Positions 1 through 64,000 of a stretch of 64,000 bases of DNA are shown here, piece after piece. The number at the start of each line of letters is the position of its first letter. The first letter of the stretch is position 1. Under the pieces are notes generated by a model. It had not been told where the DNA came from, did not search any database, and saw only the letters and a list, made by a program, of their open reading frames with translations. Source of the stretch: an uncultured bacterium (GTDB lineage: Bacteria > Electryoneota > B3-LCP); assembly GCA_964623265.1 (NCBI GenBank), contig CAZUTK010000005.1, forward strand, positions 746 through 64,745, written 5' to 3'. A program made the translations under genes and the position numbers.

Positions 1-32
1 GCTACGCTTTCGTCGGATCGGGAGACGGGAAG

Positions 33-2675
33 GTGATCTCCGTCCAGGCGATGAGTCCGCCGTCTTCTGAGCGGAGTAACACGGGGCTTATTCCCTCGTG
101 GAAAGTGATCGAGACTGACGCCTGGAAGAGGCTGATGGCGGCGGAAAATCGGTGTGCACCGATCCCTCCAACTTCGCCGCCGCCGACTCGCGCCGACCTC
201 TGGGCGGTGCTGATGAACGGCGGCTATGATTCCGGCAACAATCATGTGCGCTATTGGAACGATCTCTCCAATATATACATTACTTTGAATTACACGTATG
301 GCTACGCCGACGACCATATCATCGTGCTCTGTTCGGACGGAACCAATCCGGCGCCGGATCAATCCAACGGGCAGAATTCCAATCCCGACCTGGACAACGA
401 CGGCGATGCCGACATTATGTACTCCTGCATTTTGTCCAATGTGGATCTGGTGTTCGGCTGGCTGGCGACGCATCTGACCGCGGACGACAAATTGTTTATT
501 TTCACGACGGATCATGGCAGTTCGGCGGGCGGATGGAATACGGTGCAGAACCTTTGGAACCACGAGGAGCTGACGGACGCGCATTTTGCGGAACTGCTGG
601 CGGCGCTGCCGCAGTGCGAGATAATCTGCACGCTGGAACCCTGTTATTCCGGGGGATTTTTGGATAACATCGTGGTGCCGCCGGGACCGGTTGTGGCATC
701 ATCCGCTTGCCGTTATGATGAATCTTCCTGGGCGATGTCCAATCTCGAATACGACGAATACGTATTTCACTGGACGGCGGCGGTCAAGGGCAGCGATGCG
801 TACGGCGTGCCGGTGAACGCGGATTACAACCACGATGGCATTGTTTCGATGACGGAGGCGTTTCAATACGCATATGAGCACGATATGGCTTCGGAAGAGC
901 CGCAGTACGGGGATTATCCGCACGGCATCGGAGCAGGCATTTCGCTTTGGCCCACCGGACCCGGGCCGTTCCTGGTAGTGGCGGATCGGGTGCTGGATGA
1001 TATCGGCGGCAACAACAACGGTGCTCCCGACCCGGGCGAGACCGTCAGCATGCTGGTGACTTTAAGCAATGTCGGAAACGGATCGGCGACGAACATTCAG
1101 GGGATTTTATCCAGCACCGATCCGTATCTGACGATCACGCAGAACTTTGCCTCTTATCCGAATCTGGGGCATTTCGAACAGGGGCAGGGGACTCCGGCTT
1201 ACCAGATGGAGATCAGCGGTGCCTGTCCTCAGGGGATGACGGTGACGTGCAATCTGCATCTGGAAGCGGACAGCGCCTACACCAACGACGTCTTGATCGT
1301 CTTCGTGGTGGGGGATCCCATCTTCAACCCGACTGGACCTGACCAGCACGGATATCTAGCTTACGATCCCTTTGACATCCCGGAGCTTCCGCAGTACGAA
1401 TGGGTGGAGATCAGCGCGGATTCGGGCGGTCCGGGGACGATGGTGCCTTTCATCAGCGACGATCAGACGTTCAGTTACGCTCTGCCCTTTTCCTTCCGCT
1501 ATTACGGCGTAAATTTCGACTCGTTCACGGTGGCGACCAACGGCTGGATCGGGATGGGGGTGATTACGGCGGATGATTACTCCAATTCCGGTATTCCCAA
1601 CGCCGATGGACCGCCGAATATGATCGCGGGGTATTGGGAGGATCTATCGCCGCAGCGCGCCAATTCCGGGAAGGTCTGGCGCTGGTTCGACGCCGCCGGT
1701 CATCGCTTAATCGTGGAGTATAATCACGTGGAGCAGTATGCGCCCACGGGCAGTTTCGAAACCTTCCAGGTCATCCTCTTCGATCCGGTGTCTTATCCGA
1801 CCCCGACCGGGGATGGGCGGATCCTGTTCCAGTACAAACAGATGTCCGCCGCGGCGGCGGATGAAGGCACGATCGGCATCGAGAACGGCGCGGAAAACGA
1901 CGGCTTGCAGTATTTCTTCGACGGCGCTTACGATCCCTGCGCGCATGCGGTCACCGAGCGGTTCGCTCTGCTGTTCACCACGGCGGCGCTGGTGCCGACG
2001 GTCACGGTTTCTCTGACGCCTTATGGGACTCCCATCCAGATCCCCGCCGGCGGTGGAAGTTTCAACTTCAACATCGCGGTCGCCAATCAGGAATCTGCGC
2101 CGCAGTCGTTTCAGGGCTGGTGCGATGTGACGCTGCCGAACGGCTCCACGTACGGTCCGGTGCTGGGTCCCATATCGCTGACCCTACCGTCCGGCGCATC
2201 CATCAACCGCGACCGCACGCAGTCCGTGCCGGCTTCTGCGCCCGCAGGAGCTTATTCCTATAATGCTCATGTGGGGAATTATCCATCTACGATCTGGTCC
2301 AGCGACAGCTTCCCCTTCACCAAGCTGACCACGGGCGACGGCGTTCCGGTTTCCGGCTGGGAGAACACGGGGGAGAGCTTCGATCTTTCGCCGGTCGCGG
2401 TGAGTGCGCCGTCGGAGTTCGCTCTGCGCGGGGCATACCCTAACCCGTTCAACCCTGCGACGCGGATTCGGTATGATCTGCCGGAGGCGGTCCGGGTCAG
2501 CTTGAAGGTGTACGACATCCAAGGGCGGCACGTCGCGGATCTGGCGAACGGTTGGCGTGAGGCGGGGGCTCACGAGGTGAGCTTCGATGCGTCGCAGCTG
2601 CCGTCGGGCGTCTATGTGGTGCGCTTGGAAGCGGGAGATTTCAGCGCCGCATCAAAGATTGTGCTGATGAAGTGA
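33..2675 (+). CDS. Secreted gingipain-like (C25 / clan CD) cysteine peptidase with T9SS C-terminal sorting domain. Probably 5'-partial: the frame is open to the window edge and there is no signal peptide.
   Basis: His-Gly/Cys dyad context 'TTDHGSS' ... 'EPCYSGGF', compare 'ITCNTGGF' in the 44015 protein. A C-terminal ~80 aa 'YPNPFNPATRIRYDL...VYVVRLEAGDFSAASKIVLMK' is typical of a Por/T9SS CTD. An internal ~200 aa region is paralogous to 44015..48172 ('LPFSFRYYG...TPTGDGxILFQY'). The frame is open from nt 3. Confidence 0.6.
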   Translation: MISVQAMSPPSSERSNTGLIPSWKVIETDAWKRLMAAENRCAPIPPTSPPPTRADLWAVLMNGGYDSGNNHVRYWNDLSNIYITLNYTYGYADDHIIVLCSDGTNPAPDQSNGQNSNPDLDNDGDADIMYSCILSNVDLVFGWLATHLTADDKLFIFTTDHGSSAGGWNTVQNLWNHEELTDAHFAELLAALPQCEIICTLEPCYSGGFLDNIVVPPGPVVASSACRYDESSWAMSNLEYDEYVFHWTAAVKGSDAYGVPVNADYNHDGIVSMTEAFQYAYEHDMASEEPQYGDYPHGIGAGISLWPTGPGPFLVVADRVLDDIGGNNNGAPDPGETVSMLVTLSNVGNGSATNIQGILSSTDPYLTITQNFASYPNLGHFEQGQGTPAYQMEISGACPQGMTVTCNLHLEADSAYTNDVLIVFVVGDPIFNPTGPDQHGYLAYDPFDIPELPQYEWVEISADSGGPGTMVPFISDDQTFSYALPFSFRYYGVNFDSFTVATNGWIGMGVITADDYSNSGIPNADGPPNMIAGYWEDLSPQRANSGKVWRWFDAAGHRLIVEYNHVEQYAPTGSFETFQVILFDPVSYPTPTGDGRILFQYKQMSAAAADEGTIGIENGAENDGLQYFFDGAYDPCAHAVTERFALLFTTAALVPTVTVSLTPYGTPIQIPAGGGSFNFNIAVANQESAPQSFQGWCDVTLPNGSTYGPVLGPISLTLPSGASINRDRTQSVPASAPAGAYSYNAHVGNYPSTIWSSDSFPFTKLTTGDGVPVSGWENTGESFDLSPVAVSAPSEFALRGAYPNPFNPATRIRYDLPEAVRVSLKVYDIQGRHVADLANGWREAGAHEVSFDASQLPSGVYVVRLEAGDFSAASKIVLMK

Positions 2676-2698
2676 ACAAGACAGGCGGAAATCTACGA

Positions 2699-2732
2699 CA
2701 GGGGACGCGGGTGCGCGTTCCCTGTTTTTTTG
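2699..2732 (+). terminator. Rho-independent terminator after the first protease gene.
   Basis: An 11-bp GC-rich stem 'caggggacgcg/cgcgttccctg' (one G-U wobble), loop 'ggtg', followed by T8. Confidence 0.6.
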
Positions 2733-2911
2733 TTGCACTGCAACAAATTCTATAGAAAAAATGTAGTAACGGAAGTGTCAGATTAAAAGACTTCAAGCGA
2801 TAAAATTCACATTGTGAAATTTTTCAATTTAGTGCTTGATTTCCCGCGCGTCTTTTATTACCTTGTTGCCGACGGAAGAAATACGACAATTATGTTGCAA
2901 ATATGTTGCAA
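2730..2911. promoter_or_regulatory. Candidate operator/promoter region of the hdr/frd-like operon with repeated TGTTGCAA elements.
   Basis: A perfect 8-bp inverted repeat TTGTTGCA-c-TGCAACAA lies at 2730-2746. A direct repeat 'ATGTTGCAA at ATGTTGCAA' lies at 2892-2911, and TTGTTGC at 2863-2869. All are within 300 bp upstream of the ATG at 3006. Confidence 0.35.
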
Positions 2912-3005
2912 CGGGAACATCGCGCGGGGAATGCCCTTCGATCCGACCTCCGAATGGGGGCACGTTGACATCCGGATCCCCCGAAGATAAACGACGAGAA
3001 CACCC

Positions 3006-3413
3006 ATGCCGATCCTCCTATCCGACGATACCGTTTCCCTCGAATTCATCCGCAAAGTGGAAGAGATCAGCGGCGAGAATTTCAGCCAATGCATGCAATG
3101 CGGCACCTGTTCTGGAATGTGCCCGATGATCGGGCAGATGAATCTGACGCCTCGCCGCCTGCTGTTGCTGACCCGGTTCGGACAGAAGGAGACGGTGCTG
3201 GGCGCCAACACCATCTGGCTGTGTGCCTCGTGCCACAGCTGTCTGGTGCGCTGTCCGCGCGGTTTGGATCTGCCCAAAATCATGGAGGCGGTGAGGCAGA
3301 TCGTCTTGCGCACCAATGAGAATTATCTCGAGCCTTTCGAGGTGCCGGACGAGATTTTGGAAGGTGTGCCTCCGATCGCACTGGTGAGCTGTTTCCGCAA
3401 ACACACGGCGTAA
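3006..3413 (+). CDS. hdrC: Heterodisulfide reductase subunit C-like protein with two [4Fe-4S] ferredoxin motifs.
   Basis: 'CMQCGTCSGMCP' and 'CASCHSCLVRCP' are two CxxCxxCxxxCP motifs. The size (135 aa) fits HdrC. Confidence 0.65.
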   Translation: MPILLSDDTVSLEFIRKVEEISGENFSQCMQCGTCSGMCPMIGQMNLTPRRLLLLTRFGQKETVLGANTIWLCASCHSCLVRCPRGLDLPKIMEAVRQIVLRTNENYLEPFEVPDEILEGVPPIALVSCFRKHTA

Positions 3414-3421
3414 GGTTGAAG

Positions 3422-4312
3422 ATGAAAATAGGCTACTACCCCGGTTGCACTCTGAAGTCGCACGCGAGAAATTTGGAACGATCGGCGCTGCATTCGCTGG
3501 CGGTTTTGGGCGTCGAAGTGGAAGAGCTGGAACGCTGGAACTGCTGCGGAGCCGTTTATTCGCTGGCGGACGATGATTTGATCCACATTTTGGCGCCGGT
3601 GCGGGATCTCATCCGCGCCAAAGATCAGGGTTTCGATACCGTGATGACGCTCTGTTCGATGTGCTACAACACGCTGGCTCGCGCCAATTTGTTGATGAAG
3701 CACGACGAAGTCAAGCGCAAGACCATCAACACTTTTATGGAAGAAGAGAGCGATTATTCGGGAGAAGTCGAAGTCGTTCACTTGTTGAATTATTTGCGCG
3801 ACCGCGTCGGGTGGGATAAGGTGCGAGCCGCGGTGCGCCAACCGCTGCATGGTCTGAGGCTGGCACCATACTACGGCTGCACATTGACCCGTCCCCGCGA
3901 GGTTTCCATAGATCCGGCGGTGGATCCGGTCGTGTTCAAGGATTTTGTGGAAGCGCTGGGGGCGGAATACGTGGATTTCAGCCGAGCCGCGGATTGCTGC
4001 AGCTCCTATCAGATGATTTCGAATCCGGAGGCGGCGCTGGAGACAGCCGCAGGAATCATCGCTTCCGCCGAAGAAAAGCAGGCGGAGGCTCTGGTGCTGA
4101 GCTGTCCGCTTTGCGAATATAATTTAGGACGCAGGCAGGGGGATATCATCCAGAAGCATCAGGAATTGAAGCCGCTGCCGGCCTATTATTTCACTCAGCT
4201 TCTGGCGGTCGCTCTGGGGCTGGATGCCGGGATCGCGCAATTCTCGACGCATGGAGCGAATGCTTCGGGACTGCTGGAAAAAAAGGGATTCATCAAAGCG
4301 ACTTGTCTCTGA
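3422..4312 (+). CDS. hdrB: Heterodisulfide reductase subunit B-like (CCG-domain) protein. It could equally be a type-E succinate dehydrogenase SdhE / methylmenaquinol:fumarate reductase MfrE-like subunit.
   Basis: Two Cys-rich CCG-type motifs ('WNCCGAV...CSMCYN', 'YYGCT...DCCSS...LSCPLCEYN'). Size ~297 aa. It is adjacent to the hdrC-like gene. Confidence 0.6.
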   Translation: MKIGYYPGCTLKSHARNLERSALHSLAVLGVEVEELERWNCCGAVYSLADDDLIHILAPVRDLIRAKDQGFDTVMTLCSMCYNTLARANLLMKHDEVKRKTINTFMEEESDYSGEVEVVHLLNYLRDRVGWDKVRAAVRQPLHGLRLAPYYGCTLTRPREVSIDPAVDPVVFKDFVEALGAEYVDFSRAADCCSSYQMISNPEAALETAAGIIASAEEKQAEALVLSCPLCEYNLGRRQGDIIQKHQELKPLPAYYFTQLLAVALGLDAGIAQFSTHGANASGLLEKKGFIKATCL

Positions 4313-4412
4313 GGATAGAACCACGCAGGTACGTGCTGCCTGAAATAAACTTACTTAAGGAAATTTCTATCACCGGGATGAAACCCGGATCTAAGGATCA
4401 ACGAGGCGTTCG

Positions 4413-5225
4413 ATGAGCGTGAAAGAAAAGGCCGTTCAGGAACCGGAAATGCCGGTGGTGCAAGAGAATTTGATCCCCATCTATATCATGGGGAAAAGAT
4501 ACGATGTGCCGGAATCCCTGACGATCATGAAGGCGATGGAGTATGCCGGATACAAGTTCATCCGCGGCGCGGGCTGCCGCGGCGGCGTCTGCGGCGCCTG
4601 CGGGACGGTGTACCGGCTGCCGGGCGACTATCACATCCGAGTCGGGCTGGCTTGCCAAACGGTGGTGATTCCCAATATGTATCTGACGCAGATTCCGTTT
4701 TATCCCGCCAACCGCGCGGTCTTCGACTGGAACAGCATCAAGGGAGAGGCGGAGGAGGTCTATAAAGCCTATCCTGAGCTGTTTCGCTGTCTGGCGTGCA
4801 ACGCCTGCTCGAAGGTTTGTCCGATGGATATCCCGGTCATGGATTACATCGCGGCGATCAAGCGCGGGGATCTGGATAAGGCGGCGGAGATTTCGTTTGA
4901 CTGCATTCAGTGCGGATTGTGCGCCACGCGCTGCATGGGGGAGATGGCGCAGTATCACATCGCGCAGATGGTGCGCCGTTTGCGGGGCCGTTTTATCTCC
5001 AAGCCCAGCGCGCATTGCGACCATCAGGTGGAAGCCATCCGGTCGGGATATTACGACGGCTACATCAACGAATTGAAGGCGTTGGGGGCAGTGGATCCCT
5101 TCGCGGCGAAAAAAGGGGATGCAAATATCGAGAAGCTGAAGAAGCTCTACAAGGAGCGGGAAGAGGAGCCGCACACCGCGGACGATCGTTGGAAACCGCA
5201 GAGCGATTACGCTCTGTTGAAATAG
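4413..5225 (+). CDS. Succinate dehydrogenase / fumarate reductase iron-sulfur subunit family protein (2Fe-2S plus two 4Fe-4S motifs).
   Basis: A 2Fe-2S motif 'GCRGGVCGACG...C'. Motifs 'CLACNACSKVCP' and 'CIQCGLCATRC'. It is followed by the flavoprotein gene. Confidence 0.6.
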   Translation: MSVKEKAVQEPEMPVVQENLIPIYIMGKRYDVPESLTIMKAMEYAGYKFIRGAGCRGGVCGACGTVYRLPGDYHIRVGLACQTVVIPNMYLTQIPFYPANRAVFDWNSIKGEAEEVYKAYPELFRCLACNACSKVCPMDIPVMDYIAAIKRGDLDKAAEISFDCIQCGLCATRCMGEMAQYHIAQMVRRLRGRFISKPSAHCDHQVEAIRSGYYDGYINELKALGAVDPFAAKKGDANIEKLKKLYKEREEEPHTADDRWKPQSDYALLK

Positions 5226-5314
5226 GAAGACGTTGGACCGGCGCAGACCGCGCCGCACCGGCTGAGCTGCGAAGGGAGAATCAAGCCGGCGAAATTGAGA
5301 GGAAACGAGGAGAA

Positions 5315-6988
5315 ATGGGCTATCCGGACGGATTAAAGCAGTTGATCAAGAGGGTGGAAGCGACCCGCCCCGAGCGGATCGCACGCAAGAAAGCCGGTCA
5401 GGAGTTTCCGGCGTTGAGCTTGGAAGATCGGCACAAGGTGTTGCACGCTTTTCACCCGGATGTCAAGGAAGAGGGGCGCCGGGAAATCACGGTGGGTCCG
5501 AATAAGGGGTACCGAATCTGCCATGAGATGGTGGATTTGCTGGAGGCGCGCAGCCGCGTCAATCCGGATAAGATTGACCTGACGCGTTGGGATTATGAAA
5601 CGGATGTTCTGGTGATCGGCGGCGGCGGCGCCGGCACGGCTGCAGCTCTGCTGGCTCAGGAACAAGGCGCCAAGGTGATCATCGCCACCAAGCTGCGCCA
5701 CGGCGACGCCAATACGATGATGGCGGAAGGCGGCATCCAAGCCGCCACGAAAGGGTGGAAGGATTCGCCTTACTATCACTACTTGGACGTGATGGGCGGG
5801 GGCCACTTCACCAATGTGCCGGAATTGGTGGAGAAGCTGGTCACGGAAGCGCCGGACGTCATCCGCTGGCTGCTGTCGCTGGGCTGCAACTTCAGCAAAT
5901 ATGAAGACGGCACTCTCCAGACGATGCACGGGGGCGGCACCTGCCGCAAACGGATGCATTTCGCGGCGGATATCACCGGCGCGGAAATGATGCGCACCAT
6001 CCGGGACGAAGCCCGCAACCGCGTGAAGGATATCACCGTGCTGGAATTTTCGCCCGCCGTGGAATTGATTCTGAACGATAAGGGTCGCTGCGCCGGCGCG
6101 GTGCTTTACAATATGGAAACCGCCGAATACATCATCGTAAAGGCGAAATCGGTGGTGATGGCGACCGGCGGTAGCGGCAGGCTGCACGTGCAGAATTTCA
6201 TGACCACCAACCACTATGGCGCCACCGCCGACGGGATTGTCCTGGGCTATCGAGCCGGCGTTCCGGTTTGCTTTCTGCACACCATCCAATACCATCCCAC
6301 AGGCGTCATTTATCCGGAACAGGCGGAAGGCATCCTAATAACGGAGAAGTTCCGCGGCGCCGGAGCCAATCTGGTCAACGTGGACGGCGAACAGTTCGTA
6401 TTCGAACGGGAGCCTCGGGACATTGAAGCCGCCTGCATCATCCGCGAATGCGTGGAGCGGGGCAAAGGCGTGCCCACTCCGACCGGCAAGTTCGGGGTCT
6501 GGCTGGACAGCCCCATGCTGGATTTGATGTTCGGTTCGGGATATGTGAAGAAGGAGTTCCCCGGCAAGCACATCTTGTACAGCCGGTTCGGCATTGACAT
6601 CGGCAAGGAACCGATGCTGATTTACCCCACGCTGCACTATCAGAACGGCGGACTGGAGTTCAAGGCGGACGGTTCGACCCGCATTCCAGGATTGTTTGTA
6701 GCCGGGGAAGTCGGCGGAGGCGTGCACGGGGAGAACCGGCTGATGGGCAATTCCCTGCTGGACATCATGGTCTTCGGGCGCATCGCGGGGACCAGCGCCG
6801 GAAAGTATGCGCTGAATGATTTTCAGGATGGAAAGCTCACGTTGGATCACGTCAGAAAATATCACCAGGAATTAGAAAAAGCGGGAGTCGGACAGGATCG
6901 CATCGCGCCGATGCTGCTGCCGGATTATACGCTGGAGCACGTCAAGGCGAAGCAGTTGACGGCGCATTACGAGGGCACGCTTCGCTAA
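5315..6988 (+). CDS. Fumarate reductase / succinate dehydrogenase flavoprotein-like subunit, non-covalent FAD type.
   Basis: 'DVLVIGGGGAGTAAA' dinucleotide fold. 'NTMMAEGG' has Asn where SdhA carries the covalent-FAD His ('SHTVAAQGG'). 'YHPTG' active-site motif. Start chosen at ATG 5315 with RBS 'gaggag', so the annotated 4910 start that overlaps the upstream gene is rejected. Confidence 0.65.
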   Translation: MGYPDGLKQLIKRVEATRPERIARKKAGQEFPALSLEDRHKVLHAFHPDVKEEGRREITVGPNKGYRICHEMVDLLEARSRVNPDKIDLTRWDYETDVLVIGGGGAGTAAALLAQEQGAKVIIATKLRHGDANTMMAEGGIQAATKGWKDSPYYHYLDVMGGGHFTNVPELVEKLVTEAPDVIRWLLSLGCNFSKYEDGTLQTMHGGGTCRKRMHFAADITGAEMMRTIRDEARNRVKDITVLEFSPAVELILNDKGRCAGAVLYNMETAEYIIVKAKSVVMATGGSGRLHVQNFMTTNHYGATADGIVLGYRAGVPVCFLHTIQYHPTGVIYPEQAEGILITEKFRGAGANLVNVDGEQFVFEREPRDIEAACIIRECVERGKGVPTPTGKFGVWLDSPMLDLMFGSGYVKKEFPGKHILYSRFGIDIGKEPMLIYPTLHYQNGGLEFKADGSTRIPGLFVAGEVGGGVHGENRLMGNSLLDIMVFGRIAGTSAGKYALNDFQDGKLTLDHVRKYHQELEKAGVGQDRIAPMLLPDYTLEHVKAKQLTAHYEGTLR

Positions 6989-7446
6989 ATGAATGCGAGT
7001 CGCGGGATGGTGCCGCGGCGTCGCAATAAAAACAATACAAATGATTTGTTTTTATTGTCAGGATAATTGTTATAATTATATCAATATATGAAGCTGCAGG
7101 AGAATTCATTCCGAGGCGAGGCGTGGAGAAGCTCAATCCCGAAGAACAGGACGGAACGATCGGGCGACGGCAGTGCGGCATTCCGGAGAAAGGGGTGCTC
7201 TTCCTCGTCTCTACGCCCCATCCAGCGGCTCTCTGCCTTCCCTTGCCTGCGAACTGCAGACGACTTCCGGATGAACTGCAACTTCTTTTGTGATACGAAG
7301 TCTGCAAGGACTTCAACGGACGTTGAAAAAACAGCATCTTCCTGTTGAAATTCACCCGGAAATTGCATATATTGCAGGGAGACAAATAAAAATATTCACA
7401 ATACTTGTTATGATGTTAACAAAGAAGATAAAAAGAAAGTGGCGAC

Positions 7447-8988
7447 ATGGCATCCCTGAATGAACAGACCACCGTTCAGACTGAAAGAGAAAAGCCACGC
7501 GACGCTGTGGAATCCTCTCGTTCGTTCAACTTGCAGGTCATCGCGAAGAAGTTGGATTGGAAGAGAGGGTTCTTCATTTTTTTGGGTCTGGCGCTTTTCT
7601 TGGCGGTTTATTGCGCGCCGCCTTTTGCGGATGCTGTAGATCCTCAGGGAAAGCATTTCGTCCTCTCTCAGGAAGGGAAAGCCGCATTGGGGCTCTTCCT
7701 GCTGGCTTCCACCTGGTGGATTTTCGAGGTGGTTCCGATCGGCGTGACGGGGATCCTCATCGGAGTTGTGCAGGCGCTGTTTCTCATCCGCAAAGCGGAC
7801 GTCGCGTTCAGCAATTTCTTCGATCCGTCGGTCTGGTTCATCTTCGCTTCGCTGGTCATCGGCAGGACCTTTACTAAAAGCGGGCTGACGCAGCGTATGG
7901 CGTATAATATGCTGGTGATGGTCGGCGAGAAGACCAGCATGATCTATCTGGGGTGTTTTGCGCTGATCGCGCTGCTCACGCTGCTGATGGCTCACACCGC
8001 CGTAGCCGCCACGGTCTATCCGCTTCTGGCGGCGATTTATTCCTTGTATCAGGAGGACAACCAGCCCACCCGTTTCGGCAAGGGGTTGTTCATCGGGATG
8101 GCGTTCGTGGCTGGGGCCGGCAGCATCGTGACGCTGTTGGGCGCCGCTCGCGGCGCCGTCGCCATCGGCTTCTTCAAGGATATGGCGGGACGGGAGATTT
8201 CGTTTGCGGAGTACACCTATTACCAGCTCCCCATCGGATGGATTATGGTTCTGCTGCTTTGGGCGTTTTTCATGATCTTCTTCAAGCCAGAGCGGAAGAC
8301 CATCCCGGGACTGCGCGAACGGGCGAGAGGGCTGGCGGCACGGCTGGGTCCGATGAAGAAGGTGGAATGGCAGACTCTGATCATCGTTCTGGCGGCGATT
8401 CTCATTCTCAGCCTGAGGTCTTTTATACCCGCCTTGATGCCGTTGGACAAGACGGGCATCATTCTGGTGACCACGCTGCTATTTTTCCTTCTGAAGATTC
8501 TGACGCTGCAGGATCTGGAGGAGATTCCTTGGAACATCATATTGCTTTTTGGCGGAGCGATGAGCATCGGCTTTTGCCTCTGGCAGACGGGGGCGGCAAG
8601 CTGGCTGGCTGTGCATTGGTTGACTTTGTTCCAACATGCGCACTGGTTTCTCTTCATCATGGGCATCGCCTTTTTCGTGTTGATCATGACCAATTTCATT
8701 ATGAATGTGGCGGCGATCGCCATTTCGATGCCGATCGCTCTGGTGATCGCTCCCTACCTTGGTGTAGCGCCGGAAATCGTGCTCTTCGCTTCCCTGGTGA
8801 CGGCGGGTATGCCCTTTATGTTGTTGATCGGGGCGGCGCCCAACGCCATAGCCTACGAGAGCAGACAATTCACATCTGCTGAATTTTTGCGCGCCGGGAT
8901 CGTCGCCAGCGTCTTGCTCCTGCTGGTGTTGGGAGTATTCATTCTGGTGATCTGGCCTCTGATGGGGATGCCGGTTCTGGCGAAGTGA
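7447..8988 (+). CDS. Anion permease of the ArsB/NhaD superfamily (DASS/SLC13-like); likely a di/tricarboxylate or other anion transporter.
   Basis: Multi-TM protein of 513 aa. The C-terminal hairpin motif 'GAAPNAIAY' is paralogous to the permease domain of the 11317 gene ('GTPNNAIAF'). It sits at the head of the signalling operon. Confidence 0.55.
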   Translation: MASLNEQTTVQTEREKPRDAVESSRSFNLQVIAKKLDWKRGFFIFLGLALFLAVYCAPPFADAVDPQGKHFVLSQEGKAALGLFLLASTWWIFEVVPIGVTGILIGVVQALFLIRKADVAFSNFFDPSVWFIFASLVIGRTFTKSGLTQRMAYNMLVMVGEKTSMIYLGCFALIALLTLLMAHTAVAATVYPLLAAIYSLYQEDNQPTRFGKGLFIGMAFVAGAGSIVTLLGAARGAVAIGFFKDMAGREISFAEYTYYQLPIGWIMVLLLWAFFMIFFKPERKTIPGLRERARGLAARLGPMKKVEWQTLIIVLAAILILSLRSFIPALMPLDKTGIILVTTLLFFLLKILTLQDLEEIPWNIILLFGGAMSIGFCLWQTGAASWLAVHWLTLFQHAHWFLFIMGIAFFVLIMTNFIMNVAAIAISMPIALVIAPYLGVAPEIVLFASLVTAGMPFMLLIGAAPNAIAYESRQFTSAEFLRAGIVASVLLLLVLGVFILVIWPLMGMPVLAK

Positions 8989-9024
8989 CAGTTCGCTTAC
9001 GGCGGGATAACTGCGCATATCGGG

Positions 9025-10707
9025 ATGGCGGAAGAATCGAAAAACACCGCGACGGCGGGCGGCAGGATCCTCCGGGATCGGTATTATCGGGAACTGCTGC
9101 GCAAGAATCTGTTGCGTCTGGCGTTCACCTATCTCGCCCCTCTCGTTCTCCTGACCATCTATTTTTACGCGCAATATGTGAATATATCCCGGGAGAGCCG
9201 GGCGCACCATCTGAAATCCGTGGCGGAGCATCAGGCGAATACTCTGGATCTGTTTTTGAATGAGCGCGTCGTCAATCTCGCCAATTTGATTGACGATCCC
9301 AAGTTGAAGATTCCGCCAACCGGCGGCGCGATGGAAGTGATGCTGCACCAGTTGAAGAAAAACAGCGATACATTCACGGATGTGGGTTTTTTCGATTCGA
9401 CCGGCGTGCAGCTCGCCTACGAAGGTCCCTTGCCTTTTTTGGAGAACCGAAATTATTCCACGGAACCGTGGTTCGTCCGCTTGCGGGGGAAGGACGATCA
9501 CTTCATCATTACGGATAACTATCTCGGATTCCGGCAAAAGCCGCATTTCACGATTGCGGTGAGCCGCGAAATTCAGAATCGCTACGTGGTATTGCGCGCG
9601 ACGTTGGATCCGCAGAAGTTTTATGAATACGTCATTGCGCAAGAAGGCTTGAGCGATGTGGATTTGTCGGTGGTCAACCGCGATGGGATCTATCAATTGG
9701 TGTCGCCGAAGATCGGGCTGCCGTTGGAGAGCTCATCGGTAGTGCCGCCGTTGTCGCCGCGCCTGGGCTGGTTGAATTCCCGCGGGGAAGCGAACTCGGG
9801 GGAATTCGCTTACGCCTGGCTGCGGAACGCGGATTGGGCGGTCATCGCCAGACCCTCTGGAGAGAGCGAAAAGATTCCTCTGTTCAGCAGCCGAATGGGG
9901 ATTCTAGTCTTTTCCGCCGTGATCATTTTCGGCGTGCTGTCCGTGATCGTCATCCGTTCGAAGAAGCTGGTGGAGCTGCAGATTGAGAAGGAGATTACCA
10001 AGGCGCAGTTCGAACATGCCGCCAAGCTGGCGTCCGTGGGGGAGTTGTCCGCCGGCATCGCGCACGAGATCAACAATCCGCTGGCGATCATCGCGGAAGA
10101 GGTCGGATTGATCAAAGACCTGATGAATCCGGAGTTCAAGACGGGCACCGCCTTCGAGGATTTAAAGCCTCACCTCGACAACATCCACGACGCGGTCTTC
10201 CGTTGTCGCGACATCACCCGCAAGCTGCTGAGTTTCGTGCGCAAGACGGACATCAAGCTGAAGCCGCACCACATCAATATGTTGATTGACGAAATCGTGG
10301 ATGCCTTCTGGATACGCGAGATGGAAGTATCCAACATCGTCATAGAGAAGAGATACGCCGCGGATCTGCCGGAGATCGTTACGGACGGGAATCAGCTCAA
10401 GCAGATCTTTTTGAACATTCTGAATAACGCCGCGGACGCAATCACTCCGCCCGGAAAGATTACGATATCCACCTCCTATGCGGATGACCACATCTCCGTC
10501 GCCATCTCGGATACAGGCAAGGGCATCACTCAGGAACAGATGGAGAAGATTTTTCTTCCGTTTTATACGACCAAGGAACCGGGGAAGGGCACCGGTTTAG
10601 GGCTGTCGGTGAGCTACGGGATCGTGAAGAGTCTGGGGGGGAAGATCCTGGTCGAAAGCATTCCGGGGAAGGGGAGCGTTTTCACGGTGGTGCTGCCGGT
10701 AAAATAG
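9025..10707 (+). CDS. Sensor histidine kinase with a periplasmic Cache-like domain between two TM helices.
   Basis: H-box 'AGIAHEINNPLAII', N/G-box region 'LNILNNAADA...DTGKGI...GTGLGLSV'. Two hydrophobic segments flank a ~250 aa extracytoplasmic domain. Paralog of the 15285 kinase. Confidence 0.8.
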   Translation: MAEESKNTATAGGRILRDRYYRELLRKNLLRLAFTYLAPLVLLTIYFYAQYVNISRESRAHHLKSVAEHQANTLDLFLNERVVNLANLIDDPKLKIPPTGGAMEVMLHQLKKNSDTFTDVGFFDSTGVQLAYEGPLPFLENRNYSTEPWFVRLRGKDDHFIITDNYLGFRQKPHFTIAVSREIQNRYVVLRATLDPQKFYEYVIAQEGLSDVDLSVVNRDGIYQLVSPKIGLPLESSSVVPPLSPRLGWLNSRGEANSGEFAYAWLRNADWAVIARPSGESEKIPLFSSRMGILVFSAVIIFGVLSVIVIRSKKLVELQIEKEITKAQFEHAAKLASVGELSAGIAHEINNPLAIIAEEVGLIKDLMNPEFKTGTAFEDLKPHLDNIHDAVFRCRDITRKLLSFVRKTDIKLKPHHINMLIDEIVDAFWIREMEVSNIVIEKRYAADLPEIVTDGNQLKQIFLNILNNAADAITPPGKITISTSYADDHISVAISDTGKGITQEQMEKIFLPFYTTKEPGKGTGLGLSVSYGIVKSLGGKILVESIPGKGSVFTVVLPVK

Positions 10708-10736
10708 AGAAGAAGAAATAAAGGGAGAGGCCGGTT

Positions 10737-11312
10737 ATGGCATTGGAGAGAGTGAAAGATATCATGTTGTCTCTGGACGACTACGCCGTCGTGGGGATGG
10801 AAGCCACGATGGTGGATGCGTTGTGCGCTCTGGAGGCGGCGCAGAAGAAACTTCCGCCGGATCGCCAGCCCCATCGCGCCGTTCTGGTGGTGGACGACAA
10901 GGGCAACATCGTCGGGAAGTTGGGGCATCTGGCATTCTTGAAGGGACTGGAGCCGAAATACGACAAGATCGGCGACATCAACGTGCTTTCCCGCGTCGGA
11001 CTCAGCCAGGAATTCATCAATTCCATGCTGGACAATCTGAGTCTCTGGAAGGAGAGCTTTGAGGATTACGTGCAGCGGGCTCGCAGGACGAAGGTGAAAG
11101 ATGTGATGCACTCGGTTGTAGAGAGCATCTCAGAAGACGCGCCGTTAAGCGAAGCGGTGCATAAACTGGTCATGTATCAGACCCTATCCCTGCTTGTCAC
11201 TCGGGGCGAAAAGGTCGTTGGGATATTGCGGCTGTCCGATCTCTTTTCCGTGATCGCGCATATCATTCGGAAGAAAGTTGGCTGCGGTGAAGAAACAAGC
11301 CAGGAGAAGTGA
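10737..11312 (+). CDS. CBS-pair domain protein (stand-alone).
   Basis: Two CBS-like repeats across ~190 aa. No other domain is evident. Confidence 0.5.
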   Translation: MALERVKDIMLSLDDYAVVGMEATMVDALCALEAAQKKLPPDRQPHRAVLVVDDKGNIVGKLGHLAFLKGLEPKYDKIGDINVLSRVGLSQEFINSMLDNLSLWKESFEDYVQRARRTKVKDVMHSVVESISEDAPLSEAVHKLVMYQTLSLLVTRGEKVVGILRLSDLFSVIAHIIRKKVGCGEETSQEK

Positions 11313-11316
11313 CCCT

Positions 11317-13389
11317 ATGCCGAAAGTGCTGCTAATTGATGATGAGGACAAGTTTCGGACGTCCCTTGCCGACCGCCTCAAACTGCGAGGATATGCGAAC
11401 ATCGCCTTGAACAGCGGTACGGACGTCGTCAAAATCATCCGCAAGGATCCTGAGATTGATGTTGTGGTGCTCGATCGTCAAATGCCGGGCATCAGCGGGG
11501 AGCAGGTATTGCGAGAGATCAAGCAATACCGTCCCGAGTTGCAGGTCATTATGCTGACGGGGTACGGCAGTGTGGCGTCGGCTATGGAAACCGGGCGTCT
11601 GGGCGCTTTCGCCTACCTCGAGAAGCCCTGCGATTTCGACCAGTTGATCGAAACGATCGAGCGGGCGCGCAAGGACAAGGCGCGTGTGCTGGAGAAATAC
11701 GAGATCGCTGAAATCCAGAAGGATTCCCTCCTGAAATGGTGCTGGGGCAGACACAATTACCGTCCGGGGATCATCCTGTTGGGCGTTCTGATTTTCGCCG
11801 CAACGATTCTGATGCCCACTCCGCGCAGGCTGATCGAGATTCTCTCCACTCCGAAGCGGGCTCAAGTTCTAAATCCCACGACGGGCAAGATGGTGGATGA
11901 TCCCAGCGATCCGATCACCGGCTATGCGAGTTTCCGGAAGATGAAGGCGGGGGAGTCCATCGCCGAGTACTACAGTCGTTCCAATAAGCTGGAGAAGACC
12001 GTCAGGGACGAATTCGGCAAGAAGGTGGAGGTGCGCACTCTGACCGCGCAGGAAGCCGCCGTGAAGGCGAAAGTGATGCTGGGGACGCTCTTCGTGGCGG
12101 CGCTTTTCTGGGCGACGGGCGCCATTCCCATCGGCATCACCGCGCTGGTGGTGGGCGTCTCGATGTACTTCATGGGCGTGATGCAGCCGGATGACATTGC
12201 ACAGGCGTACGCCAAGGATGCGGTGATCTTCATCTTCGGGGTGCTGGCGGTGGCGATCGCCATCAGCAAATCCGGTCTGGACAAACGCATCGGGCTATTG
12301 CTGCTGGGACCTTCTAAATCGCTGCCGCGATTGATGTTCTTGTTCCTGCCTATGATTGGGATCGCCTGTTCCTTCCTCTCGGAACACGCGCTGGTGGCGT
12401 TCATCATGCCGCTTTTTATGTTCGTCTACGCAGCTTCCGTGCGGGAGGCGGGGGTCGAGGAGGACGCGCCTCTTGCGGTGATGCTGGTGCTGTCGCTCTG
12501 TTTCGCCGCCAACTGCGGCGGGCCCGGCTCGCCGGCGGCCGGGGGGAGAAACGCCGTGATGGTGGCGATTCTAAGTGATTACGGGGTGGCGCCGTCTTTC
12601 GCGCAGTGGGTGAAATTGGGTCTGCCCTATGTGCCGGTGATGTCGCTGGTCATCGCCACATACTTTTTTCTCGTATTTCGGGGGAAAATCAAGGCGAAGA
12701 AGTTGAATGTCTCCTCGATGGTCAAGCAGGCGGCGGCGAAGATCGGGCCGATGAATCGAAATGAATACATCACCGCCGTGATTCTGATCTTGTTGATCAC
12801 CCTCTGGATCACCGCCAGCGATAAGCTGGGGATGGGCGGTCCAGTGATCCTGGCGCTGGTGCTCTTGAATATTTTCCGGATCGTCACTTGGGGGGACATC
12901 ACCAAGATCCACTGGGAAGTCGTGGCGCTGTACGCCAGCGCCAGCGCAATGGGTAAGGGGCTTGCCGTCACCGGTGCGGCTCTGTTCATGGCGGATGTGT
13001 TCGTCGGGTGGTTGCCGGAATTTCTGCGGACCGGTACAGGATTGGCAGTCGCCAGCAGCATCTTCACAGGGATCACCACTCAGTTTATGAGTGACGGGGC
13101 GACGGTATCCGCCATCGGGCCGGTGGTGGTGCCGATGGCGACGCTGACGGGCACGCACCCTTGGATGGTGGGCTTGGGGGCGGCGTTCGCTTCGTCTTTC
13201 GCGCATATGATGATCATCGGCACACCCAACAACGCCATCGCCTTCACGATGGCAAGAGACCCGGTCACCGGCAAGCAGTTGGTGACATTAGGGGATTTCT
13301 TCAAGCATGGCTTTGTCGTCCTGCTGCTATCCTGGGCGGTGCTCTGGATCTGGCTGTTCTACGGGTACTGGCGCTGGATCGGGTTTTAA
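11317..13389 (+). CDS. Fusion of an N-terminal response-regulator receiver domain to a C-terminal ArsB/NhaD-superfamily (DASS-like) anion permease.
   Basis: REC motifs 'KVLLIDDE', 'VVVLDRQMPGISG', 'IMLTGYGS', 'AYLEKP' in the first ~125 aa, then ~560 aa with 10+ hydrophobic segments ending in 'IIGTPNNAIAF'. The ATG at 11317 has RBS 'caggagaag' and lies directly after the upstream stop. Confidence 0.7.
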   Translation: MPKVLLIDDEDKFRTSLADRLKLRGYANIALNSGTDVVKIIRKDPEIDVVVLDRQMPGISGEQVLREIKQYRPELQVIMLTGYGSVASAMETGRLGAFAYLEKPCDFDQLIETIERARKDKARVLEKYEIAEIQKDSLLKWCWGRHNYRPGIILLGVLIFAATILMPTPRRLIEILSTPKRAQVLNPTTGKMVDDPSDPITGYASFRKMKAGESIAEYYSRSNKLEKTVRDEFGKKVEVRTLTAQEAAVKAKVMLGTLFVAALFWATGAIPIGITALVVGVSMYFMGVMQPDDIAQAYAKDAVIFIFGVLAVAIAISKSGLDKRIGLLLLGPSKSLPRLMFLFLPMIGIACSFLSEHALVAFIMPLFMFVYAASVREAGVEEDAPLAVMLVLSLCFAANCGGPGSPAAGGRNAVMVAILSDYGVAPSFAQWVKLGLPYVPVMSLVIATYFFLVFRGKIKAKKLNVSSMVKQAAAKIGPMNRNEYITAVILILLITLWITASDKLGMGGPVILALVLLNIFRIVTWGDITKIHWEVVALYASASAMGKGLAVTGAALFMADVFVGWLPEFLRTGTGLAVASSIFTGITTQFMSDGATVSAIGPVVVPMATLTGTHPWMVGLGAAFASSFAHMMIIGTPNNAIAFTMARDPVTGKQLVTLGDFFKHGFVVLLLSWAVLWIWLFYGYWRWIGF

Positions 13390-13406
13390 GAGAAAGTGAG
13401 AGAAAG

Positions 13407-13895
13407 ATGCCGGACAAAATCAAACTGCTCATCGTGGACGATGAGGTGAAATTTCTCGATTCCATCGCACAACGTTTGGAGATGCGCGGGCTGCATGTGA
13501 CCAAGGCGAGCAACGGGCAGGACGCCGTGCAATTCGCCCGCAATCAGAAGTTCGATCTGGCGCTGCTCGATCTGAAGATGCCCGGGATGGACGGCAAGCA
13601 GGTGCTGGAAATCCTGAAGAAGGAACACAAGCACATCGAGGTCATCATCTTGACGGGGCACGGATCGCTGGAATCCGCCGTGGAATGCACGAAGCTAGGC
13701 GCCTACGGATATCTTCCCAAACCCTATGAGCTCGACAGTCTGCTGGAGATTCTGAAAGAAGCCTATGAAGCCCGCCTGAAGAAGAAATTCGAGTTCGATC
13801 AGGAGAGGATGGAGAAGATTATGAAGCTGGCGACCGGCAGCAGCCCACTGGGTATCCTGCGATCTCTGCGGGAACTGGATGATGACGAAAAATAA
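13407..13895 (+). CDS. Stand-alone response regulator receiver (CheY-like) protein.
   Basis: 'KLLIVDDE', 'LALLDLKMPGMDG', 'IILTGHGS', 'YLPKP'. There is no output domain. Confidence 0.8.
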   Translation: MPDKIKLLIVDDEVKFLDSIAQRLEMRGLHVTKASNGQDAVQFARNQKFDLALLDLKMPGMDGKQVLEILKKEHKHIEVIILTGHGSLESAVECTKLGAYGYLPKPYELDSLLEILKEAYEARLKKKFEFDQERMEKIMKLATGSSPLGILRSLRELDDDEK

Positions 13896-14028
13896 GACAT
13901 GGGAGCGGCGTTTTTATCGGCAGATCGGAACCCTTCCGGGCTGATGCGAAGTTCACTTATTGAGTATGCGGGGCGAGTTCAGGCTCCGATTTCAACCGGC
14001 GACGATTTAAAAGACGGGGAGAGGACAG

Positions 14029-15288
14029 ATGGCGGTCATAGCTCTGTTCAGCGGATCCTACTGCCACGGCGAAGAGGCGGCGGAAGCCCTGGCGAAAAAA
14101 CTGGGATATCCGTGTATCGAAAAGCAGGTGCTCGCCGAGACGGCTAGCCGGTACTCTCTGTCAGCGGACAAGATTCAGAGGGCGATTCAAGGTCCTCCGC
14201 CGCTTTTCGCCTCCAAATATCATCGGGAAAGGACGGTGATACTGTCCCGTTTGAAAGCGGTGCTGGCGGAATTCATCCAGCCGGATCGGGTGATCTGCCA
14301 TGGGTGTCTGAGCCATCTGATTTCCCGGGACATCACTCATGTCCTGCGGGTGCTCCTCATCGCCAATCAGGATTACCGCGTGCAGACGGCGATGACCGCC
14401 GCGAAACTCTCCCGAAAAGAGGCGGTCAAGCAGATCAAGAAGGACGATGAGGCGAAGGCGCAGTGGACGCAGTTGTTGTTCGAAAAAGCGCCTTGGGATC
14501 CGAGCCTTTACGATATCGTGCTCCCCATGCATGAGACTTCGGTTGAGGAGGCGGTTCGGATTATCGCCGAAAACAGCGCTAAAGAGGCCGTAGCGACGAC
14601 TTCGCAATCTCGGCAAGCCGCCGCGGATTTTCTGCTTCAAGCCCGCGTTGAAACGGCGCTGGGCGAAAAAAGCGACGGGCTGGAAATCCGGTGCACGGAC
14701 GGGCAGGTTACACTTGTGATCAACAAGACCGTCCTGCGGCTGGATCCATTTCAGGAAGAAATCCGGCAGATCGCTGCTGCGGTTCCCGGAGTGAGAAAGG
14801 TGGAGACGAAAGTGGGTCCGAAGTTCAATCAGCCCAGCATCATCCGCGATGTGGATCTCGAGTTGCCGAAGAAGGTTCTTCTGGTGGACGACGAAGTCGA
14901 GTTCGTGCATACTCTTTCGGAGCGGTTGCAGACCCGCAATCTGGGATCGTCCGTCGTGTACGACGGGGAGCAGGCGCTGAATTTCGTCGCCACGGAGGAG
15001 CCCGAAGTGATGGTGCTGGATTTGAAGATGCCCGGGATTGACGGCATTGAAGTTCTGCGCCGGGTCAAGCACGACCATCCCAATGTGGAGGTGATTATCC
15101 TGACGGGACACGGATCGGAGCGGGAGGAGGCGTTGGCGAAGGAGCTGGGGGCTTTTGCTTATCTCCATAAGCCCGTCAACATTGACGTGCTGGCGAAGAC
15201 GATGAAGGAAGCCTATCGCAGGATCAGCGAGAAGAAGGCGTCCGCGGGCGGTGAATCCGGGAAGAGCTCCGCGAATTCGTCATCGTGA
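14029..15288 (+). CDS. Three-part fusion: cytidylate-kinase-like family N-terminal domain with a degenerate P-loop, a BON-like middle segment, and a C-terminal REC domain.
   Basis: N-terminal 'IALFSGSYCHGEEAAEALAKKLGYPCIEKQVL' resembles the Cytidylate_kin2 family but lacks the GxxGxGK/GSGG P-loop. C-terminal 'KVLLVDDE...VMVLDLKMPGIDG...IILTGHGS...YLHKP' is a REC domain. Confidence 0.55.
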   Translation: MAVIALFSGSYCHGEEAAEALAKKLGYPCIEKQVLAETASRYSLSADKIQRAIQGPPPLFASKYHRERTVILSRLKAVLAEFIQPDRVICHGCLSHLISRDITHVLRVLLIANQDYRVQTAMTAAKLSRKEAVKQIKKDDEAKAQWTQLLFEKAPWDPSLYDIVLPMHETSVEEAVRIIAENSAKEAVATTSQSRQAAADFLLQARVETALGEKSDGLEIRCTDGQVTLVINKTVLRLDPFQEEIRQIAAAVPGVRKVETKVGPKFNQPSIIRDVDLELPKKVLLVDDEVEFVHTLSERLQTRNLGSSVVYDGEQALNFVATEEPEVMVLDLKMPGIDGIEVLRRVKHDHPNVEVIILTGHGSEREEALAKELGAFAYLHKPVNIDVLAKTMKEAYRRISEKKASAGGESGKSSANSSS

Positions 15289-16997
15289 GTCAACCTATGC
15301 CTTTCGCATCCGCGCAAAGAGACGATTCCGCCGCCGAGAAATCGGTGCACGGCGAACAGACGCGCTACCGTCGGCTGTGGTGGTATTCCGTGATCCTGAT
15401 GGCGCTGGTTTCGCTGACGCCGCTGGTCATCCTGACCTTCGTCAACATCCACCAGGCGCAGAAAGCCATCCGCGAGGAGATGCGTTTCCCCATCGCGCGG
15501 CTGTTGTCCAATACCAAGAAGGCGCTGGAGTTCGTGATTGCGGAGCGGAAATCCGCTCTGCGGCTGGTCATCAGCGAAAAAGCATATGAGGAGCTGGCGA
15601 GCGATGAGGGGCTGGCGCAGGCTTTCAATAACCTGAAGGAATCGTTCGGCGGGTTCGTGGATCTCGGGCTGGTGGATGCAGATGGCAATCAGAATTTCTA
15701 CGTTGGACCCTATGACCTGAAAGGCAAGAACTACCGGGACCAAGCCTGGCTGCACGAAGTGCGACTGCGCGACGTGTACGTCAGCGACGTCTTTATGGGC
15801 TTCCGGAATTTTCCTCACTTCATCATCGCCGTCAAGCAGAACTCCGCGCGTGGCGGATCTTACGTCCTGCGCGCGACGATTGATATGCACCTTCTCAACC
15901 AGCAGATCACCGCTCTGGATCTGGGACCTTCCAGCGACGTTTTCATCGTCAACGCCGACGGTATCCTGCAGACCAATTCCCGCTTCCACGGCAAGATTCT
16001 CGAACCCTGCACGATCCCGCTTCCCAAGTATTCCGACACCGAAATGATCCAGGAGTTTACCGAGAAGGGTCAATCTTTTCTTCTGGGCTACGCGTTCATC
16101 GAAAAATCGCCGTTCATTCTGATGATCATCCAGAATCAGAAGGATTTGATGCCGAACTGGCTCGCCCGCCGGCAGGATCCCTTCTGGTTTCTGGCGGGCA
16201 GCAGCGTTCTGATTTTGCTGGTTGTACTGGGGGTTTCCACCTATACGGTGCATCGGATCCGCAGCGCCGACATCCGCCGGGCGAAGGCGTTTCACAATCT
16301 GGAATATACGAACAAGATGGCGTCCATCGGGAGACTCGCCGCCAGCGTGGCGCATGAGATCAACAACCCCATCGCCATCATCAATGAGAAAGCCGGATTG
16401 CTGAAGGATATGGCGACCCTGACGCCTGATTTCACGCAACGCGAGAAGGTGCTGAAATTGTTGGATTCCATCCACAATTCGGTGGAACGTGTCAGCACCA
16501 TCACGCATCGTCTGCTGGGATTTTCCCGGCGGATGAACGCGCACATGGAGCTGATTGACCTGCCGTCTTTGCTGAAGGAAGTCCTGAGTTTTCTGGGCAA
16601 GGAGCTGAGCCATCGCAACGTTTCCGTCACCTTCGAGGTTCCGGATAATTTTCCGGCGGTGGAAAGCGACCGCGGGCAACTGCAGCAAGTGTTCCTGAAT
16701 ATCATCAACAATGCGATCGCCGCGATCAAGGAAGGCGGCTGGATCCGATTCACTCTGCTGGAGGTGGAGGCGGGCGGGGTGGCGGTGAAAATCTGCGACA
16801 ACGGCACAGGGATTTCCCCGGAGGATCTGAAACACATCTTCGAGCCTTTCTTCTCCACCAAGGGGGAATTCGGCACAGGACTGGGTCTTTCCATCACCTA
16901 TGACATCATCAAGAAGCTGGGGGGGGAAATTCAGGTGGAGAGTCAGCTGGGGAAGGGAACCTGTTTCACAATCTTATTGCCGCGTCAGAAGGCTTAA
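15285..16997 (+). CDS. Sensor histidine kinase with a Cache-like periplasmic domain; paralog of the 9025 kinase.
   Basis: 'ASVAHEINNPIAII' H-box, 'LNIINNAIAA...DNGTGI...GTGLGLSI' ATPase motifs, TM helices 'LWWYSVILMALVSLTPLVIL' and 'FWFLAGSSVLILLVVLGV'. GTG start overlaps the upstream stop. Confidence 0.8.
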   Translation: MSQPMPFASAQRDDSAAEKSVHGEQTRYRRLWWYSVILMALVSLTPLVILTFVNIHQAQKAIREEMRFPIARLLSNTKKALEFVIAERKSALRLVISEKAYEELASDEGLAQAFNNLKESFGGFVDLGLVDADGNQNFYVGPYDLKGKNYRDQAWLHEVRLRDVYVSDVFMGFRNFPHFIIAVKQNSARGGSYVLRATIDMHLLNQQITALDLGPSSDVFIVNADGILQTNSRFHGKILEPCTIPLPKYSDTEMIQEFTEKGQSFLLGYAFIEKSPFILMIIQNQKDLMPNWLARRQDPFWFLAGSSVLILLVVLGVSTYTVHRIRSADIRRAKAFHNLEYTNKMASIGRLAASVAHEINNPIAIINEKAGLLKDMATLTPDFTQREKVLKLLDSIHNSVERVSTITHRLLGFSRRMNAHMELIDLPSLLKEVLSFLGKELSHRNVSVTFEVPDNFPAVESDRGQLQQVFLNIINNAIAAIKEGGWIRFTLLEVEAGGVAVKICDNGTGISPEDLKHIFEPFFSTKGEFGTGLGLSITYDIIKKLGGEIQVESQLGKGTCFTILLPRQKA

Positions 16998-17010
16998 GCG
17001 GGAGAGCACG

Positions 17011-17382
17011 ATGCAGAAAATCCGCGTCCTGTTGATTGACGATGAAGAGGAATTGGTTTCCACGCTGGTGGAACGTCTGGATATCCGCGGCGTGCAGGCG
17101 GAGTGCGTCACCAACGGGACGGAGGCGTTCGCACGATTGCGGGAGTCGTCTTTCGATGCAGCGGTTATTGATTTGAAGTTGCCGGGGATGAGCGGCATTG
17201 ATGTGATGAAGAGGATCAAATCGGAGCACCCTGAAATGGTCATCCTGTTGACCACCGGTCACGGATCCGTCAGCGAAGAGCACGAGGGAATTCCGCCGGA
17301 AGCCGCAGATGTTCTTTACAAGCCGATTGACATCGAAGTCCTCGTATCTAAATTGAAAAGCTCTCTGCGGGAGGGGAAGTGA
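17011..17382 (+). CDS. Stand-alone response regulator receiver protein.
   Basis: 'RVLLIDDE', 'AAVIDLKLPGMSG', 'ILLTTGHGS', 'LYKP'. 123 aa. Confidence 0.75.
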   Translation: MQKIRVLLIDDEEELVSTLVERLDIRGVQAECVTNGTEAFARLRESSFDAAVIDLKLPGMSGIDVMKRIKSEHPEMVILLTTGHGSVSEEHEGIPPEAADVLYKPIDIEVLVSKLKSSLREGK

Positions 17383-18071
17383 CGGAATCGAAGGCGAGAG
17401 AATGGCTTAACGAGCGCGGACTGGCGTTTTTCGGGAAGATCACCGCCAGCGTCACTCATGAGTTGAACAACGTGATGTCCATCATCGAGCAGGTTTCCGG
17501 GTTGCTGGACGACCTCTGCGCGGGTGCCGAGAGCGGCAGGCCGCTGGAGCCCGAGAAAATCCGGGGGATTTCCGAGCGGATCGGCAAACAAGTGGAACGC
17601 GGGGTGAGTATCATTCAGAGGATGAACAAGTTCGCTCACAGTGTGGACGAACCGGTCAAGAACTTCGACCTCGTTGAGCTGACGGAGAATCTCGTGGAGT
17701 TGTCGCGGCGATTCGCGGGATTGCGCAAGCTGAAGATCGAGTGGCGCCCCCCCGATGCTCGCGTGATGCTTGTAAGCAAGCCCTTCCTGCTGGAGCAGGT
17801 TATTTTCATGGGGATAGATGCGGCGATGCAGAGGTCCCGCCGGGAGGGTGTGATCCGGATCGAGGTCCAGCCGGATGCTGCGGGGGCGCGCGTCGGGATC
17901 TCGACGGAGGCGGAAGCCGACGCGGAGACCGGGATTCCGGATGCGACGGATTCCGATTTTGCGGCGTTACTCTGCGCCGAACTGGCGGCGGATCTGAAAG
18001 CCGGCGCGGCGAACGGGAAATGGAACTGGGAACTTCTGCTTCCTAATTTCAGCGCGGAGGTATCGAAATGA
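17379..18071 (+). CDS. Histidine-kinase-like protein with an intact H-box but a degenerate or absent ATP-binding catalytic domain. Candidate phosphotransfer or phosphatase module.
   Basis: 'ITASVTHELNNVMSII' DHp H-box. The downstream region lacks N, G1 (DxGxG) and G2 (GxGLGL) motifs. There is no TM segment. It overlaps the flanking genes by 4 nt on each side. Confidence 0.5.
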   Translation: MTESKAREWLNERGLAFFGKITASVTHELNNVMSIIEQVSGLLDDLCAGAESGRPLEPEKIRGISERIGKQVERGVSIIQRMNKFAHSVDEPVKNFDLVELTENLVELSRRFAGLRKLKIEWRPPDARVMLVSKPFLLEQVIFMGIDAAMQRSRREGVIRIEVQPDAAGARVGISTEAEADAETGIPDATDSDFAALLCAELAADLKAGAANGKWNWELLLPNFSAEVSK

Positions 18072-18499
18072 GCGATGGAAAAGTGCTGCTGGTGGATGAC
18101 GAGATCGAGTTCACGCAGGCTCTGGCGGAAAGGCTGGAGACGCGGGGGCTGAAGGTGGATGCCGTCAGCAGCGGAAAGGATGCTCTGCAGAAAGCGAAGG
18201 GGGGATCCTACGACGCGGTTTTTCTGGATTTGGCGATGCCGGAAATGGACGGCATCGAAACGCTGAAGAGACTTCTGGCGGAGAATCCCGATCTGCAAGT
18301 GGTGTTGTTGACCGGCCATGCGACGGTGCAGTCGGGGATTCAGGCGGTCAAGCAGGGAGCGATGGATTTTCTGGAGAAGCCCGCCAAGCTGGATGTCATC
18401 CTGGAGAAGATCAAGCAGGCGAAGACCAACCGGATTCTCCTGATCGAGAAGCAGAGCGAAGAGAAGATCAAAAAGATCATGGGGAAGATGGGCTGGTGA
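18068..18499 (+). CDS. Stand-alone response regulator receiver protein.
   Basis: 'KVLLVDDE', 'AVFLDLAMPEMDG', 'VLLTGHAT', 'FLEKP'. Confidence 0.8.
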   Translation: MSDGKVLLVDDEIEFTQALAERLETRGLKVDAVSSGKDALQKAKGGSYDAVFLDLAMPEMDGIETLKRLLAENPDLQVVLLTGHATVQSGIQAVKQGAMDFLEKPAKLDVILEKIKQAKTNRILLIEKQSEEKIKKIMGKMGW

Positions 18500-18509
18500 A
18501 AAACGGACG

Positions 18510-19154
18510 TCAGAACAGCCTGTACCCCATCGTGAACATCGGTTCCACCCAGAGGGTGGAATTGTCACCATCGTAAAAGAGGTTCATTCTCACCGTGACA
18601 TCCACGGAAACGCGGGGATGAAACAGGAAGAAGAGCCCCGGCGAGAGATGCGCGCCGATGGCATCGGAAGGGTCGCGTTCTTCGCGGATGGTGCCTTTCA
18701 ACGGTTCAGTCGTGCTGTAGATTTCATAATTGCCTTCCACCATGCCGAAGTGGACGTAGTCCATTCCGACGCCGAGATAGAGGAAATTGCTTCGATCGGT
18801 GGGGAAAAGCCGTCGAATTTCCAGGGAAGCCGCGTAAAAATCCGCTTTCACGTCCCAGACGTCCGGGGAAAGCGCCGCCAGCGTATCCGTCATCCAGTAA
18901 TAACGTTCCGTGTTGAGTTTGGAATACCCGCCCGTCAGCATCACCTGCGCATTCCAGTCGAACCAGTAGAGCAGTGATACGCCTCCGCCTAGACTGGCGA
19001 GGAAGCGGTCGCGATCCACACCGCCGGGCGACCAGACGTTGCCGGAGGCGGTGAGGAACAACCGGGGTTTCCATTTGGGCGTTTCGCGCGCTTCGGTTGT
19101 TAAGGCGAAGAGCAGCAGGCTGATGATCCAGATCAAAACCGCGAGTTTGCGCAT
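18510..19154 (-). CDS. Putative outer-membrane beta-barrel protein.
   Basis: Signal peptide 'MRKLAVLIWIISLLLFALTTEA'. Alternating amphipathic strands rich in aromatic residues. C-terminal '...MGYRLF' ending in Phe. Confidence 0.4.
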   Translation of the reverse strand: MRKLAVLIWIISLLLFALTTEARETPKWKPRLFLTASGNVWSPGGVDRDRFLASLGGGVSLLYWFDWNAQVMLTGGYSKLNTERYYWMTDTLAALSPDVWDVKADFYAASLEIRRLFPTDRSNFLYLGVGMDYVHFGMVEGNYEIYSTTEPLKGTIREERDPSDAIGAHLSPGLFFLFHPRVSVDVTVRMNLFYDGDNSTLWVEPMFTMGYRLF

Positions 19155-19201
19155 CGTGAATTCCGTAGCTATTATCAAAGTGGCGTTTGAAGCGGATGTT
19201 G

Positions 19202-20143
19202 TTATCTTCTCGGATCGTCGGTGCGCGGGGTCGGTTTGCGGGCGGAATCCCGGCTGAGCGACGCCAGCAGACGATCCAGGTCCTCGGCTTCATGGATTTC
19301 GGCTGCACCTTCGCGCCGCAGCAATTCATTTCCCATAAATCGCTGCGACAGGGTGGCGAAAGCCTGGATGAAGAGGGGGCGTTTCAGGCTTTGCGCTCGC
19401 GCCGCCGTATCCATCGTGCTCGAATTCAGCCGGGCTTCGATGACGATCACGGCGGAAGCCTGAGCGGCGACCAGCCGGTTGCGCCCCAGAGATGCTTTTC
19501 CCGACCAATCCGCGTCGGGCGGCTGTTCGCTGATCCAGACTCCTCTTTTCGCCAGGTCGGCGAAGGATTGGATGCCGGTTTCGGCGAGCGGGGAGAAATC
19601 GAAGCGTTCGGCGCCGCAGCCCGGGATGATGATCGTGCGCCCGCCGGCGCGCAAGGCGCCCAAATGCGCGTTCAGATCAATGCCGGCGGCGTAGCCGGAG
19701 ACGATGCTCCAGCCGCGCGAAGCCAGATACTCTGCGTAGTCCCGGGCGCGTTTCGCGGAGATCAAAGTGCAATCGCGGCTGCCGATGATGGCGACGGCGC
19801 GGTCGTCCTCGGGCAGCGGTTCGCCGGCGATATAGAGCACCGGCGGGGGATTGTACGCCTGACGCAGCTTGGGCGGATAATGGGAATCCAGTTTGGTGAC
19901 GACGCGCACCCCGAGCTTCGCCAGCGCGGCGATTTTCGCTGCGGTGGTTTTCAGAGTCTGAGATGCGCGGCAGATCGCTTCCGCCGTGCGGCCGTCCATA
20001 GAGGGGATTTCCCGAACCTCGTCAACCGGCGCTTCCAGAGCGCGCTTGACGCTGCCGAAGCGCTTCAGCAATTCGTCGAAAATCGCGTCGCCCATGCCTT
20101 CGATCGCGGCGACATGAGCCCAGTAGATGGTTTCATCCGTCAT
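19202..20143 (-). CDS. dprA: DNA-processing protein DprA (Smf).
   Basis: Rossmann-like core 'VAIIGSRDCT...IVSGYAAGIDLNAHLGAL...TIIIPGCG' characteristic of DprA. Confidence 0.75.
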   Translation of the reverse strand: MTDETIYWAHVAAIEGMGDAIFDELLKRFGSVKRALEAPVDEVREIPSMDGRTAEAICRASQTLKTTAAKIAALAKLGVRVVTKLDSHYPPKLRQAYNPPPVLYIAGEPLPEDDRAVAIIGSRDCTLISAKRARDYAEYLASRGWSIVSGYAAGIDLNAHLGALRAGGRTIIIPGCGAERFDFSPLAETGIQSFADLAKRGVWISEQPPDADWSGKASLGRNRLVAAQASAVIVIEARLNSSTMDTAARAQSLKRPLFIQAFATLSQRFMGNELLRREGAAEIHEAEDLDRLLASLSRDSARKPTPRTDDPRR

Positions 20144-20915
20144 ATATCTTTGCCTCGCTGCCCCAATATACTTTCGGGAGGAGTTTCCAGCTTTCGAACT
20201 TCTTCAAACCGGGCATATGAAATTGAAAGAAACGGAAGAACAGCGCTTCGATTCCCATACCGATCGCCGGCGTCACCGTCATCCGCGGGGCGGCGGGGGG
20301 GGGACAGCGATCCAGAAAGCGAAGCGCACCCCACATTTCCGCTTCGGCTTTCATGCTGTGCGGTCTTTTCCCGCTGCAATTGCGGCAGAGAAAGCCGCCT
20401 CCGGGCAGATCGAACGCAATGATCTCGCTGACCGCACCGCATTCCACGCAGCGGCTCAGATCCAGACTGAATCCTAAATGGCGGGCGATGTGCAGCAGAG
20501 CGCGCCAGCGGAGCGTCCAGGGGTTGCTTTCTATACTGTCCAGAGCGGCGAAGGTTTCCGTCAAGTCCTCCAGGAGATTCGGATTCTCGTCTTCGGGCAT
20601 CGTAACGCGCAGGATCGTTTCCGCCAGCGACAGCGCCGTGTACGTGCGGCTCAGATCCGCGCGCAGGTTTTGAAAACCCTGGATCAAATCCGACGACTTG
20701 AAATTGTGCAGGTCTCTGCCGGGGCGGTGATAGAATTGCAGTTCGATCCAGTTGAGGGTTTCCAGACCTCCCGGAAACTTCTTCGCGCCCTTTCTGCCTC
20801 CCTTCACCAGAACCGATACCCTGCCTTTCGCCCGGGTGAACAGGATGATGATTTTGGAAGATTCGCTGAATTTGCGGCTGTGCAGAACCACTGCATCGGT
20901 CTTCAGCAGCGCCAT
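20133..20915 (-). CDS. recO: DNA repair protein RecO.
   Basis: N-terminal OB-fold pattern 'LKTDAVVLHSRKFSESSKII...'. C-terminal Zn motif 'CVECG...CRNC'. Confidence 0.7.
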   Translation of the reverse strand: MALLKTDAVVLHSRKFSESSKIIILFTRAKGRVSVLVKGGRKGAKKFPGGLETLNWIELQFYHRPGRDLHNFKSSDLIQGFQNLRADLSRTYTALSLAETILRVTMPEDENPNLLEDLTETFAALDSIESNPWTLRWRALLHIARHLGFSLDLSRCVECGAVSEIIAFDLPGGGFLCRNCSGKRPHSMKAEAEMWGALRFLDRCPPPAAPRMTVTPAIGMGIEALFFRFFQFHMPGLKKFESWKLLPKVYWGSEAKIYDG

Positions 20916-20940
20916 GATTTCGTTTTCCCCGGGATCCCGC

Positions 20941-22299
20941 TCATTTCTCGATGAGAAAGAGCGCCGTGAGGCTGAGGTAGATCAGCAGCCCGATGATGTC
21001 GTTGGCGGTCGTGACGAAGGGACCCATCGAGAGCGCCGGATCCACGCCGATTCGCTTCAGCAAGATAGGCACCGTGGCGCCCAGCAGCGACGCGATGATG
21101 ATGTTCAGCAGCAGGATGTTGCCGATGAGCAAGCCGAGCCGCGGCTCGTGCAGCCAGACCGCTACGATGCTCCCGAGTACGGCGCCCAGCACGATGCCGT
21201 TCAACAGCGCCACCCGCAGTTCCTTCCAGAGGCGGGGTAGAAGATCCCGCAAGGTGATTTCGCCGGTTGCCAAGCCGCGCACGACGATGGAAGAGGATTG
21301 GATGCCGGTGTTGCCGCCCATAGCGGTGATCACCGGAACGAAGAATGCCAAGGCGATCATTTGCAGCAGACTCGCCTGAAAGTAATGCAGGACGGAAGCG
21401 GAGACCAAGCCGCCGAAGAGACCGGTCAGCAGCCAGGGGAGACGCTCGCGGGTGGTGCGCAAGGCGGAGCGGTCGCCCGGTTCTTCATCGCCTGTGCCGG
21501 CGATGATCGAGAGGTCTTCCTCCGCTTCTTCGGCGATGACGTCCATGATGTCGTCCACGGTGATTCTGCCCATCAGCCGGTGCGATGAATCCACCACGGG
21601 TACGGAAACCAGGTCGTATTTGCGCACGAGCGCCGCCACTTCCTCTTGATCCGTATCCGTATCCACCGAAATGATGTCGGTCTCCATGATGTCGGCGATG
21701 GGGGTTTGGGGTCTGGCGAGGATCAGCTCGCGGAGGCTGACCGCGCCCTTCAGGACGCCGTCTTGGGAGGTGACGTAAACCGTGTAGATGTCTTCGATCC
21801 CCTCGCTTTCATGCAGGTCGCGGATTTTTTGGATTGCCTGATCCACCGTATCCGTTTCCAGCACGGCGGCGACTTCCAGCGCCATAATGCCGCCGGCGGT
21901 ATCCTCTTCATACGCCAGCAGGCGGCGCATCTCGCGGCGGGACTCGAGATCCAGCGTGCTCAGGACCTTCTGCGCTTTTTCGTCGTCCAGCGCGCCGACG
22001 ACGTCCGCCGCGTCGTCTGATTCCAGTTCATCCAGCAGCCTGCCGATCTCTCCTTCGGGCAGTTTTTTCAGCAGCTTTTCCTGGATGTGCGCATCCAGTT
22101 CGACCAGCACTTCCGGCGAGAGTTGTTCCGGCAGCAGATCCCAGACGAAATTCTGTTCCAAACGCCCCAGTCGGGGGAAGATATCGGCGATATCTGAAGG
22201 ATGCAAAGAGCCCAAGAGCTTCTGCAATTCTTCCACTTCGCCCGCTTCCACCAGATCTTCGATCTGTTTGATGTATCCGATTATCCGTTCTTCCGACAC
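20941..22299 (-). CDS. mgtE: Magnesium transporter MgtE.
   Basis: N-terminal MgtE_N, a CBS pair and five C-terminal TM helices; 452 aa. Confidence 0.8.
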   Translation of the reverse strand: MSEERIIGYIKQIEDLVEAGEVEELQKLLGSLHPSDIADIFPRLGRLEQNFVWDLLPEQLSPEVLVELDAHIQEKLLKKLPEGEIGRLLDELESDDAADVVGALDDEKAQKVLSTLDLESRREMRRLLAYEEDTAGGIMALEVAAVLETDTVDQAIQKIRDLHESEGIEDIYTVYVTSQDGVLKGAVSLRELILARPQTPIADIMETDIISVDTDTDQEEVAALVRKYDLVSVPVVDSSHRLMGRITVDDIMDVIAEEAEEDLSIIAGTGDEEPGDRSALRTTRERLPWLLTGLFGGLVSASVLHYFQASLLQMIALAFFVPVITAMGGNTGIQSSSIVVRGLATGEITLRDLLPRLWKELRVALLNGIVLGAVLGSIVAVWLHEPRLGLLIGNILLLNIIIASLLGATVPILLKRIGVDPALSMGPFVTTANDIIGLLIYLSLTALFLIEK

Positions 22300-22309
22300 G
22301 ACAGGATTC

Positions 22310-23155
22310 CTAAGCTTGGCGATTCGGGTAGATCTGGTCGAATAGTTGGATCCATTGATTTACGTTCAGCTCCTCGGGGCGGCGCGTTAGATCGAGATTC
22401 AGTTCCCGCCAGCGGGGCGGGAGTCCATTTAGAGAACTCAGAGTATTTTTGATCATCTTACGCTTCTGCGCGAAGAGGTGATGGACGAAGTCGCGGAAAA
22501 GCCCGGCGTCGGATAAACGATATTTCGGCTGGGGGAAAAAGTTCAGGCGGACGACGGACGACACCACCGCGGGCGGCGGGAGGAAGGCGTCGGGGGGGAC
22601 GTCGAAGAGCAGTTCGGCGTCCGCGACCAGAGCTCGGAAGACCGTCATCGCACCGTAGGAGCGGCTGCTCGGTTCGGCGCAGATGCGCCGGGCGACTTCT
22701 TTCTGCAGCATCAACACCGCGCACTTCAAGGGCGCTTCTCCCCGATCGAACAGCCCGTCTGCCGTCTCAAAGAGCCGAAACAAGATGGGACTGGATAGGG
22801 AATAGGGGATATTGCCGACCAAACGCACCGGCGTCGCTTCGCGCAGCAGATAGCCTTCGAGGTCGAAGCGCATAAAATCCGCGAAGATCAGCTCCAAGCC
22901 CGGGTGTCCGCCGAATCGGGTCTGGAGGGTCTTCTTCAGCCTCGAATCGAGTTCGATCGCGGTGACGCTTCGGCAGACTTTCAAGAGAAAGCGCAGCAGG
23001 ACTCCTCGACCCGGGCCGATTTCCAGAGCCCGGTCTTCCCAGTGCAGATTCAAAGATCGAACGATTCTCTCGGCGATTTCCTCGTCCAGCAGGAAATGTT
23101 GTCCGAGTTCTTTTTTGGGCCGGGGACCGTAGATCCGCCGCTGTCTTTCAGGCAC
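22310..23155 (-). CDS. rsmA: 16S rRNA (adenine1518/1519-N6)-dimethyltransferase RsmA/KsgA.
   Basis: 'KKELGQHFLLDEEIAERIV' and 'EIGPGRGVLL' SAM motif I. 281 aa. Confidence 0.8.
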   Translation of the reverse strand: MPERQRRIYGPRPKKELGQHFLLDEEIAERIVRSLNLHWEDRALEIGPGRGVLLRFLLKVCRSVTAIELDSRLKKTLQTRFGGHPGLELIFADFMRFDLEGYLLREATPVRLVGNIPYSLSSPILFRLFETADGLFDRGEAPLKCAVLMLQKEVARRICAEPSSRSYGAMTVFRALVADAELLFDVPPDAFLPPPAVVSSVVRLNFFPQPKYRLSDAGLFRDFVHHLFAQKRKMIKNTLSSLNGLPPRWRELNLDLTRRPEELNVNQWIQLFDQIYPNRQA

Positions 23156-23714
23156 GTCGAACCTCGCAGGGTTTCCCGTCCGCTCGCCGGATGAAATGAA
23201 TCACGGTGTCCCCGAATTTTCTCAGGTCTGCTTCCTCCAATGCGGGTGGAAGCACCAGCGGATGGAGGCGGCTGGATTCGAGGATCAGGAGGGAAGTTTG
23301 GTTCATTGCCGAGGAGTCAACGAAGTGCGCTAACAGCGCCGGATAATTCACTTTATCGTAGGGCGGATCGCAGAATATCCACTGAAATGGAGGAGAAGGA
23401 CTGCGCAGAAATTTCAAGGCGTCGCGCCGGATCAAGCGGAAATTCCGGATGTCCTTCCCTGCCAGATTGGCTTGGATGCAGTTCAAGGATGCCCGGGAGA
23501 TGTCCACGAAGACGGCGCTTCGCGCCCCTCGCGACAGGGCTTCGATCCCCAGCGCGCCCGATCCGGCGTAGAGGTCGAGCACATCCAAGTTTTCGGCGTC
23601 GCCCAGGATCGCGAAGATCGCCTCTTTGACGCGATCCGTCGTGGGGCGTATGCCGGACGGTGCCTTCAGATTCTGTCCGCGCCATTTTCCCGAGATGATG
23701 CGCATTCGAGACAC
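23148..23714 (-). CDS. rsmD: 16S rRNA (guanine966-N2)-methyltransferase RsmD.
   Basis: 'VLDLYAGSGALGIEALSRGA' SAM-binding motif and the 'DPPY' motif. Confidence 0.75.
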   Translation of the reverse strand: MSRMRIISGKWRGQNLKAPSGIRPTTDRVKEAIFAILGDAENLDVLDLYAGSGALGIEALSRGARSAVFVDISRASLNCIQANLAGKDIRNFRLIRRDALKFLRSPSPPFQWIFCDPPYDKVNYPALLAHFVDSSAMNQTSLLILESSRLHPLVLPPALEEADLRKFGDTVIHFIRRADGKPCEVRRA

Positions 23715-23797
23715 CCTCTTAAAGCTGGGAATGCGCAGGATCCGCTTCGACGGAAGGTTGGTTCCTTTACAGCGGAATGCGATCGAAATCCGCGCCG

Positions 23798-25093
23798 CTA
23801 CGGTTCAAAGACGATGCGATATTGTTGATCCTTCCAAGGGATCAGAATCATGCGATAGACGGCGAAATCCAGCGCAGCGCAATCGGCGGCGAATTGGACG
23901 ATCGGCTCGTACGCGCCGGAGAAAATCATTCCTTTCCGCACAATGTTGTGCCTCTCGGCTAATTCGTAGATCTGCTCGGAGTTCGGCGGGCTTTGCGATT
24001 GCGGCGCGGATTCCGATTCGATCTTTCCGCAAATCGTGCCGATTCTGCCGCCGCGGAGACGCGCGGCGCTCTGCTTTGAGCCGACGGTGATTCCGGGCAA
24101 CTGCTCGACTTTCCTGAATATGCTCTCCATTTCAGCGGAATCCGGCGCAGAGATCTCGAGCAGGAAATAGCCGGCGGTGAAGGAGAGGAGATCAAATGTT
24201 CGGCGGTCAACGGCTTTGCCCAGAATTTCCTGCAACAGAGCCATTCTTCCGCTCATTCCGGTCCAGGTCTGCGCGGAGGAAGGTTGAGTCGGCGGCACGG
24301 GAGTTTCCGCAGGCGGGGAAGCCGGCTCTTCTACGGGTGCAGGTTCGGGACTTTCTGGCTGCCGCTGTTGCGGGAGAGTTGCTTCTTCCTGCGGCGGGTG
24401 AAGGGGCGCAGACGGCTTTTCTCGGGTGGAACGCCACCAGAAGAAGCCGATCAGCACGACGACGGCGGCGACGAGCAGCGCGGGCAGGAACCAGGCAGGC
24501 TGATCCGCGCTGCGGGGGCGCCGCGGCTTCCGTTCTTCGATCGGCTCGGTTTCCACCATAGGTTTGCGGCGCGGTGCCGTCGGTGGAACGGGCGTTCGCG
24601 TCAAGTTGATGGCGGTGTAAGGGGCTTCCTGGAAAAAGACGCCGCGCAGGGTAAACCCGGATTCATGCACCGTCTGGCGGATGGCGTCGAGCAGGCGTTT
24701 GCGAATGACGGCGACGTGTATGTCGCCATCTTCTTCGATGCGGTAATTATACTGGTATTGTCCGATGTTTTCGAGGAGGTTCTTCGACAGCTCCCAGAGG
24801 AGATGTTCCTCTAATTCCGCATCCTGCAGGAAGGGATCCTGCAATTTAAGCGTGTGCCCCCACGCCGCAGGAATCAGGACATCCACTTCATTTTGTTCCG
24901 CGACTCCGCGAGCCTGCAGATTCGCCAGAATGGAGCTGAATCGCCTGCGGTGCTCATCCGAAGTCAACGCCAGGGGGGTGAGCTTAAAATCGAGCTTTTC
25001 TTCTGCTAATACGCGCTCTTCCGCTGTTTCGCCGCCTTCTGATTTCAGGAGAAGAGCGACTTCCCCCGTCTGCCATCTCAGTTGAAGTGGCAT
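23798..25093 (-). CDS. Hypothetical bitopic membrane protein with a proline-rich periplasmic linker.
   Basis: A single TM 'WFLPALLVAAVVVLIGFFWW' followed by Pro/Glu-rich low complexity. Start chosen at ATG (MPLQLRW) with RBS 'gggag'. No recognisable catalytic motif. Confidence 0.4.
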   Translation of the reverse strand: MPLQLRWQTGEVALLLKSEGGETAEERVLAEEKLDFKLTPLALTSDEHRRRFSSILANLQARGVAEQNEVDVLIPAAWGHTLKLQDPFLQDAELEEHLLWELSKNLLENIGQYQYNYRIEEDGDIHVAVIRKRLLDAIRQTVHESGFTLRGVFFQEAPYTAINLTRTPVPPTAPRRKPMVETEPIEERKPRRPRSADQPAWFLPALLVAAVVVLIGFFWWRSTREKPSAPLHPPQEEATLPQQRQPESPEPAPVEEPASPPAETPVPPTQPSSAQTWTGMSGRMALLQEILGKAVDRRTFDLLSFTAGYFLLEISAPDSAEMESIFRKVEQLPGITVGSKQSAARLRGGRIGTICGKIESESAPQSQSPPNSEQIYELAERHNIVRKGMIFSGAYEPIVQFAADCAALDFAVYRMILIPWKDQQYRIVFEP

Positions 25094-25136
25094 AATCGGC
25101 TCCCGTGACAGGTAACGCCTTCCTGCAGAGTCGGAA

Positions 25137-26372
25137 CTATCTCTTTTCGCTCCAAGACAGATCCCCGTTTTCAATCAGGCCGTGATTGGGGGGTGTGCCG
25201 ACACCGAAGATTTTATCAATGATGGATCTCTTTGCCGGGCGATACAGGGAATCGAGAGGACAGTGAATCGTCACTCCGATGGTATCCACTTTGGCGATGC
25301 GATAGGTTTCGGTGTAGCCGATGCGGGGAGCCAGCGCCAGGAATGCCTCGTTGTTCTTCAATGTGCGGCTCAAGGAATCCACGTGCGCCACGAAAACCGA
25401 GTTGCGGATGCGCAGGGGGTTATCCCAGTTACTTATGGAATCCGCAGGCATCGTGCTGGTGTAATCGCCATTCACGTCGTAGGTCTGTTTCGTCTTGACG
25501 CCGGCGACCGCCTTCAGGAACCGTGCGACCAGGACGGAGTCCTTCATAGCGAGCAGCGCTGAATCTTCCTTGACGGCGATCATAACCTCGCCCAGGGCTT
25601 CGGTCTTCAGGCGGTGATTGAACAAGTCCAGGATGAGGGAATCCTGGGTGATGTTGGGTGAAACGGGCAGATCAAAGACGGTGAAGTTCACGGTTCCTTC
25701 GAACAGCGCCCGGATGTTGATGTGGATCTTGTAGGGTTTTTCGGCGACCGGGCATTCCCGCAGGTCATTGACGGGCAATGAAAGGAGCGCTTCGGTTGCT
25801 TTCAACTGGACGGGATCGGGATACGACCATTGGTATTCGATCCGACTGTCGGAGTAAATCAAGACGGCGTGATCCTGCACATTCTTCCTGCGTTCTTCGA
25901 CTTGGATCGGTGAAGCGGATCGGGCGGCGAAGAGGGTCACGGGGATATTGCTGAATTCAGGATGGGGCACTGCGCGGATGAGGACGGAGTCGGGGGGGAT
26001 GAAATCCCAGCGGAAGCGCGCCAGGTGAAATTCGTCCGTGAAGTCCAAGAGAAGGGAATCCTTGCCGCTTTCCGTGTCGCGCACGAGGCTTTCGATTTCA
26101 TAACGCGCGGCTTCGAACAGGACGGAATCATCGCGGATGAATTCGAGATAGTCGTCGAGATTTTCGGAATAGCGCGCATTTTTAGCGGCGAATTCGCGGG
26201 TTGCATACAGGAGGTTTTCCATGCGCAGACGACAGACGTTCTGCTCCTCTGCTTGTCTTTTCCATTGGGAACTCGGGTATAAGATGCTGAACAACAGCAG
26301 ACCGAGGAGCAGGAGGATGATCAGTTTCAGGATCAGGGAACCCTTGGGTTGAGCGGATTTATCCAGTGACAT
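25137..26372 (-). CDS. Hypothetical N-terminally anchored exported protein.
   Basis: N-terminal hydrophobic segment 'LILKLIILLLLGLLLFSILY'. 411 aa, no recognised motif. Confidence 0.4.
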   Translation of the reverse strand: MSLDKSAQPKGSLILKLIILLLLGLLLFSILYPSSQWKRQAEEQNVCRLRMENLLYATREFAAKNARYSENLDDYLEFIRDDSVLFEAARYEIESLVRDTESGKDSLLLDFTDEFHLARFRWDFIPPDSVLIRAVPHPEFSNIPVTLFAARSASPIQVEERRKNVQDHAVLIYSDSRIEYQWSYPDPVQLKATEALLSLPVNDLRECPVAEKPYKIHINIRALFEGTVNFTVFDLPVSPNITQDSLILDLFNHRLKTEALGEVMIAVKEDSALLAMKDSVLVARFLKAVAGVKTKQTYDVNGDYTSTMPADSISNWDNPLRIRNSVFVAHVDSLSRTLKNNEAFLALAPRIGYTETYRIAKVDTIGVTIHCPLDSLYRPAKRSIIDKIFGVGTPPNHGLIENGDLSWSEKR

Positions 26373-26455
26373 TTCACCTCCGGGATTTCAACCTCCTCCA
26401 CGCGGGGGCGAGGTCGGGAAATTGGTGGTTGTATATAAAACGGGGCGCTGATTTT

Positions 26456-26896
26456 TCAGGGTGAACAGACGACCAGCGGCCGAATCTTCTCCAGACGTTG
26501 AGACCCGATACCGTCCACAGCGAGCAGGTCTTCCAGCGAGCGGAAACCGCCGCGGCGATCGCGGGCTTCGATGATGCGCCGCGCCAGCACGGGACCGATG
26601 CCGGGGAGCCGGGTCAACTGTTCCGGGCTCGCGGAGTTGAGGTCCAGCGGCGCCGTATTGATGTGGGACGCCTCGCTCTCGGACGCTGGCATCTGCGGCG
26701 CGGTCGTTCCGACCGAAACCGCGGATAAAACGGCGGCGACGGCTGCGGAATCTTGCGACGTCAGCGGCGCGGATTCAGGCAATACCGCGCGCTGGCAGAT
26801 GCGATAGGCGGTTCCGATGAGCAGCGCCGCGCAGATGACGATCAGGGAGCGCCTTTCCCCCGGTGTGAAGCCCCAGTTTGAGGCGGGTTTCTTCAT
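26456..26896 (-). CDS. comEA: Competence protein ComEA (helix-hairpin-helix DNA-binding).
   Basis: '[27 protein letters not shown]...[18 protein letters not shown]' tandem HhH motifs. N-terminal membrane anchor. Confidence 0.75.
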
Positions 26897-28032
26897 GAAC
26901 GAAAGGCGTTTTTCACCTTGCTGAAAAAGGAGCCGTCTTCCGGTCGGGGTTTGATGGAATCCGATTTGTTCAATTCTTCCAGAAGCTCCCGATCGCGCGG
27001 ACTCAATTTCGTCGGCGTATAAATGTTGATCATAATGAGCTGGTCGCCGCTCCCCGCTTGGTTCAAGTGTTTGATGCCTTTGCCCTTCAATCGCAGGACT
27101 TTGCCGTTCTGGATACCTGCGGGGATGGTCACCTTCACTCGGCCGTTCAAAGTCGGGATCTCGACTTCATCCCCCAGCGCCGCCTGCGGAAAGGAGATGA
27201 GCAGGCGATAGAGAATGTCGTCTCCGTGTCTTTCGAAATGCGGATGCGGCTTTTCTTCTATTACGAGATAGACATCTCCGGGCGGTCCGCCGCGCAGACC
27301 GGCGTTGCCCTGTCCGCGCAGGGTCAGATAGTTGCCGGTGGTGATGCCGGCGGGGAGGTTGACGGAGAGCGTCACGTCGCCTTTGTAGCGCCCTTCTCCA
27401 TTGCATTTCGGGCAGCGGTCCTGAATGATTTCCCCTTGCCCCTGGCAGGCGGGGCAGGTGGAAGTCTGCACGAACTGGCCCAGAAAAGATCGTGACACAT
27501 GCCGGACTTCTCCGCGCCCCTGACAGGTGGGGCAGACGGAAGCCCGCGATCCCCTGCGGGCGCCGGTTCCCCCACATTCTTCGCAGGTCTTCAGGCGCTG
27601 GATCTTCACCTTTTTCGTCCCGCCGGCGGCGACGTCTTCGAGGCTCAGCTTCAAGGGGATCTGCAGGTCGCTGCCTCGCCGCAAGCGGTCTTTCTGGGCG
27701 GCGCGCCCCCCGCCGAAGATGTCGGCGAAACCGCCGAAGCCCCCCTCCATAAAGATGCGCAGGGCATCCGAAAGATCAAAATCGAATCCGCCGCCGAAAC
27801 CGCTCATGCCGGGCTGGGCTGTTCCGAAGCGGTCGTAGTTGGCGCGTTTCTCAGGGTCGGAGAGCACGGCATAGGCTTCCCCGACTTCCTTGAATTTTTC
27901 TTCCGCCTGCCGGTCTCCCTGATTCTTATCGGGATGATAACGGATGGCGAGCCTGCGGTAGGCTTTTTTAATCTCCTCCGCGCTCGCCTGCCGATCCACC
28001 CCGAGGATTTCGTAGTAATCTTTCTTAGGCAT
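26893..28032 (-). CDS. dnaJ: Chaperone DnaJ.
   Basis: J-domain 'DYYEILGV...YHPDKN'. Gly/Phe-rich linker. Four CxxCxGxG repeats ([32 protein letters not shown]). Confidence 0.9.
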
Positions 28033-28041
28033 GCTGGCAAA

Positions 28042-28671
28042 TTAACCGGAGACCACCACTTTCGCGTGGCGGATCACTTTATCGCCCAGCCGGTAACCGC
28101 GCTGGAATTCCTGCAGGACGATGCCGGCTTCCGCTCCGCTGTCCTGCTGCTGCAGCATCGCTTCGTGCAGCGCCGGGTCGAAAGGCAACCCAACGGATTC
28201 GATCGGTTTCAACCCGCGCGCGGTGAGGACTTCCAGCAGTTTATCGCGGATCAATTCCGCGCCGCGGAGTTCCTGTTTGATGGTTTCCGCGTCGTCGTTG
28301 TCTTTCCTGACGTTTTCGATCAAGCGGTCGAAGTCGTCCAGGATGGGGAGCAGCGCGGTGATCAGCGCTTCGGAAGCGCTGTTGAGCAGGGAGGTGAATT
28401 CCAGCTGTTTGCGGCGTTTGAAATTCTCGAATTCCGCCGCCTTGCGCAGGTAGAGATCTTTATATTCGTCTAATTCGAGTTTCAGCTGCGCGATTTGTTC
28501 TTCCGGATCCAACGGAGGTGATTCCTGAACAGCGGCATCTGCGGAAGGGATCTCCGGCTGTTCGGCGCCTTCCGCATCCGGGCTGATTTCCTCCGCTCGA
28601 TTTGCTTCCAATTCGATTGGATCCTTTTTATCTTCCTGATTCATAGCAGTGTTTGCGTCTTTATTCCGCAT
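28042..28671 (-). CDS. grpE: Nucleotide exchange factor GrpE.
   Basis: Coiled-coil N-terminus and GrpE C-terminal motifs 'LRKAAEFENFKRR', 'GYRLGDKVIRHAKVVV'. Confidence 0.85.
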   Translation of the reverse strand: MRNKDANTAMNQEDKKDPIELEANRAEEISPDAEGAEQPEIPSADAAVQESPPLDPEEQIAQLKLELDEYKDLYLRKAAEFENFKRRKQLEFTSLLNSASEALITALLPILDDFDRLIENVRKDNDDAETIKQELRGAELIRDKLLEVLTARGLKPIESVGLPFDPALHEAMLQQQDSGAEAGIVLQEFQRGYRLGDKVIRHAKVVVSG

Positions 28672-28676
28672 CGCGG

Positions 28677-29705
28677 CTATTCGCCGGCGATGGAGTCAAT
28701 CTTCTGGGACGTATATTCGATGATGGAGACGGCTTTGGGATAATTCATGCGCGTGGGTCCGATCAAGCCGATGGCGCCGCTCAGACTGCCGTAGCGGTAC
28801 GGCGCGGAGACGATCGAGAGCGAAGAGAGAGGCGAGAGCTGATTCTCTTTGCCGATGCGCACTTCGACGCCGCCTTCCCGCCTGGCGAACAGATGCACGA
28901 AGAGTTTCTTGTCTTCCAGAAGAGTCAGCACCTTGCGCAGTTCCTCCACGTTGTAAAATTCCGGCTGCGACGCCAAGCCTCGCATCCCATTGACGAGATA
29001 ATCGTCCCTTTCGCTGAAGCTGAAGACTTCGTCGGCGCGGTCCACGACTTTGCGGATGACAGCGGTTTTTTCCGATGCGACGCCGTGAAGTCTCTGCTGG
29101 ATGGAGTTACGGATCTCCGCCAGGGTTAATCCGGCCAGCCGCTGATTCAGAAACGCCGTCACCCATTCGATCTCCTCGCGGGTGATGGCGGCTTCCAATT
29201 CGAGCAGCAGGGAACGCACCAAGCCGGTCTGGATGGTGATGACGACCAGGATTTTTTCCCCGCCGACGCCGATCAGGTCAATGCGATGCAGGATGGCTTC
29301 TTCAAACCGCGGGGAGATCACCACGCAGAGCAGTCTGGAGATGTCCGCGAGCAGATGCGCCGTCTGTTCCAGCACGTTGACGATATCTGTGGAGCCGAGG
29401 CGGCTGATTTCCCGATCCAGCAGCTCTTTTTCCCGCGGAGTCAGGCGCGAGTGATCCATCAGGTCATCCACGAAGATTCGATACCCGAGTTCGGTGGGGA
29501 CGCGGCCTGCAGACGTGTGCGGCTGGTCGAGGAGCCCCAACTCCTCGAGGTCCGCCATGACATTGCGGATGGTGGCAGGCGAGAAGCGCCCCTTCAGCCT
29601 CCGGGAGAGTGTTCTCGATCCGATGGGATGCGCCGTCAGGATGAACTGCGCGATGACTTCCCGCAGGATCAACTTCTCGCGATCGCTTAGCACCCGTTTG
29701 TTCAT
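28677..29705 (-). CDS. hrcA: Heat-inducible transcription repressor HrcA.
   Basis: N-terminal winged helix 'LSDREKLILREVIAQFILTAHPIGSRTL'. 342 aa. It is directly upstream of grpE-dnaJ. Confidence 0.85.
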   Translation of the reverse strand: MNKRVLSDREKLILREVIAQFILTAHPIGSRTLSRRLKGRFSPATIRNVMADLEELGLLDQPHTSAGRVPTELGYRIFVDDLMDHSRLTPREKELLDREISRLGSTDIVNVLEQTAHLLADISRLLCVVISPRFEEAILHRIDLIGVGGEKILVVITIQTGLVRSLLLELEAAITREEIEWVTAFLNQRLAGLTLAEIRNSIQQRLHGVASEKTAVIRKVVDRADEVFSFSERDDYLVNGMRGLASQPEFYNVEELRKVLTLLEDKKLFVHLFARREGGVEVRIGKENQLSPLSSLSIVSAPYRYGSLSGAIGLIGPTRMNYPKAVSIIEYTSQKIDSIAGE

Positions 29706-29827
29706 ACCGAGAACGCCTCTGAATTGACGTTACGATTCTTGATCCGCTCACAACCGACACGTTTGCGCGGCGTGAAATCCGCGTTTCGATTGCATTCTAT
29801 AAAAGGTAATAAATCAATATAAAAATG

Positions 29828-30808
29828 TCAAGGGAATTTCTTTTCTTTGCCGGACTCGGAAGCCCCAAATTTCTGCAGCAGCAAACCGTACCTCAAGCCT
29901 CGTTCGGAAGTTATATATTCTTCCCGCCCCAGTTTTACAAGAAGGGTATGCACGATCATCATGCCCGGGAGAATGATTTCCGCGCGCCTTTTACCGATGC
30001 CCGGCAGTGCGCGGCGTTGTTCCAGGTTCATACGCGAGAAAGTTGCGATGAAGCGTCGCAGGCGATCCAGGGTGATGCGGTGCCCAGCGATTTTTTCCGG
30101 TTGATAGGCGGTCAGGTTGAGGTCGGCGGCGGCTAAAGCCGAGGCGGTGCCGCCGCAGACAAGCAGTTTCCTGACTGAATTCAGCCGGAAAGCGGACAGG
30201 TCGCCGATCTGATCTTCCAGATAACCTTGAAGCGCCTGCAGTGAGTTTTCAGGAGGCGGATCGCGACGGATGAATCGCTGCTGCAACGTGACGGCTCCCA
30301 CCGGCAGGGATACGGAGGCTTTTACTTCGCCTGCTGCACCCAGGATGACTTCTGTGGAGCCGCCCCCCACATCCGCCAAGAGGATTTCCTCGCGGGGGTC
30401 TTCCAAGCCGGAGACAACGCCGAGGTAAGTCAGCCGGGCTTCCTCCTCGCCGCTCAGGATGCGGATATCGAGGTCGAGTTCCCGTTTCGCCCGCCGGATC
30501 AAGACGTCGGCGTTCTTCGCGACGCGCAGCGCCTGCGTCGCCGCGATGCGGATTTCTCCGGCTCCGTAGGTTTCGGCTTCCCGTCGGAACTCCGCCAGCT
30601 GATTCAGGTTTAGGTCTATCGCCGCCGGCGAAAGAAAGCCTGCATCATTCAAGCCGCGCCCCAGGTCATTGGTGCGCACATCATGCTTCAAGGGGCGGAG
30701 TCCGCCGTTTTGCGAGACTTCCGCCAGCAGAAACAAGGTCGAATTGGTGCCGAGATCCAGACCGGCTAAGATTCTTGCGTTGCACGGCTGTGCAGAATCG
30801 CTTCGCAT
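29828..30808 (-). CDS. Ppx/GppA family exopolyphosphatase / guanosine pentaphosphate phosphohydrolase.
   Basis: Actin-like ATPase motifs 'ILAGLDLGTNSTLFLLAEV', 'IRIAATQALRVAKN', 'LLADVGGGSTEV'. Confidence 0.75.
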   Translation of the reverse strand: MRSDSAQPCNARILAGLDLGTNSTLFLLAEVSQNGGLRPLKHDVRTNDLGRGLNDAGFLSPAAIDLNLNQLAEFRREAETYGAGEIRIAATQALRVAKNADVLIRRAKRELDLDIRILSGEEEARLTYLGVVSGLEDPREEILLADVGGGSTEVILGAAGEVKASVSLPVGAVTLQQRFIRRDPPPENSLQALQGYLEDQIGDLSAFRLNSVRKLLVCGGTASALAAADLNLTAYQPEKIAGHRITLDRLRRFIATFSRMNLEQRRALPGIGKRRAEIILPGMMIVHTLLVKLGREEYITSERGLRYGLLLQKFGASESGKEKKFP

Positions 30809-30814
30809 AGGGAA

Positions 30815-31708
30815 TCATCGTGTTGCGCGTTGATAGATCCAGGTAAGGACGACGTCGCCGACCGCCTTCAGAGAAGCGGCGGAGCAGTTTTGCGCGACGT
30901 CTTCCATCGTATGCCAAAATTTGTATTCAAAATCCACCAGATTCACCACGGGGATCCCCGCTTGCATCAGGGGAATGTGGTCGTCATACACCGCCGTGCC
31001 GGGGCGGGGGTCGAATTCCTTTTTGCCGAATGCGGCGGCGATGGCGAATATCTCCCGAACCAGAGTCGGCGAACTCTGCAGCGAATACAGCTCCTGGGGG
31101 ATGCGCAGGTCCCGATCCCCCACCAGATCCAGAAGCAGAGCGGCTTCCGGAAGCGGCAACTGCAGTCGGGAGGCATATTCCCGGGAACCGAGCAGATATT
31201 CATTCAGATGTCCTTCCCTCCCCATATCTTCCCCGTCGAAGAGAGCGATTTCCACGGCGATACCCGGATCCCTCGCCGCCAGACAACGTGCGATCTCCAG
31301 GAGCACGGCGACGCCCGAGGCGCCATCGTTGGCGCCCGGGACGGGCTTTTTCCGATTTTGCGGATCGGGATCCTGATCCGCCCAGGGGCGGGTGTCCCAG
31401 TGCGCGCAGAGCAGGATTTTTCGGGGATGTTCCGGATAGAATCCCGCGATTACATTGGACAACGAAACCGTTTGCGAGGTTCCTGGGATGACGGCCGAGA
31501 AGGGCTGCAGGTCCAGCGTGCGAGCGTATTTTTTCAACTCGGCTTCCAGATACCGGAGGCAGAGGCGGTGCCCTTCACTGCCTGGGTTGCGTGGACCGAA
31601 AGCCAGTTGCGCCTGCAGGTGCTCCCAGGCTTTGTCGGCGTCGAAGTCCGCGCCGTATCCGAATGAAATTACGAAAAAAGGGAGGAAAATCATAGCGTAT
31701 CGCCGCAT
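30815..31708 (-). CDS. M28-family secreted aminopeptidase / glutaminyl-cyclase-like protein.
   Basis: Signal peptide. 'ILLCAHWDTRP', 'GANDGASGVAVLLEIAR', 'ALFDGEDMG' metal-ligand motifs of the M28 fold. Confidence 0.65.
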   Translation of the reverse strand: MRRYAMIFLPFFVISFGYGADFDADKAWEHLQAQLAFGPRNPGSEGHRLCLRYLEAELKKYARTLDLQPFSAVIPGTSQTVSLSNVIAGFYPEHPRKILLCAHWDTRPWADQDPDPQNRKKPVPGANDGASGVAVLLEIARCLAARDPGIAVEIALFDGEDMGREGHLNEYLLGSREYASRLQLPLPEAALLLDLVGDRDLRIPQELYSLQSSPTLVREIFAIAAAFGKKEFDPRPGTAVYDDHIPLMQAGIPVVNLVDFEYKFWHTMEDVAQNCSAASLKAVGDVVLTWIYQRATR

Positions 31709-31739
31709 CGCTCGCCTCGCTGGAAAATTCTAAACTCGA

Positions 31740-34700
31740 TCAACCGCGGATGGTGATGTTGACTCGGATGCCGAACTCTTGGAAGTTGGAATCGCCGGTT
31801 TTGCTCTTATTCGAACCATATTCGAAGTGCATTCCTCCGGTGACGGTGTTGGAAAAAGTATAGTCCAGACTGGGTTTGACCGACCAGGTTTTGTTGAAGT
31901 TGGTTTCGGTGAATTTGCCCGCCGCCTCGTTTTCCGTTCGGCTGTTGGACATATTGAACGCCAGAGCGAAGGTCGTGTTGTTCTTGAAGCGTTTGTTCTT
32001 GAAGGGCCAGACCGGAATAGGGATTTGAAACCCTGTCTTCATAGAATAACTGGCGCTTAACTGCAGATTCGATTGTTTGGTTCGCGATTTGGATGAAGTC
32101 GGGATCTTCGCCACCGATCCGGTTTCGGTCAAGTTGTATCTTAAATTGGCGGTGATGCCGCGCTTGAAGGTCATATTGATGCCCAGAAGCGGGCTGAAGT
32201 TGCGCGAATAGTCGTATTTGTTGACGTTTTCCTTCCGTTCCGTCCAGGTGGTGGTGCGCGATCCGCTGAAGGTGTTCTCGAGCGTCACGGTCTCGGCGAT
32301 TTTCTGGAATGCCGGGAACTTTTCCCAGCCGGACCAGGAGATAGACCACTCCGGGATGGGGATCTCGAAGACGTCAATGGAGTCGCCGCCGGTCTTAAAG
32401 AAATAGAGCTGGGATTCCGCGAAGGTGCCGTTGGTGCTGTTGGATTCGTTGCGGCTCCAGCGGTAGTTGTAATTCAACGAGATCTTGAAGTTTCGGGTGA
32501 AATCCAAACCCGATTTGAATTTATAATCGTCGCTGCGGGAGCGGGTGGAGTAGCCGGTGTAGAATTGGGCGGAATCAATCTTCGAATAGTCCCGCGAGTT
32601 CAACCCCAACTGATACCCCAGTCCGGCTTGGCCGTCCACCAGAGGATCAGACCAGTTGTTCTGCTGGGTGTAGTCCACGCGGATATCCCGCAGCCGCGTG
32701 ACCGTGTAACGCAGGGCGTACCAGAGGTCCTGTAGGGCGCTTTTTTCCTTCGGTTTGGCGATTTCGAGGAATTCCCGCGTCGTGGTGTCGGGTTCGGTTC
32801 CCCGCATGCTGGTGGTATCCACACGGGTGGAATCGTGTCCGGTGGTGTCGCCTGGGAGGGGCTGGAACTCGGGTGTCGGCGGGGGCTGGACCGAGGGTTC
32901 CATTCCCTTATCCGGCCGGCCGGGTTCGCGCTGATCCGGAGCACCCCGGGCGCCTGCCGCCGGTTCGGACGTGGGTTTTTTAAGGATCTGCGTCAGCTTC
33001 AGGGTGGCGGAAGCCGACAGCGAGGTGTTGTTCGAGATGGACTGTCCGCTGGAGGCGTAGGGCTGCTGCCAAGCCCAATGATAGCCGGAGCTGTAGCGTC
33101 CGTCCGTATCCAGCCAGGAGAAGAAGCGGGGTGTGTAGGATCCAGTCACCGTCTGATTGATGTCAATGTCCCGTTCCCAAGCCAGATCGCCGCGCAGGAT
33201 GTCGTCTAAGTCTTTTGGGTTGTCGGGATCCTTCAACAAATCCGCTTTGTGCGTGCGGTTGAAATCGAAGGTGAGGTTTTCGAAGGGGCGCCAGCCGCTG
33301 ACTAGACCCTTGTTGAGATAGAATGTATGGCTGTATTGCAATGTCCCGGCGCGCAGACGCCCCTGGCTGACCATTTCCGTGCCGGCGAGCGACAGGTTCA
33401 GCTTCGTGATCAGCCAGTAGAGCTTGGCATTGCTGTATTTGCGCAGCAGCGGCACGCTTCGCAGCCAGGTCAGGAAGGAGAGACTCGGGCGTCCGAAGGT
33501 GAGGTTATAGCCCAGGTCGGCGCTGTTGGTGGTCGAATGCTGATAAAGGGTGGTGGGGTTTGTGGATTCCTGTCGGGCGAAATCGTAGCCGGCGGAGAGC
33601 CGGTCCACGGTATATTTCAGGACCGGGTTCGCCGAGGGCATATTCTTGGAGATGTCCACTCCGGCGCCGAAATTGCGATTGAAGCTCTTGACCGTATCCA
33701 TCTGCGCCGCGTCGTTTTGATCAATCAGGATGTCGCTGTTGGGGAAGTAATAGGGGACGGTTTCCGATTGGGAGAAGTTGCCTGAGACGGGAATGGATAA
33801 TCCCCATTTGGGGTCGAAGACCTTCTGCAATTGCAGGGTTCCGGTGGCACTTCCGGAGAGCGAGTTCGCGCGGGTGCCCACGCGGGTGTTGACGTTGTGA
33901 AAATCGCCGTCTTTGATGTCCAGATTGCCGTGCAGCGTCAGCAGATCCGCCATAGTCAAGTCGGCGGAGGCGCGCGCAGCCCGCCCGATGTCCTTCTTGA
34001 CTTCGCTCACGCGCAGTTCGTCCAGCCAGATCTGCAAACCGTCCGTCGCCAGCACATCGCCGTCGCGCGGGATGATCCCCACCGTGAATTGGCGCACCTG
34101 GGAAATGGAGGGATTGCCCATCACCGCCAGAGAATCCGAACCGTTGATCAACACGGCGTAGCGCTGGTTAGGGTTGGTCCTCTCCAGCTTGATTTTCGTG
34201 AGTTCTTCGAGATCAATCTCGATGTTATTCCTGACATCCCAGCCTGGGTAGACGCGTTGGCGGTATTCGTAGTAGTTCCTTGTGGTGTCGGCTCCGAAGC
34301 GGAAGAACATCCAGATTTCCCGCTGGTCAAAGACCTCTTCGTTGAGGATGCCGCCGCCGTGCACGAACATCTTGAGCTTGCGGTATTCGAGCAGGTCGAA
34401 GGTGTCGTAGAGGCGGCGCACTACGACGCCGGCGCTGTCGCGGGGCAGATCGTTGATGCGCAATTGCAGCGATTGTTCCTGGCTGACGATGTCGGTGACC
34501 GGATCGCGGTAGCCGGCGACGCCGGGCGGGGCGATGTAGTAGGGGTTGTCGTAGGTGTTGATGACTTCCACCGAGACGCGCTCGTAGGCGCTGTCCGCGG
34601 GAGTGGTGACGGGGACGGCTTCCCATTCGTTTCCGACGATTTCGAGCGTGGCGATGGAGATTTCGTAGAGCGTGGAATCTTCGAAGCCATCCACCCAGAC

Positions 34701-37700
34701 GCGGGCGAATTCGATCTGAGTCAGACTGGGGCTGCCGATGGGCACGCCGGCTTCGATGGGGATGCGGTAGAGTTTCCAGTGTTTGGCGTTGGGCGGCGAG
34801 ACGAGATAGGAATCGAGTTGCCAGGAGCCGCCGGGCCGAAATCCTTCCCGCTGGGGATCCACCGTCGTTTCGGAGAGGTCTATCGTGTAGCGGAAGAAGT
34901 TGTTTTCCAGATCGAGGCTGTTGTTGCGGTTGATGTCTTCGGTATCCGGATAGCGCCCGCCTTCGTCGTTCTTGTTGTTTTCCGTGCCGTTGATCTGCCA
35001 GACGTTGTAGGGATCTTGGGGGGAGTACGCCCAGTCGTCGTTGGAGACGGGGTTGCCGGGCGAGTTCCAGCGGTCATTGGGATCGGTGCCAGCGACGCCG
35101 TCCAGACCGGTGTCTTCTCCGTCGTCGAGGAAGCCGTTGCCCCAGAGGAGCCCTTCCAAGGGCTTGTCTTCCGTGTCCAGCACATTATTGGGGATGACGT
35201 CTTCGCTGATCTTGCCCAGATCAATGTGCAGCTTGCCTTTCACATCGTACTTATTCCCCTGATTGACTTTCAGCATCACCTCGATGTATTTGGCGCGCTG
35301 TTGATCCGCGTAACCCGCGGAGAGCGCTTTCATCACGCCGTTCCAGGACTGCGCGTACAACGGCTGCTTATTGTAGAAATAATTGCTGTCCGGCGAAGTC
35401 GGGATGAAGTAGAAAGAGAGCACGTGGGTTCTCTGGGCGACGTTGGCGTTGGTGGGGCGGTTGGGCCAGATGTCTTCGATGGCGACCTGGTCGAAAGGAT
35501 TGAACCAGGCGAACTTGCCGAGCCGCTTTCCGGCGATTTCTCCCGCGGGGTAGGATGCCTGCGTCCACTGCCGGCGCATAATGCCCAGCGGCGTCGTCTT
35601 CTTGATGGATTCGAAGTCATCTACGTACGCCACGCCGTCCGGGTCTCCGGTCGCCTTATTGTCCAGGGAATTGGGGTTGGGATGCACCTGCGCGTATTCC
35701 ACTTCGACCGTGAAGCGCGAAGGGGCTTCGGTTTCGATCAGGGGGAGGCGGTCCACGGCGGAAGTCAGGAATTTCGGCTGGAAGACCAGGCGGGTGTTGA
35801 CGTCCCAGAGGAAATTGCGCAGCGGTTCGTTGCCGACTTTGACCCGATCCTGCAGCGGGCGTTCGTTCAGGTAGAGCGCCGTGGCTCCGATGAAGGATTG
35901 ATCCCAGAGCGCGTATTCTCCTCGCACGCCTAGGAGGGTCTTCTTGTCCAGTTGGAACAGTTCGCCGGATTCGTACAGGATTTCCAGATTGGCGGAAGGC
36001 GAGAGCGCCGCTTCGTTCAGGATCGTCAGGGTGCCGGAGTAATAATCAATGACGTAATCCGTGCCTTTCTGCAGCTTGCGCCCGCCCAGAGAGACTTCTT
36101 CGGACCCTTCCAGGACATTGAATCCGAGCTGGTAAATCGCCTGGACGCTCTTGTAGTCCACCTTGATCTTGAAATTCGAAGGATAAACCACGGTCGAGTT
36201 GTAGATCGCAGGGATCTTCAGACTGTCCGGCAGAGACTGTGAATAAGGCGCCGGCGACGGAGTGCCGCCGCCCAGTGGAACGAGATAGTAGCCTTCCGGA
36301 TCGAAGGGCTGCAGGTCGGGGAAGATCAGTTCGCCGTACCCGTAGCGAATCAGATTGGGATTGTCGTCAATTTTGCCGTCCGGTTGGAGTTGGCCGGTCT
36401 CGTTGCGCGTATCCAAGCCGAAGAGTGTGAGCAAAGTGGTGGGTTCTCCCTGGTAGGGGAGCGTCTCGATTTCGGAGACGCCGGACGGCTGATAGACGAT
36501 CTTCAGATTGAAGCCGTCCTTTTCGATGTTCACCCCGCCCAGGCTGTACACGTGCCGCCAGGCTAATTTATAGGTGTCGTCCGTGGGCAGAGGATTTGGT
36601 GGGCGCAGGAGTTTCAGGATCGCCGTGGAATCCATCGAGGTGGAGGGATTCAGCGTCCCAAAGGTTTCGCCGCTCTGAGTCTTATAGGCGATCGCCAACA
36701 CGTCGCTGGGCGTCAGCGGCGAATTCAACCGCAGGTAGCCCAGTTCCGTGTCGAGGTAGTACTGGGATCGGTCCAGCGGGACGAAGTTGCCGGGCTGGAA
36801 ATTGCGGTCGTTGAGCAGACTGTCGGCGAGCAGGCTTTCGATGTTGGATTTCGTGTAGAAGCTGGAGTTGACGAGGGCGGAGGTGTCGTTGACCGCCCAG
36901 GCGTAGATCAGATCGGGCGGGAGCGTGCCGGATCCGAGGGTGAATTTTTTATAGACGTAAAACTGGGTGGGATCCACTTTCCAATTCGGGTCGGCGACGT
37001 GCTCCATATTGGTGTTGAAGTACTTGTACTGCTCGCGGAAGCGTTTGTCCAGAAAGTAGTAGCGCCCCACGGATGGCTGGGTCACGTCGAAGGACTGGCT
37101 GGACTGCTGGGCGCCGCCGGTGATGGTCAGCTTGTTCTTCTGCCCCTTTTCGAGACTGGCGATGGTGGTCAGCTTCAAGGCTCCGACCTTGATGTCGGAT
37201 TTCAATCCAAAGAGCCCCTTGTTCTGGCCGGAAAAAGTCGCCAGCTGGGTGCCGGCGAGCTGCATGCTGATGTTGCCGGCTTCGATCTTCTGGATGATTT
37301 CGTCTTCGTAGCCGGTGTAGGTCAGGCGGATGGAGTTTTCGAATTCGAACATCCGTTCGGAATCCTGATCCACTTCGACCGAAACTTTATCGCCCACCTC
37401 CCCCGTGATTTTGAACCGCTGGGTCTGATCGATGTGGAAGCTGTAGTCCGTGCTCTGACCCGTCACCGTCGCCACCTGGGATCTGCCTTCCCGGCGGAAT
37501 CCGCCCTGAATGTTGATGTTGCCGGAAATCCGCAGTCGCACCCGGTCGCCGCCGAAAATCTTGTTGAAGGTCTTCGATTTGATCTTGAAGGGGATCTCGA
37601 TGGTCAGCGCTTCCTTGCCGGCGCCGGCCGCCGCTTTCTGAAGTTCCCGCAAGGCGGATTCGCGGAAGGCTTTGATGAAATCCTGGCGGAGCCGGAAGGC

Positions 37701-38090
37701 GATATATTCATCCATCGTGAAGACGACCGGCTGGAGCCAGTCGTGATCCAGCAGGGTGCGCCGGATCTTGACCGTCTGATAGGTGGAATCTATCTCCGTG
37801 AAGGTCTTGAATTGAGGCGCGTCGGTCTTCAGGATCGCCGCGGTGGTGTCCGACAGGAGGGCGATCGAGAAGGAGAAGGGGCGGTTCCAGTTTCTCAGAT
37901 CTATTGCTCCGCTGGTTTTCAGATCGAGGCGCAGGGAGAAGGAGGGTGCGGAAGTCGAATCCTGAGCGGCGGCGCCGCGGATGGTGAGAAGCAGACAAAG
38001 CGTGAGCAGGGGCGCGAGCGGAACGATCCACAGAGGATGTGGGACGGGGTGCTTTTGACGGTTGCTGGCGACGATTGCTTCGGGAATCAC
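31740..38090 (-). CDS. sprA: SprA (Sov)-like giant outer-membrane T9SS translocon / gliding-associated cell-surface protein.
   Basis: 2116 aa with N-terminal signal peptide. Uniformly beta-rich, aromatic/Asn/Thr/Gly-rich composition throughout. The size class and sequence character are those of the SprA family. Several T9SS cargo genes occur in the same window. Confidence 0.55.
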   Translation of the reverse strand: MIPEAIVASNRQKHPVPHPLWIVPLAPLLTLCLLLTIRGAAAQDSTSAPSFSLRLDLKTSGAIDLRNWNRPFSFSIALLSDTTAAILKTDAPQFKTFTEIDSTYQTVKIRRTLLDHDWLQPVVFTMDEYIAFRLRQDFIKAFRESALRELQKAAAGAGKEALTIEIPFKIKSKTFNKIFGGDRVRLRISGNINIQGGFRREGRSQVATVTGQSTDYSFHIDQTQRFKITGEVGDKVSVEVDQDSERMFEFENSIRLTYTGYEDEIIQKIEAGNISMQLAGTQLATFSGQNKGLFGLKSDIKVGALKLTTIASLEKGQKNKLTITGGAQQSSQSFDVTQPSVGRYYFLDKRFREQYKYFNTNMEHVADPNWKVDPTQFYVYKKFTLGSGTLPPDLIYAWAVNDTSALVNSSFYTKSNIESLLADSLLNDRNFQPGNFVPLDRSQYYLDTELGYLRLNSPLTPSDVLAIAYKTQSGETFGTLNPSTSMDSTAILKLLRPPNPLPTDDTYKLAWRHVYSLGGVNIEKDGFNLKIVYQPSGVSEIETLPYQGEPTTLLTLFGLDTRNETGQLQPDGKIDDNPNLIRYGYGELIFPDLQPFDPEGYYLVPLGGGTPSPAPYSQSLPDSLKIPAIYNSTVVYPSNFKIKVDYKSVQAIYQLGFNVLEGSEEVSLGGRKLQKGTDYVIDYYSGTLTILNEAALSPSANLEILYESGELFQLDKKTLLGVRGEYALWDQSFIGATALYLNERPLQDRVKVGNEPLRNFLWDVNTRLVFQPKFLTSAVDRLPLIETEAPSRFTVEVEYAQVHPNPNSLDNKATGDPDGVAYVDDFESIKKTTPLGIMRRQWTQASYPAGEIAGKRLGKFAWFNPFDQVAIEDIWPNRPTNANVAQRTHVLSFYFIPTSPDSNYFYNKQPLYAQSWNGVMKALSAGYADQQRAKYIEVMLKVNQGNKYDVKGKLHIDLGKISEDVIPNNVLDTEDKPLEGLLWGNGFLDDGEDTGLDGVAGTDPNDRWNSPGNPVSNDDWAYSPQDPYNVWQINGTENNKNDEGGRYPDTEDINRNNSLDLENNFFRYTIDLSETTVDPQREGFRPGGSWQLDSYLVSPPNAKHWKLYRIPIEAGVPIGSPSLTQIEFARVWVDGFEDSTLYEISIATLEIVGNEWEAVPVTTPADSAYERVSVEVINTYDNPYYIAPPGVAGYRDPVTDIVSQEQSLQLRINDLPRDSAGVVVRRLYDTFDLLEYRKLKMFVHGGGILNEEVFDQREIWMFFRFGADTTRNYYEYRQRVYPGWDVRNNIEIDLEELTKIKLERTNPNQRYAVLINGSDSLAVMGNPSISQVRQFTVGIIPRDGDVLATDGLQIWLDELRVSEVKKDIGRAARASADLTMADLLTLHGNLDIKDGDFHNVNTRVGTRANSLSGSATGTLQLQKVFDPKWGLSIPVSGNFSQSETVPYYFPNSDILIDQNDAAQMDTVKSFNRNFGAGVDISKNMPSANPVLKYTVDRLSAGYDFARQESTNPTTLYQHSTTNSADLGYNLTFGRPSLSFLTWLRSVPLLRKYSNAKLYWLITKLNLSLAGTEMVSQGRLRAGTLQYSHTFYLNKGLVSGWRPFENLTFDFNRTHKADLLKDPDNPKDLDDILRGDLAWERDIDINQTVTGSYTPRFFSWLDTDGRYSSGYHWAWQQPYASSGQSISNNTSLSASATLKLTQILKKPTSEPAAGARGAPDQREPGRPDKGMEPSVQPPPTPEFQPLPGDTTGHDSTRVDTTSMRGTEPDTTTREFLEIAKPKEKSALQDLWYALRYTVTRLRDIRVDYTQQNNWSDPLVDGQAGLGYQLGLNSRDYSKIDSAQFYTGYSTRSRSDDYKFKSGLDFTRNFKISLNYNYRWSRNESNSTNGTFAESQLYFFKTGGDSIDVFEIPIPEWSISWSGWEKFPAFQKIAETVTLENTFSGSRTTTWTERKENVNKYDYSRNFSPLLGINMTFKRGITANLRYNLTETGSVAKIPTSSKSRTKQSNLQLSASYSMKTGFQIPIPVWPFKNKRFKNNTTFALAFNMSNSRTENEAAGKFTETNFNKTWSVKPSLDYTFSNTVTGGMHFEYGSNKSKTGDSNFQEFGIRVNITIRG

Positions 38091-38281
38091 GAGAGCAGAG
38101 CCCTTCCTTTAGGGCAGTATGAAACGCGAACTTTCCCTTTGAATTTCGGGCGGTTTGATTTATATTTGGGAACAAAGCACTCGCAACGAGAGTCGAACCC
38201 TCGGAAGTTTGAACTATGGCATGGCGGTTTTTGATCCGAAGAAACTGGATCTTTCGCTAACCGGATCTGGTGGAGAAGCCG

Positions 38282-48258: not shown

Positions 48259-48700
48259 TGTGAATTGCGTCGAGAAATGGGATATAATCTCTTGCATCTT
48301 CGAAACGCACTGAAGGGGGAAAAAACGGCGGATCTTCACGGAAAAGCCCTAAAGGATTGATAAAATTCAACTACACCTTGCTTCAAGGATGATTTGCAAT
48401 TAAAAACGATTCTGATGGTATTCCGGTTGATGATTCTGAAAAGCTGGATGGACGGATTCTCCACTAGTCGGTCTGATCTCGCCGAATAGGCAGCCGGCTC
48501 CGATGCCTCGATGGAAAAAATCAACGGTAAGCCGCAACGATTCTGCAAAAAAGGCGTATTTTTATCGAAACCGGATGATGCCGGCGTTTGGCAGTGCGGA
48601 CACCCGGCTAAGCGAATATGAAATATTGGGATTTGATGAGCCTGTTCACACTCAAACGAGTCACGTCGCGTATTTCAAACGCTTTAGAAACGGAGAAAGA

Positions 48701-50491
48701 ATGCCAGGTCTGTTGGGATTGAAGAGCCTGGATGGGCGACCGGCGGAGCCGGAGGTATTTGAGGCGGTTGTTCAGGAGGTTTTATCTCGAGGACCGTTCC
48801 GGCTCGATTCCTTCGCGGCTTCGGAGGGCACCTTCAGAGCGGCTCGGGCGCATCAGGGGATATTCAATCCTGCGCCTCAGCCGATCTTTTCTGAAGACCG
48901 GGATATTGCGTTGTTCTTGAGCGGTGAGGTGTACAATGAGGATTTCGATGCGAACGATCAGCCCCGCTCGGTCCTGCGAGCCTATCAGCGGGAAGGCGCC
49001 GGACTCTTTTCGAGGATCAACGGTTCTTTCGCTCTGGCGATCTGGGAAGCGAAGAAGCAGCGCCTGACGCTGGTGGCGGATCGCGTGGCGTCGGTTCCCG
49101 TCTATTACACCATTCATCGGAATCTATTCGCATTTTTTCCGAATTTGAAGCCGTTTCTGACGTTGCCCGGCTTTCAGCCGAAAGTGGATCCGCTGGGGGT
49201 GGAGAACTTCCTTTCCAGCGGCTTCATGATCAACGGGACGACGCTGTTAAGCGGGATCCGCAGCCTGCGCCCGGGCGAAATGCTGGTGGTGGAAGGAAAT
49301 CGGATCCGAATCGAGCGTTACTGGCATTTTTCGTTTCCGGCGCAGCGCGATCTGCGCGATCCGCGGGAAATCGAACCGGAATTCTCCCAGGTGCTGCGCA
49401 GCGCAGTCCGAAGGCAATCGCGCCATCTGGATTCGTACGCGGTAACGCTCAGCGGAGGGTACGATTCGCGCTCCATCCTGTTCTATATGAATATGGAAAA
49501 CGGCGCAAGACCGCTGCGCACCGTCACCTGGGGCGTAGATGAACGGGTTCCGGACAGCGACGCCTGGATCGGGCGGCGGCTGGCGGAACATTTAGGGACG
49601 AATCACACCTTTCTGACTTTGCGGGGGGAGATGCTTCCGGATTTTCTGGAAGAGTTTGTGCGCTACGATGAGGGGCGCACGGATGCTGTGGGGAATTATC
49701 CGGAAGGATTGCGCATTTTCTGGCAATTGCGCCACGATTTGGGGATCCGAGTGCTGATCCGGGGGAATGAGATTTTCGGCGCTCGCGGCAAGGTGTATCG
49801 GGAGAAGGACACCATGCACACCGCCTTTATGGACGTCTTGAGCTGTTATCCGAAGAGCTTCCGATACCTGAAGCCTTCGGTTTATCGAATGCTGGAAGAG
49901 ATCGGGCAGCAGCAGATGAGAGCGTTGCACGATGCGTGTCCGTATGCGGATCCCACAGATCGAAAGGATTATTTCTTTATGACGCTGCGCTGTTCCGGGT
50001 ATCAGAGCCCGTTGACGCAGCTGAAACGACAGGTCATCGAAGAGCGCAATCCCTATCTGGATAATGAGGTGGTTGACTATGTGACGCGCATTCCGGCGCC
50101 GCTGAAAATCTGGAAGAACTTTTTTATGCAAACGGTGCGGAATCAAATTCCCGGCTTTACGGATGTGGGATTCTCCAAGGTTGTAAGCTTGGTGGACTGG
50201 GACGCACGTTTTCGCAGCGACCGTCGTTTGCAGGATATGACTCGGCGCATTCTAATTGAAAAGCATAACGGATTCGATGAAATCATAGATTCAGTGAAGC
50301 TGCGCGATTTTGTCGAACGCTCTTTTCGGCCGGTGAAAATCAACCGCAAATCCCTGGGGCGCAGGATCATTAGGAAAGTGCGGCAGCGGTTCGACCGCTA
50401 TGATTTGGAATTCAGCCTGGAGCTCTTCCGGCTGATGATCCTGAAGATCTGGGCGGATCAGTTTTTACGGGGCGATTTCAAGATTGATTGA
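48701..50491 (+). CDS. Asparagine synthetase B-like ATP-pyrophosphatase that lacks the glutaminase nucleophile Cys (lasso-cyclase / beta-lactam-synthetase-like).
   Basis: Starts 'MPGLLGL' where class-II amidotransferases have 'MCG'. PP-loop 'LSGGYDSRSI'. Paralog of 50665..52491. Start chosen at ATG 48701 with RBS 'ggagaaag'. Confidence 0.6.
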   Translation: MPGLLGLKSLDGRPAEPEVFEAVVQEVLSRGPFRLDSFAASEGTFRAARAHQGIFNPAPQPIFSEDRDIALFLSGEVYNEDFDANDQPRSVLRAYQREGAGLFSRINGSFALAIWEAKKQRLTLVADRVASVPVYYTIHRNLFAFFPNLKPFLTLPGFQPKVDPLGVENFLSSGFMINGTTLLSGIRSLRPGEMLVVEGNRIRIERYWHFSFPAQRDLRDPREIEPEFSQVLRSAVRRQSRHLDSYAVTLSGGYDSRSILFYMNMENGARPLRTVTWGVDERVPDSDAWIGRRLAEHLGTNHTFLTLRGEMLPDFLEEFVRYDEGRTDAVGNYPEGLRIFWQLRHDLGIRVLIRGNEIFGARGKVYREKDTMHTAFMDVLSCYPKSFRYLKPSVYRMLEEIGQQQMRALHDACPYADPTDRKDYFFMTLRCSGYQSPLTQLKRQVIEERNPYLDNEVVDYVTRIPAPLKIWKNFFMQTVRNQIPGFTDVGFSKVVSLVDWDARFRSDRRLQDMTRRILIEKHNGFDEIIDSVKLRDFVERSFRPVKINRKSLGRRIIRKVRQRFDRYDLEFSLELFRLMILKIWADQFLRGDFKID

Positions 50492-50664
50492 CGGAGATTT
50501 TGAATTAAAGAAATGATAGATAAGGGGCTGGAGAAGTACCGGTTACTGTTGCGGGCGTTGAATTGTTGAACAGGCTCGCCGCGATGAGAATGTATTGATT
50601 TATGTATTGTGAAGTTAGTGCGGCGAGTAGAGGTAAGTGAATCCTTTAGGAGGGTGAGGAGTAG

Positions 50665-52491
50665 ATGCCCGGACTTCTAGGGCTCCTGCAGTTTGGGGGA
50701 AAATCAGCGGAAGATGTTGGATTTCAGGATTGGCTTCGTGATTTCACCGGCAAATACGGCGGAGCAGTGGATCAGTTGTCCTCACGGGACGGCACTTTCA
50801 CGGCGGCGCACATCCGCAGGATCGGATTCAGCGCGCCGACGCATACCGCCGTTTCCGAGGATGGACGAACTCTTCTGATCTGGGATGGGGAAGTCTACAA
50901 CGAGGAGTTCCGATCGCCGGATTCGACCCGGACACTCCTCGATGCCTTCGCCTGCGAGGGTGCGGGGCTGTTCGCGCGCTTGAACGGCAGCTTTGCGATG
51001 GCGTTCTGGGAGGAAGAGCCGCGACGACTCACCTTGGCAGCAGACCGCGCCGCATCCCTGCCGATCTATTACGCGAAAGACCGCGATCAATTCACCTTTT
51101 CCGGACGTCTCAAGCCGTTTCTCCGCCTGAACCACGGCCGATCCGGCATCGAGCTCGGCGCTCTGGCGGATCTCCTCACCAACGGCTATCTATTGCAGGG
51201 GAGGCTCTTATTGGCAGGGGTGCGGGTGCTGGGCCCGGGGCAGGTGCTGCGCGTCCAAGATCAACAGGTTGAGGTGACGAACTACTGGCGATATGAGTTT
51301 GAACCACAACCGGAATCCGCGGACGAGCGACGCTTCGCGGAGGAACTGGCGCGGCTGATTCGGGAGGCGATTGAGCGCAGGCTATGCGGCGAGGGCGACT
51401 TCGGCGTGCTGCTAAGCGGCGGGTACGATTCGCGCGTCATCGCCGGATTTTTGCACCAAATGCGGCGCAACGGATCTATTCGCACCATCACCTGGGGGGA
51501 AGATGAGAGCACACCGGAAACGGACGCCTTCATTTCGCGAAGAATCGCCGAGCATCTGCGGGCGAAGCATACCTTCTTTCGGTTGAACGCGTCCGCTCTG
51601 CCGCATCATTTCCGCGATTTTGTCATCCTGGATGAAGGGCGCACCGACGCCGTGGGCAATTATCCGGAATCCCTGCATATCTTTGAACGGATTCGCAACG
51701 AACTGCGCCTTAACGTTCTGTTTCGCGGAGATGAGTGCTTCGGCTGGCGGGAGGATGTCTCCAGCGAATTAGAAGCCCTGCACTCGCTCAATATCCACGA
51801 TCTGCAGCACCTGCCGGATGCTTACCTCTTTTTGACACCGGTCTTCCGCAAAAGATTGGTGGAAATCAGCCGCGCGCAGCTGCAGAACCTGTGTGCGGAA
51901 TGTCCCTACGACCATCTGCACGACCGCAAGGATTATTTCTATTTCACTCAGCGGCTCTTCGGCTATCTGAATCCGCTCTCGCAGCTGAAACAGCAGGTGA
52001 TTGATCTTCGCAACCCCTATCTGGATAACGACTTGCTCGATTTTATTCGGCGGATGCCGCGGCAGATGCGGCTGGGCAAGAAGTTGTTCAAAGCCGCGGT
52101 GCGGGCGATGTTTCCTGAATTCGAACCCTTCGGCATTGCCAAGAATTCAAATTTGATTGACTGGCATGATCGTTTGGGGGTGGATCCCGCGTTGCAGGAG
52201 TATGTGCGGCAGGTATTGCTGGGCCGAGAGAACGGCTTGGATGAGGTGTTGGACCGCGGCAAGCTGGAGCGTTTCATCGCGGACAGTTTTTCCGAAGCAG
52301 CGAGAACCGCGGGAAATCAGCCGGCGGGCCGAGTTCCCATTGTCGCCCGCGTGCGCCGCAAAGTCCGGCGCCAGTTCGGTTACTTCGAGCTGCGCCTGGA
52401 GATTCAGCTGTTCCGCCTGATGTTATTGAAGCTCTGGGTGGATGAATTCTTGAACGGGGAATTTCGTTGGAATGAATCCGAAATCGGATGA
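50665..52491 (+). CDS. Second asparagine synthetase B-like paralog, also without the N-terminal Cys.
   Basis: Starts 'MPGLLGLLQFGG'. PP-loop 'LSGGYDSRVIAGFL'. Collinear with the upstream paralog along its full length. RBS 'ggaggg'. Confidence 0.6.
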   Translation: MPGLLGLLQFGGKSAEDVGFQDWLRDFTGKYGGAVDQLSSRDGTFTAAHIRRIGFSAPTHTAVSEDGRTLLIWDGEVYNEEFRSPDSTRTLLDAFACEGAGLFARLNGSFAMAFWEEEPRRLTLAADRAASLPIYYAKDRDQFTFSGRLKPFLRLNHGRSGIELGALADLLTNGYLLQGRLLLAGVRVLGPGQVLRVQDQQVEVTNYWRYEFEPQPESADERRFAEELARLIREAIERRLCGEGDFGVLLSGGYDSRVIAGFLHQMRRNGSIRTITWGEDESTPETDAFISRRIAEHLRAKHTFFRLNASALPHHFRDFVILDEGRTDAVGNYPESLHIFERIRNELRLNVLFRGDECFGWREDVSSELEALHSLNIHDLQHLPDAYLFLTPVFRKRLVEISRAQLQNLCAECPYDHLHDRKDYFYFTQRLFGYLNPLSQLKQQVIDLRNPYLDNDLLDFIRRMPRQMRLGKKLFKAAVRAMFPEFEPFGIAKNSNLIDWHDRLGVDPALQEYVRQVLLGRENGLDEVLDRGKLERFIADSFSEAARTAGNQPAGRVPIVARVRRKVRRQFGYFELRLEIQLFRLMLLKLWVDEFLNGEFRWNESEIG

Positions 52492-52556
52492 GAAACGAAT
52501 CCGGCGGGCGCATCGCCCGCCGGTTTTTTCTCGGGGTCACCGCAAATTGAACGGCA

Positions 52557-53486
52557 TCATTCTGGTTTTCCGTGTTCGAATCTGTAATTAACGCCCAGAG
52601 CGAGCGTCTGGCGGAATCGCCCGCCTGAAGCGATCTGTTTGTCGTACAGCAATTGCCAGGCGAGGCTGACCTGCACGATTTTCGACACCTGGGCGGAAAG
52701 GATGTTGTCCCAGTTGGCGTCCACCTGCTTCCAGTAATCCTCGTAGGGCGTCCCTTCGAGCGTATCCGCTTCGGAATAGAAGAGAGCCTGGAAGATCGTC
52801 AGCTTGGTGGTGTACGTCAGGGTGTTGCTGAGCTTCGCCATCCAGTCCGTCACCCATTCGATGCCGCCGTCGTTGGTGGTGGTGATTTCGGTTTCTTCTG
52901 GGGTGATGCTCAAGACGTCCTTGTTGATCCGCTGACGCAGACCGAACCCGAGGCGGGTCGCGGCTTTGCCAGAAGCGTTCTCGTACAGCGTGCGGGCGAT
53001 GCCGGCGCTTTCCGTCAGATCAATCGGGTTGAGGTAGCGCTTCACTTGCGGGATAGAGGCATCCAGAAACTGCGACTCGAAGGTGCCCGCGGCGTAGGGG
53101 TCCACCCAGGCGCCCAGCGTCAGTTTCCAGACGGTGTCGAAGCGGATTCGATCCGTGGACTTGATCGGAGACGCCCACAATTTGGTCTCCTGGGATTGAC
53201 TGTGGGTCTGTCCGAAGGCGAGTTTGAGTTCGTTTTCCACCCGGATTTTCGGATGGATCTGCTTATTGGCGACGCCGTGGATGTTCGCCGCCCAGGTCAG
53301 CGAACCGACATCGCCGCCCGCCCAGTTGTCGGAGTAGGCGGATTGCGCCAGCGAAAAGTTCGCTTCCAGGAGCGTGTGCCAGAGGCTGGCGTCGGCGGCG
53401 CGAGCTGCGGTGAGTGAACCACAAGCAAAGACGATCATCCAGGCGACGATGTATTGCCAAGCGATGGGGTGTGTCTTGATCTTCAT
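52557..53486 (-). CDS. Putative outer-membrane beta-barrel protein (DUF3078-like).
   Basis: Signal peptide 'MKIKTHPIAWQYIVAWMIVFACGSLTAARA'. Trp/Tyr-rich alternating strands. Confidence 0.35.
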   Translation of the reverse strand: MKIKTHPIAWQYIVAWMIVFACGSLTAARAADASLWHTLLEANFSLAQSAYSDNWAGGDVGSLTWAANIHGVANKQIHPKIRVENELKLAFGQTHSQSQETKLWASPIKSTDRIRFDTVWKLTLGAWVDPYAAGTFESQFLDASIPQVKRYLNPIDLTESAGIARTLYENASGKAATRLGFGLRQRINKDVLSITPEETEITTTNDGGIEWVTDWMAKLSNTLTYTTKLTIFQALFYSEADTLEGTPYEDYWKQVDANWDNILSAQVSKIVQVSLAWQLLYDKQIASGGRFRQTLALGVNYRFEHGKPE

Positions 53487-53535
53487 TTTAATCCTCTCCG
53501 GAAAAATCATCGGTGATTGCGGGCGGTGCTCAAAC

Positions 53536-53991
53536 CTATGCGGCTTTTAGATCTGAGGTGCAGTGGGGGCAGCGCACGGCTTGAACGGCGATTTTCGAGA
53601 AACAGAAGGGGCAGTCTTTGGTGTTGGGCGCCGCCGGGGCGGCTTCCTTGCGCTTCAGTTGATTGAGTGCGCGGATCAACAGGAACACGGCGAACGCGAC
53701 GATCAGGAAGCTGATGACGGTGTTGACGAAGGCGCCGAAATTCAGCGTCACGGCTCCGGCGGCTTTGGCGTCCGCCAGAGAGATGTAAGGACCGGCGGAA
53801 GCGGTGCCGCGCTTGAGGACGATGAACAGGTCGCTGAAGTCCACGTTGCCCAGCAGCAACCCGATGGGAGGCATAATGACGTCGTCCACCAGGGATTTGA
53901 CGATGGTGCTAAAGGAGGCGCCGATGATGATGCCGACCGCCATATCCACGACGTTGCCGCGCATGGCGAATTCTTTGAATTCTTTCAACAT
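53536..53991 (-). CDS. mscL: Large-conductance mechanosensitive channel MscL with a C-terminal Cys4 zinc-ribbon-like extension.
   Basis: '[24 protein letters not shown]...[11 protein letters not shown]' is near-identical in pattern to the E. coli MscL N-terminus. The extra C-terminus is '[18 protein letters not shown]'. Confidence 0.85.
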
Positions 53992-54106
53992 CTCACACCT
54001 CGGGGAATGGATGGGATTCCGTTACCGGTCGTTGAGACGAGAGCAATTTCCGAATGAACGAAGCGAGTGTGCTCTCGCGCGGGACGGGAGCACACTCTTT
54101 CAGGAT

Positions 54107-55501
54107 TTATTTTAAGCGGACGAATTCGATGCGGCGGTTCTTGGCGCGTCCTTCCGGAGTCGCGTTGTCGGCGACTGGATCATCGGGACCGAATCCTTTT
54201 GTCGTCATGCGGCGAGCTTCGATGCCCTTGTCCACCAGCCATTGTTTGACGGCGTCCGCCCGCGCCTGCGAGAGCTTCATATTTGAGGCACGGCTTCCGG
54301 TATTATCGGTGTAGCCGTTGATTTCCACTTCGATCTCGGGATAGGCGGCAAGCGTCTTGTAAACCTGCTGCAGCGTGGGTTCGGATTCCGGCAGGATCTG
54401 CGAGCTTCCCGACTTGAAGAAGATCCCTTCGAGGACGATCTTCACGCCCTTCTCCATCTTGGGTTCTTCTTTTTTCGGTTCGGGCGGAATGTCGTCCTTC
54501 GCGTTCAAAGGATCGGTGCCGCGATCGATCTCGACCTTATCCGCGATTGTCCCGCCGTCGGTATCGGCTTTCAGCGGGTGGGTCTTGTATTGATGCACTT
54601 CGCTGCCGTCGGTCAAACCGTCGCCGTCCGAATCGGGATTCAGCGGGTTGGTCTGGTGCGTCATCCCTTCCGAGTAGTCGTTCAAGCCGTCTTCATCCGT
54701 GTCCGTCTTCAAAGGATTCGTCTTGTATTTCAGGACTTCGTCGCCGTCGGTCAAACCATCGCCGTCGGTATCGGCTTTCAGCGGATCGGTGCGGTGTTGA
54801 TAGTGTTCTTCGCCGTCTTTCAAGCCGTCCCCGTCGGTATCGGGGTTGCGGGGGTTGATGCCCAACTGTTTCTCTTCTTTATCGGTCAAGCCGTCGCCGT
54901 CCCTGTCTCCTTTTCCACCAGACAAGGCGAAGCGCATATTCAGCATGGCGCCTAGATAGCTGTCGTCGTTCTCTTCGTCGCCTTCGATGATCGGATTCAG
55001 GTAATCATTGAAGGTGAAGTGATCCCCCACGCTGAGATCGAAGGCGAGGACGTCATCCGGGCGGTATTCCAAGCCGGCGCCGAAGGGGATGAAAGGCGTC
55101 CAACCGGTCAATTCCGCACCTTCCAGGAGCACTTTCGGCTCTTGACCTACGTCGTAGTAGAGGATCCCTCCGCCTGCGTAGATGAAGGGATACCATTTCC
55201 CCTGCGTCACGGGGCAGAGGCGAAAACGGAAGTCGATCGGGATCATATCCGTGCTGAAGGCGGTCCCGCTGATCCGCGCCAAACCCGCGCCGAAGTCACC
55301 CTGCAGAGAATTCAGTAGGGGGAAGGCGACGAAGGCGCGCATTTGGGGTTCGATGGGATAGGTGTCGGATTCGTTCAATCCGATCGTGCCGCCGCCACCG
55401 ATGCCGATTTCCACGCCGCGCTCGCGATACTGCGCGTCCGCGTTCGACAGGATCAAGATCGGCAGAAGGCATAACAGCAGAGCGAAGGCTACCACTTTCA
55501 T
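54107..55501 (-). CDS. OmpA-family outer-membrane protein with thrombospondin type-3 Ca-binding repeats.
   Basis: Signal peptide and N-terminal barrel. Repeated 'DTDGDGLxDGxE' motifs. C-terminal OmpA domain 'NTGSRASNMKLSQARADAVKQWL...RRIEF'. Confidence 0.8.
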   Translation of the reverse strand: MKVVAFALLLCLLPILILSNADAQYRERGVEIGIGGGGTIGLNESDTYPIEPQMRAFVAFPLLNSLQGDFGAGLARISGTAFSTDMIPIDFRFRLCPVTQGKWYPFIYAGGGILYYDVGQEPKVLLEGAELTGWTPFIPFGAGLEYRPDDVLAFDLSVGDHFTFNDYLNPIIEGDEENDDSYLGAMLNMRFALSGGKGDRDGDGLTDKEEKQLGINPRNPDTDGDGLKDGEEHYQHRTDPLKADTDGDGLTDGDEVLKYKTNPLKTDTDEDGLNDYSEGMTHQTNPLNPDSDGDGLTDGSEVHQYKTHPLKADTDGGTIADKVEIDRGTDPLNAKDDIPPEPKKEEPKMEKGVKIVLEGIFFKSGSSQILPESEPTLQQVYKTLAAYPEIEVEINGYTDNTGSRASNMKLSQARADAVKQWLVDKGIEARRMTTKGFGPDDPVADNATPEGRAKNRRIEFVRLK

Positions 55502-56111
55502 CTTAAGATTTCCTCCCCTATAGACTATTTTTAAAACGAAATCGCGATGGGTGCGATTTTGTTAATTGTTTCACAATTTTTTTCAGAATTCAGAATGTAA
55601 TGGTGTTCTTTCGCTTTTATGACGCGAGATCCTGCATCCGCAAAGAAGCAGACAGCCGGTCAGGAACGAAATTCGGATGCAAGTGGGAAAGCAGCGCGAG
55701 GTGCGGAAAAATCCGAAGTCAGAAGCTCACGGAAGGATTTTGATGTAATATACATACGCTTCAGGAATAAGTAAAGAGAAATCTTGAAAATAATTTTTTT
55801 GAAAAGAGGCTCCCCAAAAAACGAATCCTCGTTTTCCGGCTGGGCGTCAGCCGGAACTGAAGCCGGTGCGCCGTGTTGTTTCAGCCCACGCTTTCGCCGG
55901 TGCACGAAGGGATTTGCTTCTGACTTTTTGAGCAGCCTCCTTATCCGGTCTGTTTCTCGCTGTCCAAATGACGAAGTGATAGGCTGCGGTACGAGATGCT
56001 GGATTGGGGGAAGCTCGCAACGCGCATCGTGCAATGCGGACTTGACTTTTCGGGGAATCGAGCCTATATTCTACCCATATTTGAGAAATCGTCCATAACG
56101 TCGGAATTCTT

Positions 56112-57752
56112 ATGGATCGCGACTTATCATCCGTGCAGGAAGTGCGGGACTTGCTGGTCCGCGCCGAGGCGACGCTGCCCGCCTTGAAGGAACTCAGTCA
56201 GAAAGACGTCAACCGCATCACCGAAGCGATGGCGGACGCCGGCTATCAGGCGGCGGAGCGACTGGCGAAGATGGCGGTGGAAGAGACTGGTTTCGGCCGG
56301 TACGAAGACAAGGTCGTCAAGAACCGCTTCGCCACCCGCAATTTACTGCAGTATATCGCCTGCTTGAAGACGGTGGGATTTTTGGATGAGGAGAGCCGCG
56401 ACGGCGTTTATCGCATCGCGGAACCGATGGGGGTGGTGGCGGCAATCATTCCGTCCACCAATCCCACTTCGACGGCGCTCTATAAGGGGATCATCGCGTT
56501 GAAGGCGCGCAACGCCATCGTGATGTCACCGCATCCGGCGGCGGTGCGCTGCAGCATCGAAGCCTGCAACGTCCTGTCGGTGGCTGCGGAGCGCGCCGGC
56601 GCTCCGAAGGGGTGCATCCAGTGCATGTCCATTCCGGAATTATCGGGCACTCAGGAGCTGATGCGGCACCCCATCACCAAGGTGATTCTGGCGACGGGCG
56701 GTACGGCACTGGTGCGAGCCGCCTATTCGGCGGGGAAGCCGGCTTACGGCGTGGGACCGGGCAATGTCCCCGCCTTCATCGAACGAACGGCGGATGTGCG
56801 CAAGGCGGTTCAGGACGTCATCGCGTCGAAAACCTTCGATTACGGCACGGTCTGCGCATCGGAACAGTCCCTGATCGCCGACCGGCCGGTGCGGGATGAA
56901 GTAATGGCGGAACTGAAGCGCCTTCACGCGTATTTCTGCAATGAAGCGGAGACGGCGGCTCTGGAGAAGCTGATGATCACTCCCCAAGGAGGCATCAACT
57001 CCGCCGTAGTGGGGCAGCCCGCGGCGCGGATCGCTCAGATGGCGGGATTTCAGGTGGCGCCGCAAACCAGCGTGCTGATCGTCCCTCTTGAAGGGGTAGG
57101 GAAGAAATATCCGCTTTCAATGGAGAAGCTGTCGCCGGTGCTCGCTTTTTACGAGGCGGACGGATGGGAGAAGGGCTGCGAACGCGCCATCGAGGTTTTG
57201 AAGTTCGGCGGTCTGGGGCATACGCTGGTCATCCACAGCCGGGATGAAGCCGTCATCCGCGAATTTGCTTTGAAGAAGCCGGTCTTCCGCATACTGGTCA
57301 ACACCGGAGGGACGCAGGGCGCCATCGGATTGACGACGGGTCTGGAACCCGCTCTGACCCTAGGCTGCGGCACCTGGGGCGGATCCATCACCGCGGACAA
57401 CGTGACGCCGCTGCATTTGATCAACATCAAGCGGCTGGCGTATGAAATCCGCCCCATTCAGGCGCAGGCGGATGCCGGGGATGCGTCGCGAGCGGCGGCG
57501 CAGCGATCCAGGTCATCCGCTGTACCGCAACCCGCCAAACCCGTCCGCTGGCGCTACGACGAGAAGTACCGCTACCGCCCCGCCGCCGAAAAACCTCTTG
57601 CGCCGGAAGTCCGCGCCGATGCTCCCGCTACGTCCGCTCCGCTGCCCGGCGTCGAGGTTCGATACGGATCCACGGGGGTCACGGAGGAGCAGATCGAAGC
57701 ATTGATCCGGGAATTCGTGCGCGGGGGGGGCGAGGAGGGGAAGAAGAGGTAG
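56112..57752 (+). CDS. CoA-acylating aldehyde dehydrogenase (EutE/PduP-like) with a ~100 aa low-complexity C-terminal extension.
   Basis: 'IIPSTNPTST', catalytic 'GTVCASEQS', 'ATGGTALVRAAYSAGKPAYGVGPGN'. The Ala/Pro/Arg-rich tail after residue ~440 is not part of the ALDH fold. Confidence 0.65.
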   Translation: MDRDLSSVQEVRDLLVRAEATLPALKELSQKDVNRITEAMADAGYQAAERLAKMAVEETGFGRYEDKVVKNRFATRNLLQYIACLKTVGFLDEESRDGVYRIAEPMGVVAAIIPSTNPTSTALYKGIIALKARNAIVMSPHPAAVRCSIEACNVLSVAAERAGAPKGCIQCMSIPELSGTQELMRHPITKVILATGGTALVRAAYSAGKPAYGVGPGNVPAFIERTADVRKAVQDVIASKTFDYGTVCASEQSLIADRPVRDEVMAELKRLHAYFCNEAETAALEKLMITPQGGINSAVVGQPAARIAQMAGFQVAPQTSVLIVPLEGVGKKYPLSMEKLSPVLAFYEADGWEKGCERAIEVLKFGGLGHTLVIHSRDEAVIREFALKKPVFRILVNTGGTQGAIGLTTGLEPALTLGCGTWGGSITADNVTPLHLINIKRLAYEIRPIQAQADAGDASRAAAQRSRSSAVPQPAKPVRWRYDEKYRYRPAAEKPLAPEVRADAPATSAPLPGVEVRYGSTGVTEEQIEALIREFVRGGGEEGKKR

Positions 57753-57860
57753 GGAGGTCCCAACGCAGAAGCGTTGGGCTATTATCCGGCGTCCTTGCGG
57801 ACGCTTCTTGACCTCGTTGGGGGTTGATGAGACAACAGCCCAGCCTTTCAAGGCTGGGTT

Positions 57861-60512
57861 TTATTTCATCAGCACCATTTTCCTCACCGCTTTATACTCC
57901 CCCGCCGCCAGCCGCGCAAAATAGACGCCCGAAGGCAGACCGGATCCGTCGAAGGTGACTTCGTGCGTTCCCGCCGTCCGCAGACCCTTCACCAGCGTCG
58001 CCACAGTTCTGCCGCCGACGTCGAAGATTTCGAGGTTCGTTCGCGCCGGGCTGGGTAGGGTGAAAGAGAAGCGAGTGCCGGGATTGAAAGGATTCGGGAA
58101 ATTCTGACTCATAAAGAAGCGCGCGGGAAGATTTTGTCCGCCGGGTGATTCGATGCCGTAGAGTTCCAGCCAGTTCAGGATGGCGGAAAGGAAGTCGGTT
58201 CGCGAGTTGAATCCGGCGGCGGAGTCGTTGATGGCTTCGAAGCCGAAGGAGAGGAAGACGACTGCTCCATGAGCGTCGCAGTGCACGCCCGCCAGCCGGT
58301 CCGGCTGCGACGCATCGTACACCAGCATGGCTGCGCCTTCGCCGGCGGCGGCGACGACGTCCTGCGAGGTCTGGTTGGCGGCGCCGCCCGATCCCAGAAT
58401 GATGAAGTTCATTCCGGCGGAGATGGGGTCGCCCTCGATCCCCTGCACGCTGAAGTCGCCGGCGTTGTCCTCTACGAACGCGACGCCCAGATAGTTGTCC
58501 AGGAAGGGGTCGCTGCGTTCGTGCATTTCCCGCGCGATGTTTTGACCGGATAGAATCAGACGCCCGCCGCCGTCCAGAAATTGCGTCAACGCCGCCGAAG
58601 CTTCCGGCGGGAAGACGTTTTGCTGAGCGGTACCTGTGTACCAGAGGACGAGGGGATAATGGGACAAAATCTCGGCATCCGGCACTCCACTGCGCGCCGC
58701 ATTCCAGACTTCCCAAGTGCGCCCCAGCGCATCCAGCGGGACGGTGTAGTAATAATAGACTTCTTCATCCTGCCCCTGGTCGGCGTTGACGATCAGGATC
58801 TCGCCTCGTCCGAGCTGGATTTCCAATTTCTGCAGATAATCGTAGCCGGTGTTATCCGTGAAATGCAGATCCAGTTCCGCGCGGCGATATCCGCTGAAGC
58901 CGGCAGAGAGCGCAAGCGAGAAGGGCGATGCGGCGTTGTTCGCGGTTTGTTGGAGGGCAAGATCGCCGAAGTCCGCGGAGGAATGAAGGATCATCACGTC
59001 GGGATCCGAGCAGGTAAGTTCGGCGTGGAGGGCGCTGAGATTCTGCGGAGAGCGATTCTGTAGATAGACGATCAGATCGGCGGATTCGCCGGCGGAGAGT
59101 CTTCCGCTGGAATCCGCGTCCAACAGATCGAAGGATTGAACGCCGCAGGTCCAGTCGCAGGCTGCGCCGACGTTCAGACGCAGCGCTTGAGGCCAGTAGG
59201 GGTTGCCCGTCAGGATGGTATCGCACGTCGCCGTCAGGCGCGCGCCGACTTCATCTCCAGTCAGCAGCGGGTAGAGGCTCTTCAGCAGTCCGGCGGTGCC
59301 CGCCGCCACCGGGCACGCCATCGAAGTGCCGCTCATATTGCCGTAGCCGCCGTTGTTGGTGGTGGAGAAGATCCCTTCACCCGGCGCGAAGAGGTCCACC
59401 CAGGCGCCGTAGTTGGAGAAATCCGCCATATGATCCTGCGCGTTGGTGGCGCCGACGGCGATGACGTGTTGATAGCCGGCGGGGTATTGGATCTGCGAGG
59501 TGGATTCGTTGCCCGCCGCCGCCACCGAGACGACGCCGCGGTTGAAGGCGAAGTTGAGCACCTGCTGAGTGTAAGCGGAAAAACCGGATCCCCCGAAGCT
59601 CATCGAGATCACATCGGCACCGTTTTCCGCGGCGTACACGGTGGCTTCGTTGTAGTAGGCGATCAACCCCTGGCCGCTGACGGAAAGATATCCCGCCCGC
59701 AGCGCCATGATCTTCACCCCCCAGCCCACACCGGCGCCGCCCAGGGCGTTGTTGGATCGCTGAGAAGCATCGCCCGCGCAATGAGTGCCGTGGCCGTCGA
59801 AATCGGAGGGATCGTTGTCCGGGGTTTCTCCGTCTTCGCCGGGCCAAACCGCCGCCTGCCCCACGTTCACCCAGTCCCATCCCCAGAAGTCGTCAATATA
59901 ACCGTTGGCATCGTCGTCCAGCCCGTTCCAGTCCGAAGGATCCACGACGCCGTTGCCGTTCAGATCTTCGCCGGGATTGACCCAGATGTTGGGGGCGAGG
60001 TCGGGATGATCGTACATCACGCCGGTGTCTATGATGCCCACGACCGCGAAGGGCGCCGATCCGGAAGCCCACCACCAAGCGGTTTCGCAATCGGTGATGG
60101 TCAAGTGATATTGGGAGGGGCGGTATGGATCGTCCGCTGAACGGGAGGCGAAGACCGGCAGCGCCCAGCGCGGTTCCGCCCAGAGGATGCCAGGGATGCT
60201 TTGCAGCGACCGGCAGAGTCCTGGTATGTCGGCGTCCGGAGGCAGGAAGGCTTCCCAGATGCGCGCGAGGTCGCGCTCGAACCCGTCTTCAGATCGGGCG
60301 AACTGCGGGTAAATCCGCCGCAGATTTTCCGGTCCGACGGAAAGAGGCGCAGCCGCCCATTCGACCAGGTGGGAGGGATCGGCGAGGTCTTCCGCACAGG
60401 CGAAGATGATTCTTCCGGGGAGGTAGGATTGTCCATTCGAAGTGGGGAGATTCGCGCAGAATGCGGGCAGCGAGCAGAGAAGGATGGAAATGGCGAAAGC
60501 AATCGTTTTCAT
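57861..60512 (-). CDS. Secreted subtilisin-like S8 serine peptidase with T9SS C-terminal domain.
   Basis: Signal peptide. Asp 'GIIDTGV', His 'HGTHCAG', Ser 'GTSMACP'. CTD 'FPNPFNPGTRFSFTL...GVYFARLAAGEYKAVRKMVLMK'. Confidence 0.8.
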   Translation of the reverse strand: MKTIAFAISILLCSLPAFCANLPTSNGQSYLPGRIIFACAEDLADPSHLVEWAAAPLSVGPENLRRIYPQFARSEDGFERDLARIWEAFLPPDADIPGLCRSLQSIPGILWAEPRWALPVFASRSADDPYRPSQYHLTITDCETAWWWASGSAPFAVVGIIDTGVMYDHPDLAPNIWVNPGEDLNGNGVVDPSDWNGLDDDANGYIDDFWGWDWVNVGQAAVWPGEDGETPDNDPSDFDGHGTHCAGDASQRSNNALGGAGVGWGVKIMALRAGYLSVSGQGLIAYYNEATVYAAENGADVISMSFGGSGFSAYTQQVLNFAFNRGVVSVAAAGNESTSQIQYPAGYQHVIAVGATNAQDHMADFSNYGAWVDLFAPGEGIFSTTNNGGYGNMSGTSMACPVAAGTAGLLKSLYPLLTGDEVGARLTATCDTILTGNPYWPQALRLNVGAACDWTCGVQSFDLLDADSSGRLSAGESADLIVYLQNRSPQNLSALHAELTCSDPDVMILHSSADFGDLALQQTANNAASPFSLALSAGFSGYRRAELDLHFTDNTGYDYLQKLEIQLGRGEILIVNADQGQDEEVYYYYTVPLDALGRTWEVWNAARSGVPDAEILSHYPLVLWYTGTAQQNVFPPEASAALTQFLDGGGRLILSGQNIAREMHERSDPFLDNYLGVAFVEDNAGDFSVQGIEGDPISAGMNFIILGSGGAANQTSQDVVAAAGEGAAMLVYDASQPDRLAGVHCDAHGAVVFLSFGFEAINDSAAGFNSRTDFLSAILNWLELYGIESPGGQNLPARFFMSQNFPNPFNPGTRFSFTLPSPARTNLEIFDVGGRTVATLVKGLRTAGTHEVTFDGSGLPSGVYFARLAAGEYKAVRKMVLMK

Positions 60513-60728
60513 CTTCGGCTCAGATTGGATGGAGATTTTGTTTGAACATTATACGGAATTTACCCCCGTTAAATAAATAAAAAAAATATGGACAATGACC
60601 TTTTTTATTTCGTATATTATCTATATCAGTGAAGTCATCGGTTGTTGTTCATCGCTGCATCTTCGGATCTGCCAATGACGCCTTGACGTCCTGGTGAAAG
60701 AAACGTCCAATTAAAGAGGTAAAGAGTA

Positions 60729-60938
60729 ATGTCACAAGGTACCGTGAAATGGTTCAACCCGCGCAAAGGGTACGGGTTCATCAAAGTAGACGACAGTTCG
60801 GAGGACGTGTTCGTCCACGCCAACGAAGTCGTCGGAGGCGGTTTCCGCAAGGAGCTTTACGAGAACCAACGCGTCGAATTTGAGATCGCGAACGGTCAAA
60901 AAGGTCCCTTAGCAAAGAGCGTTCGCGTGATTGAATAA
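60729..60938 (+). CDS. cspA: Cold-shock protein (CspA family).
   Basis: RNP1 'KGYGFI' and RNP2 'VFVHA'. 69 aa. Confidence 0.9.
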
Positions 60939-60953
60939 TACCGCGAATACTAT

Positions 60954-60987
60954 GCAGCCCGGCTCGCAGGAGCCGGGTTTTTTTTGC
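60954..60987 (+). terminator. Rho-independent terminator after csp.
   Basis: Stem 'cccggctcgcaggagccggg' followed by T9. Confidence 0.7.
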
Positions 60988-61029
60988 GCATCGCCGCCGT
61001 TTTCTCTTGGAGATGAAAGCCGGCGCGGT

Positions 61030-63729
61030 TCATCGCCGGCGGTGACGGGGCGGTTTCGTCGCGTGCAAGCTATGCTTAATTCGATCTTCCGTGATCGGCA
61101 GATCCGTGAATTCCACGCCCAGCGCGTCGCAGACGGCGTTGGCGACGGCGGGGGCCGTCCCCACCAGAGCCGGTTCGCCGATGCCGCGCGCGCCGAAGGG
61201 ACCCAGTGTGTCGGGGGATTCGAGGAATTCGATCGAAATTTGCGGAATATCCGACGCCCGCGGGGTGCGGTATCGGTCGAAATTCAGCGTTGTAGGATAA
61301 CCGTTTTCCACCCGATATTCCTCGAACAATGCCATGCCGATTCCCTGCGCGACCGCTCCGATGACCTGCCCCCTCAGCGCCTGCCGGTGGATGACTCTGC
61401 CCACATCGTGGCACGCCGCCAGCCGCAGAACCTTGACTCTGCCGGTCTTCAGGTTGACTTCCACTTCCGCCGCTTGAGCGCCCCAGGCGTAGGTGGCGTA
61501 GGCGACGCCCTGACCGGTCTCGTCGTCCAGCTTCGTCGTGGGGACGGAGAAACGGGTGAAGGCGTCGGTCGGCTGCCCCAGTTCCGTCAGGCGGTGATGG
61601 ATTTTTCGCAGTGCGTCTTCATCCGTTGACAGAAAACGGAGATTCTGTTCGAAGCAGAATTGATCCAGCCTCTGCCGCAGTTTTTCGCAGACGTTCTGCA
61701 CGGCTCTGCCCGTGATGGTCGTCTGACGCGAGGCGACGGTGGAACCGGAATCCGGAGTCAGCTCGCTGTCGGCGGCCAGTAGATCCACGCGGTCGAAATC
61801 CGTTTCGAGAGCTTCTGCGGCGATCTGGCGGAAGATGGTCGAGGAGCCCTGACCGTAGTCCACCGTGCCGACCCGCAGGATGAAGCGCCCTTGCGCCGTC
61901 AGTTCGACACGGGCGCCGGAGATATCGGGGATGCCTCCTCCGTAGCCGATGCCGTAGAAGAGGGCGGCGACGCCGACGCCTCTTTTAACGGTTGTGGATT
62001 TGTTCTTGGATTTTGCGGCGGGGCGGATCGCCGCGGTGACGGAGTTGAGGCAGCGATCCAAGGTTACTTTTAAGGAAGGAGGTAATTCCTGCGTCGCCGT
62101 CCGGCCGCCGTCGCGCAGGAGATTGCGGCGGCGCAGTTCCACCGGATCGAATCCCCAAGCTTTCGCCGCCATATCGAGGTGTCGTTCCGCGGCGTAGAGC
62201 ACCTGTGTCGCTCCGAAGCCGCGGAATGCGCCGGAGTAAGCGTTGTTGGTGTAAACGGATCTGCCCAGGATGCGGATGTTGGGAATCTCGTAGGGACCCG
62301 AAGCGTGCACGCAGGCTTTGCGCAGGATGTTCGGCGCCCAGGAGGTATAGGCGCCGGTGTCGGCGATCAATTCGAGATCCAGAGCGGTCAACCTGCCGTC
62401 GGCGTCCGCCGCCAGACGGCGGCGGATGATCATAGGGTGGCGTTTGGTGGTGGATCGAAAGGATTCCTCGCGGGTCAGCACGATGCGCACTGGACGCTTC
62501 AGTTTGTAAGCCGCCAGCGCCGCCAGGGGCTGCACCACCATATCTTCCCGCTTGCCGAAGGCGCCGCCGGTGGGGGATTGAATCACCCGCAGTTCGTGTC
62601 TGCCGAGGTTCAGGATGCGGCAGAGTTCCGCGCGGTCGAAGAAGACGTTTTGAGTCGGGGCGATGACGGTGAGCCTGCCGGCGTCGTCGAACGTCGCCAG
62701 GACTGCTTCGTTTTCCATCGGGGCGTGTTCCACCAGCGGGGTGCGGAAGACGGCTTCGTGGCGCAGCGCCGCCTCGCGGAATGCTCGTTCCACGTCCCCT
62801 CGCCGGATCTTGCGTTCCGCCGCCAGATTGCCCTTTTCGAAGAGTTTGACCGCATCCTCTTTCAGCGCCGCTTCTGGATCTGTGACCGCGGGGAGCGGCT
62901 CATATTCGACTTCGATTTGCGAGACGGCTCGCCGGGCGTCGGATTCGCTTTGCGCCACCACCAGCGCGACCTTGTCACCGACGAAACGCACGCGGTCTCC
63001 GCACAGAACCGGCTGATCCTTCGCGGCTTTCCCGTAATGATTGTCGCCGGGGACGTCCGCGGCGGTGAAGACGGCGACGACGCCGGGCATCGAAGCGGCT
63101 TTCGCCGCATCTATCCGGCGTATGAGGGCGTGCGGATATTGCGCCCAGAGGACGGCTCCGTGCAGCATCCCCGGCGCGGCGAGATCCGCGGCGTAGCGGA
63201 TACCGCCTGATACCAACGCTTCCGCGCCGGTGCGCAGAGGCGAAGATCCGAGCGTTCCCGGAAGATCCCCACCGCTGACCTCCCCCGCCAGCACCCGTTC
63301 GACTGCTTCGATCATCTGGAGATAGCCCGTGCAGCGGCAGAGATGCGGTGCCAGAGCGGCGACGACATCTTCCGCATCCGGATGCGGGTTTCTCTCCAGC
63401 AGAGCCGTGAGGGACATCACGATGCCGGAAGTGCAATACCCGCACTGCACGGCTCCGGCTTCGAGCAGCGCCTGCTGAACAGCGGTTAAGCCATCCGAAC
63501 TCAGCCCTTCCACCGTCAGCACGTGTTTGCCTTCCACGGCTTTTGCCTTCGTGCGGCAGGAGAGAGTGGGGCGGCCGTTGACCAGCACCATGCAGGCGCC
63601 GCACTTGCCGATCCCGCAGCTCTGTTTGGCGCCGGTCAAGCCGAAGTCTTCCCGCAAGACGCGGATGAGCGGTCGGTCGGCGGCGCCGCGATAGGTGACG
63701 GTGCGGTCGTTGAGGTGGAAGGTGATCAT
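61030..63729 (-). CDS. Molybdopterin-dependent aldehyde oxidoreductase of the xanthine-oxidase family, with the 2Fe-2S and MoCo domains fused and no FAD domain (Mop-like).
   Basis: N-terminal 'CGIGKCGACMV' plant-type plus 'CGYCTSG...CRCTGY' second 2Fe-2S motif. A ~750 aa Ald_Xan_dh large-subunit-like region follows. 899 aa, comparable to D. gigas Mop (907 aa). Confidence 0.7.
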   Translation of the reverse strand: MITFHLNDRTVTYRGAADRPLIRVLREDFGLTGAKQSCGIGKCGACMVLVNGRPTLSCRTKAKAVEGKHVLTVEGLSSDGLTAVQQALLEAGAVQCGYCTSGIVMSLTALLERNPHPDAEDVVAALAPHLCRCTGYLQMIEAVERVLAGEVSGGDLPGTLGSSPLRTGAEALVSGGIRYAADLAAPGMLHGAVLWAQYPHALIRRIDAAKAASMPGVVAVFTAADVPGDNHYGKAAKDQPVLCGDRVRFVGDKVALVVAQSESDARRAVSQIEVEYEPLPAVTDPEAALKEDAVKLFEKGNLAAERKIRRGDVERAFREAALRHEAVFRTPLVEHAPMENEAVLATFDDAGRLTVIAPTQNVFFDRAELCRILNLGRHELRVIQSPTGGAFGKREDMVVQPLAALAAYKLKRPVRIVLTREESFRSTTKRHPMIIRRRLAADADGRLTALDLELIADTGAYTSWAPNILRKACVHASGPYEIPNIRILGRSVYTNNAYSGAFRGFGATQVLYAAERHLDMAAKAWGFDPVELRRRNLLRDGGRTATQELPPSLKVTLDRCLNSVTAAIRPAAKSKNKSTTVKRGVGVAALFYGIGYGGGIPDISGARVELTAQGRFILRVGTVDYGQGSSTIFRQIAAEALETDFDRVDLLAADSELTPDSGSTVASRQTTITGRAVQNVCEKLRQRLDQFCFEQNLRFLSTDEDALRKIHHRLTELGQPTDAFTRFSVPTTKLDDETGQGVAYATYAWGAQAAEVEVNLKTGRVKVLRLAACHDVGRVIHRQALRGQVIGAVAQGIGMALFEEYRVENGYPTTLNFDRYRTPRASDIPQISIEFLESPDTLGPFGARGIGEPALVGTAPAVANAVCDALGVEFTDLPITEDRIKHSLHATKPPRHRRR

Positions 63730-63780
63730 AAGGCGGTTTGCGAGGTAGTCGGCGCCGATGCGCTCATCGAACGGCGGGAC

Positions 63781-64000
63781 TCAGCTTTTTCTTTTTTTCG
63801 GCTTCTTTTCTTCGAAATTCGCACGGACGGACTCCGAAAGACCGGCTAACAGTTGCAGGGCTTCTTCCGCCTGAGCGAACTTCAGGGCTCCCAGCCCGCA
63901 GGCCGGTGTCAGCAGGGACTGCCGCAGCAGGAGATTTTTCGCAATCCCCTGCCGCGTCAATTCGGCGGCTTTTTCGAGGAAATCCGTTTGCAACTGCGAG
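63781..64000 (-). CDS. 3' end of an unidentified gene that continues beyond the window edge.
   Basis: The frame is open to nt 64000. C-terminus '...FEEKKPKKRKS'. No motif recognised. Confidence 0.25.
   Translation of the reverse strand, partial: SQLQTDFLEKAAELTRQGIAKNLLLRQSLLTPACGLGALKFAQAEEALQLLAGLSESVRANFEEKKPKKRKS

Follow-up and report, generated by a model that had tools for sequence, protein, structure and literature searches.

A widespread four-gene family joining HdrCB-like proteins to a fumarate reductase-like flavoprotein: a candidate cytoplasmic, Hdr-linked fumarate reductase

Several known or proposed enzyme systems stand close to the one described here. Thiol:fumarate reductase of Methanothermobacter (TfrAB, EC 1.3.4.1) is soluble and anchor-less, lacks the histidine that binds FAD covalently, has an intact fumarate site and takes up electrons through two CCG (HdrB-type) motifs carried with the rest of TfrB on one polypeptide. 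In SdhABEF and MfrABE a flavoprotein and an Fe-S protein are accompanied by a two-CCG subunit replacing the haem-containing membrane anchors. For rTCA clusters with korABCD-flxABCD-hdrABC, genomic and transcriptomic proposals of bacterial “TfrAB” enzymes working with Flx-Hdr and OGOR have been put forward (Rubin-Blum et al., 2019, PMC6315080; Mitchell et al., 2024, PMC11636981). [quoted passage not shown]

The locus analysed here lies in a window of 64,000 nucleotides, the whole stretch of DNA under study, in which positions 3006-6988 of the + strand hold four ORFs for an HdrC-like protein, an HdrB-like protein, an Fe-S protein and a flavoprotein of the SdhA/FrdA superfamily. The first-pass annotation had read these as consecutive hdrC-hdrB-frdB-frdA-like genes, and ORF and domain searches confirmed the four ORFs and their domain calls. 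The features are as follows:

2697..2726, + strand: terminator-like hairpin with T-run, 5' boundary of the four-gene unit
3006..3413, + strand: HdrC-like ferredoxin, 135 aa, HdrC/QmoC-N-type dicluster (Pfam Fer4_8/Fer4_17)
3416..4312, + strand: HdrB-like protein, 298 aa (Pfam CCG x2)
4413..5225, + strand: Fe-S subunit, 270 aa (weak Pfam Fer2; Fer4_8/9/17/20)
5315..6988, + strand: flavoprotein, 557 aa (FAD_binding_2, 239 bits; Asn133; intact fumarate site)

The hairpin, which follows an upstream gene (33-2675) and is itself followed by a 330-bp AT-rich intergenic region, was the sole terminator-like site in a scan of 2500-7600, and none was found between the four genes. Transmembrane helices were not detected in any of the four proteins, bearing out the earlier impression that anchors are absent: no 19-residue window reached a Kyte-Doolittle value of 1.6, a level reached by 137 such windows in the adjoining DASS permease. 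The placement of the operon beside a putative dicarboxylate permease (CitMHS/DASS-type) and kinase cluster is true of the window but recurs in none of 80 related loci.

The HdrC-like protein is predicted to bind 2x[4Fe-4S] through two CX2CX2CX3C motifs (Cys29/32/35/39 and Cys73/76/79/83), whose eight cysteines are all kept in 52/52 homologues. It matches Fer4_8 at E=1e-10 and, below cut-off in both cases, the NCBIfam models for the QmoC N-terminus (84 bits) and HdrC (TIGR03290, 71 bits). Residues 14-103 of a solved 183-aa HdrC are aligned (E=4e-17), so that the ferredoxin core of the HdrC in HdrABC-MvhAGD is matched, and the protein, lacking the C-terminal extension, falls short of methanogen HdrC in length. 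The HdrB-like gene starts only 2 bp after the hdrC stop, at TTG 3416, with an in-frame ATG at 3422 as the alternative. Its product would bind two noncubane [4Fe-4S] clusters, given two complete CCG motifs (Cys11, 43, 44, 80, 83 and Cys155, 194, 195, 230, 233) with all ten cysteines kept in 58/58 homologues, as in the HdrB of HdrABC-MvhAGD. Pfam CCG (PF02754) finds two domains at 70.8 bits (cut-off 20.6), and solved methanogen HdrB chains are matched over their full length (E=9e-35 to 4e-28). Among NCBIfam models, Mfr SdhE (143.8 bits) and HdrB (142.7 bits) are effectively tied, both below cut-off. TfrB aligns piecewise, residues 126-225 to the HdrC-like and 261-464 to the HdrB-like protein; what is one polypeptide in the methanogen enzyme is thus split in the window. 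Unlike in HdrABC-MvhAGD, no HdrA, MvhD or hydrogenase accompanies the operon among the window ORFs scanned, and its Hdr module would feed a fumarate-reducing flavoprotein rather than stand at the end of the chain.

The Fe-S subunit combines an N-terminal ferredoxin-like domain of [2Fe-2S] pattern (C55-x4-C60-x2-C63...C81) with a helical dicluster domain of 2x[4Fe-4S] pattern, in which two CX2CX2CX3C motifs supply C126/129/132/136 and C164/167/170/174; the 12 cysteines are invariant across 46 homologues. The initial label of SdhB/FrdB-like protein holds for this cluster layout but not for the sequence family. With TIGR00384 the score is 33 bits (cut-off 88), hhalign gives a probability of 16% against E. 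coli SdhB, the MfrB model yielded no match in the NCBIfam search, and the best sequence and fold matches are to dicluster domains of NdhI/NuoI, HdrC and NfnB/GltD type. Judged in this way the subunit is not demonstrably a member of the SdhB family. In all related loci not cut there, its gene immediately precedes that of the flavoprotein, and a natural fusion of the two is known among the homologues (P0242, 727 aa). As a separate subunit additional to the parts of TfrB, it adds one more dicluster module.

A long ORF for the flavoprotein (4910-6988) overlaps the Fe-S gene, but the true start is ATG 5315, preceded by GGAGA, which gives the 557 aa that are the exact length of 100+ homologues. The protein consists of a conserved N-terminal extension (aa 1-95), FAD-binding and capping domains (aa 97-481) and, at the C-terminus, a short conserved tail ending ...YEGTLR; it stops ~60 aa past the FAD domain, and the Pfam domain Succ_DH_flav_C is absent. 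The extension before GGGGAG, first put at ~75 aa, is present but measures ~95-100 aa from the start at 5315. Two further early observations were upheld: Asn133 aligns with the covalent-FAD His45 of SdhA/FrdA (Met1 counted), and HPTG is retained. Asn occupies this position in all members of the clade with the N-terminal extension; in P0301, a true TfrA (765 bits), the residue is Gly. All residues of the fumarate site are kept, with FrdA H232, T234, T244, E245, R248, R287, H355 and R390 (literature numbering) corresponding to H327, T329, T343, E344, R347, R368, H441 and R475, residues that are invariant across 45 homologues. An AF2 model (pTM 0.80) has FrdA (1kf6) and Sdh1 (7d6v) as best PDB matches. 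Enzymes with non-covalent FAD (FrdA H44 mutants, Fcc3, Tfr and yeast FRD) reduce fumarate and are poor at succinate oxidation.

Among curated models, TfrA scores best with the flavoprotein and with every relative carrying the N-terminal extension; however, the 330 bits scored here are below half of the cut-off of 718. In comparison with TfrA, the window protein has the ~95-aa extension and lacks a C-terminal domain of ~130 aa, and these two traits define a separate clade. NadB models come close to those for Sdh (264-269 against 282 bits), but placement as NadB was rejected: the NadB-like group is split off at 100% bootstrap, and NadB Glu121 corresponds to Gly206. AprA was likewise rejected, neither AprA nor TcuA models being among the best 25 NCBIfam matches (all at least 79 bits). 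On sequence comparison, the flavoprotein is assigned to a clade of its own, distinct from NadB, AprA, canonical SdhA/FrdA and true TfrA. It should be noted that this tree is neighbour-joining only, and that a bootstrap of 58% for the clade alone, rising to 90% with a short sister group, counts against firm placement. Membership in TfrAB, type-E Sdh or Mfr was discarded, every curated cut-off being missed at least 2-fold; of the resemblance to these enzymes proposed at first, what stands is a Tfr-like, Hdr-linked character that differs from classical complex II.

The four-gene family is very widespread and unusually conserved. All four genes occur together in 72/72 informative related loci from more than 10 phyla, and in not one of these do the Fe-S and flavoprotein genes lack a nearby hdrCB. 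In 57 loci the Fe-S and flavoprotein genes come after the hdrC-hdrB pair (53 compact, four with unrelated inserts), and in the other 15 hdrA, mvhD and an FrhB-like gene lie between hdrB and the Fe-S gene; such recurrence means that the arrangement is not due to chance. The Fe-S/flavoprotein pair is joined in relatives to HdrA-MvhD, FlxABCD-HdrABC or NuoF-like input, and linkage to C4-dicarboxylate and succinyl-CoA metabolism is evident. SucC-sucD adjoin the operon in 12/80 related loci. A Bathyarchaeota-type contig (L085) has a four-subunit 2-oxoacid:ferredoxin oxidoreductase, hdrA, mvhD, hdrC, hdrB, the Fe-S gene and the flavoprotein gene in that order. In Ilyobacter polytropus the order is aspartate ammonia-lyase, hdrB, hdrC, hdrA, flxD, flxC, flxB, flxA, Fe-S gene, flavoprotein gene, aspartate aminotransferase and TRAP transporter, and in Cupriavidus metallidurans it is Fe-S gene, flavoprotein gene, NuoF-like gene and DctA. 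The DASS permease adjoining the operon in the window belongs to the same kind of context. The NuoF-like NADH module, found also in gammaproteobacterial relatives, would provide an NADH link as in the H. thermophilus enzyme, which by description is likewise soluble, multi-subunit, anchor-less and reductive in direction, although its genes are reportedly dispersed whereas those of the window form an operon. The proposed bacterial “TfrAB”, also compared by description, is alike in tying an anchor-less AB-type fumarate reductase genetically to Hdr-type modules, and its cluster type recurs in the flx-hdr genes of Ilyobacter and in the Bathyarchaeota-type locus. In contrast, the window and the other compact or near-compact loci (57/72) have only hdrC-hdrB, without hdrA, flx or kor.

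We infer that the four products form one cytoplasmic complex reducing fumarate to succinate in one direction, with a modular electron input that in the window would be thiol-fed, a reading in which our confidence and our doubt are about equal. Its catalytic core would be the non-covalent-FAD flavoprotein with its dedicated [2Fe-2S]/2x[4Fe-4S] partner. Fumarate/succinate is probably the substrate pair, and reduction is the likely physiological direction. The input module in the window would comprise only HdrC, with 2x[4Fe-4S], and HdrB, with two noncubane [4Fe-4S] clusters. A thiol or protein dithiol would be oxidized at HdrB and electrons would pass through the clusters of HdrC and of the Fe-S subunit to FAD and fumarate; the poor predicted model of the Fe-S subunit (pLDDT 64) counts against this path. 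A thiol or dithiol donor for the HdrA-less form is put forward only tentatively, as no conserved thiol-carrier gene (DsrC, TusE, LbpA or thioredoxin type) was found beside the operon, which speaks against it. CCG proteins such as SdhE, GlpC and GlcF are able to take part in quinone-linked electron transfer, a further point against a thiol.

The same core could instead be served by HdrCB acting as the high-potential arm of a bifurcating complex, docking on HdrA/MvhD or FlxABCD-HdrA encoded elsewhere, so that NADH or another donor reduces ferredoxin and fumarate together and no free thiol is involved. We regard this as rather unlikely for the window, but it has been proposed as a model (PMC6315080, PMC11636981) and draws on the 15/72 loci with hdrA and mvhD, on the archaeal sister family with hdrA-mvhD directly upstream beside a 2-oxoacid:ferredoxin oxidoreductase, and on the full flxABCD-hdrABC set of Ilyobacter. 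Additionally, the sequences closest to the window HdrCB come from HdrA-containing clusters (41-43% identity to Ilyobacter, 36-43% to archaeal proteins), and the window pair may therefore dock on an HdrA or Flx encoded elsewhere rather than oxidize a thiol. Against this, 57/72 informative loci, the window included, have no hdrA, mvhD or flx within ~6-8 kb, none was noticed among the window ORFs scanned (part of the 64 kb), and the window HdrC lacks the C-terminal extension of the methanogen protein.

A peripheral-membrane, quinol-linked enzyme of type-E Sdh/Mfr kind, with the CCG protein as quinone-reactive “anchor” and menaquinol:fumarate reductase or succinate:menaquinone reductase activity, appears improbable. 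MFR_anch_SdhE is the top NCBIfam match of the CCG protein, and four cysteines make up the second dicluster motif of the Fe-S subunit, hence a [4Fe-4S] rather than a [3Fe-4S] pattern, as reported for type-E SdhB. Yet Mfr scores fall far under their cut-offs (143.8 against 500, 238 against 1100), the covalent-FAD histidine and any SdhB family signature are missing, a Tat motif is absent from the N-terminus as read by eye, and the hydropathy scan shows no hydrophobic segment. The HdrC subunit is absent from type-E enzymes, and relatives exchange the module for soluble NuoF or HdrA/Flx. Canonical sdhA/sdhB adjoin the operon in two Ignavibacteriaceae loci, which links it to respiratory succinate metabolism, but the presence of a canonical Sdh alongside speaks for a separate function.

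It is equally doubtful that the flavoprotein has a substrate other than fumarate/succinate, for instance L-aspartate, turned into iminoaspartate as by NadB, tricarballylate, as in TcuA, or some further dicarboxylate or 2-enoate, which would leave the Hdr-like module only as electron sink or source. The close NadB scores, catalytic residues shared with NadB, the aspartate-metabolism genes flanking the Ilyobacter cluster, the permease adjoining the operon in the window and the unrelated (polysaccharide-type) gene contexts of the short sister group are compatible with this, but the missing Glu121, the separate NadB-like group and the model ranking given above disfavour it; the Ilyobacter aspartase yields fumarate, consistent with fumarate reduction, and sucCD, 2-oxoacid oxidoreductase and DctA neighbours point to succinate/fumarate. 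Lastly, a physiological succinate dehydrogenase passing electrons into the Hdr-type module, for example by confurcation with reduced ferredoxin in syntrophs, is suggested by the HdrA-MvhD-FrhB-like version beside sucCD in Syntrophaceae and other Thermodesulfobacteriota, succinate oxidation being the energetically hard step of syntrophic propionate oxidation, but is highly improbable given that non-covalent FAD disfavours this direction (as FrdA H44 mutants have established), that the potentials of disulfide and ferredoxin couples lie far below that of fumarate/succinate, and that the same core is coupled to the NADH-binding module NuoF in aerobes with a complex II of their own.

Returning to the thiol-fed fumarate reductase that we favour, electron entry at HdrB would make the complex a bacterial analogue of the methanogen thiol:fumarate reductase, built from four polypeptides with one extra dicluster module and using a thiol other than CoM/CoB; its hosts are bacteria not known to make these. 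Overall, the family may represent a fumarate-reducing core shared by many lineages, in which it is the electron-input module that varies.

The four genes are closely spaced on the + strand and bounded by a hairpin and a 458-bp AT-rich spacer, and profile searches confirmed the domains that the first-pass annotation had assigned to all four products. The unit is composed as follows.

2697-2726: terminator-like hairpin, 5' of the four-gene unit
3006-3413, + strand: HdrC-like gene, an HdrC/QmoC-N-type dicluster ferredoxin by profile search
3416-4312, + strand: HdrB-like gene, two CCG domains by profile search
4413-5225, + strand: Fe-S subunit gene, a weak 2Fe-2S ferredoxin N-domain and two CX2CX2CX3C motifs
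5315-6988, + strand: flavoprotein gene, FAD_binding_2, SdhA/FrdA/NadB superfamily

The mechanically listed long ORF at 4910-6988 overlaps the third gene, that of the Fe-S subunit. The flavoprotein start is ATG 5315, preceded by a GGAGA box, and more than 100 homologues match the 557-aa product in length and align with 100% of it. As had been supposed from sequence reading, membrane anchors are absent: none of the four proteins has a hydrophobic segment, whereas the downstream DASS permease does, and the operon holds no membrane-anchor genes or transmembrane proteins. Neither kor, flx nor hdrA adjoins it. The operon also has no NAD(P)H-binding subunit, in which it differs from the NADH-dependent FrdABCDE of Hydrogenobacter, reportedly made up of five defined subunits, one of them NADH-binding. 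A sigma-70 promoter scan upstream of hdrC gave no match, a negative that is uninformative for an FCB-type organism. Elsewhere in the window are a secreted-looking protein of 880 aa whose C-terminal tail resembles, by eye, a T9SS sorting domain (33-2675, +), a 2116-aa ORF (31740-38090, -), an aldehyde dehydrogenase-family protein (56112-57752, +) and a xanthine-dehydrogenase/aldehyde-oxidase-type molybdoenzyme with a fused [2Fe-2S] domain (61030-63729, -).

In alignments with E. coli SdhA, FrdA and NadB and with solved structures, Asn133 of the flavoprotein takes the place of the histidine that binds FAD covalently, as first proposed, and all dicarboxylate-site residues are present. FrdA H232, T234, T244 and E245 correspond to H327, T329, T343 and E344, and FrdA R248, R287, H355 and R390 to R347, R368, H441 and R475; these eight residues are invariant in 45 homologues. 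Gly206 occupies the position of NadB Glu121. The N-terminal extension of ~95 aa is strongly conserved and forms three helices and a small hairpin in the AF2 model (pLDDT 72-91), and there is no match to the C-terminal Succ_DH_flav_C domain (PF02910), a conserved tail ending the chain ~60 aa past the FAD domain. One conceivable origin of the extension is a C-terminal domain moved to the front by circular permutation. The closest structures to the model (pTM 0.80) are FrdA and SdhA, and no RRxFLK-like Tat motif was found on reading the N-terminal sequence.

The flavoprotein ranks highest against TfrA among NCBIfam models (330 bits), ahead of Sdh/Frd (~282) and NadB (~265), and reaches no curated cut-off. 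On the TfrA equivalog NF004900 it scores 329.6 bits against a cut-off of 718, with only model positions 6-423 of 546 aligned, and a true TfrA representative (protein P0301) scores 765; the corresponding values are 282 against 567 for TIGR01812 (SdhA/FrdA), 264 against 453 for TIGR00551 (NadB) and 238 against 1100 for MFR_Fp_SdhA. To collect relatives, HMMER was run exhaustively against 1.8 billion cluster representatives, and a bootstrapped neighbour-joining tree was built on 386 shared columns, AprA sequences being left out. The window flavoprotein falls in a clade whose members all have the N-terminal extension and Asn at the histidine site (the N-extension clade), and for every member scanned TfrA is the best, sub-threshold, model. 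This clade groups with short ~400-aa proteins (90% bootstrap), apart from SdhA/FrdA/TfrA-type sequences; the contexts of the short sister clade are unrelated (ATP-grasp, Lyase_1 and sugar-modifying genes) and give no functional lead. The NadB-like group is split off in 100 of 100 bootstrap replicates, so that the grouping with NadB envisaged in the first-pass annotation as an alternative did not appear; AprA, the other alternative named there, is not among the best 25 NCBIfam matches.

Several identities can thus be set aside. NadB is rejected on its sub-cut-off score, Gly206 and the bootstrap separation, and classical complex II (types A-D) on Asn133, the lack of PF02910 and of anchor genes, and the sub-cut-off TIGR01812 score. 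AprAB does not fit either, as the AprA model is absent from the best 25 of 63 NCBIfam matches (each at least 79 bits) and the partner protein has an extra [2Fe-2S]-type N-domain. Nor does the flavoprotein belong to TfrA, SdhA/FrdA or MfrA; TfrAB and type-E Sdh/Mfr, the families originally suggested, were given up on the missed cut-offs and the separate clade.

The 12 cluster cysteines of the Fe-S subunit are invariant and follow the layout C-x4-C-x2-C...C and then two four-Cys motifs, which parallels SdhB, with a [4Fe-4S] pattern at the place where SdhB has its [3Fe-4S] pattern. The initial description of this protein as SdhB/FrdB-like holds for cluster layout but not for family by sequence and fold. 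SdhB was rejected as its family because its TIGR00384 score is 33 bits (cut-off 88), the hhalign profile-profile comparison between the Fe-S family and E. coli SdhB returns 16% probability over 30 columns, and the closest PDB sequence matches are NdhI/NuoI-type ferredoxins, FrdB matches being weaker and local. The Fe-S gene lies directly upstream of the flavoprotein gene in all related loci not cut there, and a natural fusion of 727 aa (P0242, positions 5250-7433 of the related locus L084) carries the Fe-S subunit at the flavoprotein N-terminus. From this constant position and the fusion, the Fe-S subunit can be firmly predicted to be the partner of the flavoprotein. The linker of the fusion continues into the N-terminal extension.

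The alignment of the HdrB-like protein to solved methanogen HdrB spans its full length (E=9e-35); both motifs of the tested pattern, two CX31-39CCX35-36CX2C, are complete, and their ten cysteines are kept in 58 of 58 homologues. The HdrC-like protein corresponds to HdrC in its ferredoxin core, has no C-terminal extension and keeps its eight cysteines in 52 of 52 homologues. Against the equivalogs the two score 143 bits (cut-off 345) and 71 bits (cut-off 160), respectively, and the pair (HdrCB) is 36-43% identical to Ilyobacter and archaeal HdrCB and 29-33% to that of Syntrophaceae. TfrB aligns piecewise to the HdrC-like and HdrB-like proteins, and three window proteins match separate parts of the TfrB model NF004898 (27-38 bits, cut-off 385); relative to TfrAB, the operon therefore resembles a split TfrB plus an extra [2Fe-2S]/dicluster subunit. 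Like TfrAB it has no covalent-FAD histidine and retains the fumarate-binding/catalytic residues H327, T343, E344, R368, H441 and R475. However, TfrB unites a [2Fe-2S] cluster, two [4Fe-4S] clusters and two CCG domains in one polypeptide where the window has three separate proteins, and the donors of TfrAB are CoM-SH and CoB-SH whereas the window-type hosts are bacterial MAGs.

A scan of one genome per GTDB species recovered at least 570 relatives, the nearest named ones being FCB-group, LCP-89 and 'Hatepunaea' MAGs. The 80 best show 72-88% identity; they belong to LCP-89, Gemmatimonadota, Krumholzibacteria, Phycisphaerae and Planctomycetota, Zixibacteria, Ignavibacteria, Acidobacteriota, Desulfobacterota and Syntrophaceae, Dehalococcoidia and Fermentibacteria. 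The compact hdrC-hdrB-FeS-flavoprotein order is found in 53 of the 72 informative loci, a double HdrA, MvhD and FrhB-like insertion in 15 (mostly Thermodesulfobacteriota and Syntrophaceae) and unrelated insertions in four; in none of the 72 do the Fe-S and flavoprotein genes occur without hdrCB nearby. In the closest relatives of the window, hdrB and the Fe-S gene are separated by genes for an AbiJ-N-domain protein, a HAD hydrolase and a methyltransferase, the inserts being located as follows.

Locus L001, 5962-6822: insert between hdrB and the Fe-S gene
Locus L002, 5411-7008: insert between hdrB and the Fe-S gene
Locus L005, 4440-6922: insert between hdrB and the Fe-S gene
Locus L007, 6314-7039: insert between hdrB and the Fe-S gene

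Between Thermodesulfobacteriota (L069/L036) and Ignavibacteria (L027/L029) the flavoprotein is 76-77% identical, compared with 36% for the adjacent SucC and 48-50% for SucD, which implies either very strong constraint or lateral spread.

Genes for sucC-sucD occur near the operon in 12 related loci and are divergent upstream in L027, L029 and L032. Two Ignavibacteriaceae loci (L032 ~9750-12700; L049 ~3270-6200) have, on the opposite strand and directly downstream of the operon, genes for a canonical SdhB (Fer2_3) and for an SdhA paralogue (37% identity), so the new complex coexists with complex II and is not a simple replacement. In an archaeal sister family (Bathyarchaeota, Asgard; 55% identity) the genes stand behind a four-subunit 2-oxoacid:ferredoxin oxidoreductase and hdrA-mvhD. 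A gammaproteobacterial type and a Cupriavidus/Paraburkholderia type (46-50% identity; loci L086/L087 and L094) combine Fe-S, flavoprotein and NuoF-like genes, the last encoding an FMN/NADH subunit; hosts include aerobic Burkholderiaceae, and on the Cupriavidus metallidurans CH34 chromid (L094) a DctA dicarboxylate symporter gene follows the NuoF-like gene. In the cultured fermenter Ilyobacter polytropus (L093; pILYOP01, record positions 686728-697469; ILYOP_RS13070-13110), whose flavoprotein is 58% identical to the window's, the order is aspartate ammonia-lyase, hdrB, hdrC, hdrA, flxD, flxC, flxB, flxA, Fe-S and flavoprotein genes, and the cluster continues with an aspartate aminotransferase and a TRAP transporter. 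Its gene content suggests a fumarate reductase that depends on NADH and possibly bifurcates. When the ORFs of 70 aa or more in 80 loci were clustered all against all, no conserved small thiol-carrier gene emerged near the operon.

Adjacency to a dicarboxylate permease and kinase cluster had also been used as an argument. The tblastn searches found no conserved copies of the DASS, histidine kinase, CBS, response regulator (RR)-DASS or RR proteins beside the operon in 80 related loci, so this adjacency is not a family trait. The first-pass interpretation was right in kind, but wrong as to family membership and in its neighbourhood argument. The cluster itself (7447-16997, +) comprises the DASS permease, a dCache histidine kinase, a CBS protein, an RR-DASS fusion, a stand-alone RR, a cytidylate-kinase-like/RR fusion and a second dCache kinase. 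The RR-DASS protein (11278-13389, +) is unusual, with a receiver domain (aa 17-127) fused to a full DASS-family anion transporter (aa 262-694), which suggests phosphorylation-gated transport.

In sulfur-oxidising Gammaproteobacteria, anchor-less 'TfrAB' genes are reported to lie interspersed among korABCD and flxABCD-hdrABC, and a bifurcating rTCA supercomplex was proposed (PMC6315080), with co-expression data in its favour (PMC11636981). Similar clusters are reported in Bipolaricaulia (bioRxiv 10.1101/2023.11.26.568696), and a 2026 survey holds that several autotrophs must possess novel fumarate reductases (PMC13147460). Compared by gene context, the window operon has none of the kor, flx or hdrA genes of the rTCA arrangement (PMC6315080) beside it, whereas the Bathyarchaeota-type contig L085 and Ilyobacter carry such neighbours. 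None of these four papers defines the N-extension clade, its architecture of an N-extension without a C-terminal domain, its non-SdhB partner or the dominant HdrCB-only form, and we found no biochemical data for the clade in the literature searched.

Judged by sequence, the Fe-S subunit and the flavoprotein act together as a transferable catalytic unit that carries out redox chemistry on a C4-dicarboxylate. The probable reaction is reduction of fumarate to succinate, as indicated by the intact fumarate site, the missing NadB Glu, the neighbours (aspartase, DctA, sucCD and 2-oxoacid oxidoreductase) and the non-covalent-FAD signature; non-covalent FAD goes with one-way fumarate reduction, as in FrdA H44 mutants and soluble fumarate reductases. 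Electron input would be modular, through NuoF-like (NADH), Flx-Hdr or HdrA-MvhD (bifurcating type) partners or through HdrCB alone, the form in the window and most bacterial loci. In the HdrCB-only form the open redox sites would be the FAD site and the HdrB noncubane-cluster site, and with these two sites the most economical reading is that it may work by a thiol:fumarate reductase-like mechanism. As the main rival reading, HdrCB would dock onto an HdrA/Flx module that is encoded in another part of the genome: heterodisulfide reductase HdrBC works with an HdrA partner, and hdrA is present in 15 of 72 related loci but absent from the window operon. A quinol-linked type-E-like enzyme is less likely. 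The HdrB-like protein scores 143.8 bits on the model NF042965 (cut-off 500) of SdhE, a membrane-associated, quinone-reactive CCG subunit, which is a tie with the 142.7 of the HdrB model, and it has no hydrophobic segment. The type-E Fe-S subunit is of the SdhB family and that of the window is not, and the type-E flavoprotein has covalent FAD, in Mfr also a Tat signal, neither being apparent in the window protein. A different substrate is also less likely. Physiological succinate oxidation is less likely in view of the one-way signature.

More broadly, the window operon would represent a previously undefined, multi-phylum clade of modular soluble fumarate reductases, defined by the N-extension without a C-terminal domain, the non-SdhB [2Fe-2S]/2x[4Fe-4S] partner and Asn at the covalent-FAD site. 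Its core would be plugged into NuoF, Flx-Hdr, HdrA-MvhD or bare HdrCB, and bare HdrCB, the commonest form, would be a genuine bacterial thiol:fumarate reductase using a thiol other than CoM/CoB or a protein dithiol. We advance this full proposal tentatively and consider it rather doubtful.

What serves as the physiological disulfide/thiol of bacterial HdrBC-type proteins is a long-standing question. If the proposal is true, the bare HdrCB form would supply the missing enzyme, by which bacterial Hdr-type bifurcating complexes have their disulfide substrate regenerated, and would give reductive TCA branches an anchor-less fumarate reduction step. Anchor-less 'FrdAB/TfrAB' genes are recurrently flagged in genome surveys as unexplained fumarate reductases (e.g. 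PMC13147460). Both questions, that of the anchor-less fumarate reductase and that of the HdrBC thiol, are testable in this compact four-protein system, and cultured carriers of related clusters, Ilyobacter polytropus DSM 2926 and Cupriavidus metallidurans CH34, make experiments feasible. The operon family (at least 570 species-level genomes) is far more conserved than its neighbours, and would be of greater interest still should the bare HdrCB form prove a true bacterial thiol:fumarate reductase. Provided that the modular picture is correct, proteins now annotated as 'FAD-binding protein' and '4Fe-4S dicluster protein' could be assigned a fumarate-reduction step, and reconstructions of anaerobic carbon and redox metabolism would change in many uncultured phyla.

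Follow-up and report, generated by a model that had tools for sequence, protein, structure and literature searches.

Two nested kinase–REC–permease cassettes in a ten-gene bacterial block, predicted to adjust anion transporters after translation

A ten-gene cluster, g1-g10, lies on the + strand at 7447-18499 of the 64,000-nucleotide stretch of DNA analysed here (the window). Sequence comparison reveals that this block is built from two separate cassettes, one nested within the other and both conserved across phyla. On balance, and with limited confidence, we favor the view that the two cassettes act after translation to adjust anion transporters, which are most likely sulfate importers. Control of uptake seems to act on proteins rather than on transcription, and sulfate, not fumarate, is the most likely substrate.

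Gene content and layout of the block

The sequence-only reading had described ten same-strand genes, and all ten are confirmed. Database comparison returned homologues for each product. The cluster encodes two periplasmic dCache kinases, five REC domains, a CBS protein and two DASS permeases, one of them REC-fused. All five REC domains retain the equivalents of CheY D12, D13, D57, T87 and K109. Domain annotation with Pfam demonstrated that nearly all of the domains proposed earlier (two Cache kinases, a pseudo-kinase, five REC domains, a CBS protein and two permeases) are real, while the N-terminal part of g6, which resembles NMP kinases and BON domains, had been overlooked. The Pfam search detected no DNA-binding domain, including HTH, in the ten proteins, bearing out the statement that the block lacks a DNA-binding output domain.

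From g1 to g10, the junctions measure 36, 29, 4, 17, 133, -4, 13, -4 and -4 nt. Most of them lie within the range of -4 to +30 nt given previously, and two (36 and 133 nt) exceed it. The g6/g7 gap becomes +8 nt if g7 begins at the ATG at 15297, which is the start of its 566-aa orthologue in the closest relative, L005. The intergenic gaps of the cluster contain no terminator-like sites, and such sites show no excess in total (14, as compared to 12.7 expected from shuffles). Sequence and synteny suggest that the cluster is a co-transcribed signalling unit, as had been proposed. Against this one-unit reading counts the 133-nt spacer between g5 and g6 (13896..14028, + strand), at the junction of the two cassettes, which may contain an internal promoter, so that the block may be expressed as two transcripts. 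A similar spacer length is kept in L005, and the same junction holds a SulP-STAS transporter gene in L007/L008 and L032. Directly 5′ of g1, an AT-rich block (7383..7446, + strand) is the only part of the 459-nt intergenic region that is well conserved when the region is aligned with that of L005 (CAAATAAAAATATTCACAA..CTTGTTAT), and it is likely to be the promoter region of the cluster. A sigma-70-like match at 7345-7373 is not kept in L005.

The gene arrangement is non-random, far above chance. The whole ten-gene block is found again in L005-L008 and L032, and the two cassettes recur in dozens of loci from several phyla. The kinases and permeases had been regarded as local paralogs that arose by duplication, and this did not hold. 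The identity is 32% between g2 and g7 and 25% between g1 and g4, and the orthologues of these four proteins in other phyla reach 50-76%, indicating that both splits are ancient and that the block is a union of cassettes.

Cassette A and its REC-fused permease

Cassette A encodes a kinase, a CBS protein, a REC-DASS fusion and a REC (g2-g5), and is found in nearly all of the 84 non-redundant loci. The kinase g2 (9025..10707, + strand; 560 aa; Pfam dCache_1+HisKA+HATPase_c) is a membrane sensor with a periplasmic dCache domain flanked by two TM helices, and its translation contains the H box AHEINNP, the N box, DTGKGI and GTGLGLS. In nearly all loci, a g2 orthologue (46-68% identity) directly precedes the CBS/REC-DASS genes. 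The small cytoplasmic CBS-pair protein g3 (10737..11312, + strand; 191 aa) has a Pfam CBS match at residues 120-174 (48.7 bits) and a second, weak one at residues 6-60 (E=0.013). It is retained between the kinase and the REC-DASS in 72 loci, and probably senses adenosyl ligands or energy status.

In g4 (11317..13389, + strand; 690 aa), a REC domain (Pfam Response_reg 81 bits) with intact catalytic residues is fused to a DASS permease (Na_sulph_symp 123 bits). The two parts are joined via a conserved linker and TM1, where S137, W141, G144, H146, N147, R149 and P150 are invariant. There are more than 1,900 g4 homologues, the best 120 of which are all full-length fusions (64-90% identity), and a REC-DASS relative is encoded in 508 species genomes. 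The binding-site motifs of g4 are SEH, GGRNAV, SDG and GTPNNA, and its score lies below the TIGR00785 cut-off. The stand-alone REC g5 (13407..13895, + strand; 162 aa; Response_reg 106 bits) bears a conserved C-terminal tail of ~45 aa. It is the best-conserved core protein, with identities of 57-83%, mostly 70-83%, in scan loci L009-L088 and of up to 97% in L005.

How might cassette A control uptake? First, the periplasmic dCache domain of g2 would read the external anion. Second, g2 would phosphorylate the fused REC of g4, together with the tailed REC g5. Finally, the phosphorylation state of the g4 REC and the CBS protein g3 would turn the elevator-type transporter on or off. The REC-transporter fusion, its invariant linker and the alternative fusions found elsewhere favor action on the transporter itself. 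The earlier claim that the outputs are proteins, notably the REC-permease fusion, is supported by inference from sequence and synteny. As for the alternative fusions, the Desulfococcus multivorans locus is arranged as HK / REC151 / REC-CBS / DASS, a REC-CBS fusion exists in Electryonea, P0259 is a USP-DASS fusion, and L093 encodes a Cytidylate_kin2-CBS fusion. By Rosetta-stone logic, these proteins link this DASS subfamily to REC, CBS, USP and the NMP-kinase-like domain.

The DASS-type sulfate-transporter clusters of Desulfobacteraceae and other sulfate reducers, described in 2025, have an identical parts list, consisting of DASS permeases, Cache-domain kinases, response regulators and CBS proteins (PMC11887813; DASS groups, PMC5840216). 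The D. multivorans locus is homologous to the present one in its DASS (34% identity), its kinase (32% to g2, over the full length) and its tailed REC151 (38% to g5, with a common tail motif). In addition, g3 aligns with the CBS part of its REC-CBS fusion (27% identity, E=2e-9), and g4 and its DASS have the binding-site signature S-[E/D]-H, G-R-N and [S/A]-D-G in common. Several features set the present block apart from the published clusters. The REC is fused to the permease, and no regulator is DNA-binding, whereas the paper speaks of “WalR type” regulators and depicts control at the promoter. The second cassette also brings in g6, with its NMP-kinase-like part joined to a REC, and g9, whose kinase fold is ATP-blind. 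The host is a probable Zixibacteria MAG, not a cultured sulfate reducer. No correspondence was established between L089 and the locus tags in that paper (PMC11887813).

Parallels also exist among other transporters. The VcINDY/SLC13 elevator transporters share the Na_sulph_symp fold, and the whole transport domain aligns (g4, E=5e-21). However, both SNT hairpin-tip motifs of VcINDY are replaced, by SEH/SDG in g4 and AHT/MNV in g1, and g4 differs further in its N-terminal REC and in ~80 residues inserted between TM1 and TM2. SPX domains bind inositol pyrophosphate. The low-affinity phosphate carriers Pho90 and Pho87 of yeast (SPX-DASS fold, PDB 8r33) have an N-terminal cytosolic regulatory domain, as g4 does, but theirs is an SPX rather than a phospho-accepting REC, and these eukaryotic proteins are not accompanied by a kinase cassette. 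In MgtE, OpuA and ClC, a CBS pair is likewise associated with a membrane transporter, and the analogy of the CBS proteins with MgtE has been drawn before (PMC11887813). Here, in contrast, the CBS pair forms a protein of its own (191 aa), and relatives have it joined to REC or the NMP-kinase-like domain.

Cassette B and the putative relay

Cassette B comprises g1 and g6-g10. Its transporter, g1 (7447..8988, + strand; 513 aa), is a stand-alone DASS-family anion permease (Pfam Na_sulph_symp 165 bits, CitMHS 102 bits), which scores 199.0 against the TIGR00785 “dass” model (cut-off 198.6) and has VcINDY as its top PDB match (E=5.6e-30). The g1 orthologues (56-76% identity) adjoin g6-g9 or a CBS gene in L007, L032, L040, L058, L074, L076, L083 and L091. 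In Syntrophales, an Elusimicrobia MAG, Calditrichaeota and other lineages, cassette B adjoins SulP or DASS transporters. Both of these families include dicarboxylate carriers too.

The g6 protein (14029..15288, + strand; 419 aa) consists of an NMP-kinase-like part (Pfam Cytidylate_kin2 106 bits), a BON-like part with a weak match (E=0.012) and a REC (Response_reg 87.5 bits), an architecture common to more than 4,400 homologues. Residues 1-280 have an AlphaFold pLDDT of 92.2, and the closest folds are the uncharacterised PF13189 proteins 3fdi and 3hdt, followed by CMP, adenylate and shikimate kinases. The P-loop is degenerate, with FSGSYCHG in place of Walker A, and C12 is invariant. The second dCache sensor histidine kinase, g7 (15285..16997, + strand; Pfam dCache_1+HisKA+HATPase_c), is 570 aa long from the GTG at 15285 and 566 aa from the ATG at 15297, and its orthologues are 61% (Syntrophales L091), 70% (L007) and 65% (L032) identical. 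The single-domain REC g8 (17011..17382, + strand; 123 aa; Response_reg 81 bits) is always encoded between the g7 and g9 orthologues. The stand-alone REC g10 (18068..18499, + strand; 143 aa; Response_reg 103 bits) has a short C-terminal tail and follows the g9 orthologues in L007, L032, L093 and L094, while a g5-type REC162 takes its position in L091. The catalytic residues of g8 and g10 are intact.

The soluble protein g9 (17379..18071, + strand; 230 aa) has no Pfam match. Its AlphaFold model (pLDDT 92.8) displays the DHp+CA histidine-kinase fold, and Foldseek matches it to HK853, ZraS, DivL and RetS at E~1e-12. In sequence, g9 shares 27% identity with the DHp-CA part of g7, and ZraS ranks first among its PDB matches (E=6e-4). 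Among 59 homologues, H27 and N31 never vary and E28 hardly does (HExxN motif), and the CA half has no invariant residue. The designation “pseudo-kinase” given to g9 was apt: it has the kinase fold and keeps H27, without the ATP-binding motifs.

The g9 gene always sits between two REC genes, and the order HK-REC-g9-REC is strictly retained in L007, L032, L091 and L094. This conserved order, with an invariant histidine in a degenerate kinase, resembles the layout of a His-Asp-His-Asp relay, and the relay proposed earlier gains support from it, as inferred from sequence and synteny. We propose that g9 may be a histidine phosphotransferase or phosphatase. In the relay, g7 would phosphorylate g8 as the first acceptor, and the phosphate would pass via the invariant histidine of g9 to g10 as the terminal acceptor, with g6 as a further branch of the cassette. 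The outputs of cassette B would then act on the permease g1 and, in relatives, on the SulP-STAS transporter. The Spo0F-Spo0B-Spo0A and CckA-ChpT-CtrA/CpdR phosphorelays likewise use a kinase, a single-domain REC, a DHp+degenerate-CA protein with a histidine and a second REC. Here, the four parts are encoded in that order. Unlike in those systems, the terminal REC has no DNA-binding domain, and phosphotransfer is a prediction.

It is possible, although we hold it to be less than probable, that g9 is not a phosphotransferase but a REC phosphatase, or a DivL/RetS-like pseudokinase that binds phosphorylated g8 or heterodimerises with g7 and thereby modulates g7; cassette B would then work in one step, branched and with sinks, rather than as a four-step relay. 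The conserved E28 and N31 residues suit this alternative, as they form the H-E-x-x-N motif, the HisKA phosphatase signature of the EnvZ and HK853 families. DivL and RetS rank among the nearest folds, and neither the PDB sequence search nor the top Foldseek matches revealed a resemblance of g9 to Spo0B or ChpT. On the other hand, DivL lacks its histidine, whereas that of g9 is invariant in all 59 homologues, and the strict HK-REC-g9-REC order is what a relay encoded in the order of phosphate flow predicts.

Transported anion and level of control

Which anion would be carried? The canonical SNT substrate/Na+ motifs are missing from both permeases, and therefore the specificity is not readable from known structures. 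Sulfur genes recur beside related loci. QmoC equivalogs above the curated cut-off lie next to cassette B in L058, L074 and L091, and flanking genes encode APS kinase (5 loci), DsrC-family proteins (4), DsrK-like proteins (4) and the CysG N-terminal domain (siroheme synthase; 3). The flanking SulP proteins score above the cut-off for the “sulfate permease” subfamily, and also match the DauA model, under its cut-off. These sulfur-related neighbours occur in just 13 of the 84 loci, and no dsr, apr, sat or qmo genes are present within the 64-kb window. The REC-DASS-bearing lineages overlap the reported non-classical DsrAB lineages. In Desulfobacterium, DASS genes respond to the concentration of sulfate, and a high-affinity sulfate system needs to be switched off to avoid over-accumulation (PMC5840216).

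The same architecture and post-translational logic might serve another inorganic oxyanion, such as thiosulfate, sulfite, phosphate, molybdate/tungstate or selenate, which we consider unlikely. The binding-site motifs are unlike those of any characterised DASS protein, DASS-related bacterial permeases import several oxyanions (cited in PMC5840216), and the yeast phosphate carrier Pho90 is detectably related to g1 (E=6e-13). The DsrC and DsrK-like neighbours suit sulfite or thiosulfate as well as sulfate, but QmoC and APS kinase indicate the sulfate/APS level of the pathway. The subfamily assignment of the co-clustered SulP proteins and the expression data on the homologous DASS genes of sulfate reducers (PMC5840216) also point to sulfate.

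We regard as improbable the original proposal, in which C4-dicarboxylates (fumarate/succinate) would be sensed and taken up by the cluster to serve the adjacent HdrCB and Frd/Tfr-like oxidoreductase. The upstream flavoprotein is nearest to the thiol:fumarate reductase TfrA (330 bits) and the SdhA/FrdA models, all below cut-offs, and is accompanied by HdrB/SdhE-like and HdrC-like subunits. This operon adjoins the block in L005 too, L066 encodes a flavoprotein of 73% identity no more than 10 kb from its core, and a decayed cassette B (g1-g6-g7 remnant) in L090 is flanked by sdhAB-sucCD. In addition, VcINDY, the best solved homologue of g1, is a dicarboxylate carrier, and DauA belongs to the SulP family. 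However, L007/L008 and L032 carry the ten-gene block without the Hdr/Frd-like operon beside it, nearly all of the 84 loci likewise lack this operon next to the core, its linkage being confined to a few Zixibacteria, and the recurrent neighbours elsewhere are the sulfur genes and SulP. The 459-nt spacer separates the upstream operon from g1, the replaced SNT motifs are those that bind carboxylate and Na+ in VcINDY, and the dCache kinases belong to the family of the sulfate-transporter clusters, not to DcuS or DctB. The original proposal was right to add the hedge “or other anion”.

Very improbable, finally, is a transcriptional output through a DNA-binding regulator encoded elsewhere, with the local REC domains mainly acting as phosphate sinks or insulators: NtrC-type sigma-54 activators with REC are the commonest non-core neighbours (12 of the 84 loci), a 2025 model for sulfate reducers assumes response-regulator promoter control (PMC11887813) and the window contains an NtrC-type regulator with a PAS kinase (39918-42937), but this pair lies ~21 kb away on the opposite strand with its own kinase, and DNA-binding regulators are lacking in and beside the cassettes at most loci, the present one included. 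The reading that we prefer, action on the transporter, accords with the covalent joining of REC to the permease through an invariant linker, and with the REC-CBS, USP-DASS and Cytidylate_kin2-CBS fusions.

Two cassettes within one gene cluster

The ten genes g1–g10 all lie on the + strand, between positions 7447 and 18499 of the window. The gene for the DASS-type permease g1 (7447–8988; Pfam Na_sulph_symp/CitMHS) is followed by those for g2 (9025–10707), a kinase with dCache_1, HisKA, and HATPase_c domains; the CBS protein g3 (10737–11312); g4 (11317–13389), in which a REC domain is fused to a second DASS permease; and the stand-alone REC protein g5 (13407–13895). The second half comprises g6 (14029–15288; Cytidylate_kin2 and REC), the second dCache_1–HisKA–HATPase_c kinase g7 (15285 or 15297–16997), the stand-alone REC protein g8 (17011–17382), g9 (17379–18071), which has no Pfam match, and a last stand-alone REC protein, g10 (18068–18499). 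Domain annotation bore out the cluster recognized in an earlier, sequence-only reading, as nine of the ten products carry Pfam domains.

Is this cluster a single operon? The genes share one strand, eight of the nine junctions measure 36 nt or less (36, 29, 4, 17, 133, −4 or +8, 13, −4, and −4 nt, from g1 to g10), and a scan of the window detected no terminator-like hairpins in the gaps. The sequence-only reading had given a range of −4 to +30 nt, which is breached at two junctions (36 and 133 nt), and the exceptional 133-nt spacer between g5 and g6 is conserved. Moreover, cassette A (g2–g5) and cassette B (g1 together with g6–g10) are apart or inverted in four related loci (L040, L058, L091, and L093). 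Strand, spacing, and the hairpin scan thus speak for co-transcription of all ten genes, while the conserved spacer and the separability of the cassettes speak against it. The promoter and terminator counts in a consensus scan equaled the shuffled expectation, and the best sigma-70-like site (7345–7373) was given no weight, because it is not conserved in L005, the locus of the closest relative. Rfam, searched over the whole window at gathering thresholds, returned zero matches, so no riboswitch or other RNA element was seen in the 459-nt leader or the 133-nt spacer; ARAGORN found zero tRNAs in the window. The minus-strand ORFs over g7, g9, and g10 (for example, 15213–16835 and 17636–18571) were set aside as antisense shadows, given that the genes on the + strand yield products with Pfam matches and hundreds of homologs.

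The kinase pair and the permease pair had been regarded as local duplicates. The identities within the pairs—32% between g2 and g7, and 25% between g1 and g4—are far below the 46–76% that both kinases and both permeases share with their orthologs in other phyla; the splits are therefore ancient, and local duplication was abandoned. A genome scan found REC–DASS relatives of g4 in 508 species genomes, and among 84 non-redundant loci, g2-g3-g4-g5 occur together almost always. Synteny holds for the cassettes but not for the genes beyond them, which are not conserved in the 84 loci. The cassette B unit g6-g7-g8-g9-REC always adjoins an anion transporter, and was seen in L091 (Syntrophales), L094, L093 (an Elusimicrobia MAG), L032 (Calditrichaeota), L040, and L058/L074; the L091 products share 48–64% identity with g1 and g6–g9. 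The g1 gene directly precedes g6 in L040 and in the Zixibacteria locus L090, with cassette A intervening in the window. In L007/L008 and L032, a SulP–STAS gene occupies the A/B junction, the site of the 133-nt spacer in the window. On the Zixibacteria chromosome CP070796, cassette B (L090, 6718–9984) looks decayed: an intact g6 is accompanied by a 372-aa DASS fragment and a 225-aa, dCache-only remnant of g7. This locus adjoins sdhAB–sucCD, and an intact cassette A lies about 600 kb away (L001).

Kinases, receivers, and the proteins g9 and g6

Both g2 and g7 score above the Pfam cut-offs for HisKA and HATPase_c, and their sequences and mutual alignment contain the H box AHEINNP and the motifs NNA, D(T/N)G(K/T)GI, and GTGLGLS. 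By these H, N, G1, and G2 boxes, they classify as orthodox HisKA sensor histidine kinases. Pfam also recovers the five REC domains counted previously. In an alignment with CheY, the columns D8, D9, D53, T81, and K103, equivalent to CheY D12, D13, D57, T87, and K109, are invariant; by these columns, all five receivers retain both residues of the acidic pair, the Asp that accepts the phosphate, and the conserved Thr and Lys. As the sequence-only reading had held, no DNA-binding domain is found by Pfam in the ten proteins. About 21 kb from the cluster, a PAS histidine kinase and an NtrC-type sigma-54 activator (REC, AAA+, and HTH_8) are encoded at 39918–42937 on the − strand; the latter is the only DNA-binding response regulator among the window genes scanned with Pfam.

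The AlphaFold model of g9 (pLDDT 92.8) begins with two long helices and continues into an alpha/beta domain; it is a kinase fold with both the DHp and the CA part complete. The protein is 27% identical to the DHp–CA part of g7, and the ZraS kinase was its only match in a PDB sequence search. Among 59 homologs, H27 and N31 never vary and E28 hardly varies, forming an H-E-x-x-N motif, and the CA half contains zero invariant residues (none past position 111). The protein lacks the N, G1, and G2 boxes, and Pfam gives no HATPase_c match. The kinase fold and the loss of these boxes justify the term pseudo-kinase, but one in which the phospho-histidine site is retained.

What could such a protein do? 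A DHp element with a conserved histidine, followed by a CA-like domain without ATP motifs, is the layout of Spo0B and ChpT. The order HK–REC–g9–REC, conserved in L007, L032, L091, and L094, suggests that g9 may be a histidine phosphotransferase, accepting phosphate from one REC~P on its histidine and passing it to a second REC. The PDB sequence search detected no homology to Spo0B or ChpT, and neither occurs in the Foldseek top 50 for the g9 model, which are ordinary kinases plus DivL, RetS, and LvrB. The presence of DivL and RetS in this set favors the main rival within the cassette B model, that g9 may be a phosphatase or a DivL/RetS-like modulator; the conserved gene order favors the phosphotransferase.

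The N-terminal 190 residues of g6 adopt a P-loop NMP-kinase fold in the AlphaFold model. The best Foldseek matches are 3fdi and 3hdt, two uncharacterised PF13189 structures (TM 0.76–0.82 on target), followed by CMP, adenylate, and shikimate kinases, and the Pfam Cytidylate_kin2 score is 106 bits. At residues 7–14 (window 14029–14070), FSGSYCHG, within the segment FSGSYCHGEE, replaces the Walker A motif GxxGxGK[S/T], leaving no Lys-Ser/Thr. C12, beside a histidine, is invariant in g6 and its 40 homologs (41 sequences), and this site might allow a kinase-fold domain to sense through a thiol or a metal. The NMP-kinase-like domain is followed by a BON-like unit and the REC domain, an architecture found in >4,400 proteins. 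We call the unit only BON-like, as the match to the BON domain is partial and weak (E=0.012); its model has the order alpha-beta-beta-alpha-beta.

The permeases and the transported anion

With Pfam PF00939 scores of 165 and 123 bits (cut-off, 27) across the entire membrane domain, g1 and g4 classify by profile as members of the DASS family (TC 2.A.47). Against TIGR00785, g1 lies just above the cut-off of 198.6 (199.0) and g4 below it (172.8). In VcINDY and SLC13 proteins, two Ser-Asn-Thr/Val hairpin tips bind Na+ and the substrate, whereas these motifs are replaced in both permeases: ISNTA and TSNVA of VcINDY align with LSEHA and MSDGA of g4, and g1 has AHT and MNV at the SNT positions. The SEH and SDG motifs of g4 (residues 354–358, window 12376–12390, and residues 591–595, window 13087–13101) are invariant in 11 REC–DASS proteins and similar in the Desulfococcus homolog. 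Both hairpin tips carry acidic residues, a hint that the coupling ion or the chemistry of binding is different. The D. multivorans DASS protein has in common with g4 a distinctive binding-site signature, S-[E/D]-H, G-R-N, and [S/A]-D-G.

Which anion is transported? The SNT motifs are replaced in both permeases, so the specificity is not readable from structure. The flanks were read within ±10 kb of each hit. QmoC equivalogs above the curated cut-off occur in L058, L074, and L091, the last also with QmoA/B-like proteins. APS kinase is found at five loci, tandem DsrC-family proteins at four, DsrK-like proteins at four, and the siroheme synthase N-terminal domain at three, while the SulP neighbors pass the “sulfate permease” subfamily cut-off. 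In addition, the REC–DASS lineages overlap the reported non-classical DsrAB lineages. Sulfate is further favored by the signature common to g4 and the D. multivorans protein, whose locus is built like the published “DASS-type sulfate transporter gene cluster” of sulfate reducers. On the other side, the sulfur-gene neighbors are confined to 13 of the 84 loci, the 64-kb window contains no dsr, apr, sat, or qmo genes, and both the DASS and SulP families include dicarboxylate carriers. We regard sulfate as the substrate with slightly better than even confidence, and consider another oxyanion rather unlikely. C4-dicarboxylates are quite improbable: the fumarate/succinate role in the sequence-only reading rested on the operon upstream of g1 (3006–6988), which adjoins the block in L005 only and is absent beside it in L007/L008, L032, and at other loci, while a homologous flavoprotein (73% identical) lies within 10 kb of the core cluster in one further genome (L066, Zixibacteria), and the recurrent neighbors are sulfur genes.

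This upstream operon has four genes on the + strand, encoding an HdrC-like protein (best match, the N-terminal part of QmoC), an HdrB/SdhE-like CCG protein, a 270-aa Fe-S protein, and a flavoprotein nearest to TfrA, all with scores below the curated cut-offs. By its nearest model, thiol:fumarate reductase TfrA, it classifies as a bacterial Tfr-like or type-E Sdh-like enzyme. An assignment of the flavoprotein as the APS reductase AprA was rejected: its best NCBIfam matches are TfrA, SdhA, FrdA, and NadB, and AprA is not among the matches listed. The perfect AT-rich inverted repeat AATAAAAACAA-N10-TTGTTTTTATT (7025–7056), 37 nt past the flavoprotein stop, may serve in termination or bind a protein; it is not kept as a repeat in L005. 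The 459-nt spacer between this operon and g1 also holds a small ORF of 86 aa (7088–7348, +), and a 72-aa gene is called in L005, a 90%-identity relative (5850–6068).

Proposed mode of control and related clusters

How would the cassettes control transport? With no DNA-binding output present, the proposed control is post-translational. In cassette A, g2 would sense the external anion and phosphorylate the receivers of g4 and g5; REC~P and the CBS protein g3 would then gate the permease g4, allowing the rapid switch-off of high-affinity uptake. Such a switch-off of high-affinity sulfate uptake is required by physiology (PMC5840216). In cassette B, with g9 as phosphotransferase, g7 would hand phosphate to g8, g8 to His27 of g9, and g9 to g10, with g6 as a branch, and the outputs would act on g1 and, in the relatives, on SulP. 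Every one of these phosphotransfers, and whether phosphorylation turns transport up or down, is an inference.

The domains occur in varied fusions. REC–DASS is found in the window and also in a protein from Thermodesulfobacteriota, a USP–DASS fusion exists, and in Desulfococcus multivorans and Electryonea, REC–CBS stands beside a DASS that is not fused. Cytidylate_kin2–REC is represented by g6, and a Cytidylate_kin2–CBS fusion of 448 aa (L093, 10564–11910, −) is encoded beside a g9–REC–DASS unit in an Elusimicrobia MAG, a further tie of the NMP-kinase-like domain to the set of transporter regulators. The linker between the REC domain and the permease, and TM1 of g4, carry invariant residues; with the varied fusions, they provide Rosetta-stone evidence of the classical type that the parts form a complex, physical or functional, in keeping with post-translational control. 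These five fusions make the interaction network directly testable.

Clusters of this kind are already published. The parts list matches that described in 2025 for sulfate reducers (PMC11887813)—a DASS permease, a Cache kinase, response regulators, and CBS—which was presented without biochemistry and with a transcription-centered model. The D. multivorans DASS locus (L089) has the architecture of that cluster, and its HK, REC, REC–CBS, and DASS proteins share 32–38% identity with g2/g7, g5, and g4; no mapping from L089 to the published locus tags was found. The published model invokes promoter control by a “WalR type” DNA-binding regulator, whereas the five REC proteins here, like the REC proteins of L089, have no DNA-binding domain. 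In the literature searched, whose coverage was incomplete, no REC–transporter fusion or Cytidylate_kin2–REC regulator was found described. Within this scope, four features were not found described: the REC–permease fusion, the lack of a DNA-binding regulator, the NMP-kinase-like REC protein, and the ATP-blind kinase between two receivers.

Sulfate respiration begins with the uptake of sulfate, which helps to set the rate of the process, yet the transporters and their control have so far only been inferred from genomes. Should the permease indeed be gated by its fused receiver, then this would be a clear case of direct two-component control of a secondary transporter, rather than control via its expression, and the rapid switch-off of high-affinity sulfate accumulation, known for a long time, would become accessible at the molecular level. 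Tentatively, and with somewhat less than even confidence in the whole, we propose that REC–DASS is a response regulator with a secondary transporter as its output; that phosphorylation of the N-terminal receiver by a periplasmic dCache kinase directly gates an elevator-type anion carrier, with CBS, USP, and NMP-kinase-like domains as interchangeable co-regulators; that cassette B is a four-step relay with an ATP-blind kinase as its histidine phosphotransferase; and that the system is widespread, occurring in hundreds of species from uncultivated lineages that bear DsrAB, and needs only seconds and no transcription to switch the uptake of sulfate for respiration. The fusion is strongly conserved in Zixibacteria, Calditrichaeota, and Ignavibacteria-, Acidobacteriota-, and Planctomycetota-labelled MAGs, with 64–90% identity among the best 120 matches. 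Given this conservation, it could mark regulated anion uptake in the newly recognised DsrAB lineages.

Elsewhere in the window, two tandem asparagine-synthase-like paralogs (GATase_7 and Asn_synthase) are encoded at 48503–52491 (+). A type IX secretion signature is spread over 31740–38090 (−), 33–2675 (+), 44015–48172 (+), and 57861–60512 (−), and includes a 2,116-aa SprA-like protein, a peptidase C25, and a subtilase with Por_Secre_tail, a domain also present in the L005 ortholog of the 33–2675 protein. This signature fits a host of the FCB group or Zixibacteria.

Follow-up and report, generated by a model that had tools for sequence, protein, structure and literature searches.

The 64,000-nucleotide stretch of DNA analysed here (the window) encodes a protein in which a response-regulator receiver domain (REC, residues 4-114) is joined to a DASS-fold, VcINDY/SLC13-like permease (approximately residues 149-690); we refer to it as REC-DASS. 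With slightly better than even confidence, and arguing from the sequence, we propose that REC-DASS is a response regulator that has a DASS transporter as its output, and that a histidine kinase would switch this transporter post-translationally within a self-contained four-gene module. Two-component systems are understood mostly as transcriptional switches. Their known non-transcriptional outputs include enzymes, motors, and proteolysis adaptors, but neither to our knowledge nor in the literature that we searched is there a characterised transporter whose gating depends on a receiver domain of its own.

A receiver domain continuous with a permease

As originally predicted, the open reading frame runs continuously from 11317 to 13389 on the + strand, with no stop or frameshift, and encodes 690 aa; it starts with ATG and is preceded by AGGAG 8 nt upstream. 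The predicted domain composition was likewise borne out by the Pfam scan, in which both parts scored above their cutoffs: Response_reg (PF00072) matched residues 4-114 with 81.4 bits (cutoff 30.2) and aligned over positions 1-110 of its 111-position model, and Na_sulph_symp (PF00939) matched residues 249-681 with 123.4 bits (cutoff 27), while CitMHS reached 84 bits. The NCBIfam DASS subfamily model TIGR00785 gave a score of 172.8, under its cutoff of 198.6. The AF2 model of the monomer (pLDDT 87, pTM 0.78), together with hydropathy, structure comparison, and conservation, divides the protein as follows.

11317..13389, + strand, stop codon included: REC-DASS fusion protein, 690 aa
11317..11673, + strand: receiver domain, residues 1-119 (Pfam, AF2, conservation)
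11674..11760, + strand: cytoplasmic linker, residues 120-148, ending in a conserved juxtamembrane motif
11761..11826, + strand: TM1 of the permease, residues 149-170 (hydropathy; AF2 helix 150-165)
11827..12045, + strand: structured insertion between TM1 and TM2, residues 171-243, about 73 aa, preceding the Pfam-recognised core
12046..13386, + strand: DASS core, residues 244-690 (VcINDY alignment, Foldseek, motif conservation)
12379-12387, + strand: S355-E356-H357, invariant motif of the DASS core
12541-12552, + strand: G409-G410-R411-N412, invariant motif of the DASS core
13090-13098, + strand: S592-D593-G594, invariant motif of the DASS core
13219-13233, + strand: G635-T-P-N-N639, invariant motif of the DASS core

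The original prediction placed a linker of about 40 aa between the two domains. A linker is present, but it is not simply 40 aa long: about 30 aa lead to TM1, after which comes the insertion of about 73 aa. AF2 models the linker with low confidence (pLDDT 63-70), yet its mean column identity is 0.74 in an alignment of 120 homologues, where it is free of gaps, and it closes with the juxtamembrane motif S137-x3-W141-x2-G144-x-H146-N147-x-R149-P150. In the shorter relatives P0153 and P0123, the Pfam DASS model begins directly after the receiver and takes in the TM1 helix. From the topology of DASS proteins, the segment inserted between TM1 and TM2 is expected to be extracytoplasmic; it showed no match to any known fold. 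Among solved structures searched with Foldseek, no single chain spans both the receiver and the DASS part.

Conservation of the catalytic and switch residues of the receiver

In the AF2 model, the receiver adopts the (beta-alpha)5 fold with five alternating strand/helix pairs (E3-7/H11-23/E27-31/H34-43/E47-53/H61-71/E76-81/H86-94/E99-102/H107-119), and its target-normalised TM score against solved receivers is 0.8-0.93 (Foldseek). The signature residues on which the original prediction relied, namely the DDE, the Asp in VVVLDRQMPG, the Thr/Ser, and the Lys of EKP, are all present and conserved across the 120 homologues. They correspond to D8-D9-E10, D53 (codon 11473-11475), T81 in LTGYGS, and K103-P104, and are joined by Y100 as the aromatic switch. 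No substitution occurs at D53, T81, Y100, K103, or P104, and conservation is at least 90% at each of D8, D9, and E10, a pattern that argues for selection on a working phospho-switch.

The best solved match to residues 1-137 in sequence and structure, including the helix that follows alpha5, is to the receivers of NtrC1/DctD (1zy2, 1ny5, 1l5y). There the output is an AAA+/sigma-54 activator domain, whereas REC-DASS carries a transporter domain in its place, and its helix after alpha5 is not predicted by AF2 to continue into TM1. Receivers of the NtrC1/DctD type work by altering a dimer via their alpha4-beta5-alpha5 face, a mode of action that would suit a transporter that is presumably an obligate dimer.

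The permease domain

In structural comparisons, the modelled membrane domain has the elevator fold of the DASS family (TC 2.A.47): Foldseek matched it to NaS1, NaCT, NaDC3, VcINDY, DiT, and Pho90 with E values down to 4e-16 (4e-16 to 1e-13 for VcINDY and the SLC13 proteins) and target-normalised TM scores of 0.7-0.8, while the match to ArsB was weaker (E 1e-8). VcINDY is the best solved match at the sequence level (E ~5e-21) and can be aligned from TM2 through the C-terminus. VcINDY and the SLC13 proteins NaS1, NaCT, and NaDC1/3 are solved Na+-coupled elevators that share this fold at only 21-23% identity, and none of these transporters has a receiver domain. The GxxxxPxN-type breaks in their TM5 and TM10 are kept in REC-DASS as GGRNA and GTPNNA. 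In contrast, the two SNT motifs by which VcINDY contacts Na+ and carboxylate are represented at the aligned sites by SEH and SDG, and REC-DASS has two additional features, the invariant Arg411 in the TM5 break and the TM1-TM2 insertion. The invariance of the transport motifs indicates that selection maintains a working binding site in the membrane domain. Both hairpin tips carry acidic residues, which is atypical for an anion site.

A conserved four-gene cassette

REC-DASS is the third gene of a cassette that encodes, in this order, a dCache histidine kinase, a CBS-pair protein, REC-DASS, and a single-domain receiver, with gaps of 29, 4, and 17 nt between them. The genes flanking the cassette differ between loci, whereas the cassette itself is conserved. 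Its members other than REC-DASS, and the permease gene upstream of it, are the following.

7447..8988, + strand: stand-alone DASS permease, 513 aa (Pfam, NCBIfam)
9025..10707, + strand: sensor histidine kinase, 560 aa (Pfam dCache_1, HisKA, HATPase_c)
10737..11312, + strand: stand-alone CBS-pair protein, 191 aa (Pfam CBS at residues 120-174)
13407..13895, + strand: single-domain receiver, 162 aa, with a helical C-terminal tail of about 45 aa

The kinase, which is presumably the phosphodonor, has a periplasmic dCache_1 domain between two TM segments, followed by HisKA and HATPase_c, and a homologue occupies the same position directly upstream in 68 of the 74 related loci that have sufficient flank. 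It is 32% identical to a second kinase in the window (15285-16997). A likeness of the neighbouring kinases to DctB/DcuS had been predicted; the sensor domain, however, gave no significant sequence match to solved DctB, DcuS, or CitA and has no informative solved relative. The CBS-pair gene, whose stop codon lies 4 nt ahead of the REC-DASS start, is found directly upstream of REC-DASS in 62 of 74 loci, and the best 120 homologues of its product are all stand-alone, with none fused to a receiver or a DASS domain. Directly downstream of REC-DASS, the single-domain receiver is encoded in approximately 79 of 82 related loci; it shares 41% identity with the fused receiver. When the five receivers of the window were aligned, the two cassette receivers could not be separated from those of the second module, and partner specificity was thus unreadable from the sequence. 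The window also encodes a Cytidylate_kin2-REC fusion.

At the annotated loci of the main family, no DNA-binding regulator lies inside the cassette, which leaves the transporter as the sole recognisable output there. The stand-alone permease at 7447..8988 ends 36 nt upstream of the kinase gene and may share the cassette transcript in this genome, but it does not belong to the conserved cassette and is absent from four of the loci compared (L001, L004, L005, and L006). It had been described as a paralogue of the fused permease, and the two do belong to the same Pfam family; at 26% identity and with other binding-site motifs, however, it is an old rather than a recent copy. A scan of positions 6900-14200 for promoters and terminators returned sites that were no commoner than in shuffled sequence, and this applies equally to a promoter-like site at 7345-7373. 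Genes for a fumarate-reductase-like flavoprotein and Fe-S/CCG proteins lie upstream in this genome and are missing from the other loci compared.

Distribution of the fusion and divergent lineages

The same fusion is present at full length in at least 120 protein clusters, of which the best-scoring 120 are all full length and 64-90% identical. A relative occurs in 268 species-level genomes, and each of the 80 best-matching ones aligns over the full length. The search of other genomes that had been suggested originally thus places the fusion in at least 120 clusters and at least 80 species-level genomes, with the linker conserved. All of these genomes are MAGs, labelled Zixibacteria, Ignavibacteria, Acidobacteriota, Calditrichota, Planctomycetota, Thermodesulfobacteriota, and others, and deeper lineages extend to 33-55% identity. 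Database labels on the homologues are automatic and read “SLC13 family permease,” “response regulator,” or “histidine kinase,” the last of which, carried by some entries, is a misannotation. Our literature search brought up no publication in which a receiver is joined to a DASS/SLC13 transporter, although a census mention or a TCDB or InterPro entry may exist. The suggestion that the architecture is not a described family therefore stands for the literature searched, with the qualification that it is abundant in metagenomes and generically auto-annotated there.

That a sequencing or assembly error joined two separate genes has a probability close to nil: the same unbroken ORF of 677-690 aa occurs in independent NCBI, JGI, ENA, and Logan assemblies, which rules out an assembly artefact. 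Complete or near-complete chromosomes are among these assemblies (CP070796, CP070685, and OY769902).

Divergent lineages vary both the order of the cassette and the domain attached to the transporter. A 34%-identical lineage has all four parts in the order CBS, REC-DASS, REC, and histidine kinase, and a CBS gene adjoins REC-DASS in the divergent lineages P0153, P0139, and P0128. P0128 is the sole divergent lineage with an adjacent DNA-binding regulator, a REC-GerE protein of NarL type, which makes a transcriptional output possible in some lineages. On a 48%-identical DASS protein, a USP domain takes the place of the receiver, and a Thermodesulfobacteriota MAG locus (L092), found via gene context, encodes a REC-CBS fusion in the same cluster as REC-DASS. 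This swap and the REC-CBS fusion point to a physical coupling of REC, CBS, and USP domains with this transporter clade.

A model for transport control and its alternatives

In the mechanism that we propose, the kinase encoded at 9025-10707 would detect an extracytoplasmic small molecule through its dCache domain and phosphorylate D53 of the receiver on the cytoplasmic N-terminus of the transporter. The T81/Y100 switch would then remodel the alpha4-beta5-alpha5 face of the receiver, and the remodelled face would alter either the pairing of the two receivers in the presumably obligate DASS dimer or their docking beneath the membrane domain. The conserved juxtamembrane linker could relay this change to TM1, so that elevator movement is allowed or blocked and transport is switched post-translationally. 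The paralogous single-domain receiver (13407-13895) would compete with the fused one for phosphoryl groups and thereby act as a sink or timer, and the CBS-pair protein (10737-11312) might contribute an intracellular adenosyl-ligand or energy input. Direct gating of the transporter by a two-component kinase was already put forward in the original prediction, and it is the most economical reading, given that a kinase and a second receiver flank the fusion at nearly all loci; gating itself is what we infer from this arrangement. The analysis shows the domain content, the preserved catalytic and switch residues, the DASS fold, the changed binding-site motifs, and the conserved set of genes; like the gating, we infer that phosphotransfer takes place, in which direction control runs, what the second receiver and the CBS protein do, and which substrate is carried.

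The flow of information could also be reversed. As a transceptor and phosphate sink, the DASS domain would report its substrate occupancy or flux and tune how readily its own receiver takes phosphate from the kinase, leaving the single-domain receiver with a share of phosphate set by the fusion, on which it would act as the true output toward another partner. The fusion would then be a co-sensor, as DctA/DcuB is for DcuS, but hard-wired through a receiver. Co-sensing by transporter and kinase is firmly established for DcuS-DctA/DcuB, no partner accompanies REC-DASS more constantly than the single-domain receiver, the conserved C-terminal tail of that receiver could bind a target, and the identity between the two receivers is that of close paralogues, as expected if they share one kinase. 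On this view, signalling may in reality leave through the second receiver, with the fused one acting as no more than a sink. Yet the cassette encodes no target for the single-domain receiver, and the invariant T81/Y100 pair and conserved TM1 linker are in keeping with a receiver that acts on the domain attached to it, whereas a juxtamembrane linker of this kind would be superfluous for a pure sink; we consider this reading unlikely. A purely structural or constitutive role of the receiver, in dimerisation, in placing the protein near the kinase, or in stability, with transport free of phospho-control, is very unlikely. The lineage P0124 does retain a receiver-like domain in which both the acidic pair and the acceptor Asp are gone (NC...E), indicating that the fold can last without phosphorylation, but the single P0124 locus has no kinase, second receiver, or CBS gene nearby, as would be expected if intact receivers do undergo phosphorylation. 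The invariance of D53, T81, Y100, and K103, the near-invariance of the acidic pair, and the adjacent kinase gene at most loci argue in the same direction.

A further question concerns what is transported. The original prediction favoured a Na+/C4-dicarboxylate or other organic-anion transporter under a DctB/DcuS-like, carboxylate-sensing kinase. Carboxylate binding is frequent among dCache domains, VcINDY is itself a dicarboxylate carrier, JGI auto-annotation names the protein “sodium-dependent dicarboxylate transporter 2/3/5,” and in this genome the flavoprotein and Fe-S/CCG genes lie upstream. Against this, both SNT motifs align to the invariant SEH and SDG, the TM5 break contains an invariant Arg, TIGR00785 remains under its cutoff, the kinase sensor does not match the DctB, DcuS, or CitA structures, and the flavoprotein neighbourhood is not shared by other loci. 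In addition, the closest described clusters, those of sulfate reducers, are read as encoding sulfate uptake (PMC11887813). We therefore regard this version as quite improbable: by analogy, the probable substrate is a small inorganic oxyanion (sulfate, for example), moved by cation coupling, rather than a C4-dicarboxylate. The transporters that supply this analogy are themselves only putative sulfate carriers. An Rfam scan of the window returned no match and hence no riboswitch hinting at a ligand.

Relation to known systems

Control of a DASS transporter by an N-terminal cytosolic domain has a precedent in the fungal SPX-DASS phosphate carriers Pho87, Pho90, and Pho91, in which such a regulatory domain tunes transport. 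The Pho90 membrane domain (8r33-8r35) is a structural match to the REC-DASS permease, but these carriers are eukaryotic, and their SPX domain senses inositol pyrophosphate and has no kinase partner. Pfam found no SPX domain in REC-DASS, where the N-terminal domain is Response_reg. A second parallel is offered by the SLC5/STAC sensor kinases CbrA, CrbS, and RpuS, in which a two-component protein is fused to a secondary-transporter domain (PMC9100948, PMC5715377). In those proteins, the kinase takes its input from the transporter-like domain and has a DNA-binding regulator as its output. In REC-DASS, by contrast, the transporter sits on the receiver side as the presumed output and belongs to the DASS rather than the SLC5 family, and no HisKA, HATPase, or SLC5 domain was detected in it by Pfam.

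Among described systems, REC-DASS comes closest to the putative “DASS-type sulfate transporter / two-component / CBS” cluster of sulfate reducers, exemplified by Dvar_38230/Dvar_38430 of Desulfosarcina variabilis among the sulfate-reducing Desulfobacteraceae (PMC11887813). As described there, these clusters contain DASS permeases, Cache-domain histidine kinases, several receivers, CBS proteins, and USP, and the window, with its DASS genes beside Cache kinases, receivers, and CBS proteins, fits this type in gene content. L092 belongs to the same cluster type, combining the REC-DASS and REC-CBS fusions with a Cytidylate_kin2 protein and a Usp gene. Sulfate transport by these clusters was inferred from abundance and expression, and transcriptional control was proposed, with regulators termed “WalR-type” (PMC11887813). 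The categories described there include no receiver-transporter fusion, whereas here the transporter itself bears the receiver and the cassette lacks a DNA-binding regulator.

It is tempting to speculate, at somewhat less than an even chance, that REC-DASS represents a new class of response-regulator output whose effector is a secondary transporter, and that DASS/two-component/CBS/USP clusters are post-translational oxyanion-uptake networks. If so, a histidine kinase would switch solute flux within seconds and gene expression would not be involved, and the fusion would serve as a Rosetta stone for the large clusters of this kind in sulfate reducers and many uncultured anaerobes, in which some receivers would stand alone and others be joined to a transporter, to a CBS pair, or to a kinase-like P-loop domain. 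Should phosphorylation of D53 control transport, there would be a fast and direct path from an extracellular signal to solute flux, and the regulation of sulfate or oxyanion uptake would become testable in anaerobes, whose DASS clusters are rich in kinases, receivers, and CBS proteins, without obvious transcription factors. The four-gene module, being compact and widespread in environmental bacteria, is amenable to reconstitution and cryo-EM.

Architecture of the receiver-permease fusion

The REC-DASS reading frame (forward strand) stops at 13389, and its longest form begins at TTG 11278. We chose ATG 11317 as the start, which has AGGAG 8 nt 5' and agrees with the start of every homologue, giving a product of 690 aa. 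In this product, a Pfam scan finds both Response_reg (residues 4-114, 81 bits) and Na_sulph_symp (residues 249-681, 123 bits), with CitMHS also matching, and the NCBIfam DASS subfamily model scores 172.8, under its cutoff of 198.6. This bears out the original prediction of a CheY-like receiver fused to a permease: D8-D9-E10, D53, T81, and K103-P104 are all present, together with Y100. The two parts are joined as predicted, but not by a plain linker of ~40 aa, since a 30-aa linker, TM1, and an insertion precede the core.

Domain layout of REC-DASS (11317-13389, forward strand)
Residues 1-119: REC domain
Residues 120-148: linker, 30 aa, between REC and TM1
Residues 149-170: TM1, ahead of the insertion
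Residues 171-243: structured 73-aa insertion between TM1 and the DASS core
Residues 244-690: DASS core, C-terminal

Foldseek matches the permease to NaS1, NaCT, and VcINDY with E values of about 1e-16 to 1e-13 and to ArsB with 1e-8, which favors the DASS half of the predicted DASS/ArsB-NhaD type over the ArsB half. The stand-alone permease at 7447-8988, proposed as a paralogue, is only 26% identical.

Distribution and age of the fusion

The REC-DASS fusion is both genuine and old. Searched against 5.8 billion proteins, it gave 1953 matches, and every one of the best 120 is a full-length REC plus DASS protein of 655-692 aa (64-90% identity). Recurrence of the full-length fusion in assemblies from NCBI, JGI, ENA, and Logan rules out an assembly artefact; one NCBI assembly has an entry for the window's own protein. 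Among these 120 homologues, D53, T81, Y100, K103, and P104 never vary, and conservation of D8, D9, and E10 is at least 90%. Scanning one genome per GTDB species revealed relatives in 268 genomes, the best 80 of which match over the full length throughout (58-75% identity). Recurrence in other genomes and conservation of the receiver Asp and Lys, two of the points raised with the prediction, came out in its favor. The genomes are all metagenome-assembled, three being complete or near-complete chromosomes, and their labels include Zixibacteria, Ignavibacteria, Calditrichota, Acidobacteriota, Planctomycetota/Phycisphaerales, Fibrobacteria, KSB1, Myxococcota, Krumholzibacteriia, and Kapabacteria.

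Clustering at 50% identity yielded further, more divergent REC-DASS lineages: P0121 (55%), P0123 (46%), P0128 (37%), P0139 (33%), and P0153 (34%). A rough neighbor-joining tree built on the membrane domain mixes fused proteins among unfused ones and a USP-DASS protein (P0129) and sets P0153 in a clade of its own, so the fusion was gained or lost more than once.

We found no literature description of the fusion, although two response-regulator censuses outside the search might mention it. The initial impression that this is not a described family therefore holds for the literature searched but not for public databases, where entries carry only the automatic labels "SLC13 family permease," "response regulator," and, incorrectly, "histidine kinase." An N-terminal regulatory domain on a DASS carrier is known from SPX in Pho90, and co-sensing by a transporter and a kinase from DcuS-DctA. 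REC-DASS is compact, widely distributed, and open to direct testing, and is relevant to the regulation of oxyanion uptake in anaerobes. Transporter domains fused to kinases are described for CbrA/CrbS (PMC9100948, PMC5715377). With separate precedents for each idea, REC-DASS is not a new category.

A conserved four-gene cassette

REC-DASS is the third of four genes, spaced by 29, 4, and 17 nt.

Genes of the cassette, in order
9025-10707: dCache_1-HisKA-HATPase_c kinase
10737-11312: CBS-pair protein
11317-13389 (forward strand): REC-DASS
13407-13895: single-domain receiver, 162 aa, 41% identical to the fused receiver

Partner counts were scripted over 86 loci, with loci having enough flank as denominators: the kinase is present in 68/74, the CBS protein in 62/74, and the second receiver in about 79/82, allowing for over-long ORF calls. 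Some Acidobacteriota loci are without the upstream CBS gene; one locus has a tandem pair of CBS genes 5' of REC-DASS (L062, 4836-5998). No DNA-binding regulator lies inside the cassette in the annotated main-family loci. The flanks change from one annotated locus to another: the cassette adjoins dsrC/dsrMK-like genes on a Zixibacteria chromosome, a hydrogenase with additional two-component genes in a KSB1 MAG, an RND pump at one locus, and a peptidase and NAD synthase at another.

The divergent lineages follow this pattern too. P0153 has all four parts in another order (CBS, REC-DASS, REC, kinase), and P0139 has its CBS gene downstream of REC-DASS. In P0128 (L093, 2-4554), CBS is likewise downstream, the upstream kinase is of another family (PAS plus HisKA_3, NarX-like), and a NarL-type REC-GerE regulator is convergent to the cassette; this may represent a branched pathway with outputs both transcriptional and via the transporter. 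P0124 (L091, 6001-7980) is a pseudo-receiver-DASS protein that keeps the receiver fold, with N-C as the acidic pair and Glu for the acceptor Asp; the genes close by are another DASS and a USP gene, with neither a kinase nor a second receiver nor CBS among them. Kinases thus accompany intact receivers and are missing from the single locus with a degenerate one, as phosphorylation of the intact receiver would predict. P0129 (L087, 131-2209) carries an N-terminal Usp domain, at REC's place, on a DASS 48% identical to the window protein, a different regulatory head for the same clade of transporters; its contig, at only 2.5 kb, is too short for gene context.

Relation to sulfate-reducer DASS clusters

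A 30.5-kb cluster of Desulfosarcina variabilis encodes the abundant "DASS-type sulfate transporters" Dvar_38230 and Dvar_38430 along with numerous two-component systems and CBS-domain proteins, and 26 sulfate reducers have related clusters (PMC11887813, Science Advances 2025). There, Cache kinases are proposed to sense sulfate and CBS proteins APS or ATP, under a transcriptional model of regulation; unlike in the window, a receiver-transporter fusion is absent from the figure categories (DASS, kinase, regulator, USP, CBS, and "response regulator with CBS domain") (PMC11887813). The P0123 protein (MDY6825311.1, annotated "SLC13 family permease") lies in a Thermodesulfobacteriota MAG, in a cluster (L092) that comprises three DASS genes, eight single receivers, and three kinases, two of which carry dCache sensor domains, plus a Usp gene, a Cytidylate_kin2 protein, and a fusion of REC to CBS. 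This REC-DASS lineage lies in a cluster of exactly the D. variabilis type. The window complements it, with CBS separate and REC on both DASS and Cytidylate_kin2 (14029-15288). These alternative fusions link receivers physically to transporter, CBS, and P-loop protein, suggesting that the whole cluster family works at the protein level.

Binding site and substrate

In an HMMER alignment to VcINDY, "ISNTA" corresponds to "LSEHA" (S355-E356-H357), "ASNTA" to "MSDGA" (S592-D593-G594), "GSPPNA" to "GGRNA" (including R411), and "ATPPNA" to "GTPNNA," all four REC-DASS motifs being invariant within the family. The S-[ED]-H / GGxRN / S-D-G signature is shared with many relatives that lack the fusion; at 7447, the stand-alone permease differs again, with AHT and MNV. 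VcINDY thus has two Ser-Asn-Thr motifs where REC-DASS has Ser-Glu-His and Ser-Asp-Gly, so the hallmark of an SLC13-type Na+/carboxylate (and Na+/sulfate) site is lacking, which argues against the organic anion or C4-dicarboxylate originally suggested. With two carboxylates beside a His and an Arg, the site would be suited to a small oxyanion moved with cations or protons. The supposed likeness of the neighboring kinases to DctB/DcuS is not supported either: none of the DctB, DcuS, or CitA structures matches the kinase sensor domain significantly.

Possible mechanism

The best-supported reading of the observed domains, residues, fold, motifs, and synteny is a transcription-independent two-component circuit acting on the transporter. 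The dCache kinase would sense a ligand outside the cell and phosphorylate D53 of the fused receiver, whereupon the T81/Y100 switch would alter the α4-β5-α5 face; α4 is strongly conserved (S88, A89, and G93). Receiver pairing or docking could then shift within the obligate DASS dimer, and a conserved juxtamembrane motif (S137, W141, G144, H146, N147, R149, and P150) may relay the change to scaffold TM1, so that the elevator stroke is permitted or blocked. The second receiver would act as a competitor for phosphate, and the CBS pair as a reporter of an adenosyl ligand. Phosphotransfer, direction of control, partner roles, and substrate are what we infer here, and the main rival reverses the flow: the transporter would be a co-sensor, the fused receiver a substrate-dependent phosphate sink, and the single receiver the real output.

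Neighboring genes

A second signaling module, again without DNA-binding output, directly follows the cassette (14029-18499, forward strand).

Second signaling module (all forward strand)
14029-15288: Cytidylate_kin2 (P-loop kinase-like) domain fused to a receiver
15285-16997: second dCache kinase, 32% identical to the first
About 17017-17382: receiver
17379-18071: 230-aa protein without Pfam match
18068-18499: another receiver

The mechanical ORF of the first of these single receivers (16900-17382) begins inside the kinase gene, sharing about 100 nt with it; the homologue in L002, at 121 aa, places the true start near 17017. The block is also downstream of the cassette in L002 and L003, two 90%-identical loci, and the Cytidylate_kin2 gene stands alone in L092.

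Genes upstream of the stand-alone permease (all forward strand)
3416-4312: CCG-domain protein
4413-5225: 4Fe-4S protein
About 5315-6988: flavoprotein, best NCBIfam match thiol:fumarate reductase subunit TfrA

This block, found in L002 and not beside the cassette in other loci, may be a clue to what the stand-alone permease transports. The window also carries type IX secretion hallmarks (33-2675, 31740-38090, 44015-48172, and 57861-60512), which agree with an FCB-group (Zixibacteria-like) host, as do the closest genomes of the species-level scan. They are a SprA-like protein of 2116 aa and, each with a Por_Secre_tail sorting domain, three large peptidases (C13, C25 gingipain-like, and S8).

Follow-up and report, generated by a model that had tools for sequence, protein, structure and literature searches.

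The locus described here raises the question of what a response regulator does when its receiver (REC) domain is joined to a kinase-like module. The target gene occupies positions 14029..15288 on the forward strand of the window (the whole stretch of DNA analysed, 64,000 nucleotides), starts with ATG, encodes 419 amino acids and is preceded by a ribosome-binding site, GGGGAGAGG, ending 6 nt 5' of the start codon. The reading frame, Pfam, an AF2 model (mean pLDDT 86) and homologs identify the product as a real signalling protein, composed of a Cytidylate_kin2-like domain with a disabled ATP loop, a BON domain and a REC domain. More than 120 full-length homologs with the same fusion (identity 51-88%) are found among the matches listed, and relatives occur in at least 514 species-level genomes from many phyla, indicating that this feature lies far beyond chance. 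The fusion, which the original prediction considered unusual, is so relative to characterised regulators only, since it represents a large and widespread family.

The C-terminus is a complete REC domain (14869..15246, +), as had been proposed, with a (beta-alpha)5 fold and a Pfam Response_reg (PF00072) match over residues 283-391 (E 8.7e-25, above the curated threshold). Its quintet D287, D288, D331 (the acceptor), T359 and K381 aligns without gaps to D10/D11, D54, T82 and K104 of Spo0F and is invariant across the family alignment. A linker (14824..14868, +; residues 266-280) precedes this domain; it is poorly conserved (mean pairwise identity 0.39), and residues 270-278 have pLDDT below 50 in the model and are predicted to be disordered. 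A Foldseek search of the PDB with the whole target matched REC domains only, with query TM-scores of 0.30 or less.

The N-terminal P-loop-kinase-like domain (14029..14583, +; residues 1-185) passes the gathering score of Pfam Cytidylate_kin2 (PF13189; residues 3-166, E 2.6e-30, 106 bits against a cut-off of 28) and has the fold of solved members, which supports its original assignment to the cytidylate-kinase-like family. The solved members 3FDI (Eubacterium ventriosum) and 3HDT (Clostridium symbiosum, "putative kinase") are uncharacterised structural-genomics entries. Unlike the target, they are single-domain proteins of about 200-220 residues without BON or REC, and their P-loops (GSGGH and GSGGR) are basic at the position occupied by Glu in the target. 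The degenerate Walker A region FSGSYCHGEE (14047..14076, +; residues 7-16), delimited by the family alignment, the model and relatives, reads F7-S-G9-S-Y-C12-H-G14-E15-E16. The loop had been described as having lost both its glycine and lysine residues; the lysine is indeed replaced by Glu15 and the Ser/Thr by Glu16, but both glycines of G-x4-G are retained. No intact Walker A emerged upon proper alignment, as Lys-Ser/Thr is lacking in the alignment and the model, and K-[ST] occurs at this position in 0 of the 30 sequences of the family alignment. Two further positions depart from the PF13189 norm, with an invariant Cys in place of Ser12 and a Ser in place of Arg8. The family-typical P-loop, with Ser12 and a basic residue 15 (GSGG[HR] or G-x4-G-K), is thus not found in the target, and the combination of Cys12 and Glu15, set against the norm in 3FDI, 3HDT and stand-alone relatives, marks a divergent subfamily within PF13189.

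These features bear on whether the N-terminal domain could be a phosphorylation-regulated nucleotide or small-molecule kinase, a possibility that we regard as very improbable. Besides the missing Lys-Ser/Thr and the acidic residues at positions 15 and 16, His-Gly appears to stand where kinases of this fold have Asp-Gly, judging from motif order. A common P-loop NMP-kinase fold class with E. coli Cmk (1KDO) is presumed from the Pfam family name and clan only, and the motif order also appears similar. However, the target lacks the Cmk Walker A G-x-x-G-x-G-K-[ST], does not align significantly by profile and stays far under curated cut-offs. Against the archaeal CMP kinase model TIGR02173 the target reaches 17.4 bits where 102.1 would be needed, with the matched part excluding the P-loop, and hhalign of the N-domain profile to E. 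coli Cmk detects no similarity (probability 0.5%). Mapping of conserved residues onto real cytidylate kinase sites was consequently dropped, and R117, D140 and D162 are not assignable to Cmk sites. No demonstrated activity for any PF13189 member, and no paper on PF13189 function, was found in the searched literature. On the other side, the domain keeps a near-universal core (G92, R117, D140, W146, Y161 and D162), so that it may have kept the ability to bind a ligand, or even have some non-canonical catalytic activity. The best reading, based on sequence, is that the N-terminal domain is a probably non-catalytic pseudokinase.

The altered loop also raises the possibility that Cys12 is a reactive thiolate reporting redox state, sulfide, persulfide or sulfite to the relay, which could coexist with the reading preferred below. 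In the model, the loop (residues 9-13) lies between beta1 (3-8) and alpha1 (14-25), and a P-loop in this position is a classical anion nest. Cys12 is invariant in the 30-sequence family alignment and present in 41 of 52 REC-fused representatives, whereas a Lys or Arg at position 15 occurs in 5 of these 52 versus 29 of 61 stand-alone proteins. The two states are nearly mutually exclusive (55 with Cys12, 33 with Lys/Arg15, both in only four), which looks like a coordinated switch in loop chemistry rather than decay, and the genomic context is probably one of sulfur-anion transport. However, 11 of the 52 REC-fused representatives lack the Cys, the family alignment contains no second conserved Cys for a disulfide, and the exchange of Ser for Cys may be no more than steric, leaving a thiol sensor quite improbable.

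The middle segment (14602..14823, +; residues 192-265), for which a BON-like fold had been suggested, falls below threshold against Pfam BON (PF04972; 18.6 bits versus 27, with only 18 residues matched). Nevertheless, the family profile matches DolP and OsmY (E 0.005-0.009), a profile of REC-less relatives matches OsmY at 6e-10, the AF2 model displays the alpha-beta-beta-alpha-beta topology, and the nearest structural neighbours are solved BON proteins, all of which bear out the assignment. The segment thus resembles DolP/YraP, OsmY, BonA and Kbp in fold and, weakly but consistently, in sequence (21% identity to OsmY and DolP). DolP, OsmY and BonA are secreted envelope proteins; in contrast, the target has no signal peptide, as beta1 of the kinase-like domain starts at residue 3, and carries a cytoplasmic REC, so its BON domain must be cytoplasmic, as is that of Kbp. 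BON domains can bind anionic phospholipid, as demonstrated for DolP (PMC7806268). The pairing of BON with PF13189 has already been listed as a major BON architecture in a study of DolP (bioRxiv 10.1101/2020.08.10.244616), and no papers on regulators combining REC with a cytidylate-kinase-like domain were found in the searched literature.

The most informative evidence is the conserved transporter-phosphorelay operon, which the original prediction did not include. In the window, all genes of the cluster lie on the forward strand. Its probable start is a second DASS transporter (7447..8988; Pfam Na_sulph_symp, E 3.6e-48), followed by a second dCache histidine kinase (9025..10707; Pfam), which is 32% identical to the downstream kinase by tblastn, and by a CBS-pair protein (10737..11312; Pfam CBS) of a kind that recurs adjoining DASS genes in related loci. 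Next comes a REC fused to a DASS (Na_sulph_symp/CitMHS) anion transporter (11314..13389; Pfam, start set at an internal ATG), whose closest solved structure is VcINDY; its DASS relatives include dicarboxylate carriers, and similarity does not discriminate substrates. An additional single-domain receiver (13407..13895; Pfam Response_reg, E 1.9e-30) lies 5' of the target. Downstream, a dCache-HisKA-HATPase sensor histidine kinase with an intact kinase core (15285..16997; Pfam) overlaps the target stop by 4 nt (GTGA), and its sensor domain has no sequence relative among solved structures. The cluster continues with the single-domain receiver REC_A (17011..17382; Pfam), whose position between the kinase and an HPT-like gene is conserved, the HPT-like gene itself (17379..18071) and the single-domain receiver REC_B (18068..18499; assigned by Pfam, junction and synteny), with further 4-nt overlaps at the REC_A/HPT and HPT/REC_B junctions, the latter ATGA.

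No SulP gene occurs in the window, and no dsr, apr or sat gene was found in its 64 kb. Promoter and terminator scans for operon boundaries gave counts equal to the shuffled expectation; a promoter-like site lies at 7345-7373, 5' of the second DASS gene, in a scan that is overall at chance level. Genes resembling Frd/Sdh border the cluster both here and in two related loci (L001 and L006); a link to fumarate or succinate metabolism was rejected as not systematic, with only one other contig among 86 loci. The lineage also carries T9SS genes.

The HPT-like protein (230 aa) is Spo0B/ChpT-like, with a DHp bearing an invariant His (VTHELNN) and a degenerate ATP-binding half. It aligns to the DHp+CA core of ZraS, with the N-box Asn replaced by Asp and the G-boxes absent. 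Across 55 orthologs, an F-x-G-x3-A-S-x-x-H-E-x-x-N H-box is invariant, while the N, G1 and G2 boxes are not conserved. An HPT with a DHp H-box, apparently lacking a functional ATP-binding domain and with RECs encoded on both sides, points to a Spo0B/ChpT-type phosphorelay. The cluster resembles the Spo0F-Spo0B-Spo0A and CckA-ChpT-CtrA/CpdR systems in comprising a kinase, a single-domain REC, an HPT with a degenerate ATP domain and one or more terminal receivers, and the two alternative acceptors of ChpT parallel the several RECs here. However, there is no sequence-level orthology with these relays, and the outputs here are not transcription factors. The five RECs of the window are paralogous (32-43% identical to each other), and pairing the target's REC with a partner by similarity was uninformative at this uniform level.

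Synteny was counted in 80 loci from GTDB species genomes. A SulP or DASS transporter gene lies directly 5' of the target-family gene on the same strand in 45 of 61 loci (median gap 21 bp), and any SulP/DASS is present within the locus in 42/44. On the 3' side, a dCache kinase follows directly in 49 of 54 loci (median gap 36 bp, with several 4-nt overlaps), the HPT-like gene is present in 47/54, and this arrangement, in which REC, HPT-like and REC genes come after the kinase, recurs in Acidobacteriota, Syntrophales and other lineages; one of the loci (L078) belongs to the cultured Desulfosarcina widdelii PP31. Adjacency to DASS/SulP transporters, Cache kinases and CBS proteins is found both in the gene order of the window and across the 80 loci. 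The SulP partner most resembles SULTR4;1, a sulfate transporter of plants (308 bits, versus about 90 for SLC26Dg and BicA). Direct fusions of REC to SulP were confirmed in four loci (L042, L040, L083 and L085), with L033 as a fifth candidate, in addition to the REC-DASS fusion identified by Pfam in the window. Given that the family nearly always stands beside sulfate-type transporters and a multi-step phosphorelay, it probably switches transport, not genes.

Clusters of similar gene content have been reported in Desulfobacteraceae (PMC11887813, Sci Adv 2025), where DASS and SulP genes are accompanied by genes for Cache kinases, regulators and CBS proteins. According to that study the clusters are conserved among sulfate reducers and their transporters are formed abundantly, and a role in sulfate sensing and uptake regulation was proposed; the likeness to the target's cluster is one of gene kinds, compared by kind. 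The label given there to the cluster regulators is "TCS response regulator, WalR type", and they are depicted as interacting with promoters, but the cytidylate-kinase-like/BON regulator, the HPT-like protein and the REC-transporter fusions are unmentioned in it, and the kinase-like, BON and REC architecture went unnoticed. Regulators are not a topic of Marietou et al. 2018 (PMC5840216). Unlike the Desulfobacteraceae clusters, the family of the target reaches well beyond sulfate reducers, being present also in lineages not labelled as such, including Zixibacteria, Ignavibacteria, Myxococcota, Planctomycetota and a few Proteobacteria.

The promoter-centred model of these clusters would favour an indirect transcriptional role, in which the target acts on the expression of the transporter genes through its binding to a transcription factor, a sigma factor or RNA. 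NtrC-type regulators near some loci make transcriptional control possible, and the window itself contains a sigma-54 activator, 25 kb from the target. However, conservation of the core does not extend to these NtrC-type neighbours, Pfam, NCBIfam and fold searches identified no DNA- or RNA-binding domain in the target, and no DNA-binding domain was found in the regulators of the conserved core, with 121 of 138 other REC ORFs in the loci being no longer than 180 aa. In addition, the transporter-fused receivers argue for protein-level control, and we therefore give the transcriptional role little credence.

The kinase-like and BON module also occurs without REC. Such a stand-alone gene lies directly 3' of a CitMHS/TrkA_C, DASS or SulP transporter gene in 40 of 65 metagenome loci, and REC and dCache kinase genes then follow. 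These proteins share with the target the two N-terminal domains in the same order, the core residues G92, R117, D140, W146, Y161, D162, D200 and G225, and a location directly 3' of anion transporter genes, close to genes for REC and dCache kinase. They differ in having no fused REC, in mostly keeping Arg8, Ser12 and Lys/Arg15 (ISRGSYSxGK), in their partner, which is mostly CitMHS/TrkA_C and not SulP, and in a second Cytidylate_kin2 gene that follows. One apparent close stand-alone form (P0121, 289 aa) was set aside, as it stops at the edge of its contig and probably represents a REC-fused gene that is cut off there.

These relatives weigh on another scenario, in which the module serves as an input or integrator that senses an intracellular metabolite (for instance a nucleotide, APS or the transported anion lodged in the anion hole of the P-loop) and alters how its own REC gains or loses phosphate; the target would then be a phosphate sink, draining or buffering the phosphorelay, and would not act on the transporter itself. 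The near-universal core (R117, D140, W146, Y161 and D162), common to the stand-alone relatives, suggests a conserved ligand site, and five paralogous RECs, two kinases and one HPT-like protein in one cluster form a branched network of the kind in which sinks operate. The REC of the target is also extremely conserved. A second level of control sensing intracellular sulfate, APS or energy status has also been speculated upon for the Desulfobacteraceae clusters (PMC11887813). However, the REC-less relatives keep their position beside transporters, so the module has a transporter-related role that needs no receiver; moreover, a sink role leaves the BON domain unexplained, and the clade no longer has the basic residue in the P-loop that would be expected to hold an anion or phosphate. 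This integrator or sink model thus appears unlikely.

The reading that we prefer, and to which we give an even chance, assigns the target an inferred function, that of a non-catalytic accessory regulator under phosphorylation control, acting on a transporter for an anion that is probably sulfate. The target would act as a cytoplasmic response regulator without a DNA-binding domain in a phosphorelay dedicated to a secondary anion transporter. The dCache histidine kinase would sense an extracytoplasmic small anion, probably sulfate, and pass the phosphoryl group to the target directly, or via REC_A and the Spo0B/ChpT-like HPT to several receivers, which may include the target, REC_B and, in some genomes, the RECs fused to the transporter. 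Phosphorylation of D331 would alter the contact of the flexibly tethered REC with the N-terminal module, in which the non-catalytic kinase-like domain is presumably packed on BON to form a transporter-associated regulatory unit, found also in REC-less form beside CitMHS/TrkA_C. This module would most likely act post-translationally, binding a regulatory domain of the transporter (STAS, or the CBS partner) and/or the inner membrane via BON, thereby tuning uptake. The target's REC evolves more slowly than any other element of the operon (0.74, versus 0.50-0.51 for REC_A and REC_B and 0.64 for the SulP membrane domain), which fits a hub with several partners. The link of the family to transport follows from guilt by association and domain logic, and the phosphotransfer route, physical target, substrate and ligand of the kinase-like domain are likewise those that we infer. 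A functional analogy may be drawn with GlnK-AmtB and SbtB-SbtA, in which small cytoplasmic regulators with a nucleotide-binding-type domain post-translationally gate the transporters encoded alongside. The adjacency of genes is alike, whereas the folds are unrelated (PII versus P-loop-kinase-like plus BON) and GlnK and SbtB are not under His-Asp phosphorelay control.

Tentatively, and with low confidence, this proposal can be extended: the kinase-like and BON module may serve secondary anion transporters in general (SulP, DASS and CitMHS/TrkA_C) as a cytoplasmic regulatory subunit of a kind not recognised before. The REC-fused clade may then form the output of a phosphorelay that works without transcription, by which sulfate reducers and many anaerobes not yet cultured would gate their sulfate uptake on a time scale of seconds. 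The P-loop of this clade (invariant Cys12, acidic residues 15 and 16) may have been repurposed from phosphate binding to intracellular sulfur or redox sensing.

Collectively, the architecture is not rare, and its genomic context is the main new information. Dissimilatory sulfate reduction, which has a major part in the cycling of carbon and sulfur in the sea, begins with the uptake of sulfate, and very little is understood, to our knowledge, of how this uptake is regulated. A family present in at least 514 species genomes and welded to transporter genes offers a concrete, testable entry to this regulation, through a pseudokinase-BON protein under receiver control, a phosphorelay of four steps and transporters with their own receivers. 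If the target proves to be only a phosphate sink or a minor accessory, it would still be a well-annotated member of an uncharacterised regulator family. If its output is post-translational, the promoter-centred model of these clusters would need revision, and the family would provide the first functional handle on two orphans, PF13189 and cytoplasmic BON domains.

The gene at 14029-15288 (+) has 419 codons, starts with ATG and follows a ribosome-binding site (GGGGAGAGG) that ends 6 nt before the start codon. Residues 3-166 of its product match Cytidylate_kin2 (PF13189; E 2.6e-30, 106 bits against a Pfam cut-off of 28) and residues 283-391 match Response_reg (E 8.7e-25), in agreement with the original prediction of a cytidylate-kinase-like N-terminus and a complete C-terminal receiver (REC); NCBIfam recognises the receiver only and offers no full-length model. 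In a confident AlphaFold2 model built from 30 homologs (mean pLDDT 86), the P-loop-kinase-like domain (beta1 3-8, loop 9-13, alpha1 14-25) ends near residue 185, residues 192-262 form a long helix followed by beta-beta-alpha-beta, the linker is disordered at residues 270-278, and the receiver is an intact (beta-alpha)5. The middle segment had been described as BON/ACT-like; an assignment to BON, not ACT, is supported by profile comparison despite a Pfam BON match below threshold (18.6 bits), as the target family profile matches DolP and OsmY (E 0.005-0.009) and the profile of relatives lacking a fused receiver matches OsmY (E 6.4e-10). BON with PF13189 is already among the eight major BON architectures in a study of DolP (bioRxiv 10.1101/2020.08.10.244616). 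The target is a response regulator with a pseudokinase and BON output, from a large uncharacterised family.

The fusion, previously thought unusual, is not rare. A word-indexed search recovered, among the matches listed, more than 120 full-length homologs of ~410 aa with 51-88% identity, all carrying PF13189 and PF00072, with source names including Syntrophales, Zixibacteria, Bacteroidota, Abyssobacteria and Acidobacteriota. When GTDB was scanned with one genome per species, at least 514 relatives were confirmed; among the matches listed, the majority belong to Desulfobacterota, and other carriers include Zixibacteria, Ignavibacteria, Myxococcota, Acidobacteriota, Planctomycetota, Nitrospirota, Chloroflexi and a few Proteobacteria. 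Among the carriers, Desulfosarcina widdelii PP31 is in culture, and a MAG labelled Desulfosudis oleivorans contributes one locus. The kinase-like and BON part alone yielded 1,588 cluster representatives at E <= 1e-3, and the best 150 of these include 52 REC-fused and 61 stand-alone forms (~270 aa). Apart from small corrections on rarity, the BON assignment and the P-loop glycines, the earlier observation and its interpretation were correct.

The beta1-alpha1 loop reads F7-S-G9-S-Y-C12-H-G14-E15-E16, so that the G-x4-G spacing is kept (G9 and G14, which had been taken as replaced), and Glu occupies both the Lys and the Ser/Thr position of the Walker motif, the lysine having indeed been lost (Glu15). 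Among 30 relatives in the family alignment, none has K-[ST] at the Walker positions, in line with the predicted absence of an intact Walker A, and all have Cys12. The corresponding loops are IGREFGSGGH and IEREYGSGGR in the crystallised 3fdi and 3hdt, ISRGSYSxGK in REC-less relatives, and FSGSYCHGE in the target clade. E. coli Cmk (sequence verified as 1kdo) did not align to the N-domain profile (probability 0.5%), and the archaeal CMP kinase model gave 17 bits (cut-off 102), in a match that leaves out the P-loop. An active kinase is very unlikely. Over 133 cluster representatives, Cys12 occurs in 41/52 REC-fused versus 11/61 stand-alone forms, and Lys/Arg15 in 5/52 versus 29/61; the two states are nearly exclusive (55 versus 33, both in 4 only), which looks like a coordinated shift of loop chemistry and not random decay. 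A role as a sulfur or redox sensor based on Cys12 is quite unlikely. Because G92, R117, D140, W146, Y161 and D162 are near-universal in both forms, some binding site is probably retained.

Genomic context is the main new result on the target. The window cluster comprises, all on the + strand, a DASS transporter (7447-8988), a dCache kinase (9025-10707), a CBS protein (10737-11312), a REC-DASS fusion (11314-13389), a single-domain REC (13407-13895), the target, a second dCache kinase (15285-16997), the receiver REC_A (17011-17382), a 230-aa His-phosphotransferase (HPT)-like protein (17379-18071) and the receiver REC_B (18068-18499), with 4-nt overlaps at the target/kinase, REC_A/HPT-like and HPT-like/REC_B junctions. 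The REC at 13407-13895 carries a charged helical tail of ~40 residues beyond the receiver, and is the closest window paralog of the target REC (42% identity). Across 85 fetched loci, the target is immediately preceded on the same strand by a SulP or DASS gene in 45 of 61 (43 SulP; median gap 21 bp), such a gene occurs anywhere within the locus in 42 of 44, a dCache kinase lies directly downstream in 49 of 54 (median gap 36 bp), and the HPT-like gene is present in 47 of 54. L003 (Acidobacteriota) and L005 (Syntrophales) are arranged as SulP, target, kinase, REC, 230-aa protein and REC; in other loci the core from target to REC is preserved, and the transporter lies at another position or DASS and CBS genes take its place.

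The 230-aa protein has no significant Pfam match (HisKA at E 0.012 only) but aligns to the DHp and CA core of ZraS, keeping the H-box (VTHELNN), with Asp where the N-box has Asn and without G-boxes. Its H-box is invariant across 55 orthologs, whereas the ATP-binding half has no conserved position; by these sequence features it is a conserved Spo0B/ChpT-like phosphotransferase, and the operon therefore encodes a multi-step relay. Where all six parts are present (21 genomes), the target REC evolves slowest (mean pairwise identity 0.74, versus 0.64 for the SulP membrane domain, 0.57 for the kinase DHp and CA core, 0.50 and 0.51 for REC_A and REC_B, and 0.43 for the target N-domain), suggesting that it contacts several partners. 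The target could instead serve such a relay as a ligand-controlled phosphate sink, a role that would draw on the probably retained binding site; we consider this unlikely, and favour an output directed at the transporter.

No DNA-binding domain was found in the regulators of the conserved core; 121 of 138 other REC ORFs in the fetched loci are <=180 aa, and the few of NtrC size are not conserved with the core. The sole DNA-binding regulator seen within the window belongs to a PAS histidine kinase and sigma-54 (NtrC-type) response regulator pair at 39918-42937 (-), ~25 kb from the cluster. An indirect transcriptional role of the target is unlikely. Receivers are fused to transporters, for example as SulP-STAS-REC (L042:722-3286; L040:5270-7858 (-)), REC-SulP-STAS (L083:7103-9904; L085:11822-14764) and the REC-DASS of the window, and such fusions to secondary anion transporters may merit separate study. 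REC-less relatives also occur in transporter operons, ordered CitMHS/TrkA_C transporter, kinase-like-BON, second Cytidylate_kin2 protein, REC and dCache kinase, with a transporter directly upstream in 40 of 65 loci; with or without a receiver, the kinase-like and BON module thus goes together with anion transporters. Both systems lie side by side on some contigs (L103, L123, L131, L151), and the target resembles two adjacent parts of a transporter-linked system joined into one protein. The second, shorter Cytidylate_kin2 protein (~260 aa) follows the stand-alone gene in 32 of 64 metagenome loci (e.g., L089:7857-8633 and many of L091-L143). Proteins with PPDK_N and PEP-utilizers domains (PEP synthase or phosphotransferase-like, ~850 aa) recur near both systems, often adjoining a small REC (L003:2193-7514, L089:2550-5084, L099, L109, L111, L128, L132, L135, L164).

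The partner SulP scores 308 bits against the plant sulfate transporter SULTR4;1 versus ~90 bits each against SLC26Dg (fumarate carrier) and BicA (bicarbonate carrier); DASS similarity does not discriminate substrates. Clusters in which DASS and SulP genes accompany those for Cache kinases, CBS proteins and regulators were described in Desulfosarcina and other sulfate reducers (PMC11887813, Science Advances 2025), with abundantly formed transporters and sulfate sensing proposed. That study does not mention the kinase-like-BON-REC architecture; its regulators go only by the name 'TCS response regulator, WalR type' and are drawn as interacting with promoters, whereas the conserved regulators of the loci here are single-domain receivers, REC-transporter fusions or the kinase-like-BON-REC protein, all lacking a DNA-binding domain. 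The 64-kb window contains no SulP and no dsr/apr/sat genes, and carries type IX secretion components and cargo at 33-2675 (+), 31740-38090 (-), 44015-48172 (+) and 57861-60512 (-), comprising an SprA-like protein of 2116 aa, a C25 peptidase resembling gingipain, and peptidases of the C13 and S8 families that bear Por_Secre_tail sorting domains; sulfate is therefore only a likely substrate in this organism. From their distribution, the secretion genes point to a host of an FCB-type or related lineage, not a classical deltaproteobacterial sulfate reducer. The transporter cluster is closely preceded by genes for a CCG-domain protein (3416-4312 (+)) and a fumarate-reductase-like FAD protein (4910-6988 (+)), whose FAD domain begins only at residue 232 after an N-terminal extension of ~230 aa; this association is not conserved elsewhere. 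ORFs of 458, 411 and 331 aa at 23798-25174 (-), 25137-26372 (-) and 38270-39265 (+) match no Pfam family at E <= 1e-4 or 1e-5.

Collectively, the target is best read as a component of a phosphorelay dedicated to a transporter. D331 would be phosphorylated by the kinase, either in one step or by way of REC_A and the HPT-like protein, and phosphorylation may change how the receiver interacts, over the flexible linker, with the N-terminal module. The kinase-like and BON module would then bind the transporter STAS domain or a CBS partner, and/or the membrane, tuning uptake. The main interest of the target is that it opens the regulation of sulfate-type anion uptake to experiment.
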